Virus record (IMG/VR): IMGVR_UViG_3300025874_000005
Location: 64,001-128,000 of that record
Source: a virus
Length of the DNA stretch: 64,000 nt
Reading direction: 5' to 3' (one strand)
The notes beneath the pieces were generated by a model. That model saw nothing but the letters and a program-made list of their open reading frames with translations. It was not told the origin of the DNA and made no database searches. Shown here one piece after another: positions 1-64,000 of the stretch. The first letter of the stretch is position 1. The number at the start of each line of letters is the position of its first letter. Made by a program: the position numbers and the translations under genes.

Positions 1-1
1 T

Positions 2-139
2 TTGGAGTATATGGATGGATCAATTTTAGGTAAAGTAATTACGGTTCAATATTTTGAGGAAACCAAAAATGATAAAGGTGGTATTAGTTTAAGATTCCCA
101 ACTGTAAAAGTAATACATGGGGATAAACGTGAAATGTAA
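2..139 (+). CDS. ATP-dependent DNA ligase, C-terminal fragment (5' truncated by window)
   Basis: Frame 2 reads ...GKVITVQYFEETKNDKGGISLRFPTVKVIHGDKREM*. SLRFP is ligase motif VI in the OB domain. Not in the ORF track. Confidence 0.8.
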   Translation: MEYMDGSILGKVITVQYFEETKNDKGGISLRFPTVKVIHGDKREM

Positions 140-149
140 ATTATATAAT

Positions 150-326
150 ATGATAGTAAATCAAGAATCAACATTAAGTTTTAAACATTGGGATGAAGAG
201 GTTGTGATAAAAAGAGATCATAGCGATTTAACAATTGGTGAATTTTACCAAATATGTAAGCAATTAGCTTTAGGGGCTGGTTTTCAACCAAACAATGTAG
301 ATGAATATTTTAATATAGACCAATAA
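150..326 (+). CDS. hypothetical protein
   Basis: Track ORF 117..326. ATG at 150, just after the ligase stop, is the more plausible start. Confidence 0.55.
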   Translation: MIVNQESTLSFKHWDEEVVIKRDHSDLTIGEFYQICKQLALGAGFQPNNVDEYFNIDQ

Positions 327-337
327 TATAACTTCAA

Positions 338-562
338 ATGGAAAATAAAACAGGTAGAAAATACAATCGTAAAAAGTGGAATTGGTGTGAGTTGGAAGAT
401 GGAAAATATGATGATGTAAAAAGTAAATATGATGAGCATCCTTACTATGATAGCCCTAAGCGTAAGAAAAATGAGGAAGCATTCTTTTGGTTTATTACAA
501 TAGCTGGTGGTTGTGTTGTTGGAATGATTTTAGGTGGGTTAGTAATTAAACTTATATTTTAA
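338..562 (+). CDS. hypothetical membrane protein
   Basis: C-terminal hydrophobic helix FFWFITIAGGCVVGMILGGLVIKLIF; TAATG coupling to the next gene. Confidence 0.6.
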   Translation: MENKTGRKYNRKKWNWCELEDGKYDDVKSKYDEHPYYDSPKRKKNEEAFFWFITIAGGCVVGMILGGLVIKLIF

Positions 563-792
563 TGGGAGTAGAATTAGATAAAGAATTGATGAGTAAAATG
601 ACACTGCAAGAGCGTTTTGATTACATAAATGAAATTAAACGACTGAAGATGTTTGCTCAAAACCCAAAGCAGAGAAATGACGAATGGGTGGATAGAGATG
701 AGAATGAATGGGATTCCAGCAGCGGTGGAGATAAATTAAATCGTCGCGGTGGAGAGTATAACGACGTGGGAGATGATTCAAATGAGTACTAA
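562..792 (+). CDS. hypothetical protein
   Basis: Translationally coupled ORF (TAATG). Confidence 0.55.
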   Translation: MGVELDKELMSKMTLQERFDYINEIKRLKMFAQNPKQRNDEWVDRDENEWDSSSGGDKLNRRGGEYNDVGDDSNEY

Positions 793-811
793 TAATTAAA
801 ATCAACATTAT

Positions 812-976
812 ATGGATAATGAGATAATAATTGCTTTAATAGGTGTTCCTGCAATATTCCTATTTGCATTTGGGTGGACGTGGTTAGAGGAGCGTTCACG
901 AGCGCGTTCTAAGCGTAAGTATGACCAACAAATGGCTAAATATGACACGTGGATGGATGAGATTAAGCGTATGTAA
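812..976 (+). CDS. small membrane protein (54 aa)
   Basis: MDNEIIIALIGVPAIFLFAFGWTWLEERSRARSKRK...: N-terminal TM helix then a basic tail. Below the track cut-off. Confidence 0.55.
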   Translation: MDNEIIIALIGVPAIFLFAFGWTWLEERSRARSKRKYDQQMAKYDTWMDEIKRM

Positions 977-1120
977 CAAACGTTGATAAGGGTATATGGA
1001 CTAAAGTGGCACTGCCGTTAACCCCTCTTGCCCGCGCATCCAACCTTACCACTAGGTAACGAGTATATACTTGTGAACATAACGGAAACGCGCGGTTCGC
1101 GAATATTCATAACTATTTCT

Positions 1121-1184
1121 TTAAGGCACCGGCGAAGATATGTGGTTCCCCGAGGGAGCCTTCGTATATTTACGGGGTAAATGA
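1121..1184 (+). promoter_or_regulatory. repeated early-promoter element, copy 1
   Basis: GTGG-N15-TTCGTATATTTACGGGGTAAATGA, containing the palindrome TTTAC-GGG-GTAAA. Confidence 0.75.
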
Positions 1185-1220
1185 GGCGGGAACGCAAGTT
1201 AAATTAAAAAAATAAAGGTT

Positions 1221-1505
1221 ATGTATAGTGTAAGACAATTAAGTGAAGGGGATGTTAAGGACATCATGGAGTATGAGGGCAAGTTATTTAGCGATAACAA
1301 CAGTAATACGGGCTCATGTCTGTGTTTGAAGGTTGATGTTGATGGTGATAAAGTGTACTACCAGGAGAGCTACAGTCGATATGGTAATTTCACTGGTAAG
1401 AATATTTACGGTGAGCGTCGTGACGATAAGCTCAATCACCCACGTCCAGGTTTGCTCACCTGCTCACTTACCACATTTTATGGTAAATCAATTGGTTGGG
1501 TTTAA
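1221..1505 (+). CDS. hypothetical early protein
   Basis: Preceded by the promoter element and the AATAAAGGTT-ATG initiation context. Confidence 0.7.
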   Translation: MYSVRQLSEGDVKDIMEYEGKLFSDNNSNTGSCLCLKVDVDGDKVYYQESYSRYGNFTGKNIYGERRDDKLNHPRPGLLTCSLTTFYGKSIGWV

Positions 1506-1570
1506 TTAAAGACTCCCGCCAAAAGGCTTGGATACCCGAGTCTTTGTTCGTATATTTACGGGGTAAATGA
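1506..1570 (+). promoter_or_regulatory. repeated early-promoter element, copy 2
   Basis: TTGG-N15-TTCGTATATTTACGGGGTAAATGA. Confidence 0.75.
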
Positions 1571-1616
1571 TGAGATAAGTCCATCGAATAAAGGTTATTA
1601 ATTAAAAATAAAGGTT

Positions 1617-2117
1617 ATGTTAAAGAATTTTAAAAGTGGTTATGCAGTTAGTGGTTCTGATCAAACAGCTAAAGGCGAGAGTAATGATTGCGTGGTGAGA
1701 GCCATTGCGAATGCTTGTGACGTGAATTATTCCCAAGCACACAAATATGTTTCCGACACTTTCAAACGTAAGAAAGGTGAAGGTACAAAACAGTTTATGT
1801 CTACTTTGGACAACGTTAAGGAAATGACGTTTGATGAGGTGGGCCAATTGAGTCTATTTGATAGTGGCATTACTAGAAAGTTAAAGGTGCTAGGTCACGG
1901 GCCTAAACAAGGTGGTGACATGGTTAATCCAAAATATAAGCACAAGCCGGTTGCATTTACAGTTAAAGCATTTGCACAGCGGTTTAATAAAGGCAATTAC
2001 ATACTAGCCGTGAATAAACACGCATTGGCGATTAAGGATGGCGTGGTGATTGACAATGGTAATTATCAGTATGATGGTTATAGGCGCGTAGTAGAGGGTG
2101 CGTACCAAGTATCATAA
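1617..2117 (+). CDS. putative papain/C39-like cysteine peptidase-fold protein
   Basis: NDCVVRAIA ... HALAIKDG..ID gives a plausible Cys-His-Asp triad. Confidence 0.45.
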   Translation: MLKNFKSGYAVSGSDQTAKGESNDCVVRAIANACDVNYSQAHKYVSDTFKRKKGEGTKQFMSTLDNVKEMTFDEVGQLSLFDSGITRKLKVLGHGPKQGGDMVNPKYKHKPVAFTVKAFAQRFNKGNYILAVNKHALAIKDGVVIDNGNYQYDGYRRVVEGAYQVS

Positions 2118-2618
2118 GTACTAGTACGTCATTATTAAATATAAGGTGGCGTCGACGGCCATTGTAAGTACCCCTACGGTGACATAACCTACCGTGGTGG
2201 GTACCTTACTATATATTACTTATTACTTATGTAGTACTGGGTGTAATATAATATAGATAATAGTTCGGGCGGCGTGCGGCGTACGTACCGCATAATAACC
2301 CACGGTATGCCGCCGTCCATCGGGCGTGTATATGCGCAAGAAAGGGTGTAGTGGGCTTATTAGAGCGAGTATAAAACTAACCCATCGATTGTATATACAA
2401 ATATATTATATGCAACTACATACAAAATAACGCATCTCAAAAAAATTATATGTAAGCCCATATAGGATAAAGAAAATAAAAACCCGCAAGGCGCAAATAG
2501 TAGCGAACGACGATTTCTTCACATCGATAGAAGATATATGTATATAACGTAATAGCTACTTCATCATGGGGTAATATAAATAACCATAGGTAATTAATTA
2601 AAACCCATATATATCGCC

Positions 2619-2699
2619 ATGAAACATAAAACAGACATATCCTCAGTGATTTATGTAGCACTTATGATTGTAGTGTTTACATTAGCAACAATTTCTTAA
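2619..2699 (+). CDS. 26-aa hydrophobic peptide
   Basis: MKHKTDISSVIYVALMIVVFTLATIS*: single TM segment, ending right at promoter element 3. Confidence 0.4.
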   Translation: MKHKTDISSVIYVALMIVVFTLATIS

Positions 2700-2760
2700 A
2701 GGCTTCCGGTGACTTGCGTGGAGAAGCGAGAAAGCGTTCGTATATTTACAGGGTAAATGG
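2697..2760 (+). promoter_or_regulatory. repeated early-promoter element, copy 3
   Basis: GGCTTCCGGTGA...GTGGAGAAGCGAG...TTCGTATATTTACAGGGTAAATG. Confidence 0.75.
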
Positions 2761-2798
2761 GGTGCGAGCCCAAGTGTTAATTAAATTCAATAAAGGTT

Positions 2799-3149
2799 AT
2801 GTTAAATAAGCAAAAAGTTCAAGGTTTTAGAGGTGATTTCGCAAAAGCAGTCGCTCAATTAGAAAAAGATTATGGTGTTACTATTTCATTAGGCACAATT
2901 AGGTTTGATGCTCAAGAATTAAGAGCAAAAATGACAGCTCGAGTTGGTGATGCACCACAAAAAGCTTCAAAAGATGATTTTCAAATTGGAGATGTGGTTG
3001 GTATTAATCATAAAAAAGTCTCTCCTAATGATGAATTTAAAATTATTAAAATTAACAATAAGAACATTAAAGTTCAAGCTATTAATGTTGGTGATGGTAG
3101 AATTGGTGGTTTGATTAATGTTTCACCAAGTCTATTAGTTAAAAAGTAA
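2799..3149 (+). CDS. hypothetical protein with C-terminal SH3/KOW-like domain
   Basis: FQIGDVV...FKIIKINNKNIKV...NVSPSLL pattern; AAAGGTT-ATG context. Confidence 0.6.
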   Translation: MLNKQKVQGFRGDFAKAVAQLEKDYGVTISLGTIRFDAQELRAKMTARVGDAPQKASKDDFQIGDVVGINHKKVSPNDEFKIIKINNKNIKVQAINVGDGRIGGLINVSPSLLVKK

Positions 3150-3150
3150 T

Positions 3151-3215
3151 TTAAAGACTTCCGGTGAATCGCTTGGAGAAGCGAGGAAGCTTTCGTATAT
3201 TTACGGGGTAAATGA
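3151..3215 (+). promoter_or_regulatory. repeated early-promoter element, copy 4
   Basis: GACTTCCGGTGA...TTGGAGAAGCGAGG...TTCGTATATTTACGGGGTAAATGA; near-identical to copy 3. Confidence 0.75.
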
Positions 3216-3257
3216 GGTTAAAACACAATAAAAGTTTAATTTAAATAAATAAAAGTT

Positions 3258-4073
3258 ATGATGAATTCAGAAAATTTGCAAGAAGCAAAGTATTTAACAA
3301 AAGAAGCGATTGCCAAAATGGCACCTTCAGTTTTTTCAACGAAGCCAAGTAGTGAGGTTTCAGACAAGTATACACACATTCCAACGGAGCGTGTAATTGA
3401 TGATATGGAGCTTCTAGGTTGGAAGCCAATTGAAGCCAAAGAAGTTAAGGCTCGTAAGAACTCAACAAAAGGATTTCAAAAGCACTTGCTAGTGTTTAGA
3501 AATGATGATGTTGTTATTAATGGTAGTGATGGTGATACAGTTTTTCCACAAATTCTACTAACAAATTCTCACGATGGTAAGAATTCCTTCCAATTTCAAG
3601 CAGGTTTATATCGTTTGATTTGTGCAAATGGTTTAGTTATTGCAGATACGCAATTTGAAGCCGTTAAAATGCGTCATATGGGTTATACATTTGAGGATCT
3701 TCAGGTTTTACTTAAGGACATGGTAGAAAAGCTTCCGCTTACAGTTGAATCTATGAATAAGATGAAAGCTCAAGAAATGGCAGAAGAAGAAATTCTACAA
3801 TTTGCTAAAGATGCCATTAATACTAGATTTTCAAAGCAAGAAATGAAGCGTATTGAAATTGATTATAAAGCTTTAGTTCAGCCCGTACGTAAGGAAGATT
3901 ACGGTACAGACCTTTGGTCAGTATTTAATGTAGTTCAAGAAAAAATTGTAACAGGTGACTTCGATTACCGAGCAGGTGGTAAAGCACGTAAAGCTCGTGA
4001 GATAAAGAACTTCAAGCAAGATATGAAGATCAATAAAGAATTGTTTGATGTAGCACTTCAATATGCGAACTAG
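3258..4073 (+). CDS. DUF932/DUF945-family protein
   Basis: SDKYTHIPT, FQKH, NSHDG, AGLYRLICANGL, DLWSVFNVVQE motifs. Confidence 0.85.
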   Translation: MMNSENLQEAKYLTKEAIAKMAPSVFSTKPSSEVSDKYTHIPTERVIDDMELLGWKPIEAKEVKARKNSTKGFQKHLLVFRNDDVVINGSDGDTVFPQILLTNSHDGKNSFQFQAGLYRLICANGLVIADTQFEAVKMRHMGYTFEDLQVLLKDMVEKLPLTVESMNKMKAQEMAEEEILQFAKDAINTRFSKQEMKRIEIDYKALVQPVRKEDYGTDLWSVFNVVQEKIVTGDFDYRAGGKARKAREIKNFKQDMKINKELFDVALQYAN

Positions 4074-4467
4074 AGTCACATGGTTAAATGGTTGTTTTGA
4101 TGTGCTCCATGCGGGGCACATCCAACTATTTAAAAGAGCTTGGGAGGAAGGAAATGATGTGATAGTAGGAATTGACTCAGATGAGCGTATTCGTCAGATG
4201 AAGGGTGATTGTAGACCGGTGAATTCTCTTGAAAATAGAATGCTCTTCCTACAAAGTATAAAATACATTAGGAATGTAATTCCTTTCAATACGGATGATG
4301 AGCTAGATGGTTTAATTAAACGCTTGGCTCCCGAAGTATTTGTAATTGGTGAGGAGTATAGAAATAAGACAATTATAGGTAAAAAGTGGGCTAAAGCAAT
4401 GTTGTATGTGCCTCGCTATCAAGGCTTAAGTTCTTCGGATATTATAAACGGAACCCACAACTCATGA
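4063..4467 (+). CDS. cytidylyl/adenylyltransferase (RfaE domain II / TagD-like)
   Basis: GCFDVLHAGH (HxGH), VGIDSD, KG..RP, SSSDI. Confidence 0.85.
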   Translation: MRTRVTWLNGCFDVLHAGHIQLFKRAWEEGNDVIVGIDSDERIRQMKGDCRPVNSLENRMLFLQSIKYIRNVIPFNTDDELDGLIKRLAPEVFVIGEEYRNKTIIGKKWAKAMLYVPRYQGLSSSDIINGTHNS

Positions 4468-4491
4468 TATTTATAACAAAATAATAGAATT

Positions 4492-4857
4492 ATGCCAACA
4501 TATCCCAGCTCATCACTAAACGGAAGTGGATCTTTAGGAACGTCAGTTATGACTGCCGGTCAACAATATCTCTTTGAATTAGAAAATACCGCGACGACGA
4601 TTGGTTCGGTAGCTTACTTTACACTGGAAGCTAACTCAACCGCAAATCAAAATCTTCTTACTCAAACACCAATAGCCGGAGCGTTTGGTGGTTTTTTACA
4701 AGATATTGATGAAGGGTCTTTGCAAGAAAATACCTATGGTTTTTCCGTAAGTCTATTTGGTAAGGGTGGTTCATTTACATTTACCCCTACTACCACAATT
4801 CCTGCAAATACTTACTATTTAAAAACAACTGGTCGTGTAGGGTTGGTGATATCATAA
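4492..4857 (+). CDS. hypothetical beta-rich protein (probably late/virion)
   Basis: Preceded by TATTTATA (4468-4475); S/T/G-rich. Confidence 0.6.
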   Translation: MPTYPSSSLNGSGSLGTSVMTAGQQYLFELENTATTIGSVAYFTLEANSTANQNLLTQTPIAGAFGGFLQDIDEGSLQENTYGFSVSLFGKGGSFTFTPTTTIPANTYYLKTTGRVGLVIS

Positions 4858-4929
4858 TATATACGTATGTATAGATGTTATATTGTTAAGGAGAGAAGTT
4901 TCGAGACGACCTAATTAAAATTAAAAAAT

Positions 4930-5067
4930 ATGTTATATAAAATCAAGATTACTGAAAGTGAAAGTGGAAAAGTACAAGAAATGCAAATTAAAACCGATCG
5001 TTTAGAATGGTTTATGGAGCAATATCAAAGAAATAGACCTGTTTTTACTTGGGAAATTATTAAGTAA
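4930..5067 (+). CDS. hypothetical protein (45 aa)
   Basis: MLYKIKITESESGKVQEMQIKTDRLEWFMEQYQRNRPVFTWEIIK*; A-rich leader. Confidence 0.5.
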   Translation: MLYKIKITESESGKVQEMQIKTDRLEWFMEQYQRNRPVFTWEIIK

Positions 5068-5070
5068 GTT

Positions 5071-5244
5071 ATGGATCTTTTTAATAAGAAGAAGGTTGTA
5101 AACCTTCAAAAAAATATTAATAAGTGTAATGCTACTATTCTAAAAATGAGTCAAGACATTGATTATCTTAAAGAAGTTAATAGAAAACTAAAGGAAGAAA
5201 ATAGCAATTTAAAATATACTCTAAAACATCAAAGAACTTATTAA
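5071..5244 (+). CDS. hypothetical coiled-coil protein (57 aa)
   Basis: AAGTT-ATG start directly after the previous stop; heptad-like pattern. Confidence 0.45.
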   Translation: MDLFNKKKVVNLQKNINKCNATILKMSQDIDYLKEVNRKLKEENSNLKYTLKHQRTY

Positions 5245-5249
5245 ATAAA

Positions 5250-5280
5250 TTTGGTTTTTTAAGATATCTTTCGTATATTC
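5250..5280 (+). promoter_or_regulatory. early/middle-type promoter
   Basis: TTTGG-N15-TTCGTATATTC. The same motif occurs at 6249-6278, 6487-6518, 8849-8878, 27211-27240, ~30438-30465 and 46002-46031. Confidence 0.7.
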
Positions 5281-5305
5281 ACCACGTAATAAAAAAATAA
5301 AGGTT

Positions 5306-6244
5306 ATGAATCTAGGATACGCTTGTATTAATACTGCACTAAGTGCTAACAAAATTATGACAAATCGCACAATGCGTCGAAAAACATTTGATGCTAAAGG
5401 TATTGATTATGTCTCCGATCTTGCATTACTTAATGTTAAAGATCTTAAAACTATTGTTCAGTGGAATAATGAGATGAAAATCAAGTTATTTCGGTTATCT
5501 AGCCAAATATTCCCTTGGTCAGATGAATATGATGTTAAAACTCTTAAAGATTATGATGAGATTAAATCAATAATGTTTGAGATTGGGCAAATTGCTAAAG
5601 ATGGAGGACAACGACTTACGATGCATCCAGGCCCTTATAATTGTTTAGCTTCACCTACTCAAAAAGTAGTTGAAAAAACTATTAGAGAATTAAATTTTCA
5701 TAGTGAGCAATTTAATATGATGGGTTATGACCCATCACCTTACAATAAAATAAATATTCATGTTGGAGGTGCATATGGTGATAAATCCACAACGTTGGCG
5801 CGTTTTGTGCAGAATTTTAGTTTATTGAATATTGACACTCAAAAACGCTTAGTTATTGAAAATGATGACAGTCCAAACGAATACTCTGTTAAAGATTTGT
5901 TTGATGGTATTTATCAACAAATTGGTATTCCAATTACATTTGATTATTTCCATCATAAATTTAATACTGGAGGGTTAACTGAGGAAGAAGCACTTAAAAT
6001 GGCATCTATTACTTGGCCTGAAGGTGTTACTCAATGTTGTCATTATTCTGAAAGTAGACGTGAAGAAAAATTAGATGAAACAATTCGCCCTCAAGCTCAC
6101 TCTGATTTAATTTATAATAAAATTAATACTTATGGTCTTAACCCAGATATAGTAATAGAAGCTAAATTAAAAGAACAGTCTATTTTTAATATAGGTCAAG
6201 ATTCAGAAGAGAATGAATTTAAAGTTTTAACACAAGCTTGTTAG
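5306..6244 (+). CDS. uvsE: UV damage endonuclease
   Basis: LGYACIN, FRLSS, RLTMHPGPY, INIHVGG, IENDD, FDYFHH, AHSD, IEAKLKE. Confidence 0.95.
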   Translation: MNLGYACINTALSANKIMTNRTMRRKTFDAKGIDYVSDLALLNVKDLKTIVQWNNEMKIKLFRLSSQIFPWSDEYDVKTLKDYDEIKSIMFEIGQIAKDGGQRLTMHPGPYNCLASPTQKVVEKTIRELNFHSEQFNMMGYDPSPYNKINIHVGGAYGDKSTTLARFVQNFSLLNIDTQKRLVIENDDSPNEYSVKDLFDGIYQQIGIPITFDYFHHKFNTGGLTEEEALKMASITWPEGVTQCCHYSESRREEKLDETIRPQAHSDLIYNKINTYGLNPDIVIEAKLKEQSIFNIGQDSEENEFKVLTQAC

Positions 6245-6298
6245 TAAATTTGGAAAATTGAAAATCAATTCGTATATTCACGTATAATAAAAATAAAT

Positions 6299-6499
6299 AT
6301 GTTACCACAATTTAAAAAAGATTTTTTGGAAAAGATGAGTCAAGAAGAAATGATTAGTTTTAATGAAATATGGTTAAGAGTAATAAAACATGGTTTACAA
6401 TTTGAAGTAACTTATACAGCATTAGAAGAAATGAAATCTAATCCTGAATCATCTCCTCTCCTTTGTTTGCAGATTGCAGCAGAAGATTGGGATTGTTAA
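6299..6499 (+). CDS. hypothetical protein
   Basis: Has its own promoter motif at 6249-6278. Confidence 0.6.
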   Translation: MLPQFKKDFLEKMSQEEMISFNEIWLRVIKHGLQFEVTYTALEEMKSNPESSPLLCLQIAAEDWDC

Positions 6500-6541
6500 A
6501 AAATTGTTCGTATATTTAAATATAAATTAAAAATCAAAGTT

Positions 6542-6733
6542 ATGTCAGAAAAAGAAAAAGATCCACAAGTTGAACTCATTAATGAGGCTATCCAATTATC
6601 AAAAATTAGAGATACATATTGGGATTACCATCCATCAAATCCAAAATCAATAGATGTTACTATCGAGATTCCTAAAATCGATAAAGCTATTGAGGAAATT
6701 GAAAACAAACTTAAACTTATTACTAGTAATTAA
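6542..6733 (+). CDS. hypothetical protein
   Basis: Has its own promoter motif at 6487-6518; AAAGTT-ATG start. Confidence 0.6.
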   Translation: MSEKEKDPQVELINEAIQLSKIRDTYWDYHPSNPKSIDVTIEIPKIDKAIEEIENKLKLITSN

Positions 6734-6740
6734 ACCGAAT

Positions 6741-6829
6741 GCCGCTGTGGTGGAATTGGTAGACACGACAGACTTAAAATCTGTTGAGCCGAATGGCTCG
6801 TGGCGGTTCGAGTCCGCCCAGCGGTACCA
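6741..6829 (+). tRNA. tRNA-Leu(UAA)
   Basis: Acceptor GCCGCTG/CAGCGGT; anticodon arm ACAGA-CTTAAAA-TCTGT; long variable arm; GGTTCGAGTCC T-loop; encoded CCA. Confidence 0.95.
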
Positions 6830-6860
6830 ACACTCCTAAAACGTTATTTTTTTATAGAAT

Positions 6861-6937
6861 GGACTCGTAGCTCAGCTGGATAGAGCAATACCCTTCTAAG
6901 GTATCGGTCGTAGGTTCGAATCCTACCGGGTTCACCA
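6861..6937 (+). tRNA. tRNA-Arg(UCU)
   Basis: D-arm GCTC-AGCTGGATA-GAGC; anticodon arm ATACC-CTTCTAA-GGTAT; GGTTCGAATCC; encoded CCA. Confidence 0.95.
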
Positions 6938-6940
6938 CAT

Positions 6941-7017
6941 AGGCATGTATCTCCTCAAGCTTATACCTTGTAGAAAGAGTAATTGGTTACATGAGAGTTC
7001 AAGTCTCTCCTTGCCTA
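6941..7017 (+). ncRNA. atypical tRNA-like RNA with UAU (Ile) anticodon loop and no canonical D-arm
   Basis: Acceptor AGGCATG/CTTGCCT-A; T-arm GAGAG-TTCAAGT-CTCTC; anticodon arm CAAG-CTTATAC-CTTG. Only 8 nt where the D-arm should be; hairpin GTAA-TTGG-TTAC sits in the variable position. Confidence 0.65.
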
Positions 7018-7084
7018 CCTTAAAGAAGATTTACATATGTATTAGTGATAAAACGTTATTCTACTTTACACTCTCTATTACTTA

Positions 7085-8068
7085 ATGTATAAATTTCTTC
7101 TTTCCCTTGCGGTTATATTACTGCCCTTATCGTTATTTTCCCAATCTCCAGATGCCATAATAGGTGATGTAGAAATTGAAACTGGGTGTATTGGTGATAC
7201 ACCTTTTTATAACATAAATTATGTTGTATGGAATTTTGGTGATGAAGAAATTACAGACTATTGTATTGAAATTTGGAATGAAGATTATTATCAATGTTTT
7301 AGTAGTGATTTATTTGGGGCTTATGCAATTCCTCCTGGGGAAGGGCAATTCTTTACTACTCCTTATTTTGAAATGGAAGGGCCTGGTAGTATTTTTGTAA
7401 TGTCTGTTGATGGTATTTTAAATGAAATCGTTACTGGAAATAATAATACAACTGTATTCTTACCTGAAATACCTGAGTGTCCTGTTGATTGTTTAAACGA
7501 TACAATTACTATAACTTTACCACCAGATACTATTATACAAACGCAAATTGACACCGTTATAACGCAAGAATACGTGTATTTAACCGATACAATTGTGGAA
7601 TACATAGCAGATACTGTAGTTGTAGACAATTACATATATACAGTAGATACTTTGGAAGTTGAAGTTTTAGAGTATGTTTTTTTAACAGATACTATCACAA
7701 AAATTATTGAAGTAGATTGTAATACTGGTTTGCCCTGTAGTGAATTAATTATTGATGGGTGCTGGCCTTGGAATGTTTTTATACCTAATGTACTAACCCC
7801 AAATAATGATGGTATAAATGATGTTTGGGAAATTATTTTTGATTTAGAGTGTTGGGTTGATGTAGAATTTAAGATTTACAATAGATGGGGAAGTTTAGTT
7901 TTTGAAGGTTACGGAGAAGATTATAGCAGTTATCCTTATTGGGATGGTAGTATGCAAGGTGGATCCTCTTATGTGGTTGATGGAATATATGTTTATACTT
8001 TCTATGCTAGAAAATATAATTCCCCAGAAATATATCAAAAATCTGGGCATCTTACAATATTAAGGTAA
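7085..8068 (+). CDS. secreted protein with T9SS type B (gliding-motility-associated, CHU_C-like) C-terminal sorting domain
   Basis: Signal peptide MYKFLLSLAVILLPLSLFSQ; C-terminus FIPNVLTPNNDGINDVW...FKIYNRWG...WDG...DGIYVY...GHLTILR. Confidence 0.85.
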   Translation: MYKFLLSLAVILLPLSLFSQSPDAIIGDVEIETGCIGDTPFYNINYVVWNFGDEEITDYCIEIWNEDYYQCFSSDLFGAYAIPPGEGQFFTTPYFEMEGPGSIFVMSVDGILNEIVTGNNNTTVFLPEIPECPVDCLNDTITITLPPDTIIQTQIDTVITQEYVYLTDTIVEYIADTVVVDNYIYTVDTLEVEVLEYVFLTDTITKIIEVDCNTGLPCSELIIDGCWPWNVFIPNVLTPNNDGINDVWEIIFDLECWVDVEFKIYNRWGSLVFEGYGEDYSSYPYWDGSMQGGSSYVVDGIYVYTFYARKYNSPEIYQKSGHLTILR

Positions 8069-8132
8069 AAATTACTTGGATTGCTAGTATTTATACCATA
8101 TATTATGACTTTAATACTATAAAATTTTTAAA

Positions 8133-8321
8133 ATGAGCCATTACGAAGACGCACTTTATGAAGTTTATGAAACAGTACAAAGAGAAGGATTAAAAGAAAA
8201 GTTTGACATACAAACTAAAAAAATGCAATCTCAAGATAAACATAAAAATAAAACTGTGGTTGAAAAGTGGGAGTATGCTTTATATAGGATAAGAGGTGGT
8301 AATAGTAAAGATCGTTACTAA
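8133..8321 (+). CDS. hypothetical protein
   Basis: Track ORF; promoter-like motifs at ~8076-8105. Confidence 0.6.
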   Translation: MSHYEDALYEVYETVQREGLKEKFDIQTKKMQSQDKHKNKTVVEKWEYALYRIRGGNSKDRY

Positions 8322-8323
8322 GT

Positions 8324-8758
8324 ATGAAAAAAATGGATTTTGATAATATATTTAACCTATTTGGTGAAGAAGATGTAAGTAATAATACTACTACTTATAC
8401 TAATTTAACCTCAACTCCCCTATATTGGTTAGGTATGCATACAAAACTTATCCTTAATCATATAAATTTTAGGAAAAAAGCAATACGATTGTTAAAAAAT
8501 TCAAATATGGAGTTAGATCCTGCAGAATTAGCAGCTGCCGGTGAAGTAATTGCTTATAATAGAGCTTGGTTTTATATTAAAAAAATAGATCTTAGTAATA
8601 AAGATCATGTTGAGGCTATATTGGCACATGGTGATGATTTTTTGGAAACTTCTTTAGAATTAGCCATCAAACATTTCCAATCCCCAGAAAGAGAAGAGTA
8701 TGAAAAATGTCTTCATCTTTTAGAAGTTCTTAAACTATCAAAAGAATTACGACTTTAA
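8324..8758 (+). CDS. hypothetical protein with C-terminal UVR-like motif
   Basis: LELAIKHF...EEYEKCLHL resembles the UvrB/UvrC coiled-coil motif. Confidence 0.55.
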   Translation: MKKMDFDNIFNLFGEEDVSNNTTTYTNLTSTPLYWLGMHTKLILNHINFRKKAIRLLKNSNMELDPAELAAAGEVIAYNRAWFYIKKIDLSNKDHVEAILAHGDDFLETSLELAIKHFQSPEREEYEKCLHLLEVLKLSKELRL

Positions 8759-8905
8759 GTAGGATACCAGAGAAATTTTGGGTACCTTGGAAATACGGGT
8801 TTTGAAGATATTTAGGAAAATGAAAGAATAGGAAATGAGGAGTATAGGTTGGATGAATGAGGGGGTTATTGTATATTATAGACACATTAATAAAATAAAA
8901 ATAAT

Positions 8906-9103
8906 ATGGCATTTAGAAACAAAGAATTGGTTGACAAAGGGTTTGTAAATATTAAATCCGGAGTTAAAACATTAGATCTAATGGTATCCCGTGGAGGAAG
9001 CGACATTGATACTTTTAGAAAAAAAATAAAAGAGGTTTATGATAAAATTGAAGAGGTAGAATCTTTAGTTGAACGCGAAGCCGGAGTTCTAAGAAACGGA
9101 TAA
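8906..9103 (+). CDS. hypothetical protein
   Basis: Track ORF downstream of promoter motif 8849-8878. Confidence 0.6.
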   Translation: MAFRNKELVDKGFVNIKSGVKTLDLMVSRGGSDIDTFRKKIKEVYDKIEEVESLVEREAGVLRNG

Positions 9104-9119
9104 TACAAAAATAAAAGTT

Positions 9120-9893
9120 ATGAAATTAACAGCAGACCAAATTCAAATGAATTGGGTGGAATTTTTGAGTAATATTGATACTTATATTTCCTCTCCTCGT
9201 AAAGAACAACTAACTAAATTTTATGAAAAGTATGCGGAACGTATTATGTTTATGCCTGCTGCTCATAAAAAAGAATATCACTCTGCCTTTCCTGGAGGTT
9301 ATGTAGATCATGTTAATAGAGTAGTTAAAGCTGCTTTATCAATGTCTGCTGTTTGGGAAGGTTTTGGTTGTGATATGACTACTTTTACTACTGAAGAATT
9401 AGTATTCTCAGCTATTAATCATGATTTAGGTAAAATGGGGGATGATAACCATGAAGCTTATATCCCACAAACTGATAAATGGAGAAAAGATAAACTAGGT
9501 GAAGATTATATGTTTAATAAAGAATTAGCATTTTCAGCTGTCCCAGATAGAGGATTATTTTTACTTCAAGATAATAACATTAAATATACATTTAATGAAA
9601 TGGTAGCAATCCAAACACATGATGGGTTATATGATTCAGCTAATGAAAAATATTTAAAGGGTTATATGCCAGAACAAAAACCACGCACTTCATTACCATT
9701 TATTTTACATCAAGCAGATATGATGGCAGCTAGAATTGAATTTGAAATTGAATGGTTGCCTAAATTTAAAAATAACTTGGATACCAGTAAAAATAATTTT
9801 ACATTGGGTAATAATAAGAAAACCTCTACAAAAAATAAAGCCTTAGGCTCTATTAAAAGTGAAGGTTTACAAAACATTTTTGATAAACTATAA
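9120..9893 (+). CDS. HD-domain phosphohydrolase (YhaM-like)
   Basis: YHSAFPGGYVDH, HDLGK, THDG, HQAD. Confidence 0.85.
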   Translation: MKLTADQIQMNWVEFLSNIDTYISSPRKEQLTKFYEKYAERIMFMPAAHKKEYHSAFPGGYVDHVNRVVKAALSMSAVWEGFGCDMTTFTTEELVFSAINHDLGKMGDDNHEAYIPQTDKWRKDKLGEDYMFNKELAFSAVPDRGLFLLQDNNIKYTFNEMVAIQTHDGLYDSANEKYLKGYMPEQKPRTSLPFILHQADMMAARIEFEIEWLPKFKNNLDTSKNNFTLGNNKKTSTKNKALGSIKSEGLQNIFDKL

Positions 9894-9895
9894 AT

Positions 9896-10189
9896 ATGGA
9901 AATTTATCCAACTACATTATTTGTAACAATTGCAATTTTAAGCATTTTAGTTTTAGTCTTAGGATATACAACTTTTAATTTACTTAAGAAAAATGAAAGA
10001 GCAGAAGATATAGTATTAGGATATCTTGATTATTTAGATAAAATATCCAGGGTAATAGAAGTTGCCGATGAAAAGGTAAAAAAAATTGATGTAAAAGGAT
10101 CTTTTGAGTCAGATGATGAGGTAGGTTTTTTCTTTAAGCAAATTAAACAAATTCAAGAAATTCTAAATGATTTCCAATTAAAAGAATAA
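9896..10189 (+). CDS. single-pass membrane protein
   Basis: N-terminal TM helix; FESDDEVGFFF motif. Confidence 0.65.
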   Translation: MEIYPTTLFVTIAILSILVLVLGYTTFNLLKKNERAEDIVLGYLDYLDKISRVIEVADEKVKKIDVKGSFESDDEVGFFFKQIKQIQEILNDFQLKE

Positions 10190-10197
10190 AATAGCAG

Positions 10198-11010
10198 ATG
10201 GATGAAATAATAAGGAGGCATAAATCATTACCTCAGAAAAAAGTATATTTTTCAAAAGTGACAGAAGCAGCGATTGTAAGATACAATCGCTCCTCTGATC
10301 CCGAAGAGCGAAGTGATATATATGCCGAACATATACATTGGGGTTTTTATAAACTTACAGAAAATATCATCCATACTTTTAAGTTTTATCATACTGATGG
10401 GGTAGAAAATTTAGAAGATTTACAACATGAGATAATTACCTTTTTATTATCTAAAATACATCTATTTAATCCTGAAAATGGAGCTAAAGCCTATTCATAT
10501 TTTGGAACTATAGTTAAACGTTGGTTAATAGTATACAACCAAAAAAATTACGGTAAAAAAATAAAAAATATAGCAATTTCAGATTTAAATCACTACTCAC
10601 AATTAGATACATCAGATCCTTCATTTATTATATCACAAAATAGATTAGATGATACTCAAGTTTTAGTTGAAGATGAAGAATTTAGTAGTAGAAATTTAAA
10701 AGAAAATAAAGACTATAAATATGAAGATCGTTTATCTTTATTTATAGACCAATATGTAAAATATTGTACTGATAGAATTTATGTTTTATTTCCTAAAGGT
10801 AATGATGCTACTATAGCTGATGCCATTTTAGAATTATTTAGAAAAAGAGATGCCATTGATGTATTTAATAAAAAGGCACTTTATATCTACATTCGTGAGA
10901 TGGTAGATGTTAAAACTCCAAAAATAACTAAAATAGCTAATAAATTATATGCTATATTTAAAGAAAAGTATATGTTTTATTTAGAACATGGCTACTTTCC
11001 ACCAAAATAG
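10198..11010 (+). CDS. phage RNA polymerase sigma factor (T4 gp55-like, late transcription)
   Basis: Sigma region-2-like EDLQHE...IHLFNPENGAKAYSYFGTIVKRWL; lies directly before the late structural block. Confidence 0.65.
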   Translation: MDEIIRRHKSLPQKKVYFSKVTEAAIVRYNRSSDPEERSDIYAEHIHWGFYKLTENIIHTFKFYHTDGVENLEDLQHEIITFLLSKIHLFNPENGAKAYSYFGTIVKRWLIVYNQKNYGKKIKNIAISDLNHYSQLDTSDPSFIISQNRLDDTQVLVEDEEFSSRNLKENKDYKYEDRLSLFIDQYVKYCTDRIYVLFPKGNDATIADAILELFRKRDAIDVFNKKALYIYIREMVDVKTPKITKIANKLYAIFKEKYMFYLEHGYFPPK

Positions 11011-11023
11011 TTTTAATAATGCA

Positions 11024-11031
11024 TATTTATA
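11024..11031 (+). promoter_or_regulatory. putative late promoter TATTTATA
   Basis: Same octamer upstream of genes at 4468, 14284, 27236, 32173, 35791, 38191, 45182, 49736, 52282, 54201, 61009 and 63458. Confidence 0.7.
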
Positions 11032-11043
11032 ATCAAAAACATT

Positions 11044-11382
11044 ATGGGACAGTTAGATTCATACGTTTTTGGGGATAAAAAATTTTCTGATTTATTAGAA
11101 GAAATCTACCAAAACCAAAAAAAGAGAGATACTCAAGTAGTAGCTTTAATATCAGAATTAAAACCTTTAGTTCAAGAAATAGGTGATGCTACTCTTATAG
11201 TTCCTCTTATTAAAGAATATATGGAAATTGGAGTTAAAAATGATGATGCTCTAATTAAAATGGCTACTATTGTTCAAAGAGCGCTTCAAAACCAAGATGA
11301 AGATGGTGGATTAGGAATTAGTGAAGAAGAAAAAGAACAATTATTAGCTGAGATGGAAAAAATTTCAAAAGAAAATAAATAA
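11044..11382 (+). CDS. conserved-looking helical phage protein (function unknown)
   Basis: First gene behind a late motif; all-alpha; TAATG-coupled to the next gene. Confidence 0.65.
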   Translation: MGQLDSYVFGDKKFSDLLEEIYQNQKKRDTQVVALISELKPLVQEIGDATLIVPLIKEYMEIGVKNDDALIKMATIVQRALQNQDEDGGLGISEEEKEQLLAEMEKISKENK

Positions 11383-12614
11383 TGGCTCAACAACCTACAG
11401 GATTAAATTCACTTAAGGGCACACCATCAGTTAAACCTCAAAATTCTGGGGTATTTGCAGCTAGGGTAAGACATGCTATGGTGGACGAACAAACTGAAAA
11501 CAAAGCATTTAAAGATTTTGGCAATTGGAGTTCTATAGGTTGTTTATTTTTTGATAAATTAAATACCCCAAACCCCAGCCCCCAATTTACAACTGATAAC
11601 TTTGCAAGACCTTTATTTCCTAATAATTCTAATATACCTTTAAAAAACGAAATAGTTTACATAATATCATTACCAAACAGTAATGTTCAAGGTGATGTTA
11701 ATGACCAAACATATTATTACTTTCAGGCAATAAATATTTGGAATAGCACACATCATAATGCTATCCCAGATCCTATTAATGGGGAATCAACACCCGCAGC
11801 ACAATCTCAAGATTACGAACAAACAACTGCTGGTTCAATTAGAAGAGTTTCTGATGGTAGTACTGAAATTGATTTAGGTAAAGATTTTAAAGAAAAACTA
11901 TCTATAAGAAATCTTCAACCCTATGAAGGTGATTTAATATATCAAGGAAGATGGGGACAATCTCTTAGATTTGGTTCAACTAATAAAGATGCAACAATCC
12001 CCAATACATGGTCTAAATCAGGAGAAAACGGTGATGCTATTACAATAATAAAAAATGGACAACATGAAGAAGATAGTGACCCTTGGATTCCACAAGTAGA
12101 AGACATAAACACAGATAAATCTAGTATTTATTTAACAACTACTCAAGAAGTACCAATTGATTTAGCTAGTAAAAGTTATAAATCATATGCTTCATCACCA
12201 ACAGCAGCTCCTATTTTTAAAGAAGAACAAGTAATTTTAAATTCAGGTAGATTATTATTTAATTCAAAATCAGATTCTATTTTACTTTCATCTTTTGATA
12301 CTATAAATCTAAACTCAGTAAATAGTGTAAATATAGATACCCCAAAAACCATAGTATCATCTCCTGAAATTTATTTAGGTGATAAGGGTGCTACTGAACC
12401 CATAATATTAGGTGATAAGTTTCTTTCAGATTTTTCATCATTAATGACATCATTAATATCATTATGTAGTGCATTAGGAACACCAATTGGTACACCAATT
12501 CCTTTTGTCCCTAACGCAGCTATCCCAGCTCCTGCTACACAAACACTTGTTAAAGCACAAACAATGCTTAATAAAATTCAAATGTATAAATCTAAAGTAA
12601 GTAAATCTAAATAA
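11382..12614 (+). CDS. baseplate hub/spike protein (gp5/VgrG-like)
   Basis: N-terminal OB-like region (ARPL...PLKNEIVYII), GRWGQSLRFG, beta-repeat VILNSGRLLFNSK...INLNS..SVNID; upstream of gp25/gp6. Confidence 0.55.
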   Translation: MAQQPTGLNSLKGTPSVKPQNSGVFAARVRHAMVDEQTENKAFKDFGNWSSIGCLFFDKLNTPNPSPQFTTDNFARPLFPNNSNIPLKNEIVYIISLPNSNVQGDVNDQTYYYFQAINIWNSTHHNAIPDPINGESTPAAQSQDYEQTTAGSIRRVSDGSTEIDLGKDFKEKLSIRNLQPYEGDLIYQGRWGQSLRFGSTNKDATIPNTWSKSGENGDAITIIKNGQHEEDSDPWIPQVEDINTDKSSIYLTTTQEVPIDLASKSYKSYASSPTAAPIFKEEQVILNSGRLLFNSKSDSILLSSFDTINLNSVNSVNIDTPKTIVSSPEIYLGDKGATEPIILGDKFLSDFSSLMTSLISLCSALGTPIGTPIPFVPNAAIPAPATQTLVKAQTMLNKIQMYKSKVSKSK

Positions 12615-14266
12615 TGTCGTTTCTATCTAGCCTTCTAATAAAAACAATTACAAAAGTAATTAAAAACTTAACTAAGTTTGAAGTTGCTATTGATGCTCTT
12701 ATAGATAGATTTAAGGCATCCTGCCCCCCAAAAGCAGAATTACTAAATATAGTAAAACAAAAAAACCAAATACAGGGAGCTCTTGAAAATGTTGTTGGTG
12801 CTTTTAATACTGTAGAAGCTACAGCTGAAACTACCAATACTATAGTTACTACGGTAAGTACAGCCGTTAAGGTAATAAAAGCCATCCCTATACCAACATC
12901 AGTCCCACCAGGTGTTGGTATTCCTATAAATGTTATTACACTTCTAGCAGATTCTTTAGATACTTTAGGTGATTTATTAAAAGGAGCTAAAGGTGCTCTT
13001 AAAGTAGTACCATCTGCCGGTAAAACTATACAAGAAGCTGCTCAAACTATAGTTACAAAATTACAAACTTTAGATGGTGTGTTAAATGTTTGCATTGAAG
13101 AATTAGCACAAAATGGGGGTGAAGATGGTGGGCCTATGACTCAACAAGAAGTAAATGATTTAATTAATGAAATAGGAAATGTAGCAGCTGAATCCGGAAA
13201 TTTTGTAAACCCAAACCTAAATACTGCCAATGAAGATGATTTATTATCACAACTAAGCCCTAATAGTGGTAATCCTCTTTTATATCAAAGACAACCTACA
13301 ATTTTTATTCCATTAGACCCTGATGGTAACTACACAAAGGGTGAAATAGACCCAGGATCTGGCCAGCAAATAATTAAAGATGAAAGTGGTAGATTTGGAT
13401 ATAATGCTGGGTTTGATTGGAGATTAACTATAGAATATAATGATGATAATGAATATTCATTCCCACAAAGAAGAGTAAAAGCAACAAACATAAATCCTTC
13501 TAATTTTAATATATTTAAAGGAATTAATGTTTATAATATAGGACCACCAATTGGTACTATGGAAGAACGAGGAGCATATTCATATAGTACATCAGTTAAA
13601 GTATTAATAGATGAAGTTAAATTTAATGTTGATTCACTTAATGTTAGATATTGGCAAAATAAATGGGTTCTTGATAATATGGAAGAAGCTGATGATGATG
13701 ATAGAATAGATGGTGATGGAAATGTAAGTGGTGGGGGTACAGATGGAAATACAACAGCACCTGGGGGTACAAACCCTCCACCACTACCCCCAGTTACTGT
13801 ATTACTACCTAATGGTGTAACTATGTCTGATTTAGATATTACTTTACCTATTGTACAAAATGGGTCTGGTACTTATTATAAACAAATATTTGTTGAAACC
13901 ACACAACCTAATAAATCTGTTTATTTAAAAATAGACACAGGAGGTAATGAAGTTCAAAATCAATACGTTCAAGGAGACTATGGCCAGCCTGAATATGGTA
14001 GTTATTTACAAGGTGAAGTTAAGGTAAGAATTGATTCAAATTTTAATAACGCCGGTAGTGGTGAAGATGGAAATGTAGTAACAGTGAAAACCGTAGATCG
14101 AGAAGCTATAGAAGTTAAAATTCAATATGCTGAACCCGGGCAATATTTACTTAAATACACAGTTGTATTTAAAGATTATGATCCACCTGGGTTTACAAAA
14201 GAAATCCAATCTAATCAGGGGGGAATAATTTCTCTATCAACTGGAAGTTTCTTTGAAGGAGATTAA
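12614..14266 (+). CDS. hypothetical baseplate-associated protein
   Basis: Coupled to the spike gene; helical N-terminus with a hydrophobic Pro-rich hairpin; beta-rich C-terminal domain. Confidence 0.6.
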   Translation: MSFLSSLLIKTITKVIKNLTKFEVAIDALIDRFKASCPPKAELLNIVKQKNQIQGALENVVGAFNTVEATAETTNTIVTTVSTAVKVIKAIPIPTSVPPGVGIPINVITLLADSLDTLGDLLKGAKGALKVVPSAGKTIQEAAQTIVTKLQTLDGVLNVCIEELAQNGGEDGGPMTQQEVNDLINEIGNVAAESGNFVNPNLNTANEDDLLSQLSPNSGNPLLYQRQPTIFIPLDPDGNYTKGEIDPGSGQQIIKDESGRFGYNAGFDWRLTIEYNDDNEYSFPQRRVKATNINPSNFNIFKGINVYNIGPPIGTMEERGAYSYSTSVKVLIDEVKFNVDSLNVRYWQNKWVLDNMEEADDDDRIDGDGNVSGGGTDGNTTAPGGTNPPPLPPVTVLLPNGVTMSDLDITLPIVQNGSGTYYKQIFVETTQPNKSVYLKIDTGGNEVQNQYVQGDYGQPEYGSYLQGEVKVRIDSNFNNAGSGEDGNVVTVKTVDREAIEVKIQYAEPGQYLLKYTVVFKDYDPPGFTKEIQSNQGGIISLSTGSFFEGD

Positions 14267-14298
14267 AAAATTTAATAATTTAATATTTATAATAAAAA

Positions 14299-14643
14299 AT
14301 GAAGTCATCACAATTAAAAACTCTAATTAAAGAATCAGTAAAAGAAGCAATTCAAGAAGAATTGAAGGAAATTTTACTGGAAGCTGTTAAGACTCCAAAA
14401 GTTACAACTATAGCATCAGTACCTCATCAAACTGTTGTAGAGCAACAAACTCCACAACAACCTGTTATGAGTGCGGAAGAAAAAAGATCAGCATATTCAA
14501 ATATATTAGGTGATATGAGCGGACAATTTACATCAGCTCAAGTACAACCTAAATTTAACCCACAAGGCGGAGATGCAATTAATGGATCATTACCCCCAGG
14601 TGAAGTTGATATGGCACAAATATCAGGATTGTTAAAAAAATAA
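14299..14643 (+). CDS. hypothetical virion/head-associated protein
   Basis: MKSSQLKTLIKESVKEAIQEE leader resembles those in the 32-50 kb block; late motif upstream. Confidence 0.65.
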   Translation: MKSSQLKTLIKESVKEAIQEELKEILLEAVKTPKVTTIASVPHQTVVEQQTPQQPVMSAEEKRSAYSNILGDMSGQFTSAQVQPKFNPQGGDAINGSLPPGEVDMAQISGLLKK

Positions 14644-14647
14644 ATAA

Positions 14648-15055
14648 ATGGCAAGAATTTTACAAAACAGATTTCCAATTGACTCAGTAGGCCGTAAAGC
14701 TGTTGGGTTTGGATTTCCCTTAAATGGGCCTGCTGTTTTTGTACCTACATTTACAACTAGAGAGCAAACAAAATCCAATTTAATCAATTATTTATTAACC
14801 AATAGAGGAGAAAGAGTATTTAATCCTATGTTTGGGGCAGATTTAAGAAATTTATTATTTGAAAATGTTTTAGATCGAACAACCGACGAATTACAAGAAC
14901 GAATACAAAATGATATTAAAAATTATTTCCCACAAGTAGATATAAAAGAAATTCTATTTGATAATCAACCTGATAGAAATACTATAAGTTTTACATTAAC
15001 ATATACTGTAGCAAACTTTGGGATAACTGATGACATAACTATATTACTACAATAA
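14648..15055 (+). CDS. baseplate wedge subunit (gp25-like)
   Basis: NLINYLLTNRGERVFNPMFGADLRNLLFE, the GPW/gp25 signature. Confidence 0.9.
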   Translation: MARILQNRFPIDSVGRKAVGFGFPLNGPAVFVPTFTTREQTKSNLINYLLTNRGERVFNPMFGADLRNLLFENVLDRTTDELQERIQNDIKNYFPQVDIKEILFDNQPDRNTISFTLTYTVANFGITDDITILLQ

Positions 15056-16917
15056 TGGCAGATTTAAAACGAGACATAAGATATATTAATAAAGATTTCA
15101 ACCAATTTAGAAATTCTTTAATACAATATTCAAAAACATATTTCCCTAATACCTATAATGATTTTACAGATACCTCTACAGGTATGTTGTTTATGGAAAT
15201 GGCATCTTATGTAGGTGATGTGTTATCTTTTTATTTAGATAACCAAATACAAGAAACATTTATTCAAAAAGCAAGACAGCAGGAAAATTTATACCAAATG
15301 GCTTACTTATTAGGATATACTCCTAAAGTAACAACAGCAGCTAGTGTAAATCTTGACTTTTACCAACAAGTACCAGCTATATTAGAAAGTGGTGAATATG
15401 TTCCAGATTACAACTATGCCATGATTATTCCAGAAAATACTCAAATTACTTCTAATTTAGACAGTAATATAAAGTTTTTAATTGAAGATGTAATTGACTT
15501 CTCAGCATCAGGATCATTAAATCCTACAACTACATCAGTATATCAAATTTCAGGTAATAACCCAACATATTTCTTATTAAAGAAAACAAGAAAAGCAATA
15601 TCTGCAACTATTAATACAACATCATTTACATTTAATGCCTCAAAAAGATTTGATGAAAGAAATATTAAAGATACTAATATTATAGGCATATTAGACTGCG
15701 TAGATACAGATGGCAATACCTGGTATGAAGTGCCCAATATGGCGCAAGAAAACGTATATGATACGATTAGAAACACAAATACAAATGACCCACAATTCAA
15801 TATAGAAGAAGATGCTCCATATTTACTTAGATTAAAACAAGTGCAAAGAAGATTTGTATCACGTTTTATAGACTCAGGGTCATTACAAATTCAATTTGGA
15901 GCGGGGGCAACAACAAATAATGATGAGCAAATAGTTCCAAACCCAGATAATGTAGGTTTAGGATTGTCATTTGAAAGAGATCAATTAACAACTGCTTTTT
16001 CACCTTTAAATTTTATATTTACAAATACTTATGGTATTGCTCCATATAATACAACTTTAAATTTTAGATATCTAACAGGAGGGGGAATTGGATCTAATGT
16101 TGAAGCTGGTACTTTAACTGTATTAGATGATACTAATTTTACATTTGTAAACCCCAACCTACCAGATACAGCATTAGCAAATCAAATATTTAAATCAGTT
16201 TCTTCAAATAATGAATTAGCAGCTGATGGGGGTCAAGATGGTGATACTGTTGAAGAATTAAGATTAAATGCTGTTGGTAACTTCCAAAATCAATTACGTA
16301 CTGTAACAAAAGAAGATTATTTAATAAGAGCTTTATCTATGCCTTCTAATTTGGGTACTATAGCAAAAGCATATGCAGCCCCAGTAAAAATAAATGAATT
16401 TCAACCTGGTGAATTACCTACAATGTTAGATTTATTTGTTTTAACATATGATGCTAATGGTAATTTAAGAACAGCTTCACCTTTAATGAAACAAAATTTA
16501 CAAACTTACTTAGCAGAGTATAGAATGATTAATGATTCTGTTAAAATTAAAGATGCTTTTATTATTAATATAGAAGTAATATTTGATATTATAGTATTAC
16601 CTAATTTTAATAATAATGAAACTATTACTAAATGTATAACATCATTAACTAATTTCTTTGCAGTAGATAATTGGCAGATTAATCAACCTATTTTACTTAA
16701 TAATTTATATATTCTTTTAGATAAAGTAGAAGGAGTCCAAACTGTAAAAAATATAACAGTAAATAATTTATCAGGAGTATCTTTGGGGTATAGTGATTAT
16801 GCATATGACATCCCAGGAGCAACTGTAAATGATGTTGTGTATCCTTCAATAGACCCAATGATATTTGAAATTAAATATCCTAATACTGACATTAAAGGTA
16901 GAGTAGTACCACTATAA
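15055..16917 (+). CDS. baseplate wedge subunit (gp6-like / baseplate J)
   Basis: DFNQFRNSL...YNDF..., YVGDVLSFYLD, LGYTP, IQFG.G, GGQDGDTVEELR, RTVTKEDY. Confidence 0.9.
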   Translation: MADLKRDIRYINKDFNQFRNSLIQYSKTYFPNTYNDFTDTSTGMLFMEMASYVGDVLSFYLDNQIQETFIQKARQQENLYQMAYLLGYTPKVTTAASVNLDFYQQVPAILESGEYVPDYNYAMIIPENTQITSNLDSNIKFLIEDVIDFSASGSLNPTTTSVYQISGNNPTYFLLKKTRKAISATINTTSFTFNASKRFDERNIKDTNIIGILDCVDTDGNTWYEVPNMAQENVYDTIRNTNTNDPQFNIEEDAPYLLRLKQVQRRFVSRFIDSGSLQIQFGAGATTNNDEQIVPNPDNVGLGLSFERDQLTTAFSPLNFIFTNTYGIAPYNTTLNFRYLTGGGIGSNVEAGTLTVLDDTNFTFVNPNLPDTALANQIFKSVSSNNELAADGGQDGDTVEELRLNAVGNFQNQLRTVTKEDYLIRALSMPSNLGTIAKAYAAPVKINEFQPGELPTMLDLFVLTYDANGNLRTASPLMKQNLQTYLAEYRMINDSVKIKDAFIINIEVIFDIIVLPNFNNNETITKCITSLTNFFAVDNWQINQPILLNNLYILLDKVEGVQTVKNITVNNLSGVSLGYSDYAYDIPGATVNDVVYPSIDPMIFEIKYPNTDIKGRVVPL

Positions 16918-16928
16918 AATAAAAAAAA

Positions 16929-17516
16929 ATGGCAATCGGAACAAATAATTTAGATAGAGCAATAGAAGAAAGAATTAGGAAAGGTCCAAAACAATCCTTA
17001 AGAGATAGTTTTAATAAAACTAATTTAGACACCCAAAACCCAGAACCTGAAGGAGGTCCAATTAATGATCCTGTTATTGTTGTAGATGGTATGACAGCTG
17101 GGAGTGGATTTGAACAAGTTTATTCAGCACAAAATCCATATTTACAAGATTCTAGAACAAATCAAAATTCTATTTTGTATGAAAATGGTATAACACCTGA
17201 AGATAGCACATCCCCCGCTCTTAAAATTACTGCTTTAGATATAGAATCAAGTGAAGCTGGAGTAAGACAAGGAGGATCAGGAGGTCCTAATAGAATAGCA
17301 CCCAATAAACTTAATACCGTTGGTCAAGATGGTACATATCAATTAAAACAATATCCATCTACTAAAAATAATTTTACTCCTAACCCAACAAGTGGTACTC
17401 CTTTAAAGAATAAAGAAGGCGAAAATGTTCCAAATCAGGAAGTACAAGCATATACTCCACAAAATACTTATATGGATTATATGGTGGAACAAAAATCAAA
17501 AAACGATAATATATAA
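16929..17516 (+). CDS. hypothetical protein (low complexity, internally repetitive)
   Basis: Track ORF within the baseplate operon. Confidence 0.6.
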   Translation: MAIGTNNLDRAIEERIRKGPKQSLRDSFNKTNLDTQNPEPEGGPINDPVIVVDGMTAGSGFEQVYSAQNPYLQDSRTNQNSILYENGITPEDSTSPALKITALDIESSEAGVRQGGSGGPNRIAPNKLNTVGQDGTYQLKQYPSTKNNFTPNPTSGTPLKNKEGENVPNQEVQAYTPQNTYMDYMVEQKSKNDNI

Positions 17517-17519
17517 GAT

Positions 17520-18662
17520 ATGGCTATTTATAAAATTTTTCCTGAAAAAGATGCAACTTTATACACTGAATTCCCAAATAAAAATACAGGATTAGATCAG
17601 ATTATTGAGGCATCAACTTATCAAGCAAATGCTACAGCACAGGTTAGTAGATATTTAATTAAATTTCCTACAAGTCAAATTGCTGAGATGTATAATGATA
17701 AAATCATAAATGGAGAATATAAAGCATATTTAAGAAACTTTAATGCTGTAGTAACAGGGTTAAATTTAGATCAAAAATTAGAATTTTATCCTGTTAGTGG
17801 AAATTGGGGTATGGGAACAGGAAGATATAATGATTCCCCAATAGTAACTAATGGTACTAGTTGGAACTGGTTAGATTATTCAGGATCTGTAGAGTGGCCC
17901 TCATCAGGGTTTTCTCCTTATGTAACAGCTTCATATAACTCATCTTTAGAAGGTGGAGGAAATTGGTATACAGGTTCTAATTTAACTTTAGACCCCGTAA
18001 CACAATCCCAAGCTTTTACTTATGCTGATACAAAAGATATTCTTGTTGATGTATCAAAAACAGTTGAAACTTGGTACAGTTACTCATTAAATAATGTTAA
18101 TGGGTTTGCTAATGAAGGATTTTTAGTAAAACAACCTTCAGGAAGTGAATTTATTAATACTAAAGCGAACAACACAATTTTTAGATTTTTTTCAATTGAT
18201 ACTAATACAATCTATCCCCCACAATTAGAATTTAGATTTAATGATTATATTTTTAATACTGGATCTTCTAAAAATACTATATTACCCCAAGTAGAAAGTT
18301 TTGTTTCTATTTATAACAATCTCGGTACATACTATTCAGAAAGTATTCCTAGATTAAGATTTGCGGCTATGCCCAAGTATCCAGATAGAGCATTTTTAAC
18401 AGCCTCTCTCTATACAACTAATTATTTTCTTCCAGAAAGTCAATCATTATATGCTATTAAAGATACAGAAACTAATGAATTTGTAATTGATTTTGATCCT
18501 GAATACACAAGGATTAGTGCTGATGATACTTCAAGTTACTTTGATTTATATTGTAATGGTTTAGAACCTGAAAGATATTATACAATTTTAGTTAAAACAT
18601 CAATAAGTGGTGAAGTAAAAGTTTTCGATGAAAATATTATGTTTAAGGTAGCAAAAGGATGA
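17520..18662 (+). CDS. virion structural protein (DNRLRE-like N-terminal domain)
   Basis: KDATLY...NTG...SRYLIKF...W.MGTG...NEGFLVK...FFS......PQLE pattern. Confidence 0.6.
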   Translation: MAIYKIFPEKDATLYTEFPNKNTGLDQIIEASTYQANATAQVSRYLIKFPTSQIAEMYNDKIINGEYKAYLRNFNAVVTGLNLDQKLEFYPVSGNWGMGTGRYNDSPIVTNGTSWNWLDYSGSVEWPSSGFSPYVTASYNSSLEGGGNWYTGSNLTLDPVTQSQAFTYADTKDILVDVSKTVETWYSYSLNNVNGFANEGFLVKQPSGSEFINTKANNTIFRFFSIDTNTIYPPQLEFRFNDYIFNTGSSKNTILPQVESFVSIYNNLGTYYSESIPRLRFAAMPKYPDRAFLTASLYTTNYFLPESQSLYAIKDTETNEFVIDFDPEYTRISADDTSSYFDLYCNGLEPERYYTILVKTSISGEVKVFDENIMFKVAKG

Positions 18663-19024
18663 CAAATAAAAAAAATATAAAATTAATACGACAAGTATTT
18701 GATAAGGAAGCTTTTAATAATACTATAGATACAAATTTTACACAATTAACATCTGTAGATGATCCATCATTTTTTGATGTTAATTTGGCTACTCAAGAGG
18801 ATTTTTGGATATTGTATGGTAAGTTTTTTTATGAAATACCTAAAGATGGTGAGGTTAACTCACATGAATATTTAGTACAAACTAGTGGAGATTTTATTGA
18901 TTATGCTCCACAAAGGGAAGAAATAGAATCATTATTAGCAGAAATAGCAGAATTAAGAACAGAAAATTTAGAAGTAAGACAAGAGATTGCTCAAATAATC
19001 CAAGATTTTGCGGATAATCAATAA
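18659..19024 (+). CDS. hypothetical protein, C-terminal coiled coil
   Basis: ATGA overlap with the previous gene; EIESLLAEIAELR. Confidence 0.65.
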   Translation: MTNKKNIKLIRQVFDKEAFNNTIDTNFTQLTSVDDPSFFDVNLATQEDFWILYGKFFYEIPKDGEVNSHEYLVQTSGDFIDYAPQREEIESLLAEIAELRTENLEVRQEIAQIIQDFADNQ

Positions 19025-19035
19025 TATAATAGTTA

Positions 19036-22000
19036 ATGGAATATAAATTTGATGAATTAAAAGAAATGTCTAAAGCATTAGGTACAGATTATAAAAGCAA
19101 TCTCGAAAGAGATGCTGTTGTAACTCCTATAACTAATGATAGGGAAAATAATATTAATATTAGCTCTTCCTGCATTCAAATACCAGCATCTACAGTTGTT
19201 AGTATGGGGTATGATTTTGCTGAATCTGAAATTATCCCAAGTGAAGACATATCAGGTTCATTTTTTCAAAGTGGGAGTATAATTGAATTTTATACTTATA
19301 GTACTACAAAAACCTTATTATCTCAAGATTATAACTTTACTGATTATACAATTGAAGAGAATACAGCAATTGCTGATACTTCAGATGCAACTTCTTATAC
19401 AAACAGTCAAGGTGTTGCTGTAGTTAATACAGGATCTGCTTCTATCCCAACAAATAATATTACATTACAACCTACATTAGATTTATACGATAGAGGATTT
19501 GATAATGGTGAGTTATTTGCTGTGTATAATTTTATTAATTATGAATTAGCCTCATCAACAACTCAAACATTTTATATATCTGAAATATCAGGAGATAGAA
19601 CAGAAATAAGAATAAAATCTAATGCAATATCTGCTGTAGATATTAAAAATGGTTTTGCTTCATTAAAAGATAAATTAAACTCAACTGAATATTTTGATGA
19701 ATTTTATTTAAGTTTTTATCAAAATAATTATGTAGTTGCTGTTAATATTGCATTAGAATCTACTCCTGAAAAGGCATTAGATCCTTCTATATTAATTAAA
19801 TTATATGAACCATTACCTGCTAATTATAATGTTGAACAGAGATTATATGTTGCAACTAAAGTAGGAGAAACAGTAGCCTATAAAGTAGAATTTATTCAAG
19901 ATTTTTCAAATTTTATAGATAATGCAAATTACATTAAAGGTCCTAATGTTAATATTCCCCTTCAAGATTTAGTTAATAATTCAACAACTTTAAAATCTTA
20001 TGAAGATTTAACAAAAACCGAATCATCATCATCATTAGATAGTGTTTTAAATTATTTAAACCAAACTGGGGTAACAATCACTCCTAACTACTCATACAAC
20101 ACGTTTGATGAATATATTAATTTTTCTTCAGCAAAACAGAGAATTAATAATTTTTATGAAAAAGTATCTCAAATACAATCATACCAATCTGACATTGATA
20201 CTATCACAACAATAACAGGATCAAATCCTAATGTAATAGAAATATCTCAGAGTTTATCAAGTCTACAAACTAATATTACAAATTTAGTTTCAAATTTTGA
20301 TGGGTATGAAAGTTATCTTTATTATAATTCATCATCTTTTGCATATCCAAAAACTGGATCATCATATCCTTATTCCCTGTTACCAACAGGAAGTACAGAG
20401 GTATTAACATGGATGGGTAGTGATGTTGAAAATTCCCAATACTATGGAGGTTATGTATTATCAGCATCTTTATATGATGAAGATAATCAAAACTGGTTGT
20501 ATTATACTATACCAACTTTTATAACAGAAAATTCAGACAATAATGAATATGTAGAATTTTCTAATATGGTGGGTCAATCTTTTGATGAAGTATGGTTATA
20601 TACTAAAGCATTAAGTGAAAGATATAACACTACTAATGACCCAGAATCTGGATTGCCTTTAGATTTAGCTGCTGATGCTATAAAAGGTTTAGGATTTGAA
20701 ACTTTTGGAAATAATTATGACAACCAAGATAATTTTATAGGGTTAACAGGTGAAGATAATGGGATTTATGTTCCACCAACAGGAAGTGAATTAATTACAG
20801 ATTATGTAGCTGTAAATAATGGTAAAATAATAAATTACTGGAATTTAGGGTATTCATGGCTTAATTATGTAGAACAACTAATAGAACCAGGATTCCCATA
20901 TGCTATTGATAAAGTAAGTAAAGAAATATATAAACGTCTTTACCACAATATGGCTTATCTTACTAAGAAAAAAGGTACAATTAGTGGTTTAAGACAATTA
21001 ATTAATATTTGGGGTATTCCAAATACAATACTTCGAATTAATGAATTTGGGGGTAAAAATAAGGACAACTCAGATGATTATGATTTATGGTATAAACGTT
21101 ATAGTTACGCGTATACACCAGTTGCCAACCAATATATGGCAAGTTCGTCGGTTAAAGTACCTTGGATGCCATTACAACGTAATAAGATAGATAGTAATGA
21201 GTATATAGTACCTGATGGTCTTGCTTTTAGATTTAAAACTACAGGACACCCATCATCAAGTTATGGAGGTAAATTTTATAGCCAATCTTTAGCCGTTAAA
21301 AAATCAAATGGAACTAATGATCAACAAATGGATTGGGGTATTGGTTTATTTTATGAAGACCAACCATCAGGATCATATTCTGGGTCTAGTTTTAGTGATT
21401 ATTACAACTATGGTAAATTAAGATTTTATATGTCTGCCTCTCAACCCGATGGGGGAGTACAAATATCAGATGATATTGAATTACCATTTTTTGATGGAGG
21501 GTGGTGGAGTGTTTTACTACAAAGAGACCAACACGTAAGTGCTAGTACTAATGACACACCAACAACATATACTTTATTTGTAGCTAATAAGCAAGTAGAT
21601 GGTTGGGATGGAAATTCATTAGGATGGTCAGGATCAGTAAGTATGTCTTCAGCAAATATAGCTTTCAACTCAGGATATGGAGGAGGAACTTATGATAGTG
21701 TAGAATATGATTTACCAGAAGCTGTACATCCTACAATAAATGAATCTTGGAATAGTTTTGGAGTTACAGAATATGATGGTGTTTATGTTGGGGGGTATGT
21801 TTCAGGTTCAGATGTAATGACTGAAGTCTTAAATGAAGGAGCCAAAATATTTTCAGGATCTTTTCAAGAATTTAGATATTATTCTAACAATATTTCAAAA
21901 GAAGTATTTAATGATTTTGTAATGAATCCTGAATCCGTTGAAGGTAATAATGTTACAGGATCAGAATCATCATTTGATATTATTAACTTTAGAGCACCTT

Positions 22001-25000
22001 TAGGAAATGAATTAGAATATAAATTTACGGCATCCGTAAGTGAATCATTCTCAACTCTTATATCATCATCACACCCATCAATTACAGGATCAGCACCTAT
22101 GGTGTTTACCCAATCTTTTATCAATCCTTCAAATTCTTCACTAACTTCAAGTTATGAATTTATTGGGTATGAAGCAGCATCTACCTACACTTATAGTAAA
22201 CCTAACGTAGAAACATACTTTCTAGACCAACCAGCAATAGGAATTAGAAATAGAATTTCAAATAAAATTCAAGTTGATGATGGTAGTGATTATGGTAATG
22301 TATTATCTAAATATAGAAGTATAGATCAAGACTATTTAATTAGCAAAAGTTATACTGAAGATATAACAAGTTTAGAAGTAGGATTTTCACCACAGGATGA
22401 AGTAAATGATGATATAATAGCAACTTATGGTTATGGTGTAATATCAGATGTATTAGCTGATCCTAGATTTGCTTATGAGGGTAAAGAAAACTATTACCCT
22501 AAATTAAGAAATATAGCAAATGAATATTTTAAAAAATATACAGAAGGTGATGTTTGGGATTATTTAAGATTAATTAAATATTTTGATAATTCATTATTTA
22601 AAGCAATTAAATCATACGTACCCGCTCGTACTAGTGTAACTACAGGTGTTATAGTTAAACAACATATGTTGGAGCGTAATCGTCGTGTACCTATTACAGT
22701 TAATCCAAATACGATAATAGCATACACACCTGAAACAGGATCAATAGTAGGTGGTCAATCTACAGCTACAGGAATGAATAGTCCAATCTCATATAGAGAT
22801 TTAGAACTTACAGGAAGTATTAAGATGGTTGATATTGGTGGATCAACAGGAGGAGTTTTAAATCCTTACAATGTTGAAGTTACCCAATCTGGATTTTTCT
22901 CATATTTTTCGTCTAATACTCCTGGTAATTTACCAGACCAATATATTAATCTGATTCCTCAAGGTGGAAGTACAGCAACATATGGAGATATAGTATTATC
23001 TAGATTTGGAACTTCTTTAAAACAAGGTTTAAGATTAAAAACCCCAATTAAAACAAGATTTCTTTTTAACCAAACTAATACTGTAGGTGAGTTAGGATTT
23101 GATGAAGGATTTGAATTTGCAGTATCATCATCTATAAGAGGAATTATAGGTACTGATATAATAACTTCATCTTCATTGTCTCCTATTGGAGCTACAATTG
23201 CAAGTTCTTCATACTATGAAATGCTCCCAGGGGAAGATATTACTTTCTGGTTTAAAGGTATGGATGTTAGTGATCCAAATAATCCTATACCTGCTTCTGT
23301 AACTATGGAAAACTTCCTTTGGTCGATGTATTCTGTAAACCAACCAAACGCAAATGATTTTCAAGGTGCTGTTCTCCCATTTTCATCAAGTATATGGAAT
23401 TCATTTACTACACAATCCTACATTATAGAAAATAAAACTATATCTGGTAGTGTTTATGAATTACATAAATCACAAGATGAATTTTATAATGGAGAATTCA
23501 GTGGAAGTGAAATAACAGTAACAACTCAATCTTTACTAGTAAATCCTTTTAGTGAGCCAAATACAATAAATACTACATATAACTTAATAGTTACTGCAAG
23601 TTTTGGTGCATATCAAAATAGTTCATGGAATACTACAGACCCATTTCAAAACACATTCCCTTCAGGTACTTTTGATTTACAATCAACATCCTCATTTTAT
23701 GACCCAACAAAAGAAGGACTTGGGTTAGAATCAGTTTATAATTTATGGGCTGAGTGGGAAATAGATAATAGTTTTTCTACAAAAACGGGTTCTATATTTT
23801 ATTATCAAGACCCAACTCAACCAGAAGATTGGTGGATTGTAGGGTTAATTTTACCCAGTCAAATGGACATCCCAGCAGGTTCTATTTCAAATAAATTTGG
23901 GAGTTATTTAGGTTGGTCTAGCCAAAATTTATCAAATGGTGAAGTTGTAGCTAGAAAAAATTCTAATGGTTCAGTCATAGAAGTACCCCAAGAATCAAAT
24001 ATAAATCCTATAAACCAAGTACCCCCAGAATACTCAGGCATTCCTGCTATCGAAGGTGGAGAGAATACACCAAACCAGTGGGGTCCTTATATAAAATTCC
24101 CAACTACATCGGGTTCAATGAATCAATTTTATGCCATAGGTTTAAATGTTGATTATGGTATTACAGACCCACAATATAATAATATGAAGTATGAGGAAAT
24201 ATTTTCTAATATGTTAGGAAATAATGATTCAGTACTTAAATATTATAGCACGACAGGTATAATCAATACGGGTGACCCAGATGCCCCAACAATTACAACA
24301 ACATCAGCAACATATGGAATAACTAAATATTGGTTTAAGGATCCTTGGAATAATGGGGGTAGACCTATTAGACTTAATCAGCCAACATCTTTTGGACCAT
24401 CCCCAGATATGTTTACGGAAACAGTCCGTGGCATAGAAGTTTATCTTTCACCTGAAAGAATACAAAGAACTAAATTTGCCGACAATCAAAAAGATGGAAC
24501 TCTTAATAATTATGGAATAGGATCAGCAAGTTTAGCATTGATAGGATCCACATGGACAGGTTCATGGTATGATGGGTCAGGCTGGTTTCCAGAACAATTA
24601 ACATTTAATAATGAAACTCAAGATCCAGATACAGGAGTAATTAATAATAATTTATCTACTTTTGCAAATGAACCATCATTTGAATTAAACCTTCCTAATT
24701 ATATAGGTACACCAGCTCCTATAGATTCTTATGGAAAAGCAGGTAATGTCTTTATCCAATCTTTAAATGATTTAGAAGGTATTTCCTTTTTACAAGATTC
24801 AACAAGTCCGGGATGGACAGTATTTAATTATAACCCACAAAATAGTAGATATTTAAGTGGTTCAGTTAACGGAAGTTTCCCACTTATACAATATAACCCA
24901 TCAGGACCTCAAGATTCAGAGTATGTTAATTTTAACCCTCAATTACCTTCAAATAACTTAGAATTTGAAAACTCATCATATTATCCTTTAATAAATAATG

Positions 25001-27204
25001 CTACTGAAAGTGTAAAAAATACTTATTTGCAAGTTGTAGAGTATGATAATGGTCCAATTCCATCAAATATTGAACCTATAATATCTCAATCAGCATTAAA
25101 AGCAAGAGTGCCAGATAGTTTTTATACTCAAAAATCCTCAATCATACCAAGATATTTAGGAAGTAAATTACAAAGTGCAGATTATAATACTTATACTCCA
25201 CCACTAACAAATATTACTTACCTAAACGGTAATATAACAGGAAGTATGTTTTCAGGGTCTAATGAAACATTCACAATAGCTACTACTTGTTTTGTAGAAG
25301 GTACTAAAATATCTACAACAAAAGATAGTATTAAAAATGTTGAAGATTTTAAACCTGGAGATTTTATATTAACATACAATCCTGATGATAATAAACAAGA
25401 AGAAGGTGTTGTAGGAAGTATTGATACAAAATTAGTTTCATCTTTAATAGAAATAACATTTGATAATGGTAATATTATTCAAACAACAGAAGAACATCCA
25501 TTTTATGTTAAAGATAAAGGACTTGTAAATGCTTCTGAATTAAAACCTTTGGATATTTGTAAAACTATAAATGAAGATTTATCAACAATAACAACAGTAA
25601 ACAAAATTAAAGGAGATTATAAAGTATATAATATAATAGATGTAAATCCTAATAGTAATTACTATGCAAATGGTATATTAGTTCACAATAAAGGGGTAAT
25701 TATTACAACATATACTTCACCATCTTGGTTAGGAGATTCAAGCCCCCAACAGATGCCTTCTGAAGGAGTAGCATTTTCAACAATTTCAAAACATCCAATT
25801 TATTTTGCTCATTATAGATCTTCAAAAGAAACTTATGAGTTATGGGATTCTACAACATTTAATATAGATCAATTAATTGAATCACCTTTAGAGGATATTA
25901 GAGGTGAAAAAGCCCCAACAACCCCAGTAGTAGTTAGTATTGATGGGTCTGATGATCAAATAACAGAAGTAAGAAGTACATTTGAAGTAGATAGAAAATC
26001 TGATGTTAATTATAATGTAGGAAAAGTAAAAGGACTATCAGGATCACTTTCAACTATTAATTATGGTTCATTAGCTGTTGGTGATAATACAATATATCAA
26101 GGTGCTTTAGAATATAATGCTTTATTATCTAATGAACCCAACCAAACATCATATGCTAAATTTATGGCTTTTAACACCGGGAGTATTTTTGGAATGTATA
26201 AATCTACAGGCTCAGGTACATATGGAAAACCAACATCAAGTAATTTTATAGATTTAACCTTACAAAAAGCACCAGGAAGTGGTGGTTGGGGACTTTCACA
26301 AATGGCAGGTTATGATTTTTTCTTATCAGCAAGTCAAGATTCAGATCCAACTTCTCCAAACTATCAAGGTGGATATTTAAGGCTACTTGGGGGAGGAGTA
26401 ACAATTACAGCATCAGCTGAAGCAATTCCGGATGCAGCCTCAACATACCAATGGATCTCAGGTCCAGGATTAGGTGCTATTCACTCTGTAAATAAATGTT
26501 TACAAAAAGGACAATTTGCAACTAATATTAACATAATAACTCCAACTATCAATCAATTAGGATGGCCTATTGGTGCTAAACGAATAAAGCAAGACTCAAT
26601 ATTTTTTACATGGGATGTAGGACAATCAGCAAATGCTACAAGTTCAATTGGCTCTTATGTTTCCCCCAACCCACTAACTAAAGGTTATTTTCCAGAAATA
26701 GCAAACTACCAAGACTATTCTCTACCTTTTTTAATTGAAAAGGGAGATGAAATTAGAATTGCATATTCATCATCTGCTAATTCTCAAGGTAAAGCATTTA
26801 TAAATGAACAAGATTTCACAGTAGTAGATGTTCCCCATTCACCTGATAATAACCATGGTTATGTTTGTCCTGGTTTTGCTGTTACCCAAACTATAAATTC
26901 AGCATCTATTTTCGATAGAATTTATGTTTCTCCAAACCCAATGAATTTTGATATAGAAGATAATAAAATATTTAATTTTACTATAAGAAGAAGAGTTAAT
27001 GCTTCTGATAGAGTTATAATATTCCAATCTAACCCAACAGGATCAGAGGGTGCTAGAACATTTGGCCCATCAGGATATTTAATACCTGGGGATTTTACAC
27101 CTATCCAAAAAAGAAATGTTCAAACTTTAATAAATCAATTAAGAGCTAAAAATGCTTTTAGAGCAGATGAAGACAATGACACAAGAAGAGCTCCAACTGA
27201 ATAA
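19036..27204 (+). CDS. giant baseplate/tail protein (gp7-like) with LamG-like and Hint domains
   Basis: 2722 aa. KKGTISGLRQLINIWG baseplate motif; ConA/LamG-like FDGGWWSV...FSGSFQEFRYY; Hint domain at aa 2085-2218. Confidence 0.7.
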   Translation: MEYKFDELKEMSKALGTDYKSNLERDAVVTPITNDRENNINISSSCIQIPASTVVSMGYDFAESEIIPSEDISGSFFQSGSIIEFYTYSTTKTLLSQDYNFTDYTIEENTAIADTSDATSYTNSQGVAVVNTGSASIPTNNITLQPTLDLYDRGFDNGELFAVYNFINYELASSTTQTFYISEISGDRTEIRIKSNAISAVDIKNGFASLKDKLNSTEYFDEFYLSFYQNNYVVAVNIALESTPEKALDPSILIKLYEPLPANYNVEQRLYVATKVGETVAYKVEFIQDFSNFIDNANYIKGPNVNIPLQDLVNNSTTLKSYEDLTKTESSSSLDSVLNYLNQTGVTITPNYSYNTFDEYINFSSAKQRINNFYEKVSQIQSYQSDIDTITTITGSNPNVIEISQSLSSLQTNITNLVSNFDGYESYLYYNSSSFAYPKTGSSYPYSLLPTGSTEVLTWMGSDVENSQYYGGYVLSASLYDEDNQNWLYYTIPTFITENSDNNEYVEFSNMVGQSFDEVWLYTKALSERYNTTNDPESGLPLDLAADAIKGLGFETFGNNYDNQDNFIGLTGEDNGIYVPPTGSELITDYVAVNNGKIINYWNLGYSWLNYVEQLIEPGFPYAIDKVSKEIYKRLYHNMAYLTKKKGTISGLRQLINIWGIPNTILRINEFGGKNKDNSDDYDLWYKRYSYAYTPVANQYMASSSVKVPWMPLQRNKIDSNEYIVPDGLAFRFKTTGHPSSSYGGKFYSQSLAVKKSNGTNDQQMDWGIGLFYEDQPSGSYSGSSFSDYYNYGKLRFYMSASQPDGGVQISDDIELPFFDGGWWSVLLQRDQHVSASTNDTPTTYTLFVANKQVDGWDGNSLGWSGSVSMSSANIAFNSGYGGGTYDSVEYDLPEAVHPTINESWNSFGVTEYDGVYVGGYVSGSDVMTEVLNEGAKIFSGSFQEFRYYSNNISKEVFNDFVMNPESVEGNNVTGSESSFDIINFRAPLGNELEYKFTASVSESFSTLISSSHPSITGSAPMVFTQSFINPSNSSLTSSYEFIGYEAASTYTYSKPNVETYFLDQPAIGIRNRISNKIQVDDGSDYGNVLSKYRSIDQDYLISKSYTEDITSLEVGFSPQDEVNDDIIATYGYGVISDVLADPRFAYEGKENYYPKLRNIANEYFKKYTEGDVWDYLRLIKYFDNSLFKAIKSYVPARTSVTTGVIVKQHMLERNRRVPITVNPNTIIAYTPETGSIVGGQSTATGMNSPISYRDLELTGSIKMVDIGGSTGGVLNPYNVEVTQSGFFSYFSSNTPGNLPDQYINLIPQGGSTATYGDIVLSRFGTSLKQGLRLKTPIKTRFLFNQTNTVGELGFDEGFEFAVSSSIRGIIGTDIITSSSLSPIGATIASSSYYEMLPGEDITFWFKGMDVSDPNNPIPASVTMENFLWSMYSVNQPNANDFQGAVLPFSSSIWNSFTTQSYIIENKTISGSVYELHKSQDEFYNGEFSGSEITVTTQSLLVNPFSEPNTINTTYNLIVTASFGAYQNSSWNTTDPFQNTFPSGTFDLQSTSSFYDPTKEGLGLESVYNLWAEWEIDNSFSTKTGSIFYYQDPTQPEDWWIVGLILPSQMDIPAGSISNKFGSYLGWSSQNLSNGEVVARKNSNGSVIEVPQESNINPINQVPPEYSGIPAIEGGENTPNQWGPYIKFPTTSGSMNQFYAIGLNVDYGITDPQYNNMKYEEIFSNMLGNNDSVLKYYSTTGIINTGDPDAPTITTTSATYGITKYWFKDPWNNGGRPIRLNQPTSFGPSPDMFTETVRGIEVYLSPERIQRTKFADNQKDGTLNNYGIGSASLALIGSTWTGSWYDGSGWFPEQLTFNNETQDPDTGVINNNLSTFANEPSFELNLPNYIGTPAPIDSYGKAGNVFIQSLNDLEGISFLQDSTSPGWTVFNYNPQNSRYLSGSVNGSFPLIQYNPSGPQDSEYVNFNPQLPSNNLEFENSSYYPLINNATESVKNTYLQVVEYDNGPIPSNIEPIISQSALKARVPDSFYTQKSSIIPRYLGSKLQSADYNTYTPPLTNITYLNGNITGSMFSGSNETFTIATTCFVEGTKISTTKDSIKNVEDFKPGDFILTYNPDDNKQEEGVVGSIDTKLVSSLIEITFDNGNIIQTTEEHPFYVKDKGLVNASELKPLDICKTINEDLSTITTVNKIKGDYKVYNIIDVNPNSNYYANGILVHNKGVIITTYTSPSWLGDSSPQQMPSEGVAFSTISKHPIYFAHYRSSKETYELWDSTTFNIDQLIESPLEDIRGEKAPTTPVVVSIDGSDDQITEVRSTFEVDRKSDVNYNVGKVKGLSGSLSTINYGSLAVGDNTIYQGALEYNALLSNEPNQTSYAKFMAFNTGSIFGMYKSTGSGTYGKPTSSNFIDLTLQKAPGSGGWGLSQMAGYDFFLSASQDSDPTSPNYQGGYLRLLGGGVTITASAEAIPDAASTYQWISGPGLGAIHSVNKCLQKGQFATNINIITPTINQLGWPIGAKRIKQDSIFFTWDVGQSANATSSIGSYVSPNPLTKGYFPEIANYQDYSLPFLIEKGDEIRIAYSSSANSQGKAFINEQDFTVVDVPHSPDNNHGYVCPGFAVTQTINSASIFDRIYVSPNPMNFDIEDNKIFNFTIRRRVNASDRVIIFQSNPTGSEGARTFGPSGYLIPGDFTPIQKRNVQTLINQLRAKNAFRADEDNDTRRAPTE
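25288..25689 (+). other. Hint (intein-like) domain, no homing endonuclease
   Basis: CFVEGTKI...TTEEHPF...VYNI...NYYANGILVHN followed by K; 134 aa. Confidence 0.9.
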
Positions 27205-27261
27205 TATAACTTGGAGTAAAAACAAAAAAAACGTATATTTATAATTAAAATAACATAGCAA

Positions 27262-27936
27262 ATGGGATATTTAAACAATCAGGTAGTAACAGTAGATGCT
27301 ATCTTAACAACAAAAGGAAGAGAACTTTTAGCAAGAGGTGATGGTTCTTTTAACATAAGGTCTTTCGCATTATCAGATGATGAAATAGATTATACATTGT
27401 ATAATCCAACAAACCCTTCAGGTTCTGCTTATTATGGTGAAGCTATTCAAAATATGCCATTATTAGAAGCATTTCCAGATGAAACTCAAATGATGAAGTA
27501 TAAGTTAGTAACTTTACCAAGAGACACAGCAACAATGCCAGTAGTTTCAGCTGGTGGCTTCTCAGCAGTAAAATTAAAACAAACATTATCTACTACTATT
27601 ACACCACAAACTGCAAACTATTTAGGCAATAATGCAGTAAATGAAGCATCTGGGTATATGTTTACAGTTAGTGATGTAAGACAATTTTCAGTAGTTCAAG
27701 GGGATGGTATTACATCTAAATCTGCAAATAGTTTAAATGAGAATTCAATGATTACAAATGGTACTAATGTATCTAGAACCGTAATAGGAATGTCTTGTAC
27801 TTTAACAGCAACAGGTATTGCTACTTTATTTGGTCAAGGAGGTAATTCAACTAGTACTTTATTTAGCACTTTAACTATTATAGGAATGGATTCAGGAGCA
27901 AGAGTTCAAATTCCAATCCAAATCACTAGAACATAA
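27262..27936 (+). CDS. virion structural protein
   Basis: MGYLNN..TVDAILTTKGRELLA..FALSDDEIDY; late motif upstream. Confidence 0.6.
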   Translation: MGYLNNQVVTVDAILTTKGRELLARGDGSFNIRSFALSDDEIDYTLYNPTNPSGSAYYGEAIQNMPLLEAFPDETQMMKYKLVTLPRDTATMPVVSAGGFSAVKLKQTLSTTITPQTANYLGNNAVNEASGYMFTVSDVRQFSVVQGDGITSKSANSLNENSMITNGTNVSRTVIGMSCTLTATGIATLFGQGGNSTSTLFSTLTIIGMDSGARVQIPIQITRT

Positions 27937-27948
27937 AAATAAAAAAAT

Positions 27949-29019
27949 ATGGCAGTTCAAATAACAAATGATAATCAAATAACAGCGTTCTACCCAATAG
28001 AACCTCAGGATATGATTATTAGTACTGAAAATGTAACCAGTACAGTATGGGAAAATAATCAACCTACACTAACAACGATGTTTACATCATCAGTACAAGC
28101 AGCAAGTGCCACGGGGCAATTCTATTATAGTATTTATGGCTCTGAAGAAGCTACAGGTTCTGTACAATTTGCAATAGCTTATTGTGATGCTGATGGTAGC
28201 GGTAGTTTATTATACAACCCTAATGTTAATGGTTTATCACCAACAAGAACAAATTATGGACAATATAGAAATTTAATTCTAGGAGATGAAGAATCTTCAT
28301 TTGTATTTGGAAATCAATCATCATCATATTTTTATGCTTTACCTATTGAAAGAGCAGGATATAAAGAAGAAATCCTACCAGGAGTATGGACTTTAGCACT
28401 TTCTGATGGTACTGGGAATAATATATATCTTACAGATGATAGTAAATTAGGAGGAGCAGCAGTATTTTCAGAAGCTGGTAGAGTTTATAACATAGTAACA
28501 GGATCAGCAGGTAATGTTTATACTTCTGTTACTCAACCACAAGGATGGACACTAAACTCAGGATCTTATGGGTTTTTACTACCAGATATTGGAGTAATAT
28601 TATTAAGTGGTGAAGCATTAGATGGTACAGTAGCAGATTCAGGTATTAATTTACAAACAGACAGAACATCAAATAGCCAAGAAAATAATCCTAAATTAAT
28701 GTTTGAAGCTATGGATGATGCCTCAGCTATATCACCATCACCAGGGTTTACTTTAAACTCACAAGAAAATCTTTCATCAGATTTTATATTTTGTAGAGCT
28801 AGAAGTCAAAATTCAAATTATTCAACAAACCCATCATTTATCTCAGGTTCAGATGGAGCTGTATTATATAATTCTTTTATTAATGACCCCCAAGTATATA
28901 TTACTACAGTAGGTTTATATAACAATGATCAGGAATTAGTAGCAGTTGCTAAACTTTCAAGACCTTTGTTAAAAGATTTTACTAAGGAATTACTTGTAAG
29001 GATCAAGTTAGACTTCTAA
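27949..29019 (+). CDS. virion structural protein (tail/baseplate; paralog A)
   Basis: C-terminal YITTVGLYNNDQELVAVAKLSRP motif, typical of tail-collar/baseplate attachment domains. Confidence 0.6.
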   Translation: MAVQITNDNQITAFYPIEPQDMIISTENVTSTVWENNQPTLTTMFTSSVQAASATGQFYYSIYGSEEATGSVQFAIAYCDADGSGSLLYNPNVNGLSPTRTNYGQYRNLILGDEESSFVFGNQSSSYFYALPIERAGYKEEILPGVWTLALSDGTGNNIYLTDDSKLGGAAVFSEAGRVYNIVTGSAGNVYTSVTQPQGWTLNSGSYGFLLPDIGVILLSGEALDGTVADSGINLQTDRTSNSQENNPKLMFEAMDDASAISPSPGFTLNSQENLSSDFIFCRARSQNSNYSTNPSFISGSDGAVLYNSFINDPQVYITTVGLYNNDQELVAVAKLSRPLLKDFTKELLVRIKLDF

Positions 29020-29022
29020 TGA

Positions 29023-29988
29023 ATGAGCGCTTGGAAACAATTCACAACAAAGGATGTTACAATAACTCCATTTACAGCAGATAAAGGATTTACTTTTACA
29101 GGTAATGAAATTACAGGGTCTGAAAATGGTATTAATATTTACTCTGGTAACAATGTAAATTATACATCATCACTTAATATTCAAACTGGATTTGAATATT
29201 CTTCCTCAGTAAATTCTATATGGAATAGTGCAAAACAATTATATTACACAAATTACATATCTTCAAGTAAAGGAGATTTTGTAAACACAGGTAGTATACT
29301 TCCGGGAGTTACAAGAGAAGATGACAGATCTATTGGTAATATAGAATCACCTTTATATGATAATTACCTTCAATCTTCTTTACTTCAAGAAAGATACTGG
29401 AATACTGGAAGTGAACAAAATACTCCCATATCACAAATAACTTCAATATCTATACCAACTAAACTTTATGGGGAAAAAGTAATACCTGGAACTTTTCTAT
29501 TTACAACATCAACACCTGATTATCCTACCGGAATAACTTTAAAGGATGATGGTGAGGGAAATATTATATCTGGATCACAAGATGTAGTAATTGGTCAAAT
29601 ATTTTACTCTCATGGTATGGTTATACTTACTAGAGATGCCCGTTCTACTAATATAGGCAATTCAATTAATAGTAATCCTGCATTATTAGGTAATACAACT
29701 ATAGCATTTTCTTCATCACTAACTATTTATGAACAACAATATAAATGTGTTATATTAGAAAACGAATTAGGATACTCACTAAATCCATCCCTATTAACTC
29801 AATCTATTCCGGGTGATAGTAGTGAACAATATTATCCTTTTGTAACAGGTTCATTTTTTGAACCATACATTACTTGTGTAGGATTGTATAATGAATCACA
29901 ACAATTAGTAGCTGTAGGAAAATTATCTTTCCCATTACCAGTATCTCAGTTTACAGATACAACAGTTATTGTAAATTTCGACGTATGA
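29023..29988 (+). CDS. virion structural protein (tail/baseplate; paralog B)
   Basis: C-terminal YITCVGLYNESQQLVAVGKLSFP; also shares the I.PG..L.DD motif with the previous gene. Confidence 0.6.
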   Translation: MSAWKQFTTKDVTITPFTADKGFTFTGNEITGSENGINIYSGNNVNYTSSLNIQTGFEYSSSVNSIWNSAKQLYYTNYISSSKGDFVNTGSILPGVTREDDRSIGNIESPLYDNYLQSSLLQERYWNTGSEQNTPISQITSISIPTKLYGEKVIPGTFLFTTSTPDYPTGITLKDDGEGNIISGSQDVVIGQIFYSHGMVILTRDARSTNIGNSINSNPALLGNTTIAFSSSLTIYEQQYKCVILENELGYSLNPSLLTQSIPGDSSEQYYPFVTGSFFEPYITCVGLYNESQQLVAVGKLSFPLPVSQFTDTTVIVNFDV

Positions 29989-30434
29989 TAAATTGGAAAT
30001 ACCAACAAAAAGAAATATTAGAATTCTCTGACTTCCCAGAGTTAACCCATGGTTTTGTATATAGGATAATCCATACACCTACTAAAAAATCTTATATAGG
30101 TAGGAAAATATTACAAAATACTTCTAAAGTAAAATTAGGTAAAAAAGAAATAGCAGAATATGCTGGAGTAGTAGGCCGTAGACCATCTTATAAACTAGTT
30201 GTAAAGGAATCAAATTGGAAAAATTATTGGGGTTCAAATAAATATTTGAATGAGTTATATAAAACAGAACCTAAAGAAAATTTTGAACGACAAATTTTAA
30301 CATTTGCCCCCTCCAAAAAATTACTTACTTATTATGAAGTAAAGTATCAAATGATTTATCAAGTTTTAGAAACACCCGATGAATTTTTTAATGATAATAT
30401 TTTAGGAAAGTTTTATACAAAAGATTTTAACTAA
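29985..30434 (+). CDS. GIY-YIG family nuclease
   Basis: GFVYRI...SYIGRK...WKNYWGS...YYE...FFNDNI. Confidence 0.8.
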   Translation: MINWKYQQKEILEFSDFPELTHGFVYRIIHTPTKKSYIGRKILQNTSKVKLGKKEIAEYAGVVGRRPSYKLVVKESNWKNYWGSNKYLNELYKTEPKENFERQILTFAPSKKLLTYYEVKYQMIYQVLETPDEFFNDNILGKFYTKDFN

Positions 30435-30472
30435 CCGTTGATATCTAAATTTAGTTTCGTATATTATACTCC

Positions 30473-31405
30473 ATGATTAATGAACTATTAGTAAGTTTAG
30501 TAAATTCCGTTATAGGTGCGGGTAAACGAACAGCTAGAGGCAACCAAGCCCATAACTGTCCGTATTGCAACCACCATAAACCAAAATTAGAGATTAATTT
30601 TTCTGAAAATAAAAAAGGATATAATCCTTGGCATTGTTGGGTTTGTAATAAAAAAGGAACTAAAATCACGTCTTTATTCAAACAAGTTAAAGCATCCCCT
30701 GAAAAATTTACAGAATTATATAAGTTAATAGGAAATGAAAAGGAACGTAAAACTGTAATAAATACAACCTTACTAAAACTTCCTGAAGAATATAAATCAT
30801 TTAAAGATATAACATCATCAGACATTGAGGGTAGACAAGCTGCTTACTATTTAAAAAGCAGAGGTATTACTAAAGATGATATTGAAAAATATAACATAGG
30901 ATATTGCACATCAGGAAGATACTCAAAAATGGTTATAATACCTTCTTATGATGAATCTGGAAATTTAAATTATTTTACAGGTAGATCTTTTGAAAAAGAA
31001 CCATATATTAAATATCGTAATCCTGAAACCTCACGTGATGTCATCCCATTTGAATTGTTTATAAATTGGAAATTACCGTTAATATTGTGCGAAGGACCAT
31101 TTGACGCCATAGCCATTAAAAGAAATGCAATACCGTTATTAGGCAACAATATACAACAAAACCTAATGAAACGGATTGTAACATCAACAGTTGAAAAAAT
31201 ATACATAGCATTAGATAATGACGCATTAAAAAAATCTTTAAAATTTGCAGAAAAATTTATTAATGAAGGCAAGGAAGTTCATCTAGTTGAACTTGAAGGG
31301 AAAGACCCTAGCGAAATGGGATTTACCCATTTTACTAACCTAATACAAAAATCCATTCCTCTAACACAATACGCCTTAATGGAAAAAAAATTATCTCTAG
31401 TATGA
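30473..31405 (+). CDS. DNA primase (zinc finger + TOPRIM)
   Basis: CPYC...HCWVC; YFTGR; CEGPFDA; LDND; KDP. Confidence 0.9.
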   Translation: MINELLVSLVNSVIGAGKRTARGNQAHNCPYCNHHKPKLEINFSENKKGYNPWHCWVCNKKGTKITSLFKQVKASPEKFTELYKLIGNEKERKTVINTTLLKLPEEYKSFKDITSSDIEGRQAAYYLKSRGITKDDIEKYNIGYCTSGRYSKMVIIPSYDESGNLNYFTGRSFEKEPYIKYRNPETSRDVIPFELFINWKLPLILCEGPFDAIAIKRNAIPLLGNNIQQNLMKRIVTSTVEKIYIALDNDALKKSLKFAEKFINEGKEVHLVELEGKDPSEMGFTHFTNLIQKSIPLTQYALMEKKLSLV

Positions 31406-32172
31406 GTAAAAAAACAATTAAAAAGTCCTATAATAGGATTTTAGAAATTTCGGAAGATGCTAAACAAATTACACTCCCAGATTCAAGGTATTATCAAAGA
31501 AATGGTGATTATTACCCATCAATTACTTATGTTTTAAGTTGTTATCCAAAAGGTAAACATTTTCAAGATTGGTTAAAAAAAGTAGGATACAGTGCTGATT
31601 GGATTGTAAGAAAAGCAGGTGAAGAAGGTACTCAAGTACATGAAATGTGTGAGGATTATCTTAATGGTAAAGAGTTAAACTTTTTACAAAACGGAATCCC
31701 AATGTATGACACCTTAGTATGGCAAATGTTTTTAAGATTTGTAGATTGGTGGGAAACATACAACCCAACACTAATTGAAACTGAAGTTCATTTATTTTCA
31801 GATGAAATCAAAGTAGCAGGTACTTGTGATATGGTTTGTGAAATTGATGGTGAGTTATGGATTATTGATTTTAAAACTTCTAACCACTTACAAACTACAT
31901 ATGATCTTCAAACCGCAATTTATGGTAAATGTTATGAAGAATGTTTTGGTAAAAAAGCAGATAGATATGGGGTTTTATGGTTAAAATCCTCTAAAAGAGG
32001 TCCTAAAGAAGGATCAATGCAGGGTAAAGGATGGGAAATGTATGAATCAAAACGTTCACAAGATGAAAATATTAATATATTTAATACTGTAAAACAATTA
32101 TTTGATTTAGAAAATCCTAAACATAAGCCAATATTCACCGAATTTAGAACGCAAGCTAAAAGAAAATTGTGA
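31402..32172 (+). CDS. PD-(D/E)XK exonuclease (RecB/Cas4-like)
   Basis: YPSIT, GTQVH, E...AGTCD, IIDFKTS, LQTAIY. Confidence 0.85.
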   Translation: MSKKTIKKSYNRILEISEDAKQITLPDSRYYQRNGDYYPSITYVLSCYPKGKHFQDWLKKVGYSADWIVRKAGEEGTQVHEMCEDYLNGKELNFLQNGIPMYDTLVWQMFLRFVDWWETYNPTLIETEVHLFSDEIKVAGTCDMVCEIDGELWIIDFKTSNHLQTTYDLQTAIYGKCYEECFGKKADRYGVLWLKSSKRGPKEGSMQGKGWEMYESKRSQDENINIFNTVKQLFDLENPKHKPIFTEFRTQAKRKL

Positions 32173-32196
32173 TATTTATAATAAAATATTCAATTT

Positions 32197-32994
32197 ATGA
32201 TTTCACTAATTAAATTATTAAAAGAAGCTATAGCAGAGCCAAAGGCCATTATATTAGCAGGAGCACCAGGAGCTGGTAAAGGATACATTTTAAGAGGTTT
32301 AGATTTAGGTGGTATAAAAATACTAAATGTAGATGATATTTATGTCCCCCTATTACAAAAAGCTAATGTAACATTAGATTTAAAAAATGCTACTCCTGAA
32401 GAAAGAAGTGAGCAAGCTAAACAAATGGCTGCTGCAAATAAACAATTTAAAGGAGATGTAGAAGCTACTATAGAAGGCAAAGAATCTTTTATTTTAGATG
32501 GAACAGGAGCTTCATATAATCAAACTGCTAAATTAAAAAATGAATTAGAAGAAGCAGGATACAAAGTATTTATGCTTTATGTTTATACTGATTTAGAACG
32601 CTCACTATCTCAAAACCAAGACAGATATGAAAAATCAGAAGGTAAAGATAGAAGTTTAGCACCTGCTATTGTAATGCGTACATGGAAAAGTGTAACAGAT
32701 AATTTACCTAAATATGCTGAATTATTTGGTAATAATTTTGTAGCTGTAGCCAATACATTAGATAATAGAATGCAAAATATAGATAAAATAATAAAAAAAT
32801 ATCTTACTCCATTTAAACCTGAAGGAACAAAACCAAAAACACCAAAAGAACAAGCTAAATCAGACGCTAGAAAGGCTAAAGATAAAGAAGAGATTCAAAT
32901 TATGCTAGATGATGATTTTGTATATGATGTAATTGAATATACAATGTCTAAAGAAGAAGCACAGATGCGAATAGGTAAATTCTTAAATTCATGA
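32197..32994 (+). CDS. zeta-toxin-like P-loop kinase
   Basis: GAPGAGKG Walker A, NVDD, ILDGTG, lid R...R; N-terminal MISLIKLLKE leader. Confidence 0.75.
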   Translation: MISLIKLLKEAIAEPKAIILAGAPGAGKGYILRGLDLGGIKILNVDDIYVPLLQKANVTLDLKNATPEERSEQAKQMAAANKQFKGDVEATIEGKESFILDGTGASYNQTAKLKNELEEAGYKVFMLYVYTDLERSLSQNQDRYEKSEGKDRSLAPAIVMRTWKSVTDNLPKYAELFGNNFVAVANTLDNRMQNIDKIIKKYLTPFKPEGTKPKTPKEQAKSDARKAKDKEEIQIMLDDDFVYDVIEYTMSKEEAQMRIGKFLNS

Positions 32995-34997
32995 GTAAGG
33001 TAATAGCAGCATATGGTGGTGGTTTTAAACCACCCACTAAAGGACATTTAGAAGTAGTTAAAAAAGCTTTAGAATCTCTTCCTGAAATAGATGAATTTAT
33101 TATTTATGTTGGGAGTAAGGAAAGAAATGGGGTAAGTCAAGCTGAAGCTATTTTAATTTGGGATATATTTAAAAAATATCTCCCTATGAAAGTCAGAATT
33201 GAACCTGCAAAATCACCAATTGGTGATATTGTTCGTTTAGGAAAAAATAACCCTGAGGATGAAGTTTATTTTATTATAGGAGGAAGAGAAGGAAGAGATG
33301 ATGATTTAGAAGATATTGAAAATAGAACTAAAAACATAGAATCCGCTTATCCTAATATGAAAGTAAAAGTACAATTTACACAAGATAAAGGTATGAGTGG
33401 AACTAATGCTAGAAAAGCAGCAAAAATGTCAACTGATGAATTATCACCATTTCTACCTGATGAGTTAGATGATAGTGAAAAAGAAGAAGTATTTAATATC
33501 TTAAGACCAGTAATTAAAGAAGAAATTACCAAACCCCAATTAGATTCAATTGAAAAATATGCTGATAGTTTATTTAATAAATTAGGAATTGATATTGAGT
33601 TTACAAAACATTTCTTAGATAGGGTAAATGATGAAAGAAATATTAAACCTATATCAGTACCAGAATTAGTAGGGATGTTTAAACGTTTACATAGAAAACA
33701 CGGTAAACCTTTATCCAAAATAGACGATGATTTTAATGCTGTTGTTAAGGATTTTAATAATAATATTAATATACCATTTGCTATAAATGTAACTGATGAT
33801 GATATTGAAATGTATGCCAAAACAGTAATGCGTAAAAAAGATTTCAAAACCTCAACTCCTGTTATTGCCCTTAATGAAAACGCTTCATATACTAAAGATA
33901 TTAATCTTATTGAAAAATTAGCTCAACTAACTCAACATATGTTAGATAAAGGCATGAACATAGAACCTTTACCTAGTTTAGAATTTGTTAATGGTGATAG
34001 TGAAAATGCACGCGAATTTCTTGGTAAGACAGCGTATTATGACCCAAACACACAAACTATAGTATTATATACTGAAGGTAGACATCCTAAAGATATAGCG
34101 CGTAGTTACACTCATGAAATGATTCACCACATTCAAAATTTAGAAGATAGATTAGGTAATATTACTACAACAAACACTCAAGAAGATGATGAGTTAAATG
34201 ATATTGAAGCAGAAGCTAATTTAAAAGGCACAATGACATTTAGAAATTGGACTGATAGTTTAAATGAGGTTGTTGTAGGTAACAAAATTGAATGTGATAA
34301 GTGTGGTTGGAGTTGGAAAATAGCAGATGGTGGAGATGATTTATTTATATGTCATAAATGTGGGAACAATAATAAGCCTATAAATGAAGTAAAACCTTAT
34401 AAACATAAACATGGTTTTGATGACAAATTAGGCAAAGATCCCTTTGGTTTAAACCAATTTGCTAGAGAAATAGCCGAAGGAGTTTTGATACCCGAAGAAG
34501 AGGTCGTATCTTCACCCCCTATGGAATATAAAATATACTCAGACATGGATGGTGTGTTAACAGATTTTGACAAATCATTCGAAAAATACTCAAAAGGAAT
34601 ACCACCTAGAGAGTATGAAAAGAAATTTGGTAAAGATGGTTTTTGGAAATTAATTGATGGTGAAGGTAAAGTTGGATTTTGGGTAGGAATGCCTTGGATG
34701 GAAGATGCTAAACAGTATTGGGATTATATTAAAGATTACGATGTAGAGTTATTATCTTCTCCATCTAGATCTGAAACATCAAGATTAGGTAAAAGATTAT
34801 GGGTTAGAAATAATATGCCGGGCATTAAATTAACTTTAGCACAAGCTTATAATAAGAAAAATTATGCTGAACCTAATCATATATTAATTGATGATAGAGA
34901 ATCAAATATAGAACAATGGAAAGAAGCAGGTGGAATAGGCATATTACACACATCAGCAGCTGACACTATTAACCAACTTAAAGCATTAGGATTATGA
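32991..34997 (+). CDS. multidomain protein: nucleotidyltransferase + unknown domain + zincin peptidase + Zn ribbon + HAD 5'-nucleotidase
   Basis: GGFKPPTKGH/SGT; FTKHFLDRVND; HEMIHH..EAEA; CDKC..CHKC; DMDGVLTDF..LIDDRESN. Confidence 0.8.
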   Translation: MSKVIAAYGGGFKPPTKGHLEVVKKALESLPEIDEFIIYVGSKERNGVSQAEAILIWDIFKKYLPMKVRIEPAKSPIGDIVRLGKNNPEDEVYFIIGGREGRDDDLEDIENRTKNIESAYPNMKVKVQFTQDKGMSGTNARKAAKMSTDELSPFLPDELDDSEKEEVFNILRPVIKEEITKPQLDSIEKYADSLFNKLGIDIEFTKHFLDRVNDERNIKPISVPELVGMFKRLHRKHGKPLSKIDDDFNAVVKDFNNNINIPFAINVTDDDIEMYAKTVMRKKDFKTSTPVIALNENASYTKDINLIEKLAQLTQHMLDKGMNIEPLPSLEFVNGDSENAREFLGKTAYYDPNTQTIVLYTEGRHPKDIARSYTHEMIHHIQNLEDRLGNITTTNTQEDDELNDIEAEANLKGTMTFRNWTDSLNEVVVGNKIECDKCGWSWKIADGGDDLFICHKCGNNNKPINEVKPYKHKHGFDDKLGKDPFGLNQFAREIAEGVLIPEEEVVSSPPMEYKIYSDMDGVLTDFDKSFEKYSKGIPPREYEKKFGKDGFWKLIDGEGKVGFWVGMPWMEDAKQYWDYIKDYDVELLSSPSRSETSRLGKRLWVRNNMPGIKLTLAQAYNKKNYAEPNHILIDDRESNIEQWKEAGGIGILHTSAADTINQLKALGL

Positions 34998-35206
34998 GTA
35001 AATTAAATACACTAGCTGGGGGATATAAGGGGGGATCACCAAGATTAAGAAGTAATAATACTCCAAAACCCTTTATTGGAGACCCACCAAAACAGGTAGA
35101 TGTAGAACAATTATCAAATTATCTTAAACAATTATATAGTGGGGGTAATTTATCAAAAGAAGGTGTACAAGTTATTATTAAAGAATTAAATAAATTAGTT
35201 TTATGA
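34994..35206 (+). CDS. hypothetical protein
   Basis: ATGA overlaps on both sides. Confidence 0.55.
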   Translation: MSKLNTLAGGYKGGSPRLRSNNTPKPFIGDPPKQVDVEQLSNYLKQLYSGGNLSKEGVQVIIKELNKLVL

Positions 35207-35778
35207 GTAAAGTACAAGGTCTAAATAAACAATTTACTGAAAGAGATGTAAATAGAATGCGTAACCTTATCCAAGGAAAACACGGTGAAAAAGTAGGTCA
35301 GAGTGTGGGTTATGCTAAACATGATAAAGATTATAAAGAAGGTGATGTTTGGGAAGTAGATGGTAGGATGTGGACTATTAAAGAAGGTATTAAACAAAAT
35401 ATTACCAAATTAGATAAAGCAAAAAAAGCACACATAATGCCTATTTTTTGCCCTAATTGTGGGTCTAAAATGCATACAGATTTAGATAAACCCTACTACA
35501 ATATACATAAAAAATGTTTTAATTGTGTTGTTGAGTTTGAACATCATTTAAGAGTAGCAGGTTTATATGAAGCTTATGAGTCTAAAATCATCAACTCAGA
35601 AATAGATAATTTTGTTAATGAATTTAAAGCTTATATAGAAGCTGAGTTAGTATTATCTAATAAAGGTTTTATTACAGAACAGGGCGATGTTGAAAGTTGG
35701 GTAGGGGCTCCTAATAAATCAAAAGTATTAGAAGGATTAAATAAAACTATCGAACATTTAAATAATCTTAAAAAGTAA
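35203..35778 (+). CDS. hypothetical zinc-ribbon protein
   Basis: EGDVWE..G..WTIKEGIKQ; CPNCG...CFNC. Confidence 0.7.
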   Translation: MSKVQGLNKQFTERDVNRMRNLIQGKHGEKVGQSVGYAKHDKDYKEGDVWEVDGRMWTIKEGIKQNITKLDKAKKAHIMPIFCPNCGSKMHTDLDKPYYNIHKKCFNCVVEFEHHLRVAGLYEAYESKIINSEIDNFVNEFKAYIEAELVLSNKGFITEQGDVESWVGAPNKSKVLEGLNKTIEHLNNLKK

Positions 35779-35809
35779 CATATTTTTATATATTTATAAC
35801 TAAAAATCA

Positions 35810-37357
35810 ATGGATAATTTTAATATCACTAAGTGGAATAGAAACCGCTATCTTAATGAAGGTCAAATAGACGAATATGGGGAATATAGATCTCGAGAAA
35901 TAGAATTAGGAAAAGAATTAGATTCTCAATTTAATGATTATAACCCTAACATTTCATTACAAATGTATAGTGGTGACAGACCAGATTCAGACCCATTAAA
36001 AGGCAAAGGCTTTGGTTCTATAACATTTAGTGTTAGAGAAGAACTTGATCCTAATGATTGGAATAAAGCATTAAAGTGGGTAGAATCTAAAGGATTTGAA
36101 ATAGAATCAGAATCTAATTGGTATGAAATGGAATATGATGGAGATAGAGCATGGTACCCAAAAATAAAATTTCAATTTAATGTAGCAGATTTTCCAATCA
36201 ACGAAGGGATGAGTAAAGCAGGCATCAAAAAACAAATCAAAGATGCAGAAGAAATATTAGATAGTGGTGAAGCTAATGGTGAACCTTTAACTTCTGAAAC
36301 AGAAATGTTAGTACAGAAAGAACTTAAAAGACTACTTTCACTATACAAATCAGTTAACGAAATGGATATAAATGACCCAGTACTCGTAAAAATAAGAGCT
36401 GCTAAAGATAGAACTGATAAAATACTATCCCAACCTAAATCAGATTTCGGTAAAGAATATGGTGATGCTGTTAAAAAAGCTCGTGGTGGTAATAATAATG
36501 ATACTAAACTTAGATTTCTTAAGAAAGAAAGAGATCAATTAATGCGTGATATGGAGCAAGAAGCTGAACCAGAAGGTGGACCAATTGCTGATGAATATGG
36601 TAGTAAACTAAACCGTATAGATAATGCAATTGCTAAACTATCAGGTAGAAAAGAAATGACTTATGACCAAGCAATAGCTGAAGGTAAAAAAATAGGAAAA
36701 AATTCATATAAAACTAGAACTGCTATAAACACAGCACCTGGAAAAACAGAAGATAAAGAAGTAATAATTGATAACATAAGTGATCTTGATAATGTTACTA
36801 TTAGATGGAGAGGAACTAACCATCATGGTAATAAAACACTTACAAATTTAAAATTTAAACAAGAATCTAAAGGTGATGATGATTTAATGGCAATATCAAA
36901 TGATGATAAATGGCTATTTATAGTAGATAGGGATGACGACACAGGGGAGATAGATTGGAATACTTTAATCGTAGATAGTAGAGAATTAGAACAAGACGAT
37001 GGTAGCTATGCCGTAGATTCTGAAGATAGAATAAATACTAAAGAATCAATAGATGAAAGTGCTTCAACAGAAGAAAAAAGAATTGCCTTACGTGCTATTA
37101 AAAGTATAGCTAAGTATAGAGGTGTTAGTGAAGATGAAGCAAAACGAGATCTTACTAGAGCAATTGAACAGTTAGGTAGTTTAAAAGAAGCAATTAAAGA
37201 TATTAAAGAAACTACTGAATTAGGAAAAAATCTAACTGAAGAACTTTGTGCTAAAGGTAAAGCATATAGAAAGAAAAGAATGGCAGCTGGTGAGAAATCA
37301 TCTGCTTACTTGAATGGTCGTGCTGTTAAAGTATGTAAAGGTCAAATGAAAGGGTAG
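35810..37357 (+). CDS. modular putative head-internal protein
   Basis: Segments delimited by LNE/INE/VNE/IAE/IDE/LTE; basic C-terminal module LCAKGK...SAYLNGRAVKVCKG. Confidence 0.65.
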   Translation: MDNFNITKWNRNRYLNEGQIDEYGEYRSREIELGKELDSQFNDYNPNISLQMYSGDRPDSDPLKGKGFGSITFSVREELDPNDWNKALKWVESKGFEIESESNWYEMEYDGDRAWYPKIKFQFNVADFPINEGMSKAGIKKQIKDAEEILDSGEANGEPLTSETEMLVQKELKRLLSLYKSVNEMDINDPVLVKIRAAKDRTDKILSQPKSDFGKEYGDAVKKARGGNNNDTKLRFLKKERDQLMRDMEQEAEPEGGPIADEYGSKLNRIDNAIAKLSGRKEMTYDQAIAEGKKIGKNSYKTRTAINTAPGKTEDKEVIIDNISDLDNVTIRWRGTNHHGNKTLTNLKFKQESKGDDDLMAISNDDKWLFIVDRDDDTGEIDWNTLIVDSRELEQDDGSYAVDSEDRINTKESIDESASTEEKRIALRAIKSIAKYRGVSEDEAKRDLTRAIEQLGSLKEAIKDIKETTELGKNLTEELCAKGKAYRKKRMAAGEKSSAYLNGRAVKVCKGQMKG

Positions 37358-37358
37358 T

Positions 37359-37895
37359 ATGAAAGATTTAAAAATAATACAAGAATTTTTTTCTAAACCT
37401 ATCTATGAAAATGAAATAGATAGTTTAGGTGATGCTTTAGCTGATGAAATAAAAGATACCTTAGAAGATAAAAAAGATGAATTAAAAGAAATAGTTGATC
37501 CTATAACAATTTTATCTACAGTATTAGCTAGCACAACATTAATCAACATTATAGCTAAATTCTCAGGTAAAATATTTAAAAAATATAATTTTGGTAAAGG
37601 TGAAGAAGCAGCTAAAAAAATCTATGATTTTACTCATAAATTAGAACAAGATTTTAAGGGACCCATTAAACGTGTAGTTTCATTATTTTCTAAAGATCCA
37701 AAAACAATAAAATTGGTAACTGATGGTTTATATGCTTTATTAATTTTAAGTTTAGGTGTTAAAGCCGGTAGTGGAGCAGTACAAAGTTTATCAAAAGGTA
37801 ATATAGCATCAGGAACCATTAGTGGTTTAAAGGCAGCTTTAAAAGGTAAAGATTTAACTACACTAATTAAAGATATAGCAGGAGCAGTAACATGA
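37359..37895 (+). CDS. putative head-internal protein with hydrophobic helices
   Basis: IQE/IYE/LKE sites near the N-terminus, then two hydrophobic/amphipathic segments. Confidence 0.55.
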   Translation: MKDLKIIQEFFSKPIYENEIDSLGDALADEIKDTLEDKKDELKEIVDPITILSTVLASTTLINIIAKFSGKIFKKYNFGKGEEAAKKIYDFTHKLEQDFKGPIKRVVSLFSKDPKTIKLVTDGLYALLILSLGVKAGSGAVQSLSKGNIASGTISGLKAALKGKDLTTLIKDIAGAVT

Positions 37896-38182
37896 TAACA
37901 GAAGAAAGAGTATATGAAATAGTTAAAGAATCCTTACGTGATTGGTTTAAAAAAGAAAATTGGGTAAGAATTAACACATCAGGTAATATTGCAGGTGATT
38001 GTGGTACTATGAAAAAAGGAAAGGCCACTACCAGATGTTTACCTAAGAAAAAAGCTCAATCTTTGTCAAAATCAGAAAGAAAATCTACAGTTGCTAAGAA
38101 AGTTAGGGGTAGTAAAAAAGGAAAACAATTTGTAAAAAATACAAAGTCCGCAAAATATCGAAAAGGAACGTATGAGAAATAA
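37892..38182 (+). CDS. small basic protein
   Basis: VKE followed by a K/R-rich domain (LRDWFKKENWV...CG...RCLP). Confidence 0.6.
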   Translation: MITEERVYEIVKESLRDWFKKENWVRINTSGNIAGDCGTMKKGKATTRCLPKKKAQSLSKSERKSTVAKKVRGSKKGKQFVKNTKSAKYRKGTYEK

Positions 38183-38230
38183 TTTTTACATATTTATAAT
38201 AAAATTAATCAACAGAAAAATACAAATATA

Positions 38231-38893
38231 ATGAAAAAATCGGAATTAAAAGAAATCATCAAAAGTCAGTTTTTAGCTGAAGCTGATGACTCTAAAAAAG
38301 GAAACAGCGAAGAACAAAAACGAATGGAAGGTGCCATTCGTGATGATAGAGATCACATTAAAAATCTTGAAAAAGACATTAAAGATAACGAAGAAAAATT
38401 AGCTAAATTAAAGAAAGACTTTAAAAAAGATGTTAATGAAGCTGAGGATGTTGATGTTGAAGATAATGAAGATATTGATGTTGAAGATAATGAAGATATT
38501 GATGTAGATATTGAAGATGATGTTAACATTGATGATGAATCATCCAAATCAGAAATTGAAGTTGATTCAGAATTAGCAGGTGAAGATTCTGATGTAGCAG
38601 CTATATTAGGTCTTTTAACTAAGGCACAAGAAGAAGCTAAAGGTTTAGGAGATGAAAAACTATTAGACCAAATAGGAAATACAATTACTTATTATACTAG
38701 AGCACACGTTGTAGCTACTAATGAAGAACAAGGAATGGATCCTGAAAGATTCGTAGGTTCGGGTGGTGATGAAGTTGATTCTGATAGTATAGTTAATGTA
38801 ACAAAAGACAACCCAGCTGAAGATGCTGAGATTGGATTTGCATTAGATGAGTCAATTCAAAGATTTGCTAAATTAGCAGGATTAGAAAAATAA
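38231..38893 (+). CDS. acidic prohead-core-like protein
   Basis: MKKSELKEIIK leader; C-terminal RFAKLAGL matches the scaffold's RFKKLAGI. Confidence 0.65.
   Translation: MKKSELKEIIKSQFLAEADDSKKGNSEEQKRMEGAIRDDRDHIKNLEKDIKDNEEKLAKLKKDFKKDVNEAEDVDVEDNEDIDVEDNEDIDVDIEDDVNIDDESSKSEIEVDSELAGEDSDVAAILGLLTKAQEEAKGLGDEKLLDQIGNTITYYTRAHVVATNEEQGMDPERFVGSGGDEVDSDSIVNVTKDNPAEDAEIGFALDESIQRFAKLAGLEK
38453..38505 (+). repeat. 24-bp tandem repeat (DVEDNEDI x2)
   Basis: GATGTTGAAGATAATGAAGATATT twice, plus a partial copy. Confidence 0.8.
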
Positions 38894-38928
38894 ATAAAAA
38901 CAGTTATTAACAAATAAAATTTATAAAA

Positions 38929-39084
38929 ATGGACACAAAAGAATTATTAGAAGGAATTAAAGAACAAGTATTATTAATTGAAGCAGAATTAGAAAAAACA
39001 AGTGCTGCCGCAAAGGGTAGATGTAGATCTGCTGCCAATAAAATTAAAAACTTATCTGCTGATTTCAAAAGAAACCATAAATAG
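38929..39084 (+). CDS. histone H1-like (Hc1-like) protein
   Basis: MDTKELLEGIKEQVLLIEAELEKTSAAAKGRCRSAANKIKNLSADFKRNHK*, matching the Bacteroidetes Hc1-like pattern (K..AA..R.R..A..I..L...F). Not in the track. Confidence 0.6.
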   Translation: MDTKELLEGIKEQVLLIEAELEKTSAAAKGRCRSAANKIKNLSADFKRNHK

Positions 39085-39086
39085 GA

Positions 39087-41231
39087 ATGAACGAGCGTAA
39101 ACTGTCAAAAGCAGAACTCAAAAAGAGGGAAGATATTATCATGAATATGAAAGGTAACAAACGTGACCTTGTTAAAAAATATGGTAAAGATGCTGAGGCA
39201 GTTATGTATGGACGTGCAACTAATATGGCTAAAAAACAAACAAAAGAAATGAGAGATCCTAATTTAACAGAGTTGATTAAAGATGCATTAAAAAACCCAT
39301 CAAAAGCAGATTTAAATAAGGATGGAAAGCTATCAGATTATGAAAAAACTAGGGGGGCTGCTATTGAAAAAAACATAAAAGAATTAGACTCATCAATTCC
39401 GTTGGGAAAAGATTTTACTTATGATTATGAAGATATAGGTCAATTTTATTTAGAAGGTTTTGGTAGACCACACTCATTAAATAATAGTGAATTAGAAGCA
39501 TTAGGTAAGCAAATTGTTGGTAGACTATATGGTGGTAACATTAGTAAAGCCTATGATGATTTAAAAAATAAAGGTAAAATGAATGAAGTAGAATTACCTA
39601 CATCAATTATCCAGAAATTTGCTAATGAAATTAAGGACCCCCAAGGATTTGCAAAAGCAATGCTTGGGATTTTTAATTCTATACAAGATAAAGAACAAAA
39701 AGATTATTCTAAAAATCAAAAATTTGGAAGAGTACTTAGTTATTTAAAAGATATAGCCGATAGTGAAGCTGAAGAAATAAATGAAGCACCAGGAACAACA
39801 TTAGATTTATCTCAAGATGATATGGATAAACTTCATCAAAGTGGTAAATTAGAACTTGATGGTCATAAACTTTTATATAAAGTAAAAGAAGATATTGATT
39901 TAGGTCATGAAGATAATGAACCTGGAATGCTTAAAGCAGAGCTTTACCATATTGGTAGTTATGCTATGGAATTATATAAAATGATGGATGATTTAGAAGG
40001 TATGGGAGAAATTGATTTCCCTGCTTGGTGGCAATCAAAAATCACAACAGCTAAAAATAATATATCAGGAGCTAAACATTATCTTGAATTTGAACTTAAA
40101 GAACCTAAAATTGATGCCGTAGTTGATGTAGCTACAGACGTAGTAGATGAAGAAATAGGCCAACTAGGCACAGATGGTGATACAGGATTTCAAGCGTCAT
40201 TATACACACCAAACGAATTAGGTGATGCATCAGTAGGAAGAGAATATGCATCAGGAGCATTTGAGGAAAGTAAAAAACCAATAGAAGAAGCAATGAATAT
40301 GAATAAATGGCGCCGCGCCTACAACGGAAAAGCATTTGCTAAAAAAACAGTATATTTAACAGATTATAATAATAATAAAAAGAGATATACTATTTATTTT
40401 AAATATAAGGAAACACCATCTAAAGATGTTGTATCACTTAAAGAATCTCATTATGGTAATCATGAAGGTAGTGGAATGGCATTTGCAATGTCTAATTTAC
40501 AAAACAAACCAGTATATCAATTTACATCTGATGATAAATTTGAGTGGGACAATGAAGAAGAATTTGATGCTTGGGTAGCAGAAGGACCTAAAGGTTTAGA
40601 AAGTTTACTAAGCTTTTTCTTAGGTGGTAGAAATGTTGATGATGCTATTAAATCTTGGTTTGACACAGGTGTTACTGATAAAAGTAAATTAAAAATAGGA
40701 CCTGCAGAATATTATCCAGATGCAGCCGTAAATGAATCTACTTCTAAACATAGTTCAATAGCAGAAAAATTAGCTAAAGAGTTAAAAGAAGGTTTACCTA
40801 AAGGATTTTGGGATAAAAAAATCGATGCTAAAGATGAAGACCAAGATGGTAAAATAGATGAAGACTTAAAAGGTCTAATGGCACAGGGAGAAAAAATAGC
40901 TGCATTTGCTAATAAGCAAAGTGGGTATGAAGGGGGTGTATCTTCACCTGTAAGAGGTGTTTTAGCAGCTATGGCAGCAGCGGGTGCACCTGATTTTGAT
41001 GGTGATGATGAAATGGTAAGTTATTATACTAGAAAATTAACTAAAGCTATTGAAACTCAAAAAGGTAAAAAATATATGAGTGGTTTTTCTATTGATGAAT
41101 CATACGATACTTTAGTTAATAAAATTAAAAAACAAGGTAAATCTAGTAAGGCAGCTAAAGCAATTGCAGGTGCAGTAGCATCATATAAAGCAAAAGGCGG
41201 AGGTAAAGGCCCAACAGCAAAACAAAAATAA
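39087..41231 (+). CDS. modular putative head-internal protein
   Basis: Many [ILMV]-x-E junctions; EF-hand-like DLNKDGKLSDYE; FPAWWQSKI module; basic C-terminus. Confidence 0.65.
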   Translation: MNERKLSKAELKKREDIIMNMKGNKRDLVKKYGKDAEAVMYGRATNMAKKQTKEMRDPNLTELIKDALKNPSKADLNKDGKLSDYEKTRGAAIEKNIKELDSSIPLGKDFTYDYEDIGQFYLEGFGRPHSLNNSELEALGKQIVGRLYGGNISKAYDDLKNKGKMNEVELPTSIIQKFANEIKDPQGFAKAMLGIFNSIQDKEQKDYSKNQKFGRVLSYLKDIADSEAEEINEAPGTTLDLSQDDMDKLHQSGKLELDGHKLLYKVKEDIDLGHEDNEPGMLKAELYHIGSYAMELYKMMDDLEGMGEIDFPAWWQSKITTAKNNISGAKHYLEFELKEPKIDAVVDVATDVVDEEIGQLGTDGDTGFQASLYTPNELGDASVGREYASGAFEESKKPIEEAMNMNKWRRAYNGKAFAKKTVYLTDYNNNKKRYTIYFKYKETPSKDVVSLKESHYGNHEGSGMAFAMSNLQNKPVYQFTSDDKFEWDNEEEFDAWVAEGPKGLESLLSFFLGGRNVDDAIKSWFDTGVTDKSKLKIGPAEYYPDAAVNESTSKHSSIAEKLAKELKEGLPKGFWDKKIDAKDEDQDGKIDEDLKGLMAQGEKIAAFANKQSGYEGGVSSPVRGVLAAMAAAGAPDFDGDDEMVSYYTRKLTKAIETQKGKKYMSGFSIDESYDTLVNKIKKQGKSSKAAKAIAGAVASYKAKGGGKGPTAKQK

Positions 41232-41232
41232 C

Positions 41233-41673
41233 ATGACATCAGCAGAATTAAGGGAAAAGATAAGATTACTTGTCCCAACTGTTGTTGGTAACAAGAAACA
41301 AGCAGAAGCAGCTGCTGTGGAATATGATGAATTAACAAAATTCCCAGAGTTAAAAGCTATTATTGTTGACTTGTTAACTCATGAATTTGATTCTTTTTTA
41401 TCATCAATTGATTGGGTTGCCCCAAAACCATCAACTTTTAGAATAAATTTAAAAAATGATCAAGCTTTTTATTTAACATACTCAAGAACAAGTTGGGTAG
41501 CTCAAGTAGAAGGTAAAAGATATTACTTATTAAATCTACCAGAAGAAGAAAGAGCAACAGAAGCTATTGCACGTATTTTAAGATATGGTGTAAAGGCTGA
41601 CACTGATGCTGTTGAAGGTGGTGGAGAAGATGTAGATGTGGAGGTAGATGATAACGTTGATATAGACATATAA
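41233..41673 (+). CDS. hypothetical protein
   Basis: Track ORF; TAATG-coupled to the next gene. Confidence 0.65.
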   Translation: MTSAELREKIRLLVPTVVGNKKQAEAAAVEYDELTKFPELKAIIVDLLTHEFDSFLSSIDWVAPKPSTFRINLKNDQAFYLTYSRTSWVAQVEGKRYYLLNLPEEERATEAIARILRYGVKADTDAVEGGGEDVDVEVDDNVDIDI

Positions 41674-42710
41674 TGGATAATATAACAAAATATTTACATA
41701 AAATAGCATATAAATTTCCTAAAGGATATCCTGATATGGGTGATCCTAAAGATAAAGATATGTTATTTGAATTAATAAAAACTGTAATAGAAGCAGAAGA
41801 AGAAGTAGAAATTGATGTCAAAACATCACAACCTTCTGGGGGGTCTGAAACATATAATGATACTATTAGATATGCTATATATGGTAAAGATTACAAAGAT
41901 AAACCAATTCCAAAACCTAAGAGTAAATACCCTTATAAAAATTCTACATTTAGTATAGCAGTTAGCTCTGAAGATAAAGAATTATTTACCAAACTATACC
42001 CTGTTAAACCCCCAAAAGTAGGAAAAGAAATAGGTAGTGCTGGTTCTTTAGGTGTGGGGAATGGAGAAATTGCATTATATTGGTTATATCATTTTTCAAA
42101 TAGTGCTAAAGTAACAGAAGGTAGAGAAAAAGATGACCCGGATTTATACTTTAACAATCAGGGAGTAGAGGTTAAATCTTGGAGTACTGATAAAGGTTTA
42201 CACGGTTTAGGAAGATTTGGAGCTGATAAAGAAAATTTATCATTACTTTCACTTATATTTGGGTTTAGTGCTCTAGTAAGTGTTTTTGATGGTGAAGGTG
42301 AATTGCCAAAAACAGTAAATCCAACTAATTTTAGAGGATTTCAACTTACGGCTGCTATGGAAAAAGTAAAAGAGTTTAAAAGCCTTTTAAATAAAAATAG
42401 TGATTTAGTAGATGAATATCCTTTATTTAAAAATATTAAATCTAATGTAGATAGAGTATACAATACATTAAATTTAGAAGATTCAGATAGCCCTCAGGAT
42501 ATGGGGAGAAAGATGGCAATACAACTTTTAAAACCAAAATTAGATAGAAAACCAGGAGATGGTAACCATTTAGCAAATGTAAAAGACAATGGGGATATTA
42601 AATTCTTTCAAATTAATTTTGATGAATTAAAAAATAGTGATGAATTAATGAAAGACTTTGAAGTAAAACAGAGTGCAATTAGAATTAATTTTGATAAAAT
42701 TTGGGGTTAA
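41673..42710 (+). CDS. putative PD-(D/E)XK restriction-endonuclease-fold nuclease
   Basis: GVGNGE...DPDL....GVEVKS motif after an N-terminal YKFPKGYPD leader. Confidence 0.55.
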   Translation: MDNITKYLHKIAYKFPKGYPDMGDPKDKDMLFELIKTVIEAEEEVEIDVKTSQPSGGSETYNDTIRYAIYGKDYKDKPIPKPKSKYPYKNSTFSIAVSSEDKELFTKLYPVKPPKVGKEIGSAGSLGVGNGEIALYWLYHFSNSAKVTEGREKDDPDLYFNNQGVEVKSWSTDKGLHGLGRFGADKENLSLLSLIFGFSALVSVFDGEGELPKTVNPTNFRGFQLTAAMEKVKEFKSLLNKNSDLVDEYPLFKNIKSNVDRVYNTLNLEDSDSPQDMGRKMAIQLLKPKLDRKPGDGNHLANVKDNGDIKFFQINFDELKNSDELMKDFEVKQSAIRINFDKIWG

Positions 42711-42728
42711 AAAATAAAATAAAACAAT

Positions 42729-44081
42729 ATGTGTAACTGCGGATGTAATACTTGTGATACTAATAAATCAACGTTAATGTTAAATGAAAATTTAGCACCG
42801 CGTGCTATATTGTCTGAGGGTTTAAAACACCATATAGACAACGATAAACCGCTTACTGAACATTTATACCGTGCGGGTTCACGTGCTTATTTTGATTTAT
42901 TTGCAGAAGCAAGATCTTTATATAGTAGAGGCATTTTAAAATTTACTAATGAAGATGATTTAGCTTTACTTACAGAAACTAATTTAGGTCATTTTGGTAT
43001 GTTTGAAGGTAAAAAAGTGCCTTTAGATTTTCCTATTGAATTAAATGAGCAAATGGACATATATGATGACATTGCAAATATGGAATTTGGAATGGATTAT
43101 GACCAATTAGGTGATAATGAAAAAGAATGGGTTCGTGATGAAATTGATAATATGGAAATGAATGAAGTTACCAGTTATAGTGGTTTTAATAGAAACCCAG
43201 AGGACCCAGATTCCGAACCATTTCAACCAACAGGGTCAGTATCTGAATTTAGAGAAGATTTAAGAGCATTATTTGGTAAATTTAAGGGTGATTTAAAAAA
43301 TCCTGAGTTTATAAAAGGAGTAGCTCAAATAATGGTTAATTGGAAATCACTTTTAAGAAGTCAATTAAATGAATCAGATTCTAAATATCCAAATTTTGAT
43401 TTAAATAAAAATATAAAATACAAAGATACATCTATTTCAAGTGGGATGTGGAGATACACAGGTCAAGAACAAGGTGGAGCAGGTGTTTATAGAAATTTAA
43501 ATAATGGTCAAATATTAGCTTTTGATAGAAGTGATTTTGATATATTTAAAAATAATCTTAGCAGTCATTTTGATATAAATGAAGGAACATTTAATTCTCC
43601 TAACCATATTGCAATTTTTGATGGTCCTGATGGCATGGTAGATGTTTATAAGACACCAGAGGGTTATTATTTCCAAACTGATAATTATGATGGAGAAGCT
43701 TCTAATGCTAAAGAAGCAGCTAAATGGTTAAAAGATAATGGTTTTGTTAGATTACAAGCTGGTAGTTTAGATGAAGCTAAAAAGAAAAAAGCTAAGAAAA
43801 AAGATAATAGACCAATAGGAAAACCAATGCGTTCATCTTCAGGTGGAAAAGCTTACAAAGTATACGTTAAGGATCCTAAAACTAAAAAGATTAAAACCGT
43901 TAGATTTGGATCTGGTGGTTTAAGAGCAAAAATAAATGACTCTAAGGCCCGCGCAGCATTTGCAAAAAGACACAAATGTTCAACTAAAAAAGACAGAACT
44001 AAAGCAGGTTATTGGAGTTGTAGATTACCTAGATATGCAAAATTACTCGGACTCAAATCAAGCTTTTCTGGATTCTGGTAA
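42729..44081 (+). CDS. modular putative head-internal protein
   Basis: MCNCGCNTC N-terminus; LNE/MNE/INE/LDE junctions; Glu-free basic C-terminal domain (KVYVKD...VRFG...RHKC...YWSC). Confidence 0.65.
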   Translation: MCNCGCNTCDTNKSTLMLNENLAPRAILSEGLKHHIDNDKPLTEHLYRAGSRAYFDLFAEARSLYSRGILKFTNEDDLALLTETNLGHFGMFEGKKVPLDFPIELNEQMDIYDDIANMEFGMDYDQLGDNEKEWVRDEIDNMEMNEVTSYSGFNRNPEDPDSEPFQPTGSVSEFREDLRALFGKFKGDLKNPEFIKGVAQIMVNWKSLLRSQLNESDSKYPNFDLNKNIKYKDTSISSGMWRYTGQEQGGAGVYRNLNNGQILAFDRSDFDIFKNNLSSHFDINEGTFNSPNHIAIFDGPDGMVDVYKTPEGYYFQTDNYDGEASNAKEAAKWLKDNGFVRLQAGSLDEAKKKKAKKKDNRPIGKPMRSSSGGKAYKVYVKDPKTKKIKTVRFGSGGLRAKINDSKARAAFAKRHKCSTKKDRTKAGYWSCRLPRYAKLLGLKSSFSGFW

Positions 44082-44346
44082 ACCATATATTGACTTAGAA
44101 GTTACAGATAATTATATTCTAAGACAATTTAATGAATCAATTGATCCTATAGAATTACTTTGGCATCGTGATGATGAAGACAGAGTAGTTGAAATTATAG
44201 GAGAAACTGATTGGAGTTTACAACTTGATAATTCCCTTCCATCTTCCCTTCAGGAACGTATATTTATACCTCGACATCAGTGGCATAGAGTAATCAAAGG
44301 CACTGGAAGTTTAAAACTTAAAATATATAAAAATGAACAAATGTGA
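44035..44346 (+). CDS. cupin-like protein
   Basis: WHRDDEDR...FIPRHQWHRVIKG cupin motifs. Start uncertain; ATG at 44035 is in frame with track ORF 43936. Confidence 0.6.
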   Translation: MQNYSDSNQAFLDSGKPYIDLEVTDNYILRQFNESIDPIELLWHRDDEDRVVEIIGETDWSLQLDNSLPSSLQERIFIPRHQWHRVIKGTGSLKLKIYKNEQM

Positions 44347-44401
44347 TTGTCAAATATGTAAGTGCGGTACTTCATGTAGTTGTACTTGTTGTAATTGTTA
44401 A
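44333..44401 (+). CDS. metallothionein-like microprotein (22 aa, 9 Cys)
   Basis: MNKCDCQICKCGTSCSCTCCNC*; fills the gap between two genes; A-rich start context. Confidence 0.6.
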   Translation: MNKCDCQICKCGTSCSCTCCNC

Positions 44402-44406
44402 ATAAA

Positions 44407-44682
44407 ATGGAAAATTTCGATTATAAAAAATATTTAGCTGAAGGTCGCTTATACGAAAACGTATTAGCTCAAAAACTTAGAGACGAAGCAAAACACCCAG
44501 ACTCAAAAGTGGGTGCTGCTATATTTAACAAGTATGCTGAAAAAGTAGAAAAAGCTAAAAAAGAAGATTATGTAAAACTTATAAAAGCTATGGAAAGCGA
44601 ATTAATATCTAAACACCCTGATACATTCAGTGGTGAAGATGACATTCCAGGAAGCTTTTTACGTGAGGACAAAATAAATTAA
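44407..44682 (+). CDS. hypothetical protein with shared leader
   Basis: MENFDYKKYLAEGRL (start probably 44407 rather than 44395). Confidence 0.65.
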   Translation: MENFDYKKYLAEGRLYENVLAQKLRDEAKHPDSKVGAAIFNKYAEKVEKAKKEDYVKLIKAMESELISKHPDTFSGEDDIPGSFLREDKIN

Positions 44683-44687
44683 AATAA

Positions 44688-45170
44688 ATGAATAACTTCG
44701 ATTTAACAAAATATTTAGCTGAAGGTAAGCTACTAAATGAATTCGTAGGTAAAGCCTTAGAAGATAGAAATCAACCTCTTTATGATAAATTAGTAGCAGG
44801 ATCTGGCAAATCAGATACTATGGAAGGTGAAATGTTAAGAGCTATTAATAGAATTGTTTATCGTTATTATAATGATGGAGATGAATACCATACAGGATAT
44901 GGTACTGAAACAGCAGGACCAGCTCATTCATTTTTGGTTAATGCTAACACAGGTGTAAGATCAGCAATGAATATGATATTTAGAAATGGAACTAATTATG
45001 AAGAAACTATTGAGGATGCTTTAGAGCATATTTTATCTCATATTGAAGCTAAACAAGGTAAATACACCCCTAATACAGTAGGTGATATGTTTGATTATGA
45101 AGCTGAATTTGAAGACGATACATATGAAGAAGAAGATTATGATGATTATGATGATGATTATGATTATTAA
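44688..45170 (+). CDS. hypothetical protein with shared leader
   Basis: MNNFDLTKYLAEGKLLNE; GEMLRAINRIVYRYYNDG; acidic tail. Confidence 0.65.
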   Translation: MNNFDLTKYLAEGKLLNEFVGKALEDRNQPLYDKLVAGSGKSDTMEGEMLRAINRIVYRYYNDGDEYHTGYGTETAGPAHSFLVNANTGVRSAMNMIFRNGTNYEETIEDALEHILSHIEAKQGKYTPNTVGDMFDYEAEFEDDTYEEEDYDDYDDDYDY

Positions 45171-45206
45171 TTAAAATAATATATTTATAATAAAAAATAA
45201 TAAAAC

Positions 45207-45929
45207 ATGAAATATCACATATTTAGTGGATTGTACGTAGATGGAGCAGACTTTCAAACTGGCACGGGGATAGGCCTTTGGTGTAATTTTAATGATAATT
45301 CAGGACTATACACAGTAGACCAAGAACAAAATTTTGTAATAGACACACCAAATTTTCTAAATAATTCTTCTATAGGAGGTAGCCTTAATATAGATAATGA
45401 AATGTGTGGATCAGCACCTATACAAGCAGGTACTAATTCCCAATTCCAAGGCCCCGCAGATGGTCTCCCAACTACTTTTCCTGTAGGAAAAAGTAGATTT
45501 GCAATAGGAGCAGTTGACCTTGATGAATATGTAAGCCAGGGGGGCACTTTATCTCCATCTGATTGGTCAAATAATTTTGCTCAAATAGGATTTAGAGGAA
45601 ATGCCAACCCATTAACAGTTTCAAAACTTCCAGGACAAGTTATTCCAAGTACAGATCATTATAATGTAATAGTTGCTGGAAACGAACCCTTAGGATTAAA
45701 TACAAACGATGCAGGTGGAAGAGTACATTGGGATGTTGCTACCGGTACTTTAGGTCAATTTGTTAGTAAAATATTAGGTATAAAAATTGGAGAAGTTGGT
45801 GGAGCGGGAAGTATAGGAACTGTAGTTCCTTCAACTTCCGATGAATTAGCTGCTGGTGTTTTATTACTATCAGGGTATGGAATTTTAAAAAATGATGCAC
45901 TAGCATTTGCAACAGAACCCCAACCATAA
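45207..45929 (+). CDS. hypothetical Gly-rich beta protein (late)
   Basis: TATTTATA upstream; terminator downstream. Confidence 0.6.
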   Translation: MKYHIFSGLYVDGADFQTGTGIGLWCNFNDNSGLYTVDQEQNFVIDTPNFLNNSSIGGSLNIDNEMCGSAPIQAGTNSQFQGPADGLPTTFPVGKSRFAIGAVDLDEYVSQGGTLSPSDWSNNFAQIGFRGNANPLTVSKLPGQVIPSTDHYNVIVAGNEPLGLNTNDAGGRVHWDVATGTLGQFVSKILGIKIGEVGGAGSIGTVVPSTSDELAAGVLLLSGYGILKNDALAFATEPQP

Positions 45930-45990
45930 TACAATAAACTTACAGCTCGATTCATAGCCGAGCGATTATATAAAAATAAATTTAGAGATC

Positions 45991-46023
45991 TGTGGCCTCC
46001 ATTTGGAGGTCACATTTTTTTTT
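45991..46023 (+). terminator. rho-independent terminator overlapping the next promoter
   Basis: TGTGGCCTCCA-TT-TGGAGGTCACA + T9. Confidence 0.8.
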
Positions 46024-46056
46024 CGTATATTAATAACAAATAAAATTTAAGTCTAG

Positions 46057-47532
46057 ATGAATAAAAACATAGTAATGGTTGGAGCCGGGGTAGCAAATGT
46101 AAATGCTGCTACTAAGCTAGTAGATGAAGGTTATAATGGTAAAATTACCATTATTGATATGGGTAAAGACCCTTATTTAAGACCCTATGAAGAAGTAATG
46201 ACAGGATTTTTAGGTGCAGGAGGTTGGTCTGATGGTAAATTAACTTACCATACTTCAATTGGAGGACAATTATCTAAATATTGTGGGGAAGAAAAAGCAA
46301 TGGAATTATTTGATCAGGTGATAGATAATTTTAAACGTTTCCACCCCAAACCAGAGGAAGTACAATGTTCAAATCCAATTGCAGAACCAGATTTTATTAA
46401 ACCCTATTTTGGTTTACGTTTATTCCCTGTATGGCACGTTGGTACAGATTACCTACACGAAATTGGAAAAAATTGGTATGATTATCTAGTATCTAAAGGT
46501 GTTAAATTTGAATGGGAAGCTAAGGTAACTTCAATTGATTTTGAAAACCAAACAGGAACTGTAATAGTACTACAATCTGATCTAACACATACATTTGAAT
46601 ATGACCGTCTAATATTTGGTGTAGGTAAATCAGGTATTGACTTTGGTAAACAATTAGCTGAAAAATATGAACTACCAACTGAACCAAAACCAGTACAAAT
46701 TGGTGTCCGATTTGAAGCACCACAAAAACACTTTCAAAAACTTATTGATGTAAGCTATGATTTCAAATTGTATCGTAAATTCGAAGACAAAGGAGTATCA
46801 TTACGTTCATTCTGTACTAACAACAACGCAGCTTATGTTGCCGTTGAGCAAACGTATGGGGATGTTAGCTACAATGGACACGCTAAAAAAGGAGAAGAAC
46901 ATAGAAACAATATGACCAATTTTGGCATATTAATGGAAATTCAAGGTATTGATGAACCTTTTACCTGGTCAAGAGAATTAGTTAAAGCTGTAAATGAAAC
47001 TTGGTTTGATAATAGTAAAGGCCAAGGTAGATTTGCTCGTAAGACTCATACAGGTTTATATTATTCACCTACTCGTGAAGCAGGAATGACAAGTGAAGGT
47101 ATAAAAGTTGATGCTATGCCTATTAAATCATTAGATCAAGTTAAAGATGCATTTCAAGGTTATTATGATTACATAGAAGATTTTATTGAAGATATGAAAA
47201 AAGTATTCCCAACACTTAAAGATGATTGGGGTATTTATGTACCTGAAGTAAAATATTTGTCACCTGAACCATTAGTTAACTATAATGATTTAAGTTTAAC
47301 TACATACCCTAATGTACATTTTGTAGGTGATGCTTTAAGTGCAAGAGGCATTACAGTATCAGGTGCTCAAGGGACATTAGTAGCAGAACAAATTGTAAAT
47401 GACCAAAAAGAAATAAATGATTTTTTAGAATGGGCTGATAAACCTGGACCTTGGTCTGAAGAAGATAATAAAATACATACTATAGGAGGATTAACAATGC
47501 CTAAAAAAAATACTAATAAATTAAATAAATAA
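46057..47532 (+). CDS. FAD-dependent oxidoreductase (uncharacterised COG2509-like family)
   Basis: VGAG Rossmann motif; GAGGWSDGKL; GVRFE; RSFCTN; NGH; TNFGIL; PEVKY; GD...RGI. Confidence 0.85.
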   Translation: MNKNIVMVGAGVANVNAATKLVDEGYNGKITIIDMGKDPYLRPYEEVMTGFLGAGGWSDGKLTYHTSIGGQLSKYCGEEKAMELFDQVIDNFKRFHPKPEEVQCSNPIAEPDFIKPYFGLRLFPVWHVGTDYLHEIGKNWYDYLVSKGVKFEWEAKVTSIDFENQTGTVIVLQSDLTHTFEYDRLIFGVGKSGIDFGKQLAEKYELPTEPKPVQIGVRFEAPQKHFQKLIDVSYDFKLYRKFEDKGVSLRSFCTNNNAAYVAVEQTYGDVSYNGHAKKGEEHRNNMTNFGILMEIQGIDEPFTWSRELVKAVNETWFDNSKGQGRFARKTHTGLYYSPTREAGMTSEGIKVDAMPIKSLDQVKDAFQGYYDYIEDFIEDMKKVFPTLKDDWGIYVPEVKYLSPEPLVNYNDLSLTTYPNVHFVGDALSARGITVSGAQGTLVAEQIVNDQKEINDFLEWADKPGPWSEEDNKIHTIGGLTMPKKNTNKLNK

Positions 47533-47537
47533 AAATT

Positions 47538-47804
47538 ATGAGCAGTAAATTTTATGAAGAAAAAGTAATTAAATATAAAGGAGCTAGACATTATTTAATT
47601 AGATTAGAAGGTGAAGAACATTTTAAACATCACAGATACGATTCACCAGCAATAGTACCTATCAATAAACAATCAGAGTTTAAAAGGGGATACTTTTTAA
47701 GTGGGATTGAATATTCTGAGGAAGAGTTTAAGGATATAATGAAGGAAAGAGAAGGTTTACCTTGGTACAAAACATCAGCTGGGAAGGGAACATCAAGACA
47801 TTAA
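47538..47804 (+). CDS. hypothetical protein
   Basis: HRYDSPA...YFLSGIEY motif; within the operon. Confidence 0.65.
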   Translation: MSSKFYEEKVIKYKGARHYLIRLEGEEHFKHHRYDSPAIVPINKQSEFKRGYFLSGIEYSEEEFKDIMKEREGLPWYKTSAGKGTSRH

Positions 47805-47805
47805 T

Positions 47806-48213
47806 ATGAGAGACCACACATTAGAAGCAATGCCTTATAAAGGAGAAATTCATGAAAAAGCATGGGGTCATGAGTTATGGATAATTAATAATGAATTCTA
47901 TTGCGGTAAGTTATTAGTATTTAAAAAGGATAAATCATTTTCAATGCATTATCATTTATTAAAAGATGAAGCATGGTACATCTCTAAAGGAAAATTTTTG
48001 TACAAATATATTGATACTGAGGATGCTGAGTATAAATCAATTGAAGTAACAGAAGGAGATTGTATACATTTAATGCCAGGACAGCCTCACCAAATGTTGG
48101 CTCTCGAAGAAGGAAGTTGTATATTTGAAGTATCAACACAGCACTTTGATAGTGATAGTTATAGAATAGGAATGGGATCTTCACAGTTAGATCCAAAAAA
48201 CTTACCATTTTAA
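47806..48213 (+). CDS. cupin (mannose-6-phosphate isomerase/sugar isomerase-like)
   Basis: KAWGHELWI, SMHYHLLKDE, PGQPH, FEVST..FDSDSYR. Confidence 0.8.
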   Translation: MRDHTLEAMPYKGEIHEKAWGHELWIINNEFYCGKLLVFKKDKSFSMHYHLLKDEAWYISKGKFLYKYIDTEDAEYKSIEVTEGDCIHLMPGQPHQMLALEEGSCIFEVSTQHFDSDSYRIGMGSSQLDPKNLPF

Positions 48214-48215
48214 TT

Positions 48216-48503
48216 ATGAGTATTAGAAAAAAATATAAACAGGAAGACCAAGAATTAGCAGCTTCTTTACAGGAAATAAACATAAATACAGCGATATTAG
48301 AAATAAAATTATTGGGTTTATCTAAAATAAAAGATAATTTATTATATGAGTGTAGATATGTTGATAGAGGAACAATTAAAACAGTGCCGATTATAGCACA
48401 AGATGTTACTCAAGCAATAGCTAAGTTAGATCCCTATGTAGAATCAGCAATCCCCGAAAACGTATTAAAAATAATGTTGGGCACAGAAAGATATAGTATA
48501 TAA
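48216..48503 (+). CDS. hypothetical protein
   Basis: Track ORF; TAATG-coupled. Confidence 0.55.
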   Translation: MSIRKKYKQEDQELAASLQEININTAILEIKLLGLSKIKDNLLYECRYVDRGTIKTVPIIAQDVTQAIAKLDPYVESAIPENVLKIMLGTERYSI

Positions 48504-49192
48504 TGATAAGAAACGGTAAACAATTTTATACAAAAGATGGAAAATTAATAGATATGTCAAGCTGGGATGTTAGTAAAGGACATCAAGATGTAGGTATTAA
48601 TTATGGCTGGGAAGGTGCTATGGCTTGGGGGAATTTAATCCATGATGAGTTAAATAAATATGGACCTGGTGTTCAACCCGGTGATGTTTATTTAGATTTA
48701 GGAGCAAATATAGGACTATCAGCTTTAAGAGCAGAATTATCAGGGGCCTCTAAATTATATTGCATTGAACCTGACCCAGGAGTATACGAGGCATTAGAAA
48801 TGAATAAATCAGATAAATGGGAGAATTTTAATTTAGCAATTGCAGACTATGATGGAGAAATAGACATACCCAAATGGCCTGATTGGTGGGATAATGTTTC
48901 ACGTCCTTGTATTACTTTAGAAAATTTTATGTATTCTAATAAAATTACACATATTGATTATATGAAAGTTGATATTGAGGGACATGAAATTAAAATTTTA
49001 CCCCAAATTCCAAAAGCTATATATGATAAAATTTCAAAAATTTTTATTGAATATCATGAGGATACTACAATTTCACCAGAAGATAGAGATAAAAAAAGAT
49101 TAGAATTTGTAAAATCAATAATATCAAAAGGATATAATAATCACTTTGTTGAAGTTGGATATCATCAAAGTTTTATTTATATTTGGAAATAA
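48503..49192 (+). CDS. FkbM-family SAM-dependent methyltransferase
   Basis: LDLGANIG, IEP, IDYMKVDIEGHE, IEYH. Confidence 0.9.
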   Translation: MIRNGKQFYTKDGKLIDMSSWDVSKGHQDVGINYGWEGAMAWGNLIHDELNKYGPGVQPGDVYLDLGANIGLSALRAELSGASKLYCIEPDPGVYEALEMNKSDKWENFNLAIADYDGEIDIPKWPDWWDNVSRPCITLENFMYSNKITHIDYMKVDIEGHEIKILPQIPKAIYDKISKIFIEYHEDTTISPEDRDKKRLEFVKSIISKGYNNHFVEVGYHQSFIYIWK

Positions 49193-49204
49193 AATAAATA
49201 AGTT

Positions 49205-49735
49205 ATGAAAATAGGTTTTTGTGGAACAATGTCAGTAGGTAAAACAACTTTAGTTAATGCTTTATCTGAACTACCAGAATTAAAAAATTATAAATTTAGA
49301 ACAGAACGTTCTAAATATCTTATGGAAATGGGAATCCCATTAAACACAGATAGTACCGTAAAAGGCCAGTCTGTATTTTTAGCTGAAAGAGCTAGTGAAC
49401 TAATGCAAAATAATATTATAACAGATAGAACTATTATTGATGTGATGGCGTTTGCTAAATGTTCTAAGTCTATGAATTACATGGAAGCAGATGATTTTTG
49501 CTCATTTGCTAGTAATATGTTAGATGAATATGATTATATATTTTATGTTTCACCTGAAGGTGTTGATATAGAAAATAATGGTGTTAGAGAAACTAATGCT
49601 GAATATAGAAAATTAATTGACCAAAACATACAGCTTTTAATTATTAAGTACAGACATAAGATAAAAAACTTAATTGAAATAAAAGGTTCAACAGAGGAAC
49701 GTATAAAGTTAGTTAAACAGTCAATTTCTTTGTGA
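49205..49735 (+). CDS. P-loop nucleotide kinase (NadR/AAA_28-like)
   Basis: GTMSVGKTT, ITDRTIID, YDYIFY, ENNGVR. Confidence 0.8.
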   Translation: MKIGFCGTMSVGKTTLVNALSELPELKNYKFRTERSKYLMEMGIPLNTDSTVKGQSVFLAERASELMQNNIITDRTIIDVMAFAKCSKSMNYMEADDFCSFASNMLDEYDYIFYVSPEGVDIENNGVRETNAEYRKLIDQNIQLLIIKYRHKIKNLIEIKGSTEERIKLVKQSISL

Positions 49736-49757
49736 TATTTATAACAAAAATACTCTA

Positions 49758-50126
49758 ATGAAGAAATCAGAATTAAAAGCATCAATTAAAGAAGAAATCC
49801 TTGAACTATTAGAAGCAGAATCTGCAGATGAAATTAGTGCTAAAGCCGATGCACAGGCTGACCTAAATAAGGAATTAGAAAAAACTCAAGACCTTATGAA
49901 AGAAGAAGATGAAGATGATGAGGATGTAATGGATAAGAAAGCTATAAAAGGAGCTAAAAAAGGAGACTCAGTATCTAAATTAGCATCAAAACTTCAACAA
50001 ACATCTGCTGAAATGAAAAAAGTAGTAAAAAAGTGGAAAAATGCTGAAGGTTCTGAAAAACAAAAACTTACGGATCGTCTAAGAGAATTAACTAAAATTA
50101 AAAAAGAACTTGAAGGTCTTCTTTAA
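49758..50126 (+). CDS. coiled-coil putative head-core protein
   Basis: MKKSELKASIKEEILE leader; late motif upstream. Confidence 0.6.
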   Translation: MKKSELKASIKEEILELLEAESADEISAKADAQADLNKELEKTQDLMKEEDEDDEDVMDKKAIKGAKKGDSVSKLASKLQQTSAEMKKVVKKWKNAEGSEKQKLTDRLRELTKIKKELEGLL

Positions 50127-50706
50127 AAATATCCAATTTCTACTTATTGTAGTTTTAGTTGTACTCCTTTTATTACAAAGGAGTTGTACTTCTGATCCAA
50201 CTATTATTGAACCTACGATTATAACAAAGGTTGAAACTAAATGGGATACTATTACTATTAACAAGATAGAATATGTACCTAAATGGGTAGAAAAAATAGT
50301 AACAGTATATGAAAATGATACTATTATAATAAATACTCCTATAGATACATTAGAAGTATTAAAAGAATACTATGCCAAAAATGTTTATGTAGATAAAATT
50401 GTATTGGATTCTTTAGGGGTTGTAACTGTAACAGATACAATTTCCCAAAATAGAATATTTTCAAGACAAATAAAATCAGATATACTAATCCCTACAAAAA
50501 CACTAACTCAAGAGATTTATTTAAATAATAGAGAATTTTATTGGGGTTTAAATATAGCAGGTAGATCATCACAAATTAATTATTTAGGTGGGGGAATATT
50601 ATACAAATCAAAAAGAAAAAACATATATGGTTTAGGGATAGGTGTTAATGAAAACTTTGAACCTATTATATCAGGTAGTTATTATATGAAAATAGGTAAA
50701 AAATAA
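50110..50706 (+). CDS. membrane-anchored/lipoprotein with C-terminal amphipathic beta strands
   Basis: TTG start; hydrophobic N-terminus ending LQRSC; DT[IL] motifs; aromatic/Gly beta-strand C-terminus. Confidence 0.6.
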   Translation: MKVFFKNIQFLLIVVLVVLLLLQRSCTSDPTIIEPTIITKVETKWDTITINKIEYVPKWVEKIVTVYENDTIIINTPIDTLEVLKEYYAKNVYVDKIVLDSLGVVTVTDTISQNRIFSRQIKSDILIPTKTLTQEIYLNNREFYWGLNIAGRSSQINYLGGGILYKSKRKNIYGLGIGVNENFEPIISGSYYMKIGKK

Positions 50707-52281
50707 ATGGCTGAAGATTTAAAAAAAATAATAAGACAAGAATATATGAAATGTGCTCAAGACCCAGCTCATTTTATGAAAAAATACTGTTTTATTCAAC
50801 ACCCTCAAAGAGGTAGAATCCAGTTTAATTTATATCCTTTTCAAGAAAAAACTTTACATTTAGTTAGAGATAATCCTTATTCAATAATATTAAAGTCAAG
50901 ACAATTAGGAATATCAACCCTATCAGCCGGTTATTCTTTATGGTTAATGTTGTTTCATAAGGATAAAAACGTGTTATGTATAGCGACTAAACAAGAAACA
51001 GCGCGTAACATGGTTACTAAGGTAAAATTCATGTATGACAATTTACCATCATGGTTATCTATAAAAGCAGAAGAAAATAACAAACTATCACTTAGATTAA
51101 ATAATGGATCTATAATTAAGGCAACATCAGCTAGTAGTGATGCTGGTAGATCAGAAGCAGTATCTTTACTATTAATAGATGAAGCAGCCTTTATTGATAA
51201 TATTGGTGAGATTTGGGCATCAGCTCAACAAACACTAGCAACTGGTGGGGGTGCTATAGTATTAAGTACTCCCTATGGTACCGGAAATTGGTTCCATAAA
51301 ACTTGGGTTAATGCAGAAGCTAATGAAAATCAATTTATACCTATTAAATTACCTTGGTTTGTCCACCCTGAAAGAAACCAGGAGTGGAGAGATAACCAAA
51401 ATGAATTATTAGGAGATCCTAGAATGGCAGCTCAAGAGTGTGATTGTGATTTTAGTACATCAGGTGATATTGTATTTTACAATGAATGGATTGAGTTTTT
51501 AAATGAAACTACTATTAAAGAGCCTATGGAAAGAAGAGGAGTAGACCAAAATTTATGGGTTTGGGAATCTGCTGATTATTCTAGAGAATATATGGTTGTA
51601 GCAGATGTTGCACGGGGTGATGGTAAAGATTATTCAGCCTGCCATGTAATGGATATAGCTACAAATACACAAGTAGCAGAATATAAAGGACAAATGCCCC
51701 CTAAAGAATTTGGATATTTTTTAACAGGTTTATCTACAGAATATAATAATGCTATGTTAGTAGTAGAAAATGCTAATATAGGGTGGGCAACCTTAGATGC
51801 GATACAAGAAAGAGGATATAAAAATTTATACCAATCCCCCAAATCCGATGCCTTAACGGCTGAGTCATTTTTAAGAGTATTTGAAGGAAATTCAGAGATG
51901 GTACCTGGGTTTACAATGTCAATGAGAACAAGACCTCTTTGTATTAATAAATTTAGAGAATTTGTAGGAGATAAATCTGTGGTAATTAGGTCAAAACGTT
52001 TAATAGAAGAAATGAAGGTATTTATCTGGAAAAACGGAAGACCAGAAGCTCAAACTGGTTATAACGATGACTTGGTTATGTCATTTGGGATTGGTATGTT
52101 TCTACGAGACACATCATTAAAATTCCAACAGCAGAGTTTAGATATGACAAGGGCAACATTAGGTAGTGTAAAATCTAATAAAGTAACATATAGTGGAGGA
52201 CATTCAGCAAACAATTCAATTGAAAATCCATATGAGATGAAAATAAATGGTAAGTCTCATGATATAGGATGGTTATTATAA
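50707..52281 (+). CDS. terminase large subunit (gp17-like)
   Basis: KSRQLGIST Walker A, LLIDEAAF Walker B, STPYG, DVARGDGKDYS, NDDLVM. Confidence 0.95.
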   Translation: MAEDLKKIIRQEYMKCAQDPAHFMKKYCFIQHPQRGRIQFNLYPFQEKTLHLVRDNPYSIILKSRQLGISTLSAGYSLWLMLFHKDKNVLCIATKQETARNMVTKVKFMYDNLPSWLSIKAEENNKLSLRLNNGSIIKATSASSDAGRSEAVSLLLIDEAAFIDNIGEIWASAQQTLATGGGAIVLSTPYGTGNWFHKTWVNAEANENQFIPIKLPWFVHPERNQEWRDNQNELLGDPRMAAQECDCDFSTSGDIVFYNEWIEFLNETTIKEPMERRGVDQNLWVWESADYSREYMVVADVARGDGKDYSACHVMDIATNTQVAEYKGQMPPKEFGYFLTGLSTEYNNAMLVVENANIGWATLDAIQERGYKNLYQSPKSDALTAESFLRVFEGNSEMVPGFTMSMRTRPLCINKFREFVGDKSVVIRSKRLIEEMKVFIWKNGRPEAQTGYNDDLVMSFGIGMFLRDTSLKFQQQSLDMTRATLGSVKSNKVTYSGGHSANNSIENPYEMKINGKSHDIGWLL

Positions 52282-52299
52282 TATTTATAAATAAATAAA

Positions 52300-54192
52300 A
52301 TGGCAGATACAGGTTTATTCCCAAGATTAAGAAGGTTATTTTCTACAGACGTAATAATTCGTAATGTAGGGGGCAGCCAACTTAAAGTTTTCGATGTTAA
52401 CAAAATCCAGCAAAGTGGAGAAATTGAAACAAACACACTAGTAGATAGATTTAATAGAATCTATTCAAATTCTTCAACATCACTATATGGTCAACAAGCT
52501 GGTTTTAACTACCAGTATTTAAGACCTATGCTATACTCAGAATATGATGCAATGGATACAGATGCTATTGTTGCATCTGCTTTAGATATTATAGCTGATG
52601 AGTCTACCCTTAAAAATGATATGGGTGAAGTGCTACAAATTAAATCTTCTGATGAAGACATCCAAAAAATATTATATAATTTATTTTATGATGTTTTAAA
52701 TATTGAATTTAATCTTTGGCCTTGGGTTAGAAATTTAGCTAAATATGGAGATTTTTTCTTAAAATTAGAAATAGCTGAAAAGTATGGAGTATATAATGTA
52801 ATACCTTATACTGCTTTCCATATTGAAAGAATGGAGGGAGATGGTGAAAACCCAACTGAAGTTAAATTTAGATTTGACCCAGAAGGAGTATCAGCATCAG
52901 ATTATGGTATGATGAGTGTACCAAATGCGGGAGTTAATAATTCCCGCTCTATTATATTTGACAACTATGAAATGGCTCATTTTCGTCTATTAACAGATAT
53001 GAACTTTTTACCTTATGGTAGATCATATATAGAGCCTGCTCGTAAATTATTTAAACAGTATGTTTTAATGGAAGATGCTATGTTAATTCATAGAATTGTT
53101 CGTGCACCTGAAAAACGTATCTTTTATATGAATGTTGGGTCAATTCCTCCAAATGAGGTAGATGCCTTTATGGAAAAAACATTAAGTAAACTTAAACGTA
53201 CTCCTCACGTAGATGAGAAAACTGGAGAGTATAACTTAAGATACAACATGCAAAACCTTTTAGAAGATTATTATATTCCTGTTAGAGGTAATGATTCAAG
53301 TACTAAAATTGAAAGTGCAAACGGGTTACAATGGGATGGGATTGCTGATGTTGAATATTTAAGAGATAAATTATTTGCTGCCTTAAAAGTACCAAAAGCA
53401 TTTTTAGGGTATGATGAAAATACGGATGGTAAAGCAACACTAGCAGCTCAAGATATTAGATTTGCACGTACTATTGAAAGAATACAAAGAATTATAGTAT
53501 CAGAATTATATAAAATAGGATTAGTCCATTTATACACTCAGGGCTATAGAGATGAACAATTAGCTAATTTTGAATTATCATTAACTACCCCATCAATTAT
53601 ATATGATCAAGAAAGGGTAGCATTAATGAAAGAAAAAATGGATTTAGCAGCTCAAATGACTGAAACTAATTTATTTCCTTCTGATTTCATTTACGACCAT
53701 TTATTCCATTTAAGTGAAGACCAATATGATGATTTTAGAGATTTGATTAGAGAAGATGCTAAACGTAAATTTAGAATAGACCAAATAGAAGCAGAAGGTA
53801 ATGATCCTGTTGAAACTGGCAAATCATATGGTACACCTCATGATTTAGCTTCACTATATGGTAAGGGTAGAATGTATTCAAACCCAGGTGATGTTCCTAA
53901 ACCTGAAACATATGATAAAGATGGAGATAAAGATGTATTAGGTAGACCAAAAGAAAAAGCTTCTAAAAGAAACACACAAGATGATAATTTTGGTAAAGAT
54001 AGATTAGGTGCTAAAGGTATAAAAAAGGATTATAATGATACAAATAAAAGTGGTATGGCTTTAGAAAATAATAGCCACTTTGCAAAGCATCAATCCATGT
54101 TAAAATCTATCCCTACAGGTAAAAAGTTAGTATTTGAAGATAAACCCGCAAAAAGTTCGCTTCTTGACGAGTCAAATATTAAGGAACAATAA
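52300..54192 (+). CDS. portal protein (gp20-like)
   Basis: MEDAMLIHRIVRAPEKRIFY, EDYYIPVRG, YLRDKLFAALKVP, DIRFARTIERIQ. Confidence 0.95.
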   Translation: MADTGLFPRLRRLFSTDVIIRNVGGSQLKVFDVNKIQQSGEIETNTLVDRFNRIYSNSSTSLYGQQAGFNYQYLRPMLYSEYDAMDTDAIVASALDIIADESTLKNDMGEVLQIKSSDEDIQKILYNLFYDVLNIEFNLWPWVRNLAKYGDFFLKLEIAEKYGVYNVIPYTAFHIERMEGDGENPTEVKFRFDPEGVSASDYGMMSVPNAGVNNSRSIIFDNYEMAHFRLLTDMNFLPYGRSYIEPARKLFKQYVLMEDAMLIHRIVRAPEKRIFYMNVGSIPPNEVDAFMEKTLSKLKRTPHVDEKTGEYNLRYNMQNLLEDYYIPVRGNDSSTKIESANGLQWDGIADVEYLRDKLFAALKVPKAFLGYDENTDGKATLAAQDIRFARTIERIQRIIVSELYKIGLVHLYTQGYRDEQLANFELSLTTPSIIYDQERVALMKEKMDLAAQMTETNLFPSDFIYDHLFHLSEDQYDDFRDLIREDAKRKFRIDQIEAEGNDPVETGKSYGTPHDLASLYGKGRMYSNPGDVPKPETYDKDGDKDVLGRPKEKASKRNTQDDNFGKDRLGAKGIKKDYNDTNKSGMALENNSHFAKHQSMLKSIPTGKKLVFEDKPAKSSLLDESNIKEQ

Positions 54193-54220
54193 TTTTAGTA
54201 TATTTATAAAAAAATATTGA

Positions 54221-55081
54221 TTGATGTATATAAAACATTCAAAATTCAGGAATACAGGCATTTTATTCGAGGTAATAGTAAGAAAAATTACATCAGAAAC
54301 CCTGTCAGGAAAAGATTCACCAGCTATTAACATTCTAAAATCCCACTTTGTAAATACTGAGTTAGGGAAAGAATATAAATTGTATGAAACTATATTTAAA
54401 TCTAAAAATCTAGATAGTACTAGAGCTAGTACAGTTTTAGATACCATATTAGAATCTTCAAAAAGACTTAATAGAACTAGGATTAGAAAAGAAAAATACA
54501 ATCTTATAAAAGAACTTAAAGCTCACTATAATGTTGAAGATTTATTTAAAACAAAACTTAATGATTATAAAGCACAGGCTTCATTGTATACTTTATTAGA
54601 AACATACAACACAGAAAAATTAATAGACCCAAATCAAATTATAGATAATAAAGTTACACTATTAGAATATTTAACATCTAAAGATATAAATAGAGATAAT
54701 GTTAAAGAAGATGTAATTGAAGAGTTTAAATCTCAAGATAAAGATATTCGTACATTAACATATTATGTATTACTAGAAAAATTTAATGATAAATACTCAA
54801 CATTAAACCCTAGACAAAAGAATATTCTTAAAGAATTTATTGAGTCTGTAGATAACACACCATCATTAAAAGAATTTTATAATAAAGAAGTTCTTTTTAT
54901 TAAAGAATCAATTAAATCTCAAATTGCTAAAACAGAAAGTAAAGTAATTAAGATTAAATTAAATGAAGTTAATTCTTTGATTAGTGAGTTAAATAAAAAA
55001 ACAACCATTAAAAGTGATCACTTAGTTGATTTGTTACAATACCATTCATTAATAGAAGAATTAACAAAATCAAATGGATAG
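54221..55081 (+). CDS. conserved head-module hypothetical protein
   Basis: KHSKFRNTGILFE start; between portal and protease; late motif upstream. Confidence 0.7.
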   Translation: MMYIKHSKFRNTGILFEVIVRKITSETLSGKDSPAINILKSHFVNTELGKEYKLYETIFKSKNLDSTRASTVLDTILESSKRLNRTRIRKEKYNLIKELKAHYNVEDLFKTKLNDYKAQASLYTLLETYNTEKLIDPNQIIDNKVTLLEYLTSKDINRDNVKEDVIEEFKSQDKDIRTLTYYVLLEKFNDKYSTLNPRQKNILKEFIESVDNTPSLKEFYNKEVLFIKESIKSQIAKTESKVIKIKLNEVNSLISELNKKTTIKSDHLVDLLQYHSLIEELTKSNG

Positions 55082-56111
55082 CATAGTAGAAAAAATAATT
55101 GGCTTGATAAAAGAAGTTAAAAGAAAAGATATTGATCCAAAATTAATAACTTGGATTGAAGATAGATATGGTCCTTGGGATGATAGAGATTTTATATCTG
55201 ATGATGGTGATACTTATTTTAAAACAGATGCTGATTATGAATCTGAAGGAGGTGGAATTTCACATAAAATAGTTAAATTGCCTTCATTTTCAGTATTAAT
55301 CAAACAATTAAAAGCAACTAGGGATGCTGCTAATGAATTAGTTAAAGGTGAATCTGTAAGAGATGATGAGATATTAAGAGATATATCTAATGAATTAAAA
55401 AGAGAATTTAATAGATTTAGAACTCATTTAAGAAAAGAATACCCAGCATTTTATGCTCAATTAAAATCTCAACTTACTAAAGAAGAATTAGAGGAAATGT
55501 CTACAACTGGCGGTGGAGCAGGTGCTGCTTCATTTACCCCGGGTACAGGAATGCAATATGCAACCCCATATGCTTTTAAAAAAGCTAAAAAAGCAGTGCA
55601 AAAAGAAGCATTACAACTAGTACATGTTTACGATAAAGATGGTAAAATGTATGGTACTGGATCAGTTGAAAAGGTAGAAGGGGATAAAACGACAGTTCGT
55701 TTTGATGGTAGTACAGTTAAAATATTTCCTAGCAATAGAGTAAAACTAGTAAAAGAGGATATTGGAGCAACATTAGGCCCAGGACCTAAAGCAGGTCCAG
55801 AAGGAGTAAAAGATAATGCATACGTAAAACAATTTAAATATAGTTTAGTACCTAAGAAAATAAAAGGATCTGGTTTAGAAGTTAAGCAGTTATTTGAAGC
55901 TGATGATGTAAAATCATTCCAACAAGAAAGAATAGCTGCTTTTGATGTAATTGAACAACAACTTAATGATATTTATAAGATGTTAAGCAATGCTAAAAAT
56001 GAAACAGGGGATTATTACACAGAAAACCCTACATCATTTTCAGTTATAAAACCAACAGATCTAGTATTAGATTATATAAAAGATATAAAAGACTTATTAA
56101 AAGGAGAATAA
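55074..56111 (+). CDS. modular putative head-internal protein
   Basis: IKE/LEE/VKE/LFE junctions; EMSTTGG...ATPYAF module; small SH3-like module. Confidence 0.6.
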   Translation: MDSIVEKIIGLIKEVKRKDIDPKLITWIEDRYGPWDDRDFISDDGDTYFKTDADYESEGGGISHKIVKLPSFSVLIKQLKATRDAANELVKGESVRDDEILRDISNELKREFNRFRTHLRKEYPAFYAQLKSQLTKEELEEMSTTGGGAGAASFTPGTGMQYATPYAFKKAKKAVQKEALQLVHVYDKDGKMYGTGSVEKVEGDKTTVRFDGSTVKIFPSNRVKLVKEDIGATLGPGPKAGPEGVKDNAYVKQFKYSLVPKKIKGSGLEVKQLFEADDVKSFQQERIAAFDVIEQQLNDIYKMLSNAKNETGDYYTENPTSFSVIKPTDLVLDYIKDIKDLLKGE

Positions 56112-57278
56112 ATGAAAACATTACAAGAACAATACAACCAAATTAAAAAGGGAAAAGGCAGTAAGCATATTTTCCTTAAAGAAGTTAAAGCTAAATATCC
56201 TAATTTAGTACGTAATGCTGCAGGATTTGATGAAGCATCATCTGCTCTAATTGGTAGAAGCATTATAGCTGAAAACCTTTATGTAGGAACAGGAAACACT
56301 AAAAAACCAGACTGGTTTAAACTTTTTGATGACAACATGAACTTAATCTCTGAGGAAGAAGCTAAAGCTATAGAAAAAAAGGTAACAAAAGGAGTAACTG
56401 ATTTACAAGCACCTGATAAAGGATACGATTATAAAGATGATAAAATGCTTAATAATGTATCTGGTGAGCAATTTCGTCAAGGATATTTTACAGAACTTAC
56501 TTGTGTATCTAATAAAGACAAAACTAAGGAAGAATTAATAGATTTAGTTATTAAAAATATTGATAAAAACCCCCTATATTATATTGAGGAAGCTCAATTT
56601 GGCATTAAAGGGATAGGATATACTGAAGATGCACCCGCTTTAGGTAAAGGTAAAATGGTTAAAGATCCGGGTGTTGGTGGTGGATATGGTGAAGCTACAA
56701 AAAAAGACTTCCCAGAAGGTGAAGTAGGTACTGGTTATTTAGAAATTAAAGAAAACAAAATGATATCATTATTAAACTTATTAGAAAATAGTCCTTTAGG
56801 TGAAAAACCAAAGGCAAAAGTAAAAAAGAAAGTAAAAAAAGAAACAACAGATAGCAAATTAGCCGAGATTGAAAATAATGGTAGAATTGCTACTCTTGAG
56901 TTACAAATTAATGCCTTAGATGAAATCATTGAAAGTAAAAATGATAGAATTTCTATGGTATCCGAAGATGAAAGTTTATCTGAATTAGTAGATAAGAAAA
57001 AAATGAAAGAAATGCAACGTGAAGTAAAAGTTCTTGAAAAGAAAAAAGCGGGCATGGAGAAAATGTATGAAAAGATGTGTGGTAAATCATACAAAAAAGT
57101 AGTTACTGAAATGGATCCTGAAGCATGGAAAAGACAAAATGGTCAAGATGCTGATTGGGCACCAAGAAATGAAGAAAGTAATGCTAACAGTAATGAAGGA
57201 TCTAACGAAAATTCAAACGAAAATTCAAACGATAATAAAGAATCATATTCAGGATTATCAAAATTTAGAACTGCATAA
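56112..57278 (+). CDS. putative prohead core protein
   Basis: Charged/coiled-coil with many [IL]-x-E sites; directly upstream of the protease. Confidence 0.55.
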   Translation: MKTLQEQYNQIKKGKGSKHIFLKEVKAKYPNLVRNAAGFDEASSALIGRSIIAENLYVGTGNTKKPDWFKLFDDNMNLISEEEAKAIEKKVTKGVTDLQAPDKGYDYKDDKMLNNVSGEQFRQGYFTELTCVSNKDKTKEELIDLVIKNIDKNPLYYIEEAQFGIKGIGYTEDAPALGKGKMVKDPGVGGGYGEATKKDFPEGEVGTGYLEIKENKMISLLNLLENSPLGEKPKAKVKKKVKKETTDSKLAEIENNGRIATLELQINALDEIIESKNDRISMVSEDESLSELVDKKKMKEMQREVKVLEKKKAGMEKMYEKMCGKSYKKVVTEMDPEAWKRQNGQDADWAPRNEESNANSNEGSNENSNENSNDNKESYSGLSKFRTA

Positions 57279-57286
57279 AACATATT

Positions 57287-57889
57287 ATGAGTCAATTACT
57301 AATAGAAACACACGTATTTAAACCTAAGGGAGTCATTTTAAATGAATCACGCTCAAAACGAGGTTTACCCTTAGTTGAAGGAATATTAGCTACTGCTGAA
57401 GTAAAAAACGGTAATGGTAGGTATTATTCTAAAGAATTGTGGGATAGAGAAATTGACAAATATAGAGTATTAGTTGATGAAAATAGAGCAATGGGAGAAT
57501 TAGACCACCCAGAATCCTCAGTAATAAATTTACAGAATGTATCACATAATATTTCTGAAATGTGGTGGGATGGAGATAATGTAATGGGTAAAATAGAAAT
57601 TTTACCTACACCAAATGGTAATATACTCAAAGCATTAGTTGAAAGTGGGATTACAGTAGGTGTGTCTTCAAGAGGAATGGGTTCATTAGAACAAAAAGGT
57701 GAATTAATGGAAGTTCAAGATGACTTTGAATTATTATGTTGGGATTTTGTCTCAACACCATCTAACCCAGACTCATTTATGCATTTAGTAAGAGAAAATA
57801 AAGAATTTAAATCACAAGATAAATATAAAAACGTAAATAATATATTAGGTGAAATATTATGTTCATACGGACATTGCCCTATATTATAG
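57287..57889 (+). CDS. prohead maturation protease (gp21-like)
   Basis: NGNGRYY, GELDHP, VSH, GVSSRGMGS, DFVSTPS. Confidence 0.95.
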   Translation: MSQLLIETHVFKPKGVILNESRSKRGLPLVEGILATAEVKNGNGRYYSKELWDREIDKYRVLVDENRAMGELDHPESSVINLQNVSHNISEMWWDGDNVMGKIEILPTPNGNILKALVESGITVGVSSRGMGSLEQKGELMEVQDDFELLCWDFVSTPSNPDSFMHLVRENKEFKSQDKYKNVNNILGEILCSYGHCPIL

Positions 57890-57919
57890 CTTAACAATAC
57901 AACCCCTGATTCCTAGAAG

Positions 57920-57950
57920 AGGCGCACTCATTTTTTTGATGCGCCTTTTC
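57920..57950 (+). terminator. probable terminator hairpin
   Basis: AGGCGCA...TGCGCCT + TTT after the protease gene. Confidence 0.55.
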
Positions 57951-58079
57951 GACTTTTATACCTTTGCATATACGTATAATTGATAATATGTCATTTCTCA
58001 TATGACATCAATAATTTTTTATTATAACCCCCATTACGTTTCTTAATAAACGTAGTTTCCCAACAAAAAATTTAGGAAA

Positions 58080-59237
58080 ATGAATAGAAACTTTTTACAA
58101 GAGGCTATCGCCGATGCTAAAGCAGTCAAAGAATCTGCAATAGCAAATGCTAAAGTCGCATTAGAAGAAGCTTTCTCACCTCAAGTTCAAGCCATGTTTG
58201 CTAGTAAACTAGAAGAAATGGAAAAAGACGAAGAAGTGAATGAAGCTTATGATGATGTAGATGAAGCAAAAGATGATGAAATTTCAGAAAAGAAAGAGTA
58301 CATGACCAAAAAGGAAAAGCGCGAAGGTGACGATCGTAAGTCTGATAATAAGGCTGAGACTGAAACTGAAAAAATGCGTAAAATCAAAGAGGAAGAAGAA
58401 ATGGACTTAGACGAAATTTTAGCAGAGTTAGAAAAAGATGAAGATCTTAAAGAAAATGCTCGTACAGACGCTGAAGAAGAAGGCTACAAGGACGGTATGA
58501 AGGACGAAAAAGAGGACTTGAAAGAGGACGAACGTACGGATGCTGAAGAAGAAGGCTACTTAGACGGTGAAAAAGACGAGAAAGAAGACATGGATGATGA
58601 GGACGATGAAGATATCGACCTTGAAGATATGTCAGAAGAAGACCTTAAGAAATTTATCGAAGACGTAATCGAAGATATGGTTAGTGCAGGTGAAATTGAA
58701 GCCGGCGAATCATTCGAAGATGATGTAGATGTTGATGTTGATGCAGATGGTGAAATTGAAATAGAAGATGATGAAGAAACTTCTGTAGATGTAGCTGAAG
58801 CTAAAGACGACATTGATGAATACGGTAAAGAAGAAATCGATGAAGCAAAAGACGAAATGGATGAAGTTAAAAAAGATTTAGATGAAGCAATGAAAACTGT
58901 TGCTACTTTAAGATCTGAACTAAATGAAATCAATTTGTTAAATGCTAAATTACTTTACACAAACAAAGTGTTCCGCGGTAAAAATTTATCTGAAAACCAA
59001 AAGGTTAAAGTGTTAGGTGCTTTTGATAAAGCTGAAACAGTTAAAGAAGTAAAACTTGTATTTGAAACTATTAATAGTAGTGTTAAATCAAAAACTACAA
59101 ATAATTCTATAAGCGAAGGCTTTAGAGCTAAAGGTAGTGCCTCAAATATGTCAGCTCCAAAAGTAACTAAAAAACAACCAATTGTTGAATCAGATGAAAT
59201 GGTCGCTCGCTTTAAAAAATTAGCTGGAATAATCTAA
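58080..59237 (+). CDS. prohead scaffold/core protein (gp22-like)
   Basis: Very acidic, coiled-coil; EAIADAK N-terminus; LNEINLLNAKLLY; C-terminal RFKKLAGII; between protease and MCP; internal duplication RTDAEEEGYxDGxKDEKED. Confidence 0.8.
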   Translation: MNRNFLQEAIADAKAVKESAIANAKVALEEAFSPQVQAMFASKLEEMEKDEEVNEAYDDVDEAKDDEISEKKEYMTKKEKREGDDRKSDNKAETETEKMRKIKEEEEMDLDEILAELEKDEDLKENARTDAEEEGYKDGMKDEKEDLKEDERTDAEEEGYLDGEKDEKEDMDDEDDEDIDLEDMSEEDLKKFIEDVIEDMVSAGEIEAGESFEDDVDVDVDADGEIEIEDDEETSVDVAEAKDDIDEYGKEEIDEAKDEMDEVKKDLDEAMKTVATLRSELNEINLLNAKLLYTNKVFRGKNLSENQKVKVLGAFDKAETVKEVKLVFETINSSVKSKTTNNSISEGFRAKGSASNMSAPKVTKKQPIVESDEMVARFKKLAGII

Positions 59238-59283
59238 TTAAGTAAAACAAAACAATTAATTATTAAATTTAAAAACGTAAAAA

Positions 59284-60924
59284 ATGAGTCAATTAAATTC
59301 TCTTTTAGAAAGCGCTAATCCTTACAAGTCACTACAAAGTGATGCTGCAAGATTAGCCAACAAATGGAACAAGACAGGCTTGTTAGAAGGTATCGGAAAC
59401 GAAACTGAGAAAAACAATATGTCTATGATCCTTGAAAACCAAGCTAAGCAATTAGTGATGGAAGAAAGTAACACCGGTGGTCCACTTCCTGGAGCAGGTA
59501 CATTCACTCCTGGAACAGGAGCACAATGGGCAGGTGTAGCTTTACCACTAGTAAGAAAGGTATTTGGTCAAATCGCAGCGAAAGAATTCGTTTCGGTTCA
59601 ACCAATGAATTTACCTTCTGGTCTAGTATTTTATCTAGATTTCCAATACGGAACTGCAGGTAAACAACCTTTTGCACAAGGCGGATCACTTTACGGTGAT
59701 ACTGACGGTAACTTACCATTTGGTAATGGTGCTACAGGTGGTCTTTATGGTGCTGGTAGATTTGGTTATTCAATTAACAATACTCAATCTGCTGCTTATG
59801 CAGTAGCTTCTGGTTCTGTTGATTGGTATAGTGATTTGAATGCTGATTCTTCAGTATCTCAGTCTTATGTTGCAGGTGCTTCAGGTCAAATTGTAAAATT
59901 AACTGTCCCTTCTGCTTCATTACCTAACTTTGATGAAAGAGCAGTAAGAGGTTTTTACCTTTCAGGTTCAGCTGCTGATTTACCAGCTTCTGCTACTCAA
60001 TACCCACAATTTACTAAAATCAATGGTGCAAACATTGAATTCTTTGTAGGTTCTGATGTTGTTGAAGCAGGTGCATTAAAAGTTGAGTATTTACTACAAA
60101 CAAATGACGCTCAAAGAGGTGATTTTGAAGATGGTAATAACAACTTAAATGCTGACAACACTCCAATTTCAATTCCAGAAATCAATATTCAAATGCAGTC
60201 GGAAGCAATTGTTGCTAAGACTCGTAAATTGAAAGCTGTTTGGACTCCTGAGTTTGCTCAAGATCTTAACGCTTACCACTCTTTGGATGCTGAAGCTGAA
60301 TTAACTTCAATTATGAGTGAGTATATCTCATTAGAAATTGATTTAGAAATTCTTGATATGTTGATCGAATCTGCTGCTGCTGGTACTGAGTACTGGAGTG
60401 CACAGAATAACTTAGCATTAGCTTCAACAGGTGTTGTAGATTCAGATTTAGGTTTCTACAACTCACAAGGACAATGGTTCCAAACTTTAGGAACTAAAGT
60501 TCAGAAATTGAGTAATATCATTCACCAGAAAACTCTAAGAGGTGGAGCTAATTTTATGGTATGTTCTCCAACAGTAGCTACAATTATCGAATCCATTCCA
60601 GGATTTGCTAGTACTTCTGATGGTGATGCTGCTAAAATGAGCTACGCATTTGGTGTACAAAAAGCAGGTACTATCAATTCAAGATACACAGTTTATAAGA
60701 ATCCATACATGACTGAAAATACCATTTTAATGGGCTTTAGAGGTGGACAATTCTTAGAAGCAGGTGCTGTATTTGCTCCATATATTCCGTTAATCATGAC
60801 TCCATTAGTATACGATCCAAATACCTTTACTCCAAGAAAAGGTCTATTAACTCGTTACGCTAAGAAAGTCGTAAGACCAGAATTTTATGGTAAGATCTTC
60901 GTAGAAGGTTTAAACACTCTATAA
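59284..60924 (+). CDS. major capsid protein (gp23-like)
   Basis: VSVQPMNLPSGLVF, AKTRKLKAVWTPEFAQDLNAYH, FAPYIPL, FTPRKGLLTRYA. Confidence 0.97.
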   Translation: MSQLNSLLESANPYKSLQSDAARLANKWNKTGLLEGIGNETEKNNMSMILENQAKQLVMEESNTGGPLPGAGTFTPGTGAQWAGVALPLVRKVFGQIAAKEFVSVQPMNLPSGLVFYLDFQYGTAGKQPFAQGGSLYGDTDGNLPFGNGATGGLYGAGRFGYSINNTQSAAYAVASGSVDWYSDLNADSSVSQSYVAGASGQIVKLTVPSASLPNFDERAVRGFYLSGSAADLPASATQYPQFTKINGANIEFFVGSDVVEAGALKVEYLLQTNDAQRGDFEDGNNNLNADNTPISIPEINIQMQSEAIVAKTRKLKAVWTPEFAQDLNAYHSLDAEAELTSIMSEYISLEIDLEILDMLIESAAAGTEYWSAQNNLALASTGVVDSDLGFYNSQGQWFQTLGTKVQKLSNIIHQKTLRGGANFMVCSPTVATIIESIPGFASTSDGDAAKMSYAFGVQKAGTINSRYTVYKNPYMTENTILMGFRGGQFLEAGAVFAPYIPLIMTPLVYDPNTFTPRKGLLTRYAKKVVRPEFYGKIFVEGLNTL

Positions 60925-60945
60925 TCAATAGATTATAAATAAATT

Positions 60946-60976
60946 AAGAGCCCCGCGTCAGCGGGGCTTTTTTTTT
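60946..60976 (+). terminator. rho-independent terminator
   Basis: AAGAGCCCCGC-GTCA-GCGGGGCTTT + T-run after the MCP gene. Confidence 0.9.
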
Positions 60977-61045
60977 GTTACTAGTGTGTACCTAGTAGGT
61001 AGTTAGTATATTTATACTCGAATATTAATTAAAATAGTTTTTAAA

Positions 61046-61960
61046 ATGAAAGAAACCCCTTCACAGTTACCGATTCAAAGTTATGTAATGAATTTCCCAC
61101 ATACTTTCTCAACAAATGACCCTAATAACGTTTGGATGAAAGAAATGTCCGATAAAGAGTTAGCTATAAATAGACCTAAAGCATACAAACAATTTATGGA
61201 TTTGTATAATTTTATGGCTGGTCAATCATTAGTACATTTGTTACCTGCAGAAGGTAATTTTCAAGATTTAATATACGTTGCTAATTTAGGGTTACAATTA
61301 CCCCACATTAAAGATGAAAACCATATTTTATTATCAAATTATACTTCACCTCCAAGACAGGGTGAAGAATATGTTGGTGAAAAATTCTTTAATCAAATGG
61401 GTTATAAAACCCACATTTCTCCCCATAAATGGGAAGGGGAAGCAGATATAAAATATCTAAAAGATAATGTTTATATTGGGGGGTATGATATAAGATCAGA
61501 TATTAAAACCTACCACTGGATGGAAGAAAATTTTGATATGAAAGTAATCAAAGTTAAAATGGTTGATGAATATATGTATCACTTAGACTGCAGTATCTTC
61601 CCGTTAAATACGCGATCAACTATGGTTTGCACTGAGTTATATGATAAAACAGAGTTAGCGCAAATAAGCAAATATACAAATATAATAGATATAAATGCTG
61701 ATGATTCTACTTATGGAATGGCCAATTCTGTTAGATTAGGAAACATGATATTATGTGCCTCAAACATTTCAGAATTAAAAAAATCAGATGAATTTTATGA
61801 GGGTGAAAAACACAAAATTGAATCATTAGAAAAAATATGTTCTGACGAGGGGATGGAACCTGTTATATTTAATTTATCTGAATATATGAAATCTGGAGCT
61901 ATGTTAAGTTGTATGGTAATGCATTTAAATAGAGTTGATCACTTTAAATCACTTCTTTAA
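61046..61960 (+). CDS. amidinotransferase/guanidino-modifying (pentein) enzyme, arginine dihydrolase/DDAH-like
   Basis: NVWM, DLIYVAN, RQGE, WEGEAD, YHLDC, EYMKSGAMLSC (catalytic Asp/His/Cys). Confidence 0.85.
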   Translation: MKETPSQLPIQSYVMNFPHTFSTNDPNNVWMKEMSDKELAINRPKAYKQFMDLYNFMAGQSLVHLLPAEGNFQDLIYVANLGLQLPHIKDENHILLSNYTSPPRQGEEYVGEKFFNQMGYKTHISPHKWEGEADIKYLKDNVYIGGYDIRSDIKTYHWMEENFDMKVIKVKMVDEYMYHLDCSIFPLNTRSTMVCTELYDKTELAQISKYTNIIDINADDSTYGMANSVRLGNMILCASNISELKKSDEFYEGEKHKIESLEKICSDEGMEPVIFNLSEYMKSGAMLSCMVMHLNRVDHFKSLL

Positions 61961-62727
61961 TGGCTGAAAAACTAGAAGACTGGTTAAATGGAGAAGTTGC
62001 AGAATTATCTAAAAAGTCTGTAGGAGAGTTAAGTAATAATTTTTTCTTTAGAGATCCATTAAGGCCAACACATATAGATTATAAGCATTTTTATAGCCCA
62101 GCAGATGGAACTATTTTATATCAAAAAGTAGTACAACCTGGTGATCAAGTTTTAGAAATAAAAGGTGTTGATTACACACTTCAAGATGTAATGGGAGATC
62201 GTGATTATAATCACCCTTCTTTAGTTATTGGAATATTTATGTCATTTTATGATGTACATATTAATAGAATTCCATACGGGGGTGTACTTAAATATAAACG
62301 TTTGGAGCCTATTGAATCTACTAATCAACCTATGTTAGCTGTAGAGAAGGATATATTAAATAAAGTAATTAATCCTAACAACATGGCATATTTAAAATAC
62401 AATGAAAGAATGTCTAACCAAGTGTATGTTCCCTCTTTGGATTATACATACCATTTAATACAAATTGCCGATGAAGATGTAAATGTAATAGCCCCTTTTA
62501 AACAACAAAATGATCTTTGTGTCCAAAACGAAAGATTCAGTTTAATTAGATGGGGTTCCCAAGTAGATTTAGTTCTACCTCTAGATTCTAGATATGAGTT
62601 TGAGACTGTATTAGATAATACAATGCATGTAAATGCTGGTCTTGATAAATTAATTAAAATAAACCACACTCAAAAATGCCTTCAAAACCCCACACAGACG
62701 AAGTACACAGAAAACAAAGAACTGTGA
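61960..62727 (+). CDS. phosphatidylserine-decarboxylase-fold pyruvoyl decarboxylase (no TM anchor)
   Basis: FFRDP.R, SPADG, IFMS.YDVHINR.P, NER, IRWGSQVD (GS self-cleavage motif). Confidence 0.8.
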   Translation: MAEKLEDWLNGEVAELSKKSVGELSNNFFFRDPLRPTHIDYKHFYSPADGTILYQKVVQPGDQVLEIKGVDYTLQDVMGDRDYNHPSLVIGIFMSFYDVHINRIPYGGVLKYKRLEPIESTNQPMLAVEKDILNKVINPNNMAYLKYNERMSNQVYVPSLDYTYHLIQIADEDVNVIAPFKQQNDLCVQNERFSLIRWGSQVDLVLPLDSRYEFETVLDNTMHVNAGLDKLIKINHTQKCLQNPTQTKYTENKEL

Positions 62728-63410
62728 AGAACCCAATAAAATTCAAAATAAGTTTAAACGAGGAACAAAAAGAAGCCAAACAAAAAATATTAGATAACAC
62801 ATTAACCCTATTAGCCGGAAGAGCAGGATCTGGAAAAACACTCCTAGCATGTCAAGTTGCTTTAGATGGTCTTATACGAAGACACTATTCAAAAATAATC
62901 ATTACTAGACCTACAGTTTCAAAAGAAGAAATAGGATTTTTACCTGGGGATTTAAGAGAAAAAATGGATCCTTGGATTCAACCTATTTACCAAAATATGT
63001 ATGCCTTATATGATAAGGTAAAAGTAGAAAAATTAATTGAGGATGGCAAAGTAGAAATAGTTCCTTTAGCATTTATGAGAGGAAGAACCTTTTTAGACTC
63101 TTGTATTATTGTAGATGAAGCTCAGAATGTTACTCATGAACAAATGGAAATGATTTCAACCCGAATAGGATTAAGATCAAAAATGATTATTTGTGGTGAT
63201 GACCACCAAGTTGATTTGAAATCAAAACGAGAATCTGGTTTTAGATTTTTATACTCAGCAGCTCGTAAAGTAAAAAATATGTGTTCTATTACTTTAATGC
63301 AAAATCATAGAGACCCAATTGTGGATAACTTGATTGAAATTTATGAAGAAGCTGAAAGTAGGGGGATTATTAAAGGATCCTCCGGCACTAGCGGAAAAGC
63401 TAGGCGATAG
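62676..63410 (+). CDS. phoH: PhoH-family ATPase
   Basis: GRAGSGKT, ITRP, GFLPG, MRGRTF, DEAQN, GD..QVD, HRDP. Confidence 0.95.
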   Translation: MPSKPHTDEVHRKQRTVKNPIKFKISLNEEQKEAKQKILDNTLTLLAGRAGSGKTLLACQVALDGLIRRHYSKIIITRPTVSKEEIGFLPGDLREKMDPWIQPIYQNMYALYDKVKVEKLIEDGKVEIVPLAFMRGRTFLDSCIIVDEAQNVTHEQMEMISTRIGLRSKMIICGDDHQVDLKSKRESGFRFLYSAARKVKNMCSITLMQNHRDPIVDNLIEIYEEAESRGIIKGSSGTSGKARR

Positions 63411-63422
63411 TCCTAAAAATTT

Positions 63423-63454
63423 AAAAGGGGCTTAGCAATTAAGCCTCTTTTTTT
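63423..63454 (+). terminator. rho-independent terminator
   Basis: AAAAGGGGCTTA-GCAAT-TAAGCCTCTTTTTTT. Confidence 0.8.
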
Positions 63455-63477
63455 ATATATTTATAACAAAAATAATT

Positions 63478-64000
63478 ATGGCATCAATACTTACTCCATC
63501 AGCATTTCAGATTAAAATAAAGGAGGAACACGTAGTTAAGGGTATTAAAACTACAAATGAAACATTTTTTACATTAGGGAATATTACTAATGTAGATAGA
63601 AGAATAGTTACAATACCAGCTCAAACTCCAATTGATTTATTTAATGTCAATGGGGTAAGACCTTCAGCAGGAACTTTTCCATCAAGTAGTATGAAATATG
63701 CTAGGATTACTAATTTAGACACAACATCTTCATTAGCAGTTTCTTTTACATCATCAAAGTCACCTGATGGGATAGGCGTTATAGGTACGGATTTAACTTC
63801 ATCTTATACAAGCGGTGGTGTTGGGGGTGTAATTGGGTTATACGCAGGTGTACCAACTACAGCAAGTGTTAGTGGTAGTGGGATGACATTAGATGTTGTT
63901 ATTTCTTCATCTTTAATAATGAGTCAAAGTTTAGGATTAAATATTGCACCCGATGATTGTGCTACTGGAACTTATAATGTTAATTTAATAGGAGGTAGCG
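63478..64000 (+). CDS. probable virion protein, 3' truncated by window
   Basis: Open frame MASILTPSAFQIKIKEEH...VDRRIVTIP...KYARITNLD... to the window end; TATTTATA at 63458. Confidence 0.65.
   Translation, partial: MASILTPSAFQIKIKEEHVVKGIKTTNETFFTLGNITNVDRRIVTIPAQTPIDLFNVNGVRPSAGTFPSSSMKYARITNLDTTSSLAVSFTSSKSPDGIGVIGTDLTSSYTSGGVGGVIGLYAGVPTTASVSGSGMTLDVVISSSLIMSQSLGLNIAPDDCATGTYNVNLIGGS

What the first reader, a model, noticed from the sequence alone, without database searches (positions are those of the whole stretch)
6941..7020. Rearranged tRNA-like RNA with UAU anticodon: D-arm missing, D-loop-like hairpin moved behind the anticodon arm
Seen: 4 nt after tRNA-Arg there is an element with an acceptor stem (one mismatch), a perfect T-arm and a canonical 7-nt anticodon loop (C-U-UAU-A-C). 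Only TATCTCCT lies where the D-arm belongs. After the anticodon arm come AGAAAGA and a GTAA-TTGG-TTAC hairpin carrying the GG dinucleotide normally found in the D-loop; CTC (6951-6953) could pair with GAG (6977-6979). It ends A-CCT, not CCA. Its neighbours read UUA and AGA, so UAU (reading AUA) would complete the set of A-ending codons common in this AT-rich genome. Established: bacteria normally read AUA with lysidine-modified CAU, and UAU tRNAs are rare. Inference: a topologically permuted functional tRNA-Ile, or a tRNA mimic/decoy against anticodon nucleases.
Basis: partly seen in the sequence, partly recalled or inferred. Interest (0 to 1): 0.75.

Follow-up and report, generated by a model that had tools for sequence, protein, structure and literature searches.

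The report
Phage isoleucine tRNA with permuted core
A 77-base gene beside two ordinary tRNA genes in this marine phage is very likely a working isoleucine tRNA (anticodon UAU). The two halves of its D-arm lie on either side of the anticodon arm, a non-cloverleaf layout shared by hundreds of phages, missed by tRNA finders, and not described in any paper I could find.

Summary
Window 6941-7017 has a 7-bp acceptor stem (one U.U), a canonical T arm and a CU-UAU-AC anticodon loop, but no D hairpin. ARAGORN and Rfam do not call it.

It is not a decayed gene. I collected 205 distinct relatives from viral contigs and cultured phages (78 Streptomyces phages, crAss-like Kehishuvirus tikkala).
- **Pairing:** the acceptor, anticodon and T stems covary (about 98% paired against about 42% when partners are slid).
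- **Split D-stem:** CTC(6951-53)/GAG(6977-79) pairs in 205/205 relatives, with seven pair combinations. In scans that left the partner base free, it was complementary in 122/122.
- **D-loop-like segment:** the stretch after it keeps A14, G18G19 and a covarying 15:48 pair (A-U 147, G-C 43).
- **Several identities:** relatives carry UAU, GAU, CAU, four Arg anticodons and one Val. All 29 Arg members have the ArgRS determinant A20; none of the other 176 do, and all 176 have A73.
- **Slot filling:** within tRNA arrays, rewired genes fill anticodon slots that canonical genes leave empty.

Best reading (about 0.8): a functional tRNA-Ile in which the D/anticodon domain is internally permuted. Expression and charging are untested. 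This scan has flagged the same family before, in at least 26 other genomes. I found no paper describing it.

The parts
6741..6829 (+). Context: canonical tRNA-Leu(UAA), CCA encoded
   Evidence: ARAGORN; RF00005 59.5 bits
6861..6937 (+). Context: canonical tRNA-Arg(UCU), CCA encoded; ends 3 nt before the rewired gene
   Evidence: ARAGORN; RF00005 67.7 bits
6941..6947 (+). Acceptor stem, 5' strand (positions 1-7)
   Evidence: Pairs with 7010-7016 (6 of 7 pairs, U.U at 6:67). All 7 pairs show compensatory changes in the family
6948..6949 (+). U8 and A9 equivalents
   Evidence: TA follows the acceptor stem in every member, including divergent ones found with the covariance model
6950..6953 (+). 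D-stem 3'-strand equivalent (U22 C23 U24 C25). 6951-6953 pair with 6979-6977
   Evidence: Helix paired in 205/205 distinct members, with CTC/GAG, CCC/GGG, CGC/GCG, CAC/GTG, ACC/GGT, ATC/GAT and CTG/CAG. The fourth pair is U.U here and A-U in L177:10189-10265
6954..6955 (+). Junction CU (26/27 equivalents); U6955 lies opposite U6971
   Evidence: Conserved, with no covariation. The assignment is inference
6956..6970 (+). Anticodon arm: 4-bp stem 6956-6959/6967-6970, 7-nt loop 6960-6966 (C32 U33 U34 A35 U36 A37 C38), anticodon UAU at 6962-6964
   Evidence: Stem is 100% paired and all 4 pairs show compensatory changes. The loop is identical to loops of canonical phage tRNA-Ile(UAU)
6971..6976 (+). 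Junction UAGAAA linking the anticodon stem to the D-stem 5' strand (44/45-like plus extra purines)
   Evidence: The GAAA was fixed by all my search patterns. Of the members found with the covariance model, six of seven still carry it and the most divergent do not. Its structural role is inference
6977..6980 (+). D-stem 5'-strand equivalent (G10 A11 G12 U13)
   Evidence: Partner of 6951-6953. In scans that left this base free it was complementary in 112/112, 4/4 and 6/6 tRNA-like hits
6981..6992 (+). D-loop-like single strand: A14 A15 U16 U17 G18 G19 U20 U A C A, then U48 next to the T stem
   Evidence: GG is at least 90% conserved. The 15:48 pair is A-U 147, G-C 43, G.G 9. The variable positions are 16, 17 and 20a, as in ordinary D-loops. 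The base after GG is A in all 29 Arg members and never in the other 176. The hairpin reading has no covariation
6993..7009 (+). T arm: 5-bp stem and loop TTCAAGT (T54 T55 C56 A57 A58)
   Evidence: 4 of 5 pairs covary. G53-C61, T54, C56 and A58 are invariant although no search pattern required them
7010..7016 (+). Acceptor stem, 3' strand (66-72)
7017..7019 (+). Discriminator A73, then C74 C75. A76 is not encoded (T7020)
   Evidence: A73 in 176/176 Ile/Met/Val-type members; C74 in 203/206. Canonical tRNAs of the same loci have C74 in 950/987 and a full CCA in only 121/987

Best explanation
Window 6941-7017 (plus CC at 7018-7019) encodes a functional elongator tRNA-Ile(UAU) that reads AUA. It belongs to a phage-restricted tRNA class in which the D/anticodon domain is internally permuted.

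A normal tRNA runs 8-9 | D-stem 5' | D-loop | D-stem 3' | 26 | anticodon arm | variable loop | T arm. This gene runs 8-9 | D-stem 3' strand | CU | anticodon arm | UAGAAA | D-stem 5' strand | D-loop | 48 | T arm.

Shown here: the two D-stem strands still pair, enclosing the anticodon arm. This makes one long helix of about ten layers, the same count as D-stem + 26 + anticodon stem in a cloverleaf. The D-loop-like strand keeps A14, R15:Y48 and G18G19.

Inferred: that strand docks on the unchanged T-loop to form the usual elbow and L shape. The gene would be co-transcribed with tRNA-Leu(UAA) and tRNA-Arg(UCU), cut by RNase P at A6941, trimmed, and completed by the CCA-adding enzyme. The host IleRS would charge it through A73, C4-G69, U20/U21 and A35-U36-A37. 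EF-Tu would carry it by its canonical acceptor/T half. It would supply the AUA decoding this AT-rich phage needs.

Why phages keep this fold is not shown. Escape from tRNA-directed nucleases is one guess.
For: 1. **Secondary structure.**
- On 120 distinct relatives, 97.7% of cells are paired, against 41-46% with slid partners. The covariation score is 0.733 against 0.09-0.14, and 0 of 500 shuffles reach it.
- Acceptor 7/7, anticodon stem 4/4 and T stem 4/5 pairs show double changes. A second set gives the same picture.
- RNAalifold independently recovers the three stems.

2. **Split D-stem.** Three scans each forced one strand to differ and left the partner free. The partner was complementary in 112/112, 4/4 and 6/6 tRNA-like hits. 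Pooled, 205/205 are paired.

3. **Tertiary signature.** The 15:48 pair covaries: A-U 147, G-C 43. GG, T54, C56, A58 and G53-C61 are conserved although no search pattern required them.

4. **Identity elements follow the anticodon.** All 29 Arg-anticodon members (ACG, CCU, UCU, UCG) have A after GG (A20, the main ArgRS determinant; PMC9976931). None of the 176 Ile/Met/Val-type members do, and all 176 have A73. Canonical tRNAs in the same loci follow the same rule and have the same anticodon loops.

5. **Slot filling.**
- In 53 arrays with at least 12 canonical tRNAs, rewired GAU never sits beside canonical GAU (0/41 against 7/12, p=5e-6).
- The same holds for UAU (0/18 against 17/35, p=1.5e-4).
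- In the complete genome of Kehishuvirus tikkala, the rewired GAU is the only Ile-GAU among 26 tRNAs.
- This phage's own complete 164-kb genome has no other tRNA-Ile.

6. **Demand.** AUA is 40% of Ile codons, UUA 57% of Leu and AGA 65% of Arg. These match the three clustered anticodons.

7. **Purifying selection.** The 79 nt are 100% identical in contigs where the neighbouring tRNA-Leu is 74-79% identical, tRNA-Arg 73%, and the flanks 42-73%.

8. **3' end.** It behaves like canonical phage tRNAs: C74 in 98.5% against 96%.

9. **Plausibility.** E. coli EF-Tu and ribosomes accept a D-armless tRNA without adaptation (PMC11551756).
Against: - There is no evidence of transcription, processing, CCA addition, charging or decoding. 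Everything is comparative.
- The single-sequence fold is no more stable than shuffles (z = -0.03).
- The anticodon stem has only 4 Watson-Crick pairs plus a U.U. Acceptor pair 6:67 is U.U here and unpaired in 30 of 120 relatives.
- Several E. coli Ile determinants are absent (U12-A23, G16, C29-G41, A38).
- Slot filling is not absolute. Streptomyces phage Jay2Jay has both a rewired GAU (75237-75313) and a canonical Ile-GAU (92308-92383), though that phage duplicates many tRNAs.
- My array statistics come from loci of 15 kb or less, not whole genomes.
- Part of the apparent core invariance was imposed by my search patterns.
- Core conservation beyond what pairing requires could mean recognition by an unknown factor rather than translation.
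Confidence: 0.8

Rival explanations
1. A tRNA mimic or decoy. The RNA folds like a tRNA and displays an Ile anticodon loop, but it is not used in translation. It would soak up or mislead a host tRNA-directed nuclease, a modification enzyme or another tRNA-binding defence protein.
For: - The class is essentially phage-restricted. About 16 real hits in 596 Gb of prokaryote genomes all lie on MAG contigs, and the few I inspected look phage-like.
- The core sequence is conserved beyond what pairing needs.
- Jay2Jay carries it in addition to a canonical Ile-GAU.
Against: - A decoy for an anticodon nuclease needs only the anticodon arm. Here the synthetase determinants far from the anticodon track the anticodon class (A20 with Arg, A73 with Ile/Met/Val).
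- The acceptor/T half is fully canonical.
- Rewired genes replace canonical genes of the same anticodon in arrays rather than accompany them.
Confidence: 0.1
2. A tRNA-shaped processing signal or other structural RNA. It would be an RNase P/RNase Z 'punctuation' element that matures the neighbouring tRNA-Arg or the downstream mRNA, or a charged tRNA used outside the ribosome.
For: It lies 3 nt after tRNA-Arg and 65 nt before ORF 7085-8068. Its acceptor/T minihelix alone would be an RNase P substrate (established knowledge).
Against: - A punctuation element needs no conserved 7-nt anticodon loop with U33 and A37, no class-specific A20/A73, and no covarying 15:48 pair.
- The family sits in very different contexts: crAss-like, Streptomyces, marine and jumbo-phage arrays.
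Confidence: 0.05
3. A decayed tRNA pseudogene or an attachment-site fragment with no function.
For: tRNA finders reject it and the fold energy is unremarkable.
Against: - There are 205 distinct relatives with compensatory changes in every helix.
- The sequence is 100% identical across contigs whose flanks have diverged.
- Both acceptor strands are present, so it is not a 3' attP fragment.
Confidence: 0.01

Closest known systems
Canonical phage or bacterial elongator tRNA-Ile(UAU/GAU) (Rfam RF00005 cloverleaf)
   Same: 7-bp acceptor stem, A73, T arm with T54-C56-A58, an identical anticodon loop (CTTATAC / CTGATAA), G18G19, the 15:48 pair, U after GG, position inside tRNA arrays, and C74 at the 3' end.
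   Different: The D-stem strands are separated by the anticodon arm, so there is no D hairpin. There is no separate variable loop. The anticodon stem has 4 pairs plus a U.U. The RNA is 4 nt longer. It scores below the RF00005 cut-off (relatives 24.5-27.4 against 29 bits) and is not called by ARAGORN (1 of 218).
D-armless mitochondrial tRNAs, such as metazoan mt tRNA-Ser(AGY) (PMC4013460, listed; abstract only)
   Same: On paper both are three-way junctions: acceptor, one long anticodon-domain helix, and a T arm, with no D hairpin.
   Different: The mitochondrial tRNAs have lost the D-stem and the D/T-loop contacts, and they rely on co-evolved factors. Here the D-stem pairs, A14, 15:48 and G18G19 are all kept, so a normal elbow is expected. 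ARAGORN's mitochondrial mode does not call it.
Circularly permuted tRNA genes of the red alga Cyanidioschyzon merolae (from memory: Soma et al. 2007, Science)
   Same: tRNA segments are encoded in a non-canonical order.
   Different: There the whole gene is permuted (3' half before 5' half) and processing restores a normal cloverleaf RNA. Here the acceptor strands are at the two ends, and only the inner D/anticodon domain is permuted, so the mature RNA itself should be non-cloverleaf.
Engineered D-armless 'mini HisT' used by evolved E. coli (PMC11551756)
   Same: It shows that bacterial aaRS, EF-Tu and ribosomes can use a tRNA without a D hairpin.
   Different: It is artificial, lacks all D elements, and needed a pnp mutation for stability. 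That paper states that all known bacterial tRNAs are cloverleaf. The phage class would be a natural exception.
allo-tRNAs with 8/4 or 9/3 acceptor/T branches (PMC5389517, listed; abstract only)
   Same: Natural non-standard tRNA architectures found by mining metagenomes, some of them in phages.
   Different: Those change helix lengths within a cloverleaf. This class changes strand connectivity.

Membership tests
Canonical cloverleaf tRNA (RF00005 / ARAGORN) | 7-bp acceptor stem closed by the 5' and 3' ends, plus a discriminator | tested here: met
   6941-6947 with 7010-7016, 6 of 7 pairs. 7/7 pairs covary in the family
Canonical cloverleaf tRNA (RF00005 / ARAGORN) | T arm: 5-bp stem and 7-nt loop T54 T55 C56 R57 A58 | tested here: met
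   6993-7009; invariant T-loop residues
Canonical cloverleaf tRNA (RF00005 / ARAGORN) | 7-nt anticodon loop with U33 and a purine at 37 | tested here: met
   CTTATAC at 6960-6966. A37 is invariant even where the search did not require it
Canonical cloverleaf tRNA (RF00005 / ARAGORN) | 5-bp anticodon stem | tested here: not met
   4 Watson-Crick pairs, with U6955 opposite U6971
Canonical cloverleaf tRNA (RF00005 / ARAGORN) | D arm as a hairpin between positions 9 and 26 | tested here: not met
   Only TATCTCCT lies there. The D-stem partner strand and the D-loop follow the anticodon arm
Canonical cloverleaf tRNA (RF00005 / ARAGORN) | Score above the model threshold | tested here: not met
   No RF00005 hit at E<=10. 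Relatives score 24.5 and 27.4 bits against a cut-off of 29. ARAGORN fails at -ps50 and -mt
Canonical cloverleaf tRNA (RF00005 / ARAGORN) | Aminoacylation and decoding on the ribosome | not testable with these tools
   Needs tRNA-seq, charging assays and reporter translation
   R1 gives 96.6 bits here, but the model contains this sequence. Members score 71-98 bits and canonical tRNAs 27 or less
   205/205 paired with seven pair combinations; partner-free scans gave 122/122
Bacterial tRNA-Ile identity set (Table 1 of PMC9976931) | A73, C4-G69, A35, U36, A37, U20/U21 | tested here: met
   A7017; C6944-G7013; TAT-A at 6962-6965; GGTT at 6985-6988
Bacterial tRNA-Ile identity set (Table 1 of PMC9976931) | U12-A23, G16, C29-G41, A38, G34 or lysidine-34 | tested here: not met
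   G12-C23, U16, A29-U41, C38 and U34 under my numbering. Canonical phage tRNA-Ile(UAU) also has U34 and C/U38
D-armless mitochondrial-type tRNA | Loss of the D-stem and of the G18G19/T-loop contacts | tested here: not met
   The D-stem pairs covary and GG is conserved. Not called in ARAGORN -mt mode
Circularly permuted tRNA gene (Cyanidioschyzon type) | The 3' half is encoded upstream of the 5' half, so the acceptor ends are internal to the gene | tested here: not met
   The acceptor strands lie at the two ends of the gene
tmRNA tRNA-like domain | tRNA-like ends around a tag reading frame | tested here: not met
   ARAGORN's tmRNA search and Rfam are negative; only 45 nt lie between the acceptor and the T arm

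The most novel reading that the evidence does not exclude
The permuted core is a phage adaptation rather than a neutral oddity. Rewiring the D/anticodon domain would keep the L shape and the class Ia synthetase determinants (only Ile, Met/Ile2, Val and Arg members were found). At the same time it would remove the surfaces that host tRNA-directed defence nucleases, or the phage's own host-tRNA-depleting enzymes, recognise. The phage would then keep decoding when cloverleaf tRNAs are destroyed. This would also be the first natural non-cloverleaf tRNA shown to work on bacterial ribosomes.
Probability: 0.25. Interest if true: 0.9.

Novelty: new variant of a known kind. Interest (0 to 1): 0.8.

Why it matters
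[quoted passage not shown] This class would show that the same L shape can be built with a different strand order and still serve bacterial translation.
- **An annotation blind spot.** ARAGORN called 1 of 218 copies. RF00005 scores them below its cut-off. The gene is unannotated in nearly all listed records of the 78 cultured Streptomyces phages and in Kehishuvirus tikkala. Ile and Arg decoding capacity of phages is therefore under-counted.
- **A tractable system.** Cultured carriers exist, so one can test which tRNA-binding enzymes need chain connectivity and which need only shape.
- **A possible engineering scaffold.** The fold could be a starting point for orthogonal tRNAs.
- **Limited reach so far.** Only class Ia identities (Ile, Met/Ile2, Val, Arg) were found, which hints at which synthetases tolerate the fold.

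Tried and rejected
- **ARAGORN** with relaxed thresholds, intron mode and mitochondrial modes gave no call.
- **Rfam** at gathering and at E<=10 gave nothing on this strand.
- **blastn** of the window's element against cultured phages found only two crAss-like hits. The GAU relative was the better probe.
- **RNAalifold's alternative pairs** 12:34 and 13:33 were rejected. All 112 col-12 variants keep A at col 34 but change col 38 to the complement.
- **Genome-contig scan:** about 47 of 63 hits are chance matches without a T arm.
- **A weak R1 hit** elsewhere in this genome (C1:11299-11387, 18.7 bits) is not tRNA-like.
- **Two score-10 hits** with a 'UAA' loop (L413, L418) and one 'CUU' hit (L290) are false positives.
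- **Neighbouring genes** (DUF932, cytidylyltransferase-like, UvdE, a T9SS-signal protein) show no tRNA-related function.
- **Promoter and terminator scans** gave nothing above background next to the gene.
- **Literature:** eight full-text searches, including literal sequence words, found no description of this layout.

Full report
**What is in the window.** The window is part of a complete 164-kb IMG/VR virus record of about 31% G+C. ARAGORN finds only two tRNAs in the whole genome: Leu(UAA) at 6741-6829 and Arg(UCU) at 6861-6937. Three bases after tRNA-Arg lies the flagged element. Read, it consists of:
- acceptor AGGCATG (6941-6947) pairing with CTTGCCT (7010-7016), with one U.U;
- TATCTCCT;
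- a 4-bp stem with the loop CTTATAC (anticodon UAU, 6962-6964);
- TAGAAA;
- GAGTAATTGGTTACAT;
- a canonical T arm (6993-7009);
- discriminator A7017, then CC, then T.

ARAGORN misses it at every setting I tried. Rfam reports nothing on this strand even at E<=10. The single-sequence fold is no more stable than shuffles (z = -0.03). No ORF of 60 aa or more overlaps it.

**It is conserved and widespread.** An exact 25-nt probe from the T arm and acceptor found 14 viral contigs in which the whole 79 nt are identical. In those contigs the neighbouring tRNA-Leu is 74-79% identical, tRNA-Arg falls to 73% in L005, and the flanks are 42-73% identical. It returned 78 versions in which the acceptor and T stems differ by compensating changes. 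As a control, a looser 17-base core pattern in 596 Gb of prokaryote genomes gave 63 hits. About 47 of these have no T arm, close to the roughly 70 I estimate by chance from the collection size and pattern length. About 16 are real, and all lie on MAG contigs. Of four I looked at, one carries a dense 20-tRNA array and one an endolysin-like gene; the other two gave no clear phage marker. The class is therefore essentially phage-restricted.

**Secondary structure.** On alignment A1 (120 distinct sequences) my proposed structure has 97.7% of cells paired, against 41-46% when partners are slid. The covariation score is 0.733 against 0.09-0.14, and no shuffle out of 500 reaches it. All 7 acceptor pairs, all 4 anticodon-stem pairs and 4 of 5 T-stem pairs show double changes. 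RNAalifold recovers the same three stems on its own.

**The split D-stem.** My first patterns had fixed both strands, so I ran three further scans. Each forced one base of the 5' strand to differ and left its partner free. The partner was complementary in 112/112, 4/4 and 6/6 tRNA-like hits. Pooled over 205 distinct members, the helix is always paired, using CTC/GAG, CCC/GGG, CGC/GCG, CAC/GTG, ACC/GGT, ATC/GAT and CTG/CAG. RNAalifold's alternative two pairs (cols 12:34 and 13:33) are contradicted by the same data.

**The segment after the helix behaves as a D-loop.**
- It reads A-R-Y-Y-G-G-U-N-A..., and its variable positions are those that vary in ordinary D-loops (16, 17, 20a).
- Its second base covaries with the base just before the T stem: A-U 147, G-C 43, G.G 9. 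This is what the 15:48 Levitt pair does.
- GG, T54, C56, A58 and G53-C61 are conserved without having been required by any search.

In standard numbering the order is 8-9, then 22-25, 26, 27-43, a purine-rich junction, 10-13, 14-21, 48, then 49 onward. The block 10-21 and the block 22-45 have swapped places. This is an internal circular permutation of the D/anticodon domain inside an unchanged acceptor/T frame. The combined helix still has about ten layers, as in D-stem + 26 + anticodon stem. The three new joins (7/9 to 22, 43 to 10, 21 to 48) connect residues that are neighbours in the known tRNA fold. This last point is inference from textbook tRNA geometry; I had no RNA 3D tool.

**It is a multi-identity tRNA class.** Scans that excluded U34 or varied the core found members with GAU, CAU, ACG, CCU, UCU and UCG anticodons and one UAC.
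- All 29 Arg-anticodon members have A right after GG. That is A20, the main bacterial ArgRS determinant (PMC9976931).
- None of the 176 Ile/Met/Val-type members do, and all 176 have discriminator A73, as those identities require.
- Canonical tRNAs in the same loci obey the same A20 rule and have the same anticodon loops.
- Only class Ia synthetase identities appear.
- The window's gene carries A73, C4-G69, U20/U21 and A35-U36-A37. It lacks U12-A23, G16, C29-G41 and A38.

**Place in tRNA repertoires.** In 53 loci with at least 12 canonical tRNAs, rewired GAU never accompanies canonical GAU (0/41 against 7/12, p=5e-6). Rewired UAU never accompanies canonical UAU (0/18 against 17/35, p=1.5e-4). 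In the complete genome of the cultured crAss-like phage Kehishuvirus tikkala, 26 canonical tRNAs include only Ile-UAU, and the unannotated rewired gene supplies GAU. This phage has no other tRNA-Ile. It uses AUA for 40% of Ile, UUA for 57% of Leu and AGA for 65% of Arg, matching its three clustered anticodons.

There is a counter-example. Streptomyces phage Jay2Jay has a rewired GAU and a canonical GAU 17 kb apart, although it duplicates many tRNAs. My array statistics also rest on loci of 15 kb or less.

**Annotation status and literature.** ARAGORN called 1 of 218 copies. RF00005 gives relatives 24.5 and 27.4 bits, below its 29-bit cut-off. In the 78 Streptomyces phage records the site is unannotated in all but one of the 59 listed rows, and it is also unannotated in tikkala. 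Eight full-text searches, including literal sequence words, found no description. PMC11551756 states that all known bacterial tRNAs are cloverleaf. It also shows that E. coli EF-Tu and ribosomes accept a D-armless tRNA. Earlier agents of this scan reached the same reading in at least 26 other genomes. I formed my reading before looking at those notes and tested it independently.

**Verdict.** The element is most likely a functional tRNA-Ile(UAU) with a permuted core (confidence about 0.8). A decoy (0.1), a processing signal or other tRNA-shaped RNA (0.05) and a pseudogene (0.01) are less likely. The pairing, the conserved tertiary signature, the identity pattern and the array distribution are shown. 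Expression, charging, decoding, the 3D fold and the selective advantage are inferred.

Noticed in passing
window 6837-6848 and 7049-7060: The word AAAACGTTAT occurs only twice in the 64-kb window (0.24 expected) and extends to TAAAACGTTATT. The two copies bracket the tRNA-Arg + rewired tRNA-Ile pair. Relatives carry it too. It could be a promoter or terminator word, or a cassette boundary.
   Followed up: partly
window 7085-8068 (+): The ORF just downstream ends in a CHU_C type IX secretion signal domain (Pfam PF13585, 60.8 bits). This points to a Bacteroidota host and a phage-encoded T9SS cargo protein.
   Followed up: partly
L191:5337-5426 (-) and L161:4368-4457 (+): A divergent 90-nt subclass with a UAU anticodon has the same permuted order, a different core sequence, and an extra hairpin between the D-loop-like segment and the T arm. 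Other weak R1 hits (L191:4194-4273, L161:4872-4949, L161:5086-5165) look like Arg members with further core variants.
   Followed up: partly
L121:1436-1481 (crAss-like phage cr130_1, NC_055901): Directly upstream of the rewired tRNA-Ile(UAU) lies what looks like the 5' half of an ordinary tRNA: an acceptor strand, a full D-arm and part of an anticodon region, but no T arm. RF00005 does not call it. It might be a relic of a rearrangement.
   Followed up: no
canonical tRNAs in viral loci L002-L205: C74 follows the discriminator in 950 of 987 distinct canonical phage tRNAs, yet a full CCA is encoded in only 121. The rewired class shows the same pattern (203/206 and 35/206).
   Followed up: partly
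L425 (Streptomyces phage Jay2Jay, KM652554, 62000-100000): The rewired tRNA sits between a nucleotidyltransferase gene and an FtsK-like gene. The nucleotidyltransferase has a borderline RlaP (RNA-repair pathway) Pfam hit of 23.1 bits. The same phage encodes a Ro-like RNA-binding protein, a tmRNA and about 45 tRNAs, many of them duplicated.
   Followed up: no
window 3258-6244 (+): Upstream genes include DUF932 (3258-4073), a cytidylyltransferase-like protein (4063-4467) and a UvdE UV-damage endonuclease (5306-6244). None has an evident link to tRNA.
   Followed up: partly
L420:10637-10713 (-): This is the only member with a Val anticodon (UAC). It has discriminator A and core CTG/CAG, and it suggests the class reaches beyond Ile, Met and Arg.
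   Followed up: no

Follow-up and report, generated by a model that had tools for sequence, protein, structure and literature searches.

Candidate capsid-packaged enzyme chains with prohead-protease-type sites at their module joints in a viral genome

What is the role of a phage gene that appears to encode several unrelated enzymes in a single chain, with the same tripeptide motif at the joints between them? ORF 32991-34997 raises this question. It lies in the window (the whole 64,000-nucleotide stretch of viral DNA that was analyzed, from a marine T4-like phage, positions 64,001 to 128,000 of IMG/VR record IMGVR_UViG_3300025874_000005), and from its sequence it can be read as a 668-residue polyprotein. 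The initial annotation placed five [IL]-x-E sites at its domain boundaries, numbering each by the first residue of the motif, and all five are present as placed and in predicted linkers, ending at E177 (IKE), E296 (LNE), E426 (LNE), E466 (INE) and E496 (IAE). Four extra [IL]-x-E sites are found at 32, 35, 308 and 502. The modules are:

32991..33521, + strand: module 1, residues 1-177, HIGH-motif nucleotidyltransferase (PPAT/NaMNAT-like), ending IKE (Foldseek 1gn8, PF01467)
33522..33878, + strand: module 2, residues 178-296, fold without assignment, ending LNE (phrog_14518)
33879..34268, + strand: module 3, residues 297-426, small zincin-like HExxH metallopeptidase, ending LNE (model, alignment)
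34269..34388, + strand: module 4, residues 427-466, four-Cys zinc ribbon, ending INE with an invariant Glu (alignment)
34389..34478, + strand: short conserved linker module, residues 467-496, ending IAE (homologue comparison)
34479..34994, + strand: module 6, residues 497-668, HAD 5'(3')-deoxyribonucleotidase (phrog_2643, E 1e-24; 3bwv)

Profile matches and homologue breakpoints show that these modules occur independently as units, and of the domains first proposed for the locus a nucleotidyltransferase (NTase), a zincin peptidase, a HAD nucleotidase and, in the preceding gene, a zeta-like kinase were borne out, but not the nuclease. Module 1 matches 1gn8 in Foldseek (E 9e-7, TM 0.73) and Pfam family PF01467. 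Module 2, which has invariant H, R, K, T and R residues in the alignment, is a stand-alone phage protein family elsewhere (phrog_14518, positions 3-121 of 125 matched), and among the BLAST homologues it is missing or swapped out in many relatives. The model of module 3 has a helix, three strands, an HExxH helix and a Glu helix, which is a zincin core, with structural likeness to SPRTN, PprI, Wss1 and the ArdC peptidase domain (Z 6.6-7.2). Residues H375, E376 and H379 and a downstream Glu are invariant, and no other part of the family is as well conserved as this module, which nearly all homologues have. The linker module at residues 467-496 is the chief insertion and fission point of the family, and in the cultured Flavobacterium phage immuto, in L057 and in L075 the module 6 nucleotidase stands alone as a gene and has a leader of its own.

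The number of [IL]-x-E motifs in ORF 32991 is at chance (9 seen vs 9.0 expected in composition-preserving shuffles), but their positions are not. In the AlphaFold model of this protein, 6 of the 9 sites fall in segments with pLDDT<50, which make up 25% of its residues (binomial P = 0.010), whereas Glu as a whole is not biased to these linkers (15 of 58). When 73 distinct homologues are compared by BLAST, the breakpoints concentrate at residues 171-181, 292-297, 422-427 and 494-512, and at these joints the relatives gain, lose or exchange modules or split them into separate genes. After de-duplication, 37 of 68 junction windows in the family have an [IL]-x-E at most 6 residues away, compared with a null of 9.8 +/- 2.9 (maximum 21 in 2000 draws); the phages behind these windows are related, and independence among the windows is partial. 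Breakpoints peak at offset 0 from the motif (8.3% vs 1.3%). Since junctions are enriched and the motif count is not raised, the signal is one of position and not of frequency. At junctions the P3 residue is L in 58%, I in 17%, V in 14% and M in 11%, P2 is N in 44%, and P1' is N in 28% and G in 19%, so that the joints keep L/I-x-E followed mostly by N or G irrespective of the flanking modules. E296 is invariant and E177 nearly so among 22 sequences, and 17 sequences show no variation at E466 or at the L and E of the 424-426 site.

Other genes around this chain, which we call payload genes, are listed here with a promoter-like motif. The payload genes adjoin genes for a primase and an exonuclease.

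32173..32182, + strand: promoter-like motif ATATTTATAA, 16 nt upstream of the kinase gene (motif search)
32197..32994, + strand: zeta-toxin-like P-loop kinase (Pfam PF06414, E 5e-17)
35810..37357, + strand: 515-aa modular protein, leader A ending Y-L-N-E before G (leader and breakpoint comparison)
37359..37895, + strand: 178-aa protein, leader B (I-Q-E-F-F type, ending I-Y-E; leader comparison)
38231..38893, + strand: 220-aa very acidic protein, leader C (M-K-K-S-E-L..., ending F-L-A-E before A; leader comparison)
39087..41231, + strand: 714-aa modular protein (module junctions of relatives coincide with [LIV]-x-E)
42729..44081, + strand: 450-aa modular protein, Cys-rich 20-residue leader ending L-N-E before N (motif counts, relatives)
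44407..45170, + strand: two small genes, 91 and 160 aa, each opening with leader A ending Y-L-A-E before G (leader comparison)
49758..50126, + strand: 122-aa acidic/basic protein, leader C, downstream of the promoter-like motif (leader and motif)

Otherwise unrelated proteins have in common short leaders at the N-terminus that close with [LI]-x-E. Leader A is found on 77 proteins with at least 28 unrelated body families, and its five copies in the phage's own genome differ in their codons. The kinase has a 10-residue leader whose L-L-K-E end abuts the P-loop strand, and in the relatives L056, L031 and L011 it is exchanged for leader A; similarly, the body of the 37359 protein comes with leader A in place of leader B in relatives. 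In immuto a leader-A gene directly follows the protease gene. About two thirds of the polyprotein orthologues have a 15-19 residue leader ending in [LI]-x-E, and of four stand-alone nucleotidase genes checked, three start with an L-L-x-E leader of their own. On the window's 668-residue chain no leader was found: this chain and its closest clade open at the NTase strand, and a stop lies four codons upstream of the 32991 start, so the chain has none. The leaders on neighboring genes, a point absent from the initial annotation, resemble the capsid targeting sequence (CTS) of T4, a leader of 10 residues by which a range of internal proteins are loaded (PMC9026906, PMC3012670).

The initial annotation also extended the motif to further payload and head genes, and this held in part. 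Junctions are significantly enriched in the 39087 family (22 of 80 windows vs 7.9 expected) and more weakly in the 35810 family (16 of 46 vs 8.1), whose relatives have module breakpoints near residues 132, 185, 291 and 412. The 42729 protein is enriched in motif count (8 vs 3.1), including four [IL]-[NA]-E sites where 0.44 are expected, and its relatives drop modules at residues 148, 215 and 283, but its family shows no significant junction enrichment by a crude junction-window test. The motif is not over-represented by count in 32991, 35810, 39087 or 55074 (4 vs 3.6 in the last), and the payload group (60 vs 51.0) is no more enriched than the remaining proteome (499 vs 435.7). Counts are raised in the 56112 protein, the scaffold and the protease, which belong to the head genes:

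54221..57278, + strand: three genes between portal and protease, positioned like T4 genes 67/68 (synteny, counts)
57287..57889, + strand: prohead core serine protease, T4 gp21 homologue (Peptidase_S77; Pfam E 2e-30; 5JBL E 1.5e-15)
58080..59237, + strand: acidic scaffold-like protein, 16 [IL]-x-E sites (16 vs 8.1, p 0.002)
59284..60924, + strand: major capsid protein (gp23-like), three conserved sites in the N-terminal ~60 residues

The proposed gp21 homologue is real: besides its Peptidase_S77 match (E 2e-30), the His, Ser and Asp of the catalytic triad are kept in the alignment to the T4 gp21 structure (PDB 5JBL). T4 gp21 cleaves after L/I-X-E (PMC9026906). The head-core gene group has 54 [IL]-x-E sites where 25.8 are expected, with two- to threefold enrichment in 54224 (15 vs 5.4) and 56112 (12 vs 5.6), which are candidate prohead-core proteins. 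An LLE at the N-terminus of the major capsid protein was confirmed as one of three sites that its propeptide conserves in 75 relatives: LLE before S (9), LLE before G (35) and ILE before N (51). A promoter-like motif, TATTTATA, which has ATATTTATAA as its extended form, lies 7-37 nt upstream of 32197, 35810, 38231, 45207, 49758, the portal gene (52300) and 54224, and is thus common to payload, portal and tail genes.

We see about an even chance that the genes at 32197-45170 and 49758, together with the portal-to-capsid genes, form an enlarged T4 internal-protein system, in which cargo chains would be loaded into the prohead and processed by the gp21 homologue, with part of the cargo delivered along with the DNA. 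The leaders would act like the T4 CTS to bring proteins into the prohead scaffolding core, where the gp21 homologue, active only within the prohead, would trim them and cut the chains to single modules. Once released, the modules would stay alongside the DNA in the head, and some at least may reach the host at infection. The polyprotein payload as first proposed thus gains from the protease, the independent modules, the conserved joints and the leaders, but not from its flagship chain, which lacks a leader, nor from motif counts in 32991, 35810, 39087 and 55074, which are at chance. Virions of the T4-like cyanophage S-CREM2 offer indirect support: a cytidylyltransferase and a kinase were detected in them by mass spectrometry, and according to the authors cyanophage virions often turn out to contain enzymes of this kind, although the same paper allows for carry-over of abundant proteins (PMC10665884). 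In the cultured pelagiphage HTVC008M a kinase, an NTase chain and a nucleotidase follow one another in the same order, with short leaders, and its homologue is distant from the cyanophage virion enzyme (24% identity over 99 residues). Against a cargo role, the C-terminal module of 42729 is also present in podoviruses without an S77 protease.

It is possible, but in our view unlikely, that these proteins are uncut multidomain cytoplasmic enzymes, in which the L-N-E-N/G joints are conserved flexible linkers that supply recombination homology and the leaders are N-terminal helices with another role. The chance-level motif number in ORF 32991 fits this, as does the location beside replication genes; adjacency to the primase and exonuclease also counts against cargo. 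NTases and nucleotidases are ordinary cytoplasmic enzyme types, usual in phage nucleotide metabolism, and inserted modules are flanked by repeated linker sequence, as recombination joints predict. However, nothing about a linker as such calls for a hydrophobic P3 and an invariant Glu to be retained whichever unrelated modules it joins, Glu in general is not concentrated in linkers, the same tripeptide closes the shared leaders and marks the capsid propeptide, and the phage has its own protease of that specificity.

Somewhat less probable still is that the intact zincin within the chain is the cutter, and that the protein is a self-processing polyvalent protein whose joints are cut by module 3 instead of the prohead protease, in the cytoplasm or after delivery, yielding several enzymes from one gene, packaged or not. 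The conservation of module 3, nearly universal with its HExxH and downstream Glu invariant, its zincin core like those of SPRTN, Wss1, PprI and ArdC (Z 6.6-7.2), and the missing head-loading leader on the window's copy are in keeping with this, and Iyer et al. proposed such a role for these peptidases in polyvalent proteins (PMC5512222). It does not explain why stand-alone modules keep a leader, nor why the same joints and leaders occur in the peptidase-free 35810, 39087 and 42729 families and the small leader-A genes, and the motif equals the published gp21 specificity and recurs in the capsid propeptide and head-core proteins, whose T4 counterparts are cut by the protease. That the sites lie at boundaries by accident, in an AT-rich genome with a Glu/Leu/Ile/Asn-rich proteome, is very improbable: 9 sites against 9.0 expected would suit it, but the position tests (37 of 68 vs 9.8, 8.3% vs 1.3% at offset 0, and 6 of 9 in linkers, P = 0.010) and the motif's retention across divergent homologues contradict it.

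The proposed prohead cargo, to be cut by the gp21 homologue, has its closest parallel in T4 IPI, IPII, IPIII and Alt (PMC9026906, PMC3012670). The two systems share a gp21-family protease, short [L/I]-x-E leaders on unrelated, hypervariable proteins, the motif in the capsid propeptide, scaffold and core proteins, the gene order portal, core genes, protease, scaffold, capsid, and the possibility of enzymes as cargo (Alt). T4 cargo, however, consists of single units with one leader family, whereas here there are several leader families and several chains of 3-6 independent modules with the motif at every joint, where they are shuffled. Also unlike T4, the candidate cargo genes are 10-25 kb away from the head genes and beside replication genes, the main chain in the window has no leader, and the cargo is predicted from sequence. 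Polyvalent proteins (Iyer, Burroughs, Anand, de Souza, Aravind 2017, PMC5512222) likewise combine many unrelated effector-type domains per polypeptide, with a small zincin peptidase recurring as the hub domain, a zeta-toxin-like kinase belonging to the system, cassette-like recombination, and proposed co-delivery with DNA and proteolytic domain release. They are presumed to travel on fusions to MuF or portal proteins, with their own peptidase making the cuts; here neither a MuF nor a portal domain was found, the joints fit prohead protease specificity, loading would use T4-type leaders, and the domains are nucleotide-metabolic (HIGH NTase, HAD nucleotidase) instead of ART, methylase or RNase. 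The ejection and inner-body proteins of phiKZ, 201phi2-1 and SPN3US (PMC10052503, PMC9026906) are also head-internal, cut after Glu at a three-residue motif, possibly several times per protein, and ejected into the host, but their motif is A/S/G-x-E, the cuts drop N-terminal propeptides that mostly leave the head and do not release separate enzymes from one chain, and no reports describe modules being shuffled there. RNA virus and retrovirus polyproteins, unrelated by sequence, protease class and biology, are alike in carrying several enzymes per product between sites for a virus protease and, in retroviruses, in being processed during particle maturation; we found no polyprotein strategy of this kind in tailed phages in the literature searched.

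Virion-delivered multi-effector proteins are already an established idea (T4 Alt and internal proteins; polyvalent proteins, PMC5512222). What is new here is that [LI]-x-E leaders are common to unrelated proteins and that stand-alone copies of a module have their own leader. Given the cutting-motif joints in the chains and the T4-style leaders on their neighbors, the phage probably packs changeable enzyme cargo into its capsid, and the conserved joints may double as recombination points at which cargo cassettes are exchanged between phages. As to what the cargo is for, we can only speculate, but the most plausible use would be to provide nucleotide- and NAD-handling enzymes and a peptidase early, before phage gene expression.

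The window covers bases 64001-128000 of a single contig of 164 kb, which comes from a myovirus of the T4-like type, distant from T4 itself. The capsid protein of this phage has 60% identity to the counterpart in Flavobacterium phage vB_FspM_immuto (immuto), with which the phage also shares the gene order from primase to PhoH, and about 27% identity to gp23 of T4-like phages of Aeromonas and Salmonella. In the window the head genes begin with the portal, followed by three unknown genes, the protease, an acidic scaffold and the capsid, an arrangement that matches the T4 order of portal, core genes, protease, scaffold and capsid. The principal loci, with ORFs named by start coordinate, are:

32197: predicted P-loop kinase
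32991-34997: modular polyprotein of 668 residues
35810, 39087 and 42729: other modular proteins
57287-57889: prohead protease homologue
59284-60924: capsid protein

The initial annotation proposed that this phage packages polyproteins that are cut after [IL]-x-E by a homologue of the T4 protease gp21. Such a homologue is present: ORF 57287 is a Peptidase_S77 (PF03420, E = 2e-30; score 106 bits, family cut-off 27). When it is aligned to 5JBL, the structure of T4 gp21 (E = 1.5e-15), a His (in L-D-H-P), a Ser (in V-S-S-R-G) and an Asp (in W-D-F-V) fall opposite the T4 positions that we take to be the catalytic triad. The motif also lies in the N-termini of both the protease and the major capsid protein, as had been claimed. 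The protease begins with a leader ending in L-I-E and has LNE at residue 20, and the first 60 residues of the capsid protein keep LLE before S at 9, LLE before G at 35 and ILE before N at 51 among 75 distinct relatives, just upstream of the region where the alignment with T4-type gp23 begins. T4 gp21 itself cleaves after L/I-X-E (PMC9026906). The capsid-propeptide sites, and the enrichment of [IL]-x-E in the head-core genes between portal and capsid (54 against 25.8 expected), suggest that the S77 protease of this phage has the same preference. A 34-residue stretch of the head-core candidate ORF 55074 (residues 130-163; 55461-55562) is 47% identical (E = 1e-5) to capsid residues 50-83 (59431-59532), which span the presumed maturation site and include the Gly-rich F-T-P-G-T-G; the similarity could reflect mimicry of the capsid N-arm or a remnant of it.

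The polyprotein 32991 comprises, in order, a nucleotidyltransferase (NTase; module 1), module 2, a predicted peptidase (module 3), a zinc ribbon, a short linker module and a HAD nucleotidase (module 6). The five [IL]-x-E sites named in the initial annotation are where it placed them, ending at E177 (IKE), E296 (LNE), E426 (LNE), E466 (INE) and E496 (IAE). An AlphaFold model based on 22 homologues falls below pLDDT 50 at residues 174-188, 276-303, 408-432, 439-488 and 490-511 and in a few short loops; these segments make up 25% of the protein and hold six of its nine [IL]-x-E sites (P = 0.010), and Glu overall is not concentrated in them (15 of 58). Across 22 sequences E296 never varies and E177 hardly does; across 17 sequences the L and E at 424-426, and likewise E466, are invariant.

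Plain counts of the motif, tested against shuffles, are less telling. They show no excess in 32991 (9 observed against 9.0), 35810 (8 against 7.2), 39087 (10 against 7.4) or 55074 (4 against 3.6), so the claim cannot rest on frequency alone, and we set plain frequency aside as proof of joints. The assertion that the same punctuation runs through the other ORFs thus stands by this measure for 42729 (8 against 3.1), 56112 (12 against 5.6) and the scaffold (16 against 8.1), but not for 35810, 39087 and 55074, whose counts are near shuffle level; ORF 54224 (15 against 5.4) and the protease (7 against 3.4) are also enriched. The payload genes as a group have 60 sites against 51.0 expected, which is not above the proteome background (499 against 435.7).

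The position of the motif is what distinguishes it. When IMG/VR was scanned with the polyprotein, 292 relatives came to light, from which 78 loci were kept, encoding 73 distinct proteins of 300 to 1325 residues. Aligned with the polyprotein of the window, they show breaks at residues 171-181, 292-297, 422-427 and 494-512. In the intervals some relatives have entire inserted blocks, 84 to 785 residues long, module 2 has been lost or exchanged, and the nucleotidase is a separate gene in immuto and at three of the relatives' loci (L057, L075 and L079); as anticipated, blocks have been inserted, lost, swapped or split at the joints of 32991. Almost every joint has a hydrophobic-x-Glu motif, with N, G, E, A, D or K as the next residue, irrespective of which modules meet there, and inserted modules have the motif at both ends. 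At the joints, P3 is L (58%), I (17%), V (14%) or M (11%), P2 is N in 44%, and P1' is N in 28% and G in 19%. In all-against-all comparisons the right-hand breakpoints peak exactly at the Glu (8.3%, against 1.3% at random positions). After removal of junction windows more than 60% identical, 37 of the 68 remaining windows, which are only partly independent because they derive from related phages, had [IL]-x-E within six residues, compared with 9.8 +/- 2.9 expected (maximum 21 in 2000 draws), and 29 had it within three residues (5.6 expected). The predicted enrichment at boundaries is borne out for the relatives of 32991, and the observation that the motif marks the joints is confirmed and strengthened by the comparative data. 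A very basic cassette, starting D-P-K-K-G-T-G-K-K-P and ending P-F-G-S-G-Y-like before the joint, recurs in the polyproteins as an insert (loci L019, L020, L028, L030, L064 and L077).

In the other families the junction test gave a mixed answer: it was significant for 39087 (22 of 80 against 7.9) and weaker for 35810 (16 of 46 against 8.1 at six residues), but not significant for 42729. Close relatives of 42729 show clean module losses at residues 148, 215 and 283, beside MNE, LNE and INE. The basic C-terminal module of 42729 (43776-44078) is also encoded as a small protein of its own in pelagiphages, Roseobacter podoviruses and Methylophilales phages.

The polyprotein brings together several unrelated catalytic domains (NTase, zincin-like and HAD) with other modules in one chain, each of which is also a separate protein family. 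Module 1 is a HIGH-motif nucleotidyltransferase with a fold nearest to PPAT and NaMN adenylyltransferases (1gn8, E = 9e-7, TM 0.73), and module 6 is a HAD deoxyribonucleotidase (3bwv; phrog_2643, E = 1e-24). A separate model of module 3 starts with a helix and continues with three strands, a helix containing HExxH and a further helix that bears a Glu. Among known structures it most resembles small zincins, namely SPRTN (Z 7.2, rmsd 3.2 over 105 residues), PprI (Z 7.2) and Wss1 (Z 6.7), with the ArdC peptidase domain at Z 6.6 (rmsd 3.0 over 98), although these modest Z-scores of 6.6-7.2 are below the level that excludes a common arrangement. Module 3 has no Pfam match, and a Foldseek search with the model gave none at E <= 0.001. 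Module 2 matches end to end (positions 3-121) the stand-alone 125-residue family phrog_14518, with invariant H, R, K, T and R. We considered a PBECR-type RNase domain for module 2; the module has no Pfam match, a PDB-sequence profile search was unconvincing, and model confidence is about 50. In the ESM Atlas modules 2 and 3 match only unnamed viral clusters, and PDB-sequence profile searches with either gave no convincing match. Searched individually against Pfam with E up to 1, the modules of 32991, 35810 and 42729 had no match that passed the threshold, and the other modular proteins had no family match. By its profile match to PF06414 (62 bits against a cut-off of 22.3, E = 5e-17) and its G-A-P-G-A-G-K-G loop, ORF 32197 is identified as a zeta-toxin-like P-loop kinase. 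The proposed payload of kinase, NTase, candidate peptidase and nucleotidase is recovered in ORFs 32197 and 32991.

Absent from the initial annotation is a second feature: short N-terminal leaders that end in the joint motif are common to unrelated proteins. In the window they occur on 32197, 35810, 37359, 38231, 42729, 44407, 44688 and 49758. Leader A (consensus M-x-x-F-D-L-K-K-Y-L-A-E-G) is present on 77 proteins from the fetched loci, with at least 28 body families that have no detectable similarity to one another. The genome has five copies, on 35810, 44407, 44688 and, some 6 kb ahead of the window, two more genes. Since the copies use different codons, it is the protein sequence that is conserved. 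Leader B (I-Q-E-F-F type) is on 37359, a family whose bodies bear leader A in other phages, and leader C (M-K-K-S-E-L...) is on 38231 and 49758. The kinase has a 10-residue leader ending L-L-K-E immediately ahead of its P-loop strand, exchanged at the same point for leader A in three relatives. In immuto, the stand-alone gene with module 2 has leader C, and a 75-residue leader-A gene lies right after the protease gene. Stand-alone nucleotidases have their own L-L-x-E leader in three of the four cases checked. About two-thirds of the polyprotein orthologues begin with a leader of 15-19 residues ending in [LI]-x-E, but the clade of 32991 has none, its ORF beginning with the NTase strand. The reading frame cannot extend further upstream, because a stop lies four codons ahead of the start, and the ATGA overlap has no slippery heptamer, so we rejected an upstream start or a frameshift that would add a leader or fuse the kinase. 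Gene content is hypervariable, with modules gained and lost: matches among the 78 loci drop from 77 for the kinase to 3 for 44688.

Three N-termini deserve mention. ORF 42729 and 30-odd relatives share a conserved Cys-rich start, M-C-x-C-G-C-N-x-C (42729-42788), that ends in L-N-E and may, from its cysteines, be a metal-binding leader. In the family of 41673-42710 the first 40 or so residues are near-identical (K-F-P-K-G-Y-P-D) and are followed by unrelated bodies of 324-527 residues (loci L007, L013, L016, L019, L024, L038 and others), which on alignment is a second type of constant head with variable tail. A 114-residue gene in the tail/baseplate region (14299-14643), behind a copy of the promoter-like motif described below, starts with a leader-C-like helix with I-K-E and V-K-E.

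Many of these genes share an upstream signal. The core TATTTATA of the motif ATATTTATAA has 41 copies on the + strand genome-wide; 26 of these are 7-37 nt upstream of a start codon, mostly of structural genes. It precedes 32197, 35810, 38231, 45207 and 49758, in line with the claim that most payload genes lie in units behind this putatively late motif, and also the portal gene, 54224, many tail genes and six genes of the early half. Copies within the window include those at 4468, 11024, 14284, 27236, 52282 and 63458. The late promoter of T4 is TATAAATA, to which ATATTTATAA bears a resemblance; by its placement ATATTTATAA is likely a late promoter, a candidate that differs from TATAAATA of T4.

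The proposed interpretation is partly supported, as a T4 internal-protein system merged with the idea of polyvalent proteins. T-even internal proteins are highly diverse, and their targeting sequence alone is conserved (PMC3012670); the window system also has leaders and protease sites but differs in its modular chains. Polyvalent proteins, which Iyer et al. described from phages and plasmids, combine many effector domains with a zincin peptidase hub; they are proposed to accompany the DNA and to be cleaved by that peptidase, and zeta-like kinases are in their repertoire (PMC5512222). The window likewise has several catalytic domains in a chain, but the fusion to MuF or portal is absent: no ORF in 32197-45170 has a MuF or portal match in Pfam or PHROGs. 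Combining the two in modular chains, leaders would bring proteins into the prohead core, the gp21 homologue would remove the leaders and cleave the chains at the joints, and the modules would remain with the DNA, at least some being injected; the joints would double as recombination points. On these sequence comparisons we give this scheme an even chance. For the window's own leaderless chain, loading and cutting is a more tentative reading, and another means of entry would be required, such as binding to a leader-bearing partner.

It is unlikely that these are multidomain enzymes that stay uncut and whose linkers are simply conserved; the Glu residues at the joints are indeed invariant or nearly so, and the same joint recurs whichever modules meet. 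Still less probable is cutting of the chain by its own embedded zincin-like module, as envisaged for polyvalent proteins, given a motif that is also that of the capsid propeptide. Pure chance is excluded by the positional tests.

Several observations in other phages bear on the packaging scheme. Many head proteins of giant phages are cut after Glu, mostly for propeptide removal (PMC10052503). Distant, indirect support from experiment is provided by cyanophage S-CREM2, whose virion proteome, determined by mass spectrometry, includes a cytidylyltransferase and a kinase; the authors remark that cyanophage virions often yield enzymes of this type, although they allow for carry-over (PMC10665884). 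The connection from there to the window runs through a pelagiphage. The cultured pelagiphage HTVC008M has a syntenic series (L160, 104000-114000) of kinase, 596-residue cytidyltransferase chain and nucleotidase, with short N-terminal stretches ending in hydrophobic-x-Glu on several genes of the locus; its NTase is 40-46% identical to cyanophage enzymes and 24% identical over 99 residues to that of the window. We discarded the cytidyltransferase of S-PM2 as a counterpart because it has a different architecture and no obvious leader. When 39087, 42729, the kinase and the NTase were compared with GenBank phage sequences, none of the homologues recovered was labelled as a virion protein. In the literature we found no virion proteomics of immuto, and no capsid-targeting leaders or protease-jointed polyproteins for marine T4-like phages.

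More broadly, it is possible, though we hold this with more reserve than either form of the loading scheme, that in marine T4-like phages of Bacteroidota, SAR11 and other hosts the head-protease site serves as a universal joint, with recombined modules being packed, released as individual active enzymes and injected, which would amount to a rapidly evolving plug-and-play means of delivery. Any module with a joint could then be spliced into a cargo chain or behind a loading leader, and ready-made nucleotide- or NAD-handling enzymes, a kinase and a peptidase could act before phage gene expression, for example against nucleotide- or NAD-depleting defences; an anti-defence role of the cargo is speculation. 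The window offers an especially clear junction statistic, and its cultured relative immuto makes the idea directly testable. If true, the grammar of leader, module and joint would let virion cargo be predicted from sequence alone, explain the cytidylyltransferases and kinases in virion proteomes, and point to a large set of candidates for host-takeover or counter-defence proteins that act early, as well as natural design rules for loading phage heads with foreign proteins. Should the chains indeed be packed and cut, the T4 internal-protein system would be general beyond coliphages, a richer cargo device of abundant ocean phages.

Follow-up and report, generated by a model that had tools for sequence, protein, structure and literature searches.

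A phage gene pair joining an ArgZ/AgrE-like pentein to an anchorless PSD-family protein: a candidate two-step route from arginine to putrescine

The arginine dihydrolases ArgZ (Synechocystis Sll1336) and AgrE (Anabaena Alr4995; PDB 6JUY-6JV1, 6LRF-6LRH) are cyanobacterial proteins of ~700 aa in which a pentein-fold domain is followed by a C-terminal domain of the ornithine-cyclodeaminase type. Phosphatidylserine decarboxylases (PSDs) are self-cleaving pyruvoyl enzymes, and the maturation set of the E. coli enzyme (PDB 6L06, 7CNW) consists of D90/D142-H144-S254 (PMC7952604). Members of this fold are not confined to lipid substrates: fungal PsiD (L-tryptophan; 8X4Q, 8ZIA) and Ao-ADC1 of Aspergillus oryzae (L-arginine; 9JER, 9JF5) are soluble PSD-family pyruvoyl enzymes that act on free amino acids, and their solved structures make outdated the statement in the initial annotation of this locus that no PSD-fold amino-acid decarboxylase was known. 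In phages, AdoMetDC/SpeD has given rise to pyruvoyl decarboxylases for ornithine and for arginine that feed polyamine synthesis (PMC10407285; PMC9992855); these are self-processing, like the phage protein described here is proposed to be, but are unrelated in fold and have no arginine dihydrolase partner. PSD, dihydrolase, Campylobacter phages and Bacteroides phages go unmentioned in PMC9992855, and our literature search found no description of a putrescine route that combines a dihydrolase of this type with a PSD-fold enzyme.

The window analysed here is a stretch of 64,000 nucleotides from a marine phage (positions 64,001 to 128,000 of the viral record IMGVR_UViG_3300025874_000005), and all parts of the unit described below lie on its plus strand. 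A Gp23-type major capsid protein (MCP) gene (59284-60924) directly precedes an intrinsic terminator at 60946-60971 (11-bp stem with 7 GC pairs, then a T run), which forms the upstream limit of a unit of three genes. Gene 1 (61046-61960, 304 aa) encodes a single-domain pentein that is a candidate ArgZ/AgrE-like arginine dihydrolase, and directly downstream gene 2 (61960-62727, 255 aa) encodes a candidate anchorless pyruvoyl decarboxylase of the PSD family. The two are coupled by a TAATG stop/start overlap (61957-61962), in which the last A of the gene 1 TAA (61958-61960) is also the first base of the gene 2 ATG, and TAATG is retained in every one of the commonest junction variants of related loci. 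A phoH-like ATPase gene (62676-63410; PF02562, 2.4e-63) is the third member, and a second strong intrinsic terminator (63423-63451) closes the unit. Upstream of gene 1 lies a late-type promoter motif, GTATATTTATAC (61006-61017), whose core TATTTATA at 61009 is 37 nt from the gene 1 ATG. Base composition predicts 22 occurrences of this core over the 164-kb genome, which has 41; ~25 of the 41 copies are placed 15-45 nt 5' of ORF starts, mostly in the structural region. Motifs of the TATTTATA type may act as promoters, and late expression of the pair would start from the ATATTTATA motif. The ORFs, motif and terminator are as the initial annotation had described them, that is, a TAATG-coupled pair behind a late motif and directly past the MCP terminator. 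The gene order MCP-pentein-PSD-PhoH is retained in 80 loci.

All of the pentein motifs first quoted for gene 1 were recovered (NVWM at residue 28, VAN at 78, RQGEE at 104, EGEAD at 130, YHLD at 178 and LSCM at 287), and its assignment to the ArgZ/AgrE type was upheld by profile comparison. The gene 1 family profile matched AgrE/ArgZ (6LRF/6JV0), its closest characterised relative, at E 1e-34 (123 bits), compared to E 2e-8 (37 bits) for PDB DDAH and E 0.08 for the amidinotransferase SxtG. Its top NCBIfam match was likewise Arg_dihydro, while a Pfam search returned no match. DDAH, the name given in public annotation, was rejected on the same comparison and on a score of 84 bits against the NF045659 cut-off of 300. 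Ten AgrE positions (N22, D65, N71, R90, E118, D122, R139, H168, D170 and C264) correspond to N28, D74, N80, R104, E130, D134, R150, H179, D181 and C289 of gene 1, the last equivalence having been placed via the C-terminal motif, and all ten are invariant or nearly so across the gene 1 family. We take these positions to comprise the catalytic Cys-His-acid residues (His179 codon, 61580-61582; Cys289 codon, 61910-61912), the guanidino-binding acids, two carboxylate-binding arginines and the equivalent of AgrE Asn71, which is the Asn of an 'AN' motif where DDAH presumably reads 'ED'. Arg104 and Arg150 would be the counterparts of the residues (AgrE R90 and R139) that we assume to grip the substrate α-carboxylate; since both are kept, the substrate probably bears a free α-carboxylate, pointing to arginine rather than agmatine. 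Gene 1 also departs from ArgZ/AgrE: identity is ~30%, the segment ahead of the catalytic Cys is ~15 residues longer, the cyclodeaminase-type domain is missing, and the gene is phage-borne with a decarboxylase as its partner. Its scores fall far under the NCBIfam cut-offs (86 vs 450 bits for NF052232; 81 vs 1025 bits for NF052231), and its dN/dS of 0.03-0.16 indicates purifying selection. By sequence, gene 1 is nearest to the ArgZ/AgrE arginine dihydrolase domain.

Gene 2 is, by sequence, an anchorless pyruvoyl enzyme of the PSD family. It scored 84.4 bits against PF02666 (cut-off 22), covering 186 of 198 profile positions, and public annotations uniformly name it PSD. As had been claimed for it, the self-cleavage machinery is kept: SPADG (46), YDVH (97) and WGSQ (198) align with the E. 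coli maturation set, which is intact and family-conserved as D49, D98, H100 and G199-S200. The predicted cleavage site, Gly199-Ser200 (codons 62554-62559), aligns with E. coli G253-S254, making Ser200 the predicted pyruvoyl precursor, and conservation of GS across the family reaches 90% or more. The absence of an N-terminal membrane helix held up equally well, with no hydrophobic segment detected (best 19-residue Kyte-Doolittle mean 0.95, compared to 2.3-2.7 in anchored relatives). The closest of these relatives are short anchored bacterial PSDs (PF02666, PRK05305-type; for example those of Desulfobacterota L123, L129 and L146), which are 33-35% identical to gene 2 and share with it both the self-cleaving pyruvoyl design and the motifs FFR-P, SPADG, FM-x-x-DVH-NR-P, NER and GSQVDL; in the alignment, their transmembrane segment is replaced in gene 2 by a short soluble helix. 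Gene 2 fell under the cut-off of all 15 NCBIfam models (best 73.5 bits vs 183 for the PRK05305/TIGR00164 equivalogs). As both proteins lie so far below equivalog cut-offs, they form subfamilies of their own and may catalyse other reactions, such as a deiminase reaction ending at citrulline. Gene 2, with a dN/dS of 0.05-0.14, is under purifying selection as well.

Structural modelling placed gene 2 in the same fold. An AF2 model built with an alignment reached pLDDT 88 (single-sequence AF2, 32), with low confidence in the last ~20 residues, which are variable. The best decarboxylase match of this model was E. coli PSD, at Z 12.7 across 176 residues and 18% identity, followed by PsiD (Z 10.4) and Ao-ADC1 (Z 9.9), the latter two with Foldseek E values of 1.5e-4 and 8.8e-4 and Z over ~176 residues. 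Compared with E. coli PSD, gene 2 lacks the first two amphipathic membrane helices, the alignment of its model begins at E. coli residue 40, and E. coli H147, Y137 and VGA are replaced by Arg, Phe and IAD; the position of Tyr137, which contacts phosphate in E. coli, is an invariant Phe93. PsiD and Ao-ADC1 exemplify the kind of chemistry proposed for gene 2, but are only 12-14% identical to it, are larger (350-480 aa, with a large additional N-terminal helical region) and act on tryptophan and arginine rather than the proposed ornithine. The gene 2 profile matched PsiD only at E 0.008 and did not detect Ao-ADC1 by sequence; the gene 2 family has its separate origin in short bacterial PSDs.

The initial annotation had singled out one motif, reading AG..ARRI in short PSDs and IADEDV in gene 2, as a basic-to-acidic swap. 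That motif is real (QVAGVLARRI in L146; IADEDV at residue 169 of gene 2, so that QIAG/QVAG of short anchored PSDs becomes QIAD-x-D), and comparison of 83 anchorless members with 14 anchored short PSDs extended the swap to a systematic, family-wide switch. Anchorless members turn acidic at positions 129, 171, 173, 225 and 229. Positions 131, 189 and 223 have lost their basic residues, and the mean net charge of the anchorless members is -5.2, compared to +7.6 in the anchored set. In gene 2 itself, where the switch residues include E129, D171 and D229, the His, Arg, Lys or Thr that anchored PSDs carry at 129, 131, 189, 223, 225 and 229 have given way to Glu, Gln, His, Glu or Asp. Part of this switch could stem from lost membrane contact alone; the family-wide charge reversal offers a clean specificity signature that is open to test.

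The two genes are strongly linked across phages. They are adjacent in 80/80 related viral contigs with sequence at that place and also, in either order, in Bacteroides phage DAC19, in L085, L086 and L088-90, and in one Desulfobacula MAG contig, so that the co-occurrence first proposed as a check proved strong in related viruses and in several unrelated phage lineages. When the 197 ORFs were compared, only RNR, ThyX and the pair were common to this phage, Campylobacter Fletchervirus and DAC19; the pair is the sole non-housekeeping module in common with the Fletchervirus and Bacteroides DAC phages and gives by far the strongest matches among genes common to Fletchervirus and DAC19. No third partner travels with it between phages. 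Public data contain >1,200 clusters (90% identity) for each gene. One PSD homologue is interrupted by an intein exactly at its D-x-H motif, and one pentein by an intein just ahead of its YH-D motif. In the bacteria surveyed, the co-occurrence was confirmed only once. The phage-type pentein was found in 1/401 Desulfobacterota (the seed Desulfobacula genome), where both proteins of the contig pair are encoded (50% and 53% identical, the same protein on 8 contigs), and no chromosomal pair was found in 400 Bacteroidota genomes; a distant pentein (~25% identity) without a PSD-like neighbour is present in 85/401 Bacteroidota genomes, and one such genome holds a 44%-identical pentein copy with no PSD-like gene. 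Collectively, sequence comparison suggests a horizontally mobile phage cassette carried by several unrelated phage lineages.

We propose, with about even confidence for and against, that the pair is a self-contained, soluble two-step cassette converting L-arginine to ornithine and ornithine to putrescine, based on gene structure, family membership, catalytic residues, anchor loss, the charge switch, co-inheritance and purifying selection. In the first step, hydrolysis of arginine's guanidino group by the pentein would depend on Cys289 and His179 and would proceed, as in ArgZ, via citrulline to ornithine, with release of CO2 and two NH3. In the second, the PSD-fold protein would cut itself between Gly199 and Ser200 with the aid of Asp49 and Asp98-His100, converting Ser200 to a pyruvoyl group that would form a Schiff base with ornithine and decarboxylate it to putrescine, while the family-specific Glu129, Asp171, Asp173 and Asp229 would hold the distal ammonium of the substrate. 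A search of this genome for other polyamine genes (spermidine synthase, AdoMetDC, PLP-dependent ornithine/arginine decarboxylase, deoxyhypusine/homospermidine synthase) found none. Co-transcription with phoH from a late-type promoter straight after the capsid gene would supply polyamine during DNA replication and packaging. The purpose suggested initially, neutralising DNA during packaging, does not generalise: in Fletchervirus the genes lie ~43 kb apart in different modules, in DAC19 the pair sits amid replication genes, and in Fletchervirus and the Bacteroides DAC phages alike the surroundings are replication and nucleotide-metabolism genes outside the head module, which argues against a late packaging role as the general one.

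Several other readings bear on the same evidence. The steps might be differently assigned. In one variant the PSD-fold enzyme would be an arginine decarboxylase, with agmatine or N-carbamoylputrescine as the pentein substrate; in the other, the pentein would go no further than citrulline and the decarboxylase would supply N-carbamoylputrescine to a host amidohydrolase. We regard such a reassignment as unlikely, and both variants would still end in a diamine. Arginine decarboxylation by a PSD fold has a precedent in Ao-ADC1, and the pentein is a separate subfamily under the Arg_dihydro cut-off, but the invariant equivalents of R90 and R139, given the roles we presume for them, fit an amino acid substrate and not agmatine, two arginine-using enzymes would compete for arginine, and Ao-ADC1 is no closer to the PSD-like family than lipid PSDs are (Z 9.9 vs 12.7; 13-14% identity). 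That gene 2 is instead a true PS decarboxylase boosting phosphatidylethanolamine, beside an unrelated arginine-metabolising auxiliary gene, seems highly improbable. Pfam and every public annotation name it PSD, and its nearest relatives in fold and sequence are lipid PSDs; against this stand the lost membrane anchor, the invariant Phe in place of the phosphate-contacting Tyr, the acidic residues at formerly basic positions, scores under every NCBIfam PSD cut-off and strict linkage to the pentein across lineages.

The product, or its purpose, might also be other than free putrescine. In the Desulfobacula MAG contig the pair lies within a polysaccharide locus (in order: epimerase, pyruvyl transferase, GT4, both cassette genes, a fragmented CapK-like adenylate-forming ligase, Wzx flippase, two GT2), and its position beside an amide-forming ligase points to glycan decoration, in which the pair would make an amine building block for ligation to a sugar acid of a virion glycan or host surface polysaccharide and not a free polyamine. 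We consider this quite unlikely: neither this phage nor Fletchervirus nor DAC19 has a homologue of the ligase or of the other locus genes, the pair travels between phages on its own, and the bacterial case is rare. The broader claim that the product is a cationic block covalently joined to a glycan or other polymer of the virion or infected cell strikes us as improbable; if glycan decoration did apply, these phages would themselves turn arginine into charged groups that decorate their surface. Quite unlikely, too, is a cassette that drains host arginine, releases ammonia or CO2, or makes another small amine as a signal or anti-defence molecule. The module position of the pair does vary between phages, and in some homologues the reading frame continues, by fusion or read-through, into Acb1 (anti-CBASS) or an ADP-ribosyltransferase, but depletion alone would need no strictly co-inherited decarboxylase, PADLOC matched neither protein, and the fusions are single clusters that may reflect gene-calling read-through. 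A link to DNA base modification was set aside, as Flavobacterium phage immuto lacks the pair and Fletchervirus and DAC19 lack QueC. Fletchervirus DNA contains dI in place of dG (PMC13091555), and the DNA of immuto, the nearest cultured relative, carries fdPreQ1 (PMC10516641); this phage encodes QueC, and a GMP-reductase-like gene is found only in DAC19.

If the arginine-to-putrescine reading is correct, the cassette would constitute a further route to putrescine, joining an ArgZ-type dihydrolase to a PSD-fold pyruvoyl ornithine decarboxylase, and another, independent instance in which an enzyme of lipid metabolism has been adapted to a soluble, cationic substrate. Hundreds of 'phosphatidylserine decarboxylase' and 'DDAH/amidinotransferase' annotations, both in phage genomes and in auxiliary-metabolic-gene surveys of viruses, would then be corrected. 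Carriers of the pair comprise a very abundant marine phage group together with Campylobacter Fletchervirus and Bacteroides gut phages; the latter two can be grown in the laboratory, and Fletchervirus phages are in use for biocontrol work.

The source phage genome spans 164,118 bp (32% G+C, almost all genes on one strand), and among cultured phages Flavobacterium phage vB_FspM_immuto is its closest match at the DNA level, the capsid genes being 75% identical. Like immuto, the source phage probably has a 7-deazaguanine base in its DNA; outside the window lie a QueC gene with a radical-SAM gene nearby (L112:19174-20000 of the phage genome; genome 19174-20046) and a SET-domain protein (L112:16238-16648, genome coordinates; PF00856, 1.2e-11). 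The two coupled ORFs proposed at 61046-62727 in the initial annotation proved real: gene 1, the pentein (61046-61960, + strand, 304 aa), runs through a TAATG overlap into gene 2, the PSD-like gene (61960-62727, + strand, 255 aa). A Gp23-type capsid gene (PF07068, 3.9e-75) precedes gene 1, and gene 2 runs at its 3′ end into a PhoH gene. Because one strong terminator follows the capsid gene (60946-60971) and the next lies at 63423-63451, pentein, PSD and PhoH form one terminator-bounded unit. A TATTTATA motif lies 37 nt upstream of gene 1; the genome holds 41 copies (22 expected from composition), ~25 of which stand 15-45 nt upstream of ORF starts, chiefly within the genome's structural half, a distribution that fits an inferred role as late promoter. 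The phoH ORF as listed shares 62676-62727 with gene 2 (its last 52 nt); most relatives have a gene 2 that stops 8-20 residues sooner and a PhoH match that begins some 14-17 residues further in, so one of the two may be over-extended here, PhoH at its start or gene 2 at its tail.

Gene 1 had no match in a Pfam search, and its top NCBIfam scores, 86 bits for arginine dihydrolase and 84 bits for mycobacterial DDAH, were both well under the cut-offs. Among solved structures it lies nearest to AgrE and ArgZ, in their arginine dihydrolase domains, and a family profile built from 15 diverse members matched AgrE/ArgZ at E 1e-34, compared with 2e-8 for DDAH and 0.08 for the amidinotransferase SxtG. As read off the printed alignment, AgrE residues N22/D65/N71/R90/E118/D122/R139/H168/D170 correspond to phage N28/D74/N80/R104/E130/D134/R150/H179/D181, and the catalytic Cys, C289, follows these positions in a C-terminal motif; across the family the ten residues show little or no variation. 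R90 and R139 reportedly hold the substrate α-carboxylate, and N71 is said to matter in the second hydrolysis. If these roles hold, retention of the R90/R139 equivalents would make the substrate an amino acid such as arginine, rather than agmatine.

Gene 2 matched PF02666 at 84 bits and fell under every NCBIfam PSD equivalog cut-off. Single-sequence folding was uninformative; a model built with 84 homologues (pLDDT 88) was compared using Foldseek and VIA-align and matched E. coli PSD at Z 12.7, PsiD, a tryptophan decarboxylase, at Z 10.4 and Ao-ADC1, an arginine decarboxylase from Aspergillus, at Z 9.9. EIIA-Glc domains also matched this model, the common feature being a barrel-sandwich fold. 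The maturation set established by mutagenesis in E. coli PSD (D90/D142-H144-S254; PMC7952604) aligns with D49, D98, H100 and S200 of gene 2, whereas the phosphate-contacting Tyr137 of the E. coli enzyme is replaced by an invariant Phe in the gene 2 family. One PSD-like lineage, P0199 (loci L082-L084), has lost the G-S cleavage site (reading A-N), with SPADG changed to SPTDG and NER to NQK, and is probably no longer a pyruvoyl enzyme; its gene is isolated within a phage replication region, on the opposite strand, with no pentein seen nearby. Two long PSD-like forms (P0125/P0126), one of 390 aa with a C-terminal Acb1 (anti-CBASS) domain and one of 1114 aa with VapB-like and ADP-ribosyltransferase domains, may be genuine fusions or may reflect read-through in gene calling.

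Searching 401 Desulfobacterota genomes with a profile recovered short PSDs 33-35% identical to gene 2, which have the FM-x-x-DVH-NR-P, NER and GSQVDL motifs in common with it but start with a transmembrane helix that the phage family lacks. The contrast between IAG..ARRI and IAD, drawn in the initial annotation, was borne out exactly: these PSDs read QIAG..V.GI or QVAGVLARRI and the phage family QIAD-x-DV. Comparing 83 anchorless members with 14 anchored short PSDs column by column, we found Glu (94%) against His (86%) at position 129, mixed residues (basic 8%) against Arg (86%) at 131, Asp (96%) against Gly (93%) at 171, acidic residues in 88% against 0% at 173, Gln (93%) against basic residues (86%) at 189, His (80%) against basic (93%) at 223, acidic (71%) against basic (79%) at 225 and Asp (92%) against Thr (93%) at 229. 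Mean net charge was -5.2 in the anchorless and +7.6 in the anchored set. By these comparisons the phage family is a soluble derivative of short PSDs in which conserved positions have turned acidic. Such a switch is as expected for a cationic substrate, and part of the shift could be a mere consequence of leaving the membrane.

Co-occurrence of the two genes elsewhere had been set beforehand as a test, and in phages it was found repeatedly. Clustering at 90% identity gives ~1,250 public clusters for each gene, many of them marine, and both have dN/dS of 0.03-0.16. The order MCP-pentein-PSD-PhoH and the TAATG junction were retained in 80 of 80 related IMG/VR loci with sequence there, even at capsid protein identity down to 56%. 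In the phage record collection, both genes were found in the same two groups only, ~40 Campylobacter Fletchervirus and 6 Bacteroides DAC/SJC phages; they are adjacent in Bacteroides phage DAC19 and ~43 kb apart in Fletchervirus NCTC12673. Only 4 of the 197 source phage ORFs are shared with NCTC12673 as well as DAC19: the RNR large subunit, ThyX and the two members of the pair, whose matches are much the strongest (E 1e-41 to 1e-62). Beside distant PSD-like representatives (e.g. loci L085 and L088-90) a pentein again adjoins, in either order. Inteins are usually placed in essential catalytic motifs; in the PSD-like homologue P0124 a LAGLIDADG intein splits the D-x-H catalytic motif precisely between Asp and His, and the pentein of L086, an HK97-type phage, carries one just before its YH-D motif (L086:5113-7140). 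One 15.6-kb contig (L116, NZWA01000018.1), which shares the head-gene synteny at 84-92% protein identity, is binned in the Flavobacteriales MAG NAT55, a host hint or a binning artefact.

In bacteria, co-occurrence was seen in one case, a copy in a Desulfobacula MAG that is present on 8 contigs in all; no other pair was found in 400 Desulfobacterota, and no chromosomal pair in 400 Bacteroidota. In one Bacteroidota genome (G782), a chromosomal pentein with 44% identity to gene 1 (L184:10149-11048) has no PSD-like gene nearby and directly follows a 300-aa ORF without Pfam match that may encode a different partner enzyme. The Desulfobacula pair lies inside a polysaccharide locus and adjoins a CapK-like adenylate-forming ligase; the probable fate of the amine there is ligation to a sugar acid. 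The phages have no counterpart of this ligase. An Apyc1-like (anti-Pycsar, MBL-fold) gene lies ~8 kb upstream of the Desulfobacula pair on its contig (L150:1444-2253).

Several components were already known, including ArgZ-type dihydrolases and phage polyamine enzymes, among them pyruvoyl ornithine and arginine decarboxylases on the AdoMetDC fold (PMC10407285, PMC9992855); the latter does not mention the pair. The initial claim that no PSD-fold amino-acid decarboxylase was known fails, given PsiD and Ao-ADC1 (PDB 9JER; PMC12904898, PMC11929908). In the searchable literature we found no paper on the two-gene cassette or its distribution across phages, nor on any ornithine decarboxylase with the PSD fold, and public records name gene 2 'phosphatidylserine decarboxylase' and gene 1 'amidinotransferase' or 'DDAH'.

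The simplest chemistry using both enzymes in sequence, and the most likely mechanism, would be conversion of arginine to ornithine by the pentein and of ornithine to putrescine by the pyruvoyl decarboxylase. This arginine-to-putrescine reading is weakened by the Desulfobacula polysaccharide-locus copy, by our finding no other polyamine gene in a search of the source phage genome, and by a late, capsid-adjacent position that is not universal: it is seen in the source phage and in L086, where the pair sits between portal/MuF and prohead protease, while the Fletchervirus pentein lies between primase-helicase and sliding clamp and the DAC19 pair is surrounded by genes for ligase, helicase and dUTPase. 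An IMPDH/GMP-reductase-family gene (L001:11370-12849, MT074139 157376-158858; PF00478, 2.9e-27) lies two genes downstream of the DAC19 pair and adjoins a dCTP-deaminase/dUTPase-like gene, with a classical dUTPase upstream of the pair. These genes may point to an unusual pathway for purine or pyrimidine nucleotides; the IMPDH/GMP-reductase gene is absent from the source phage and from Fletchervirus. Regarding the arginine-to-putrescine route, the known precursor of putrescine in Campylobacter and Bacteroidota is agmatine, not ornithine, and arginine synthesis in Bacteroidota, which passes through succinylated intermediates, is not known to yield free ornithine. In hosts of this kind, an ornithine decarboxylase brought in by a phage would thus need its own source of ornithine, which would explain the pairing of the two genes.
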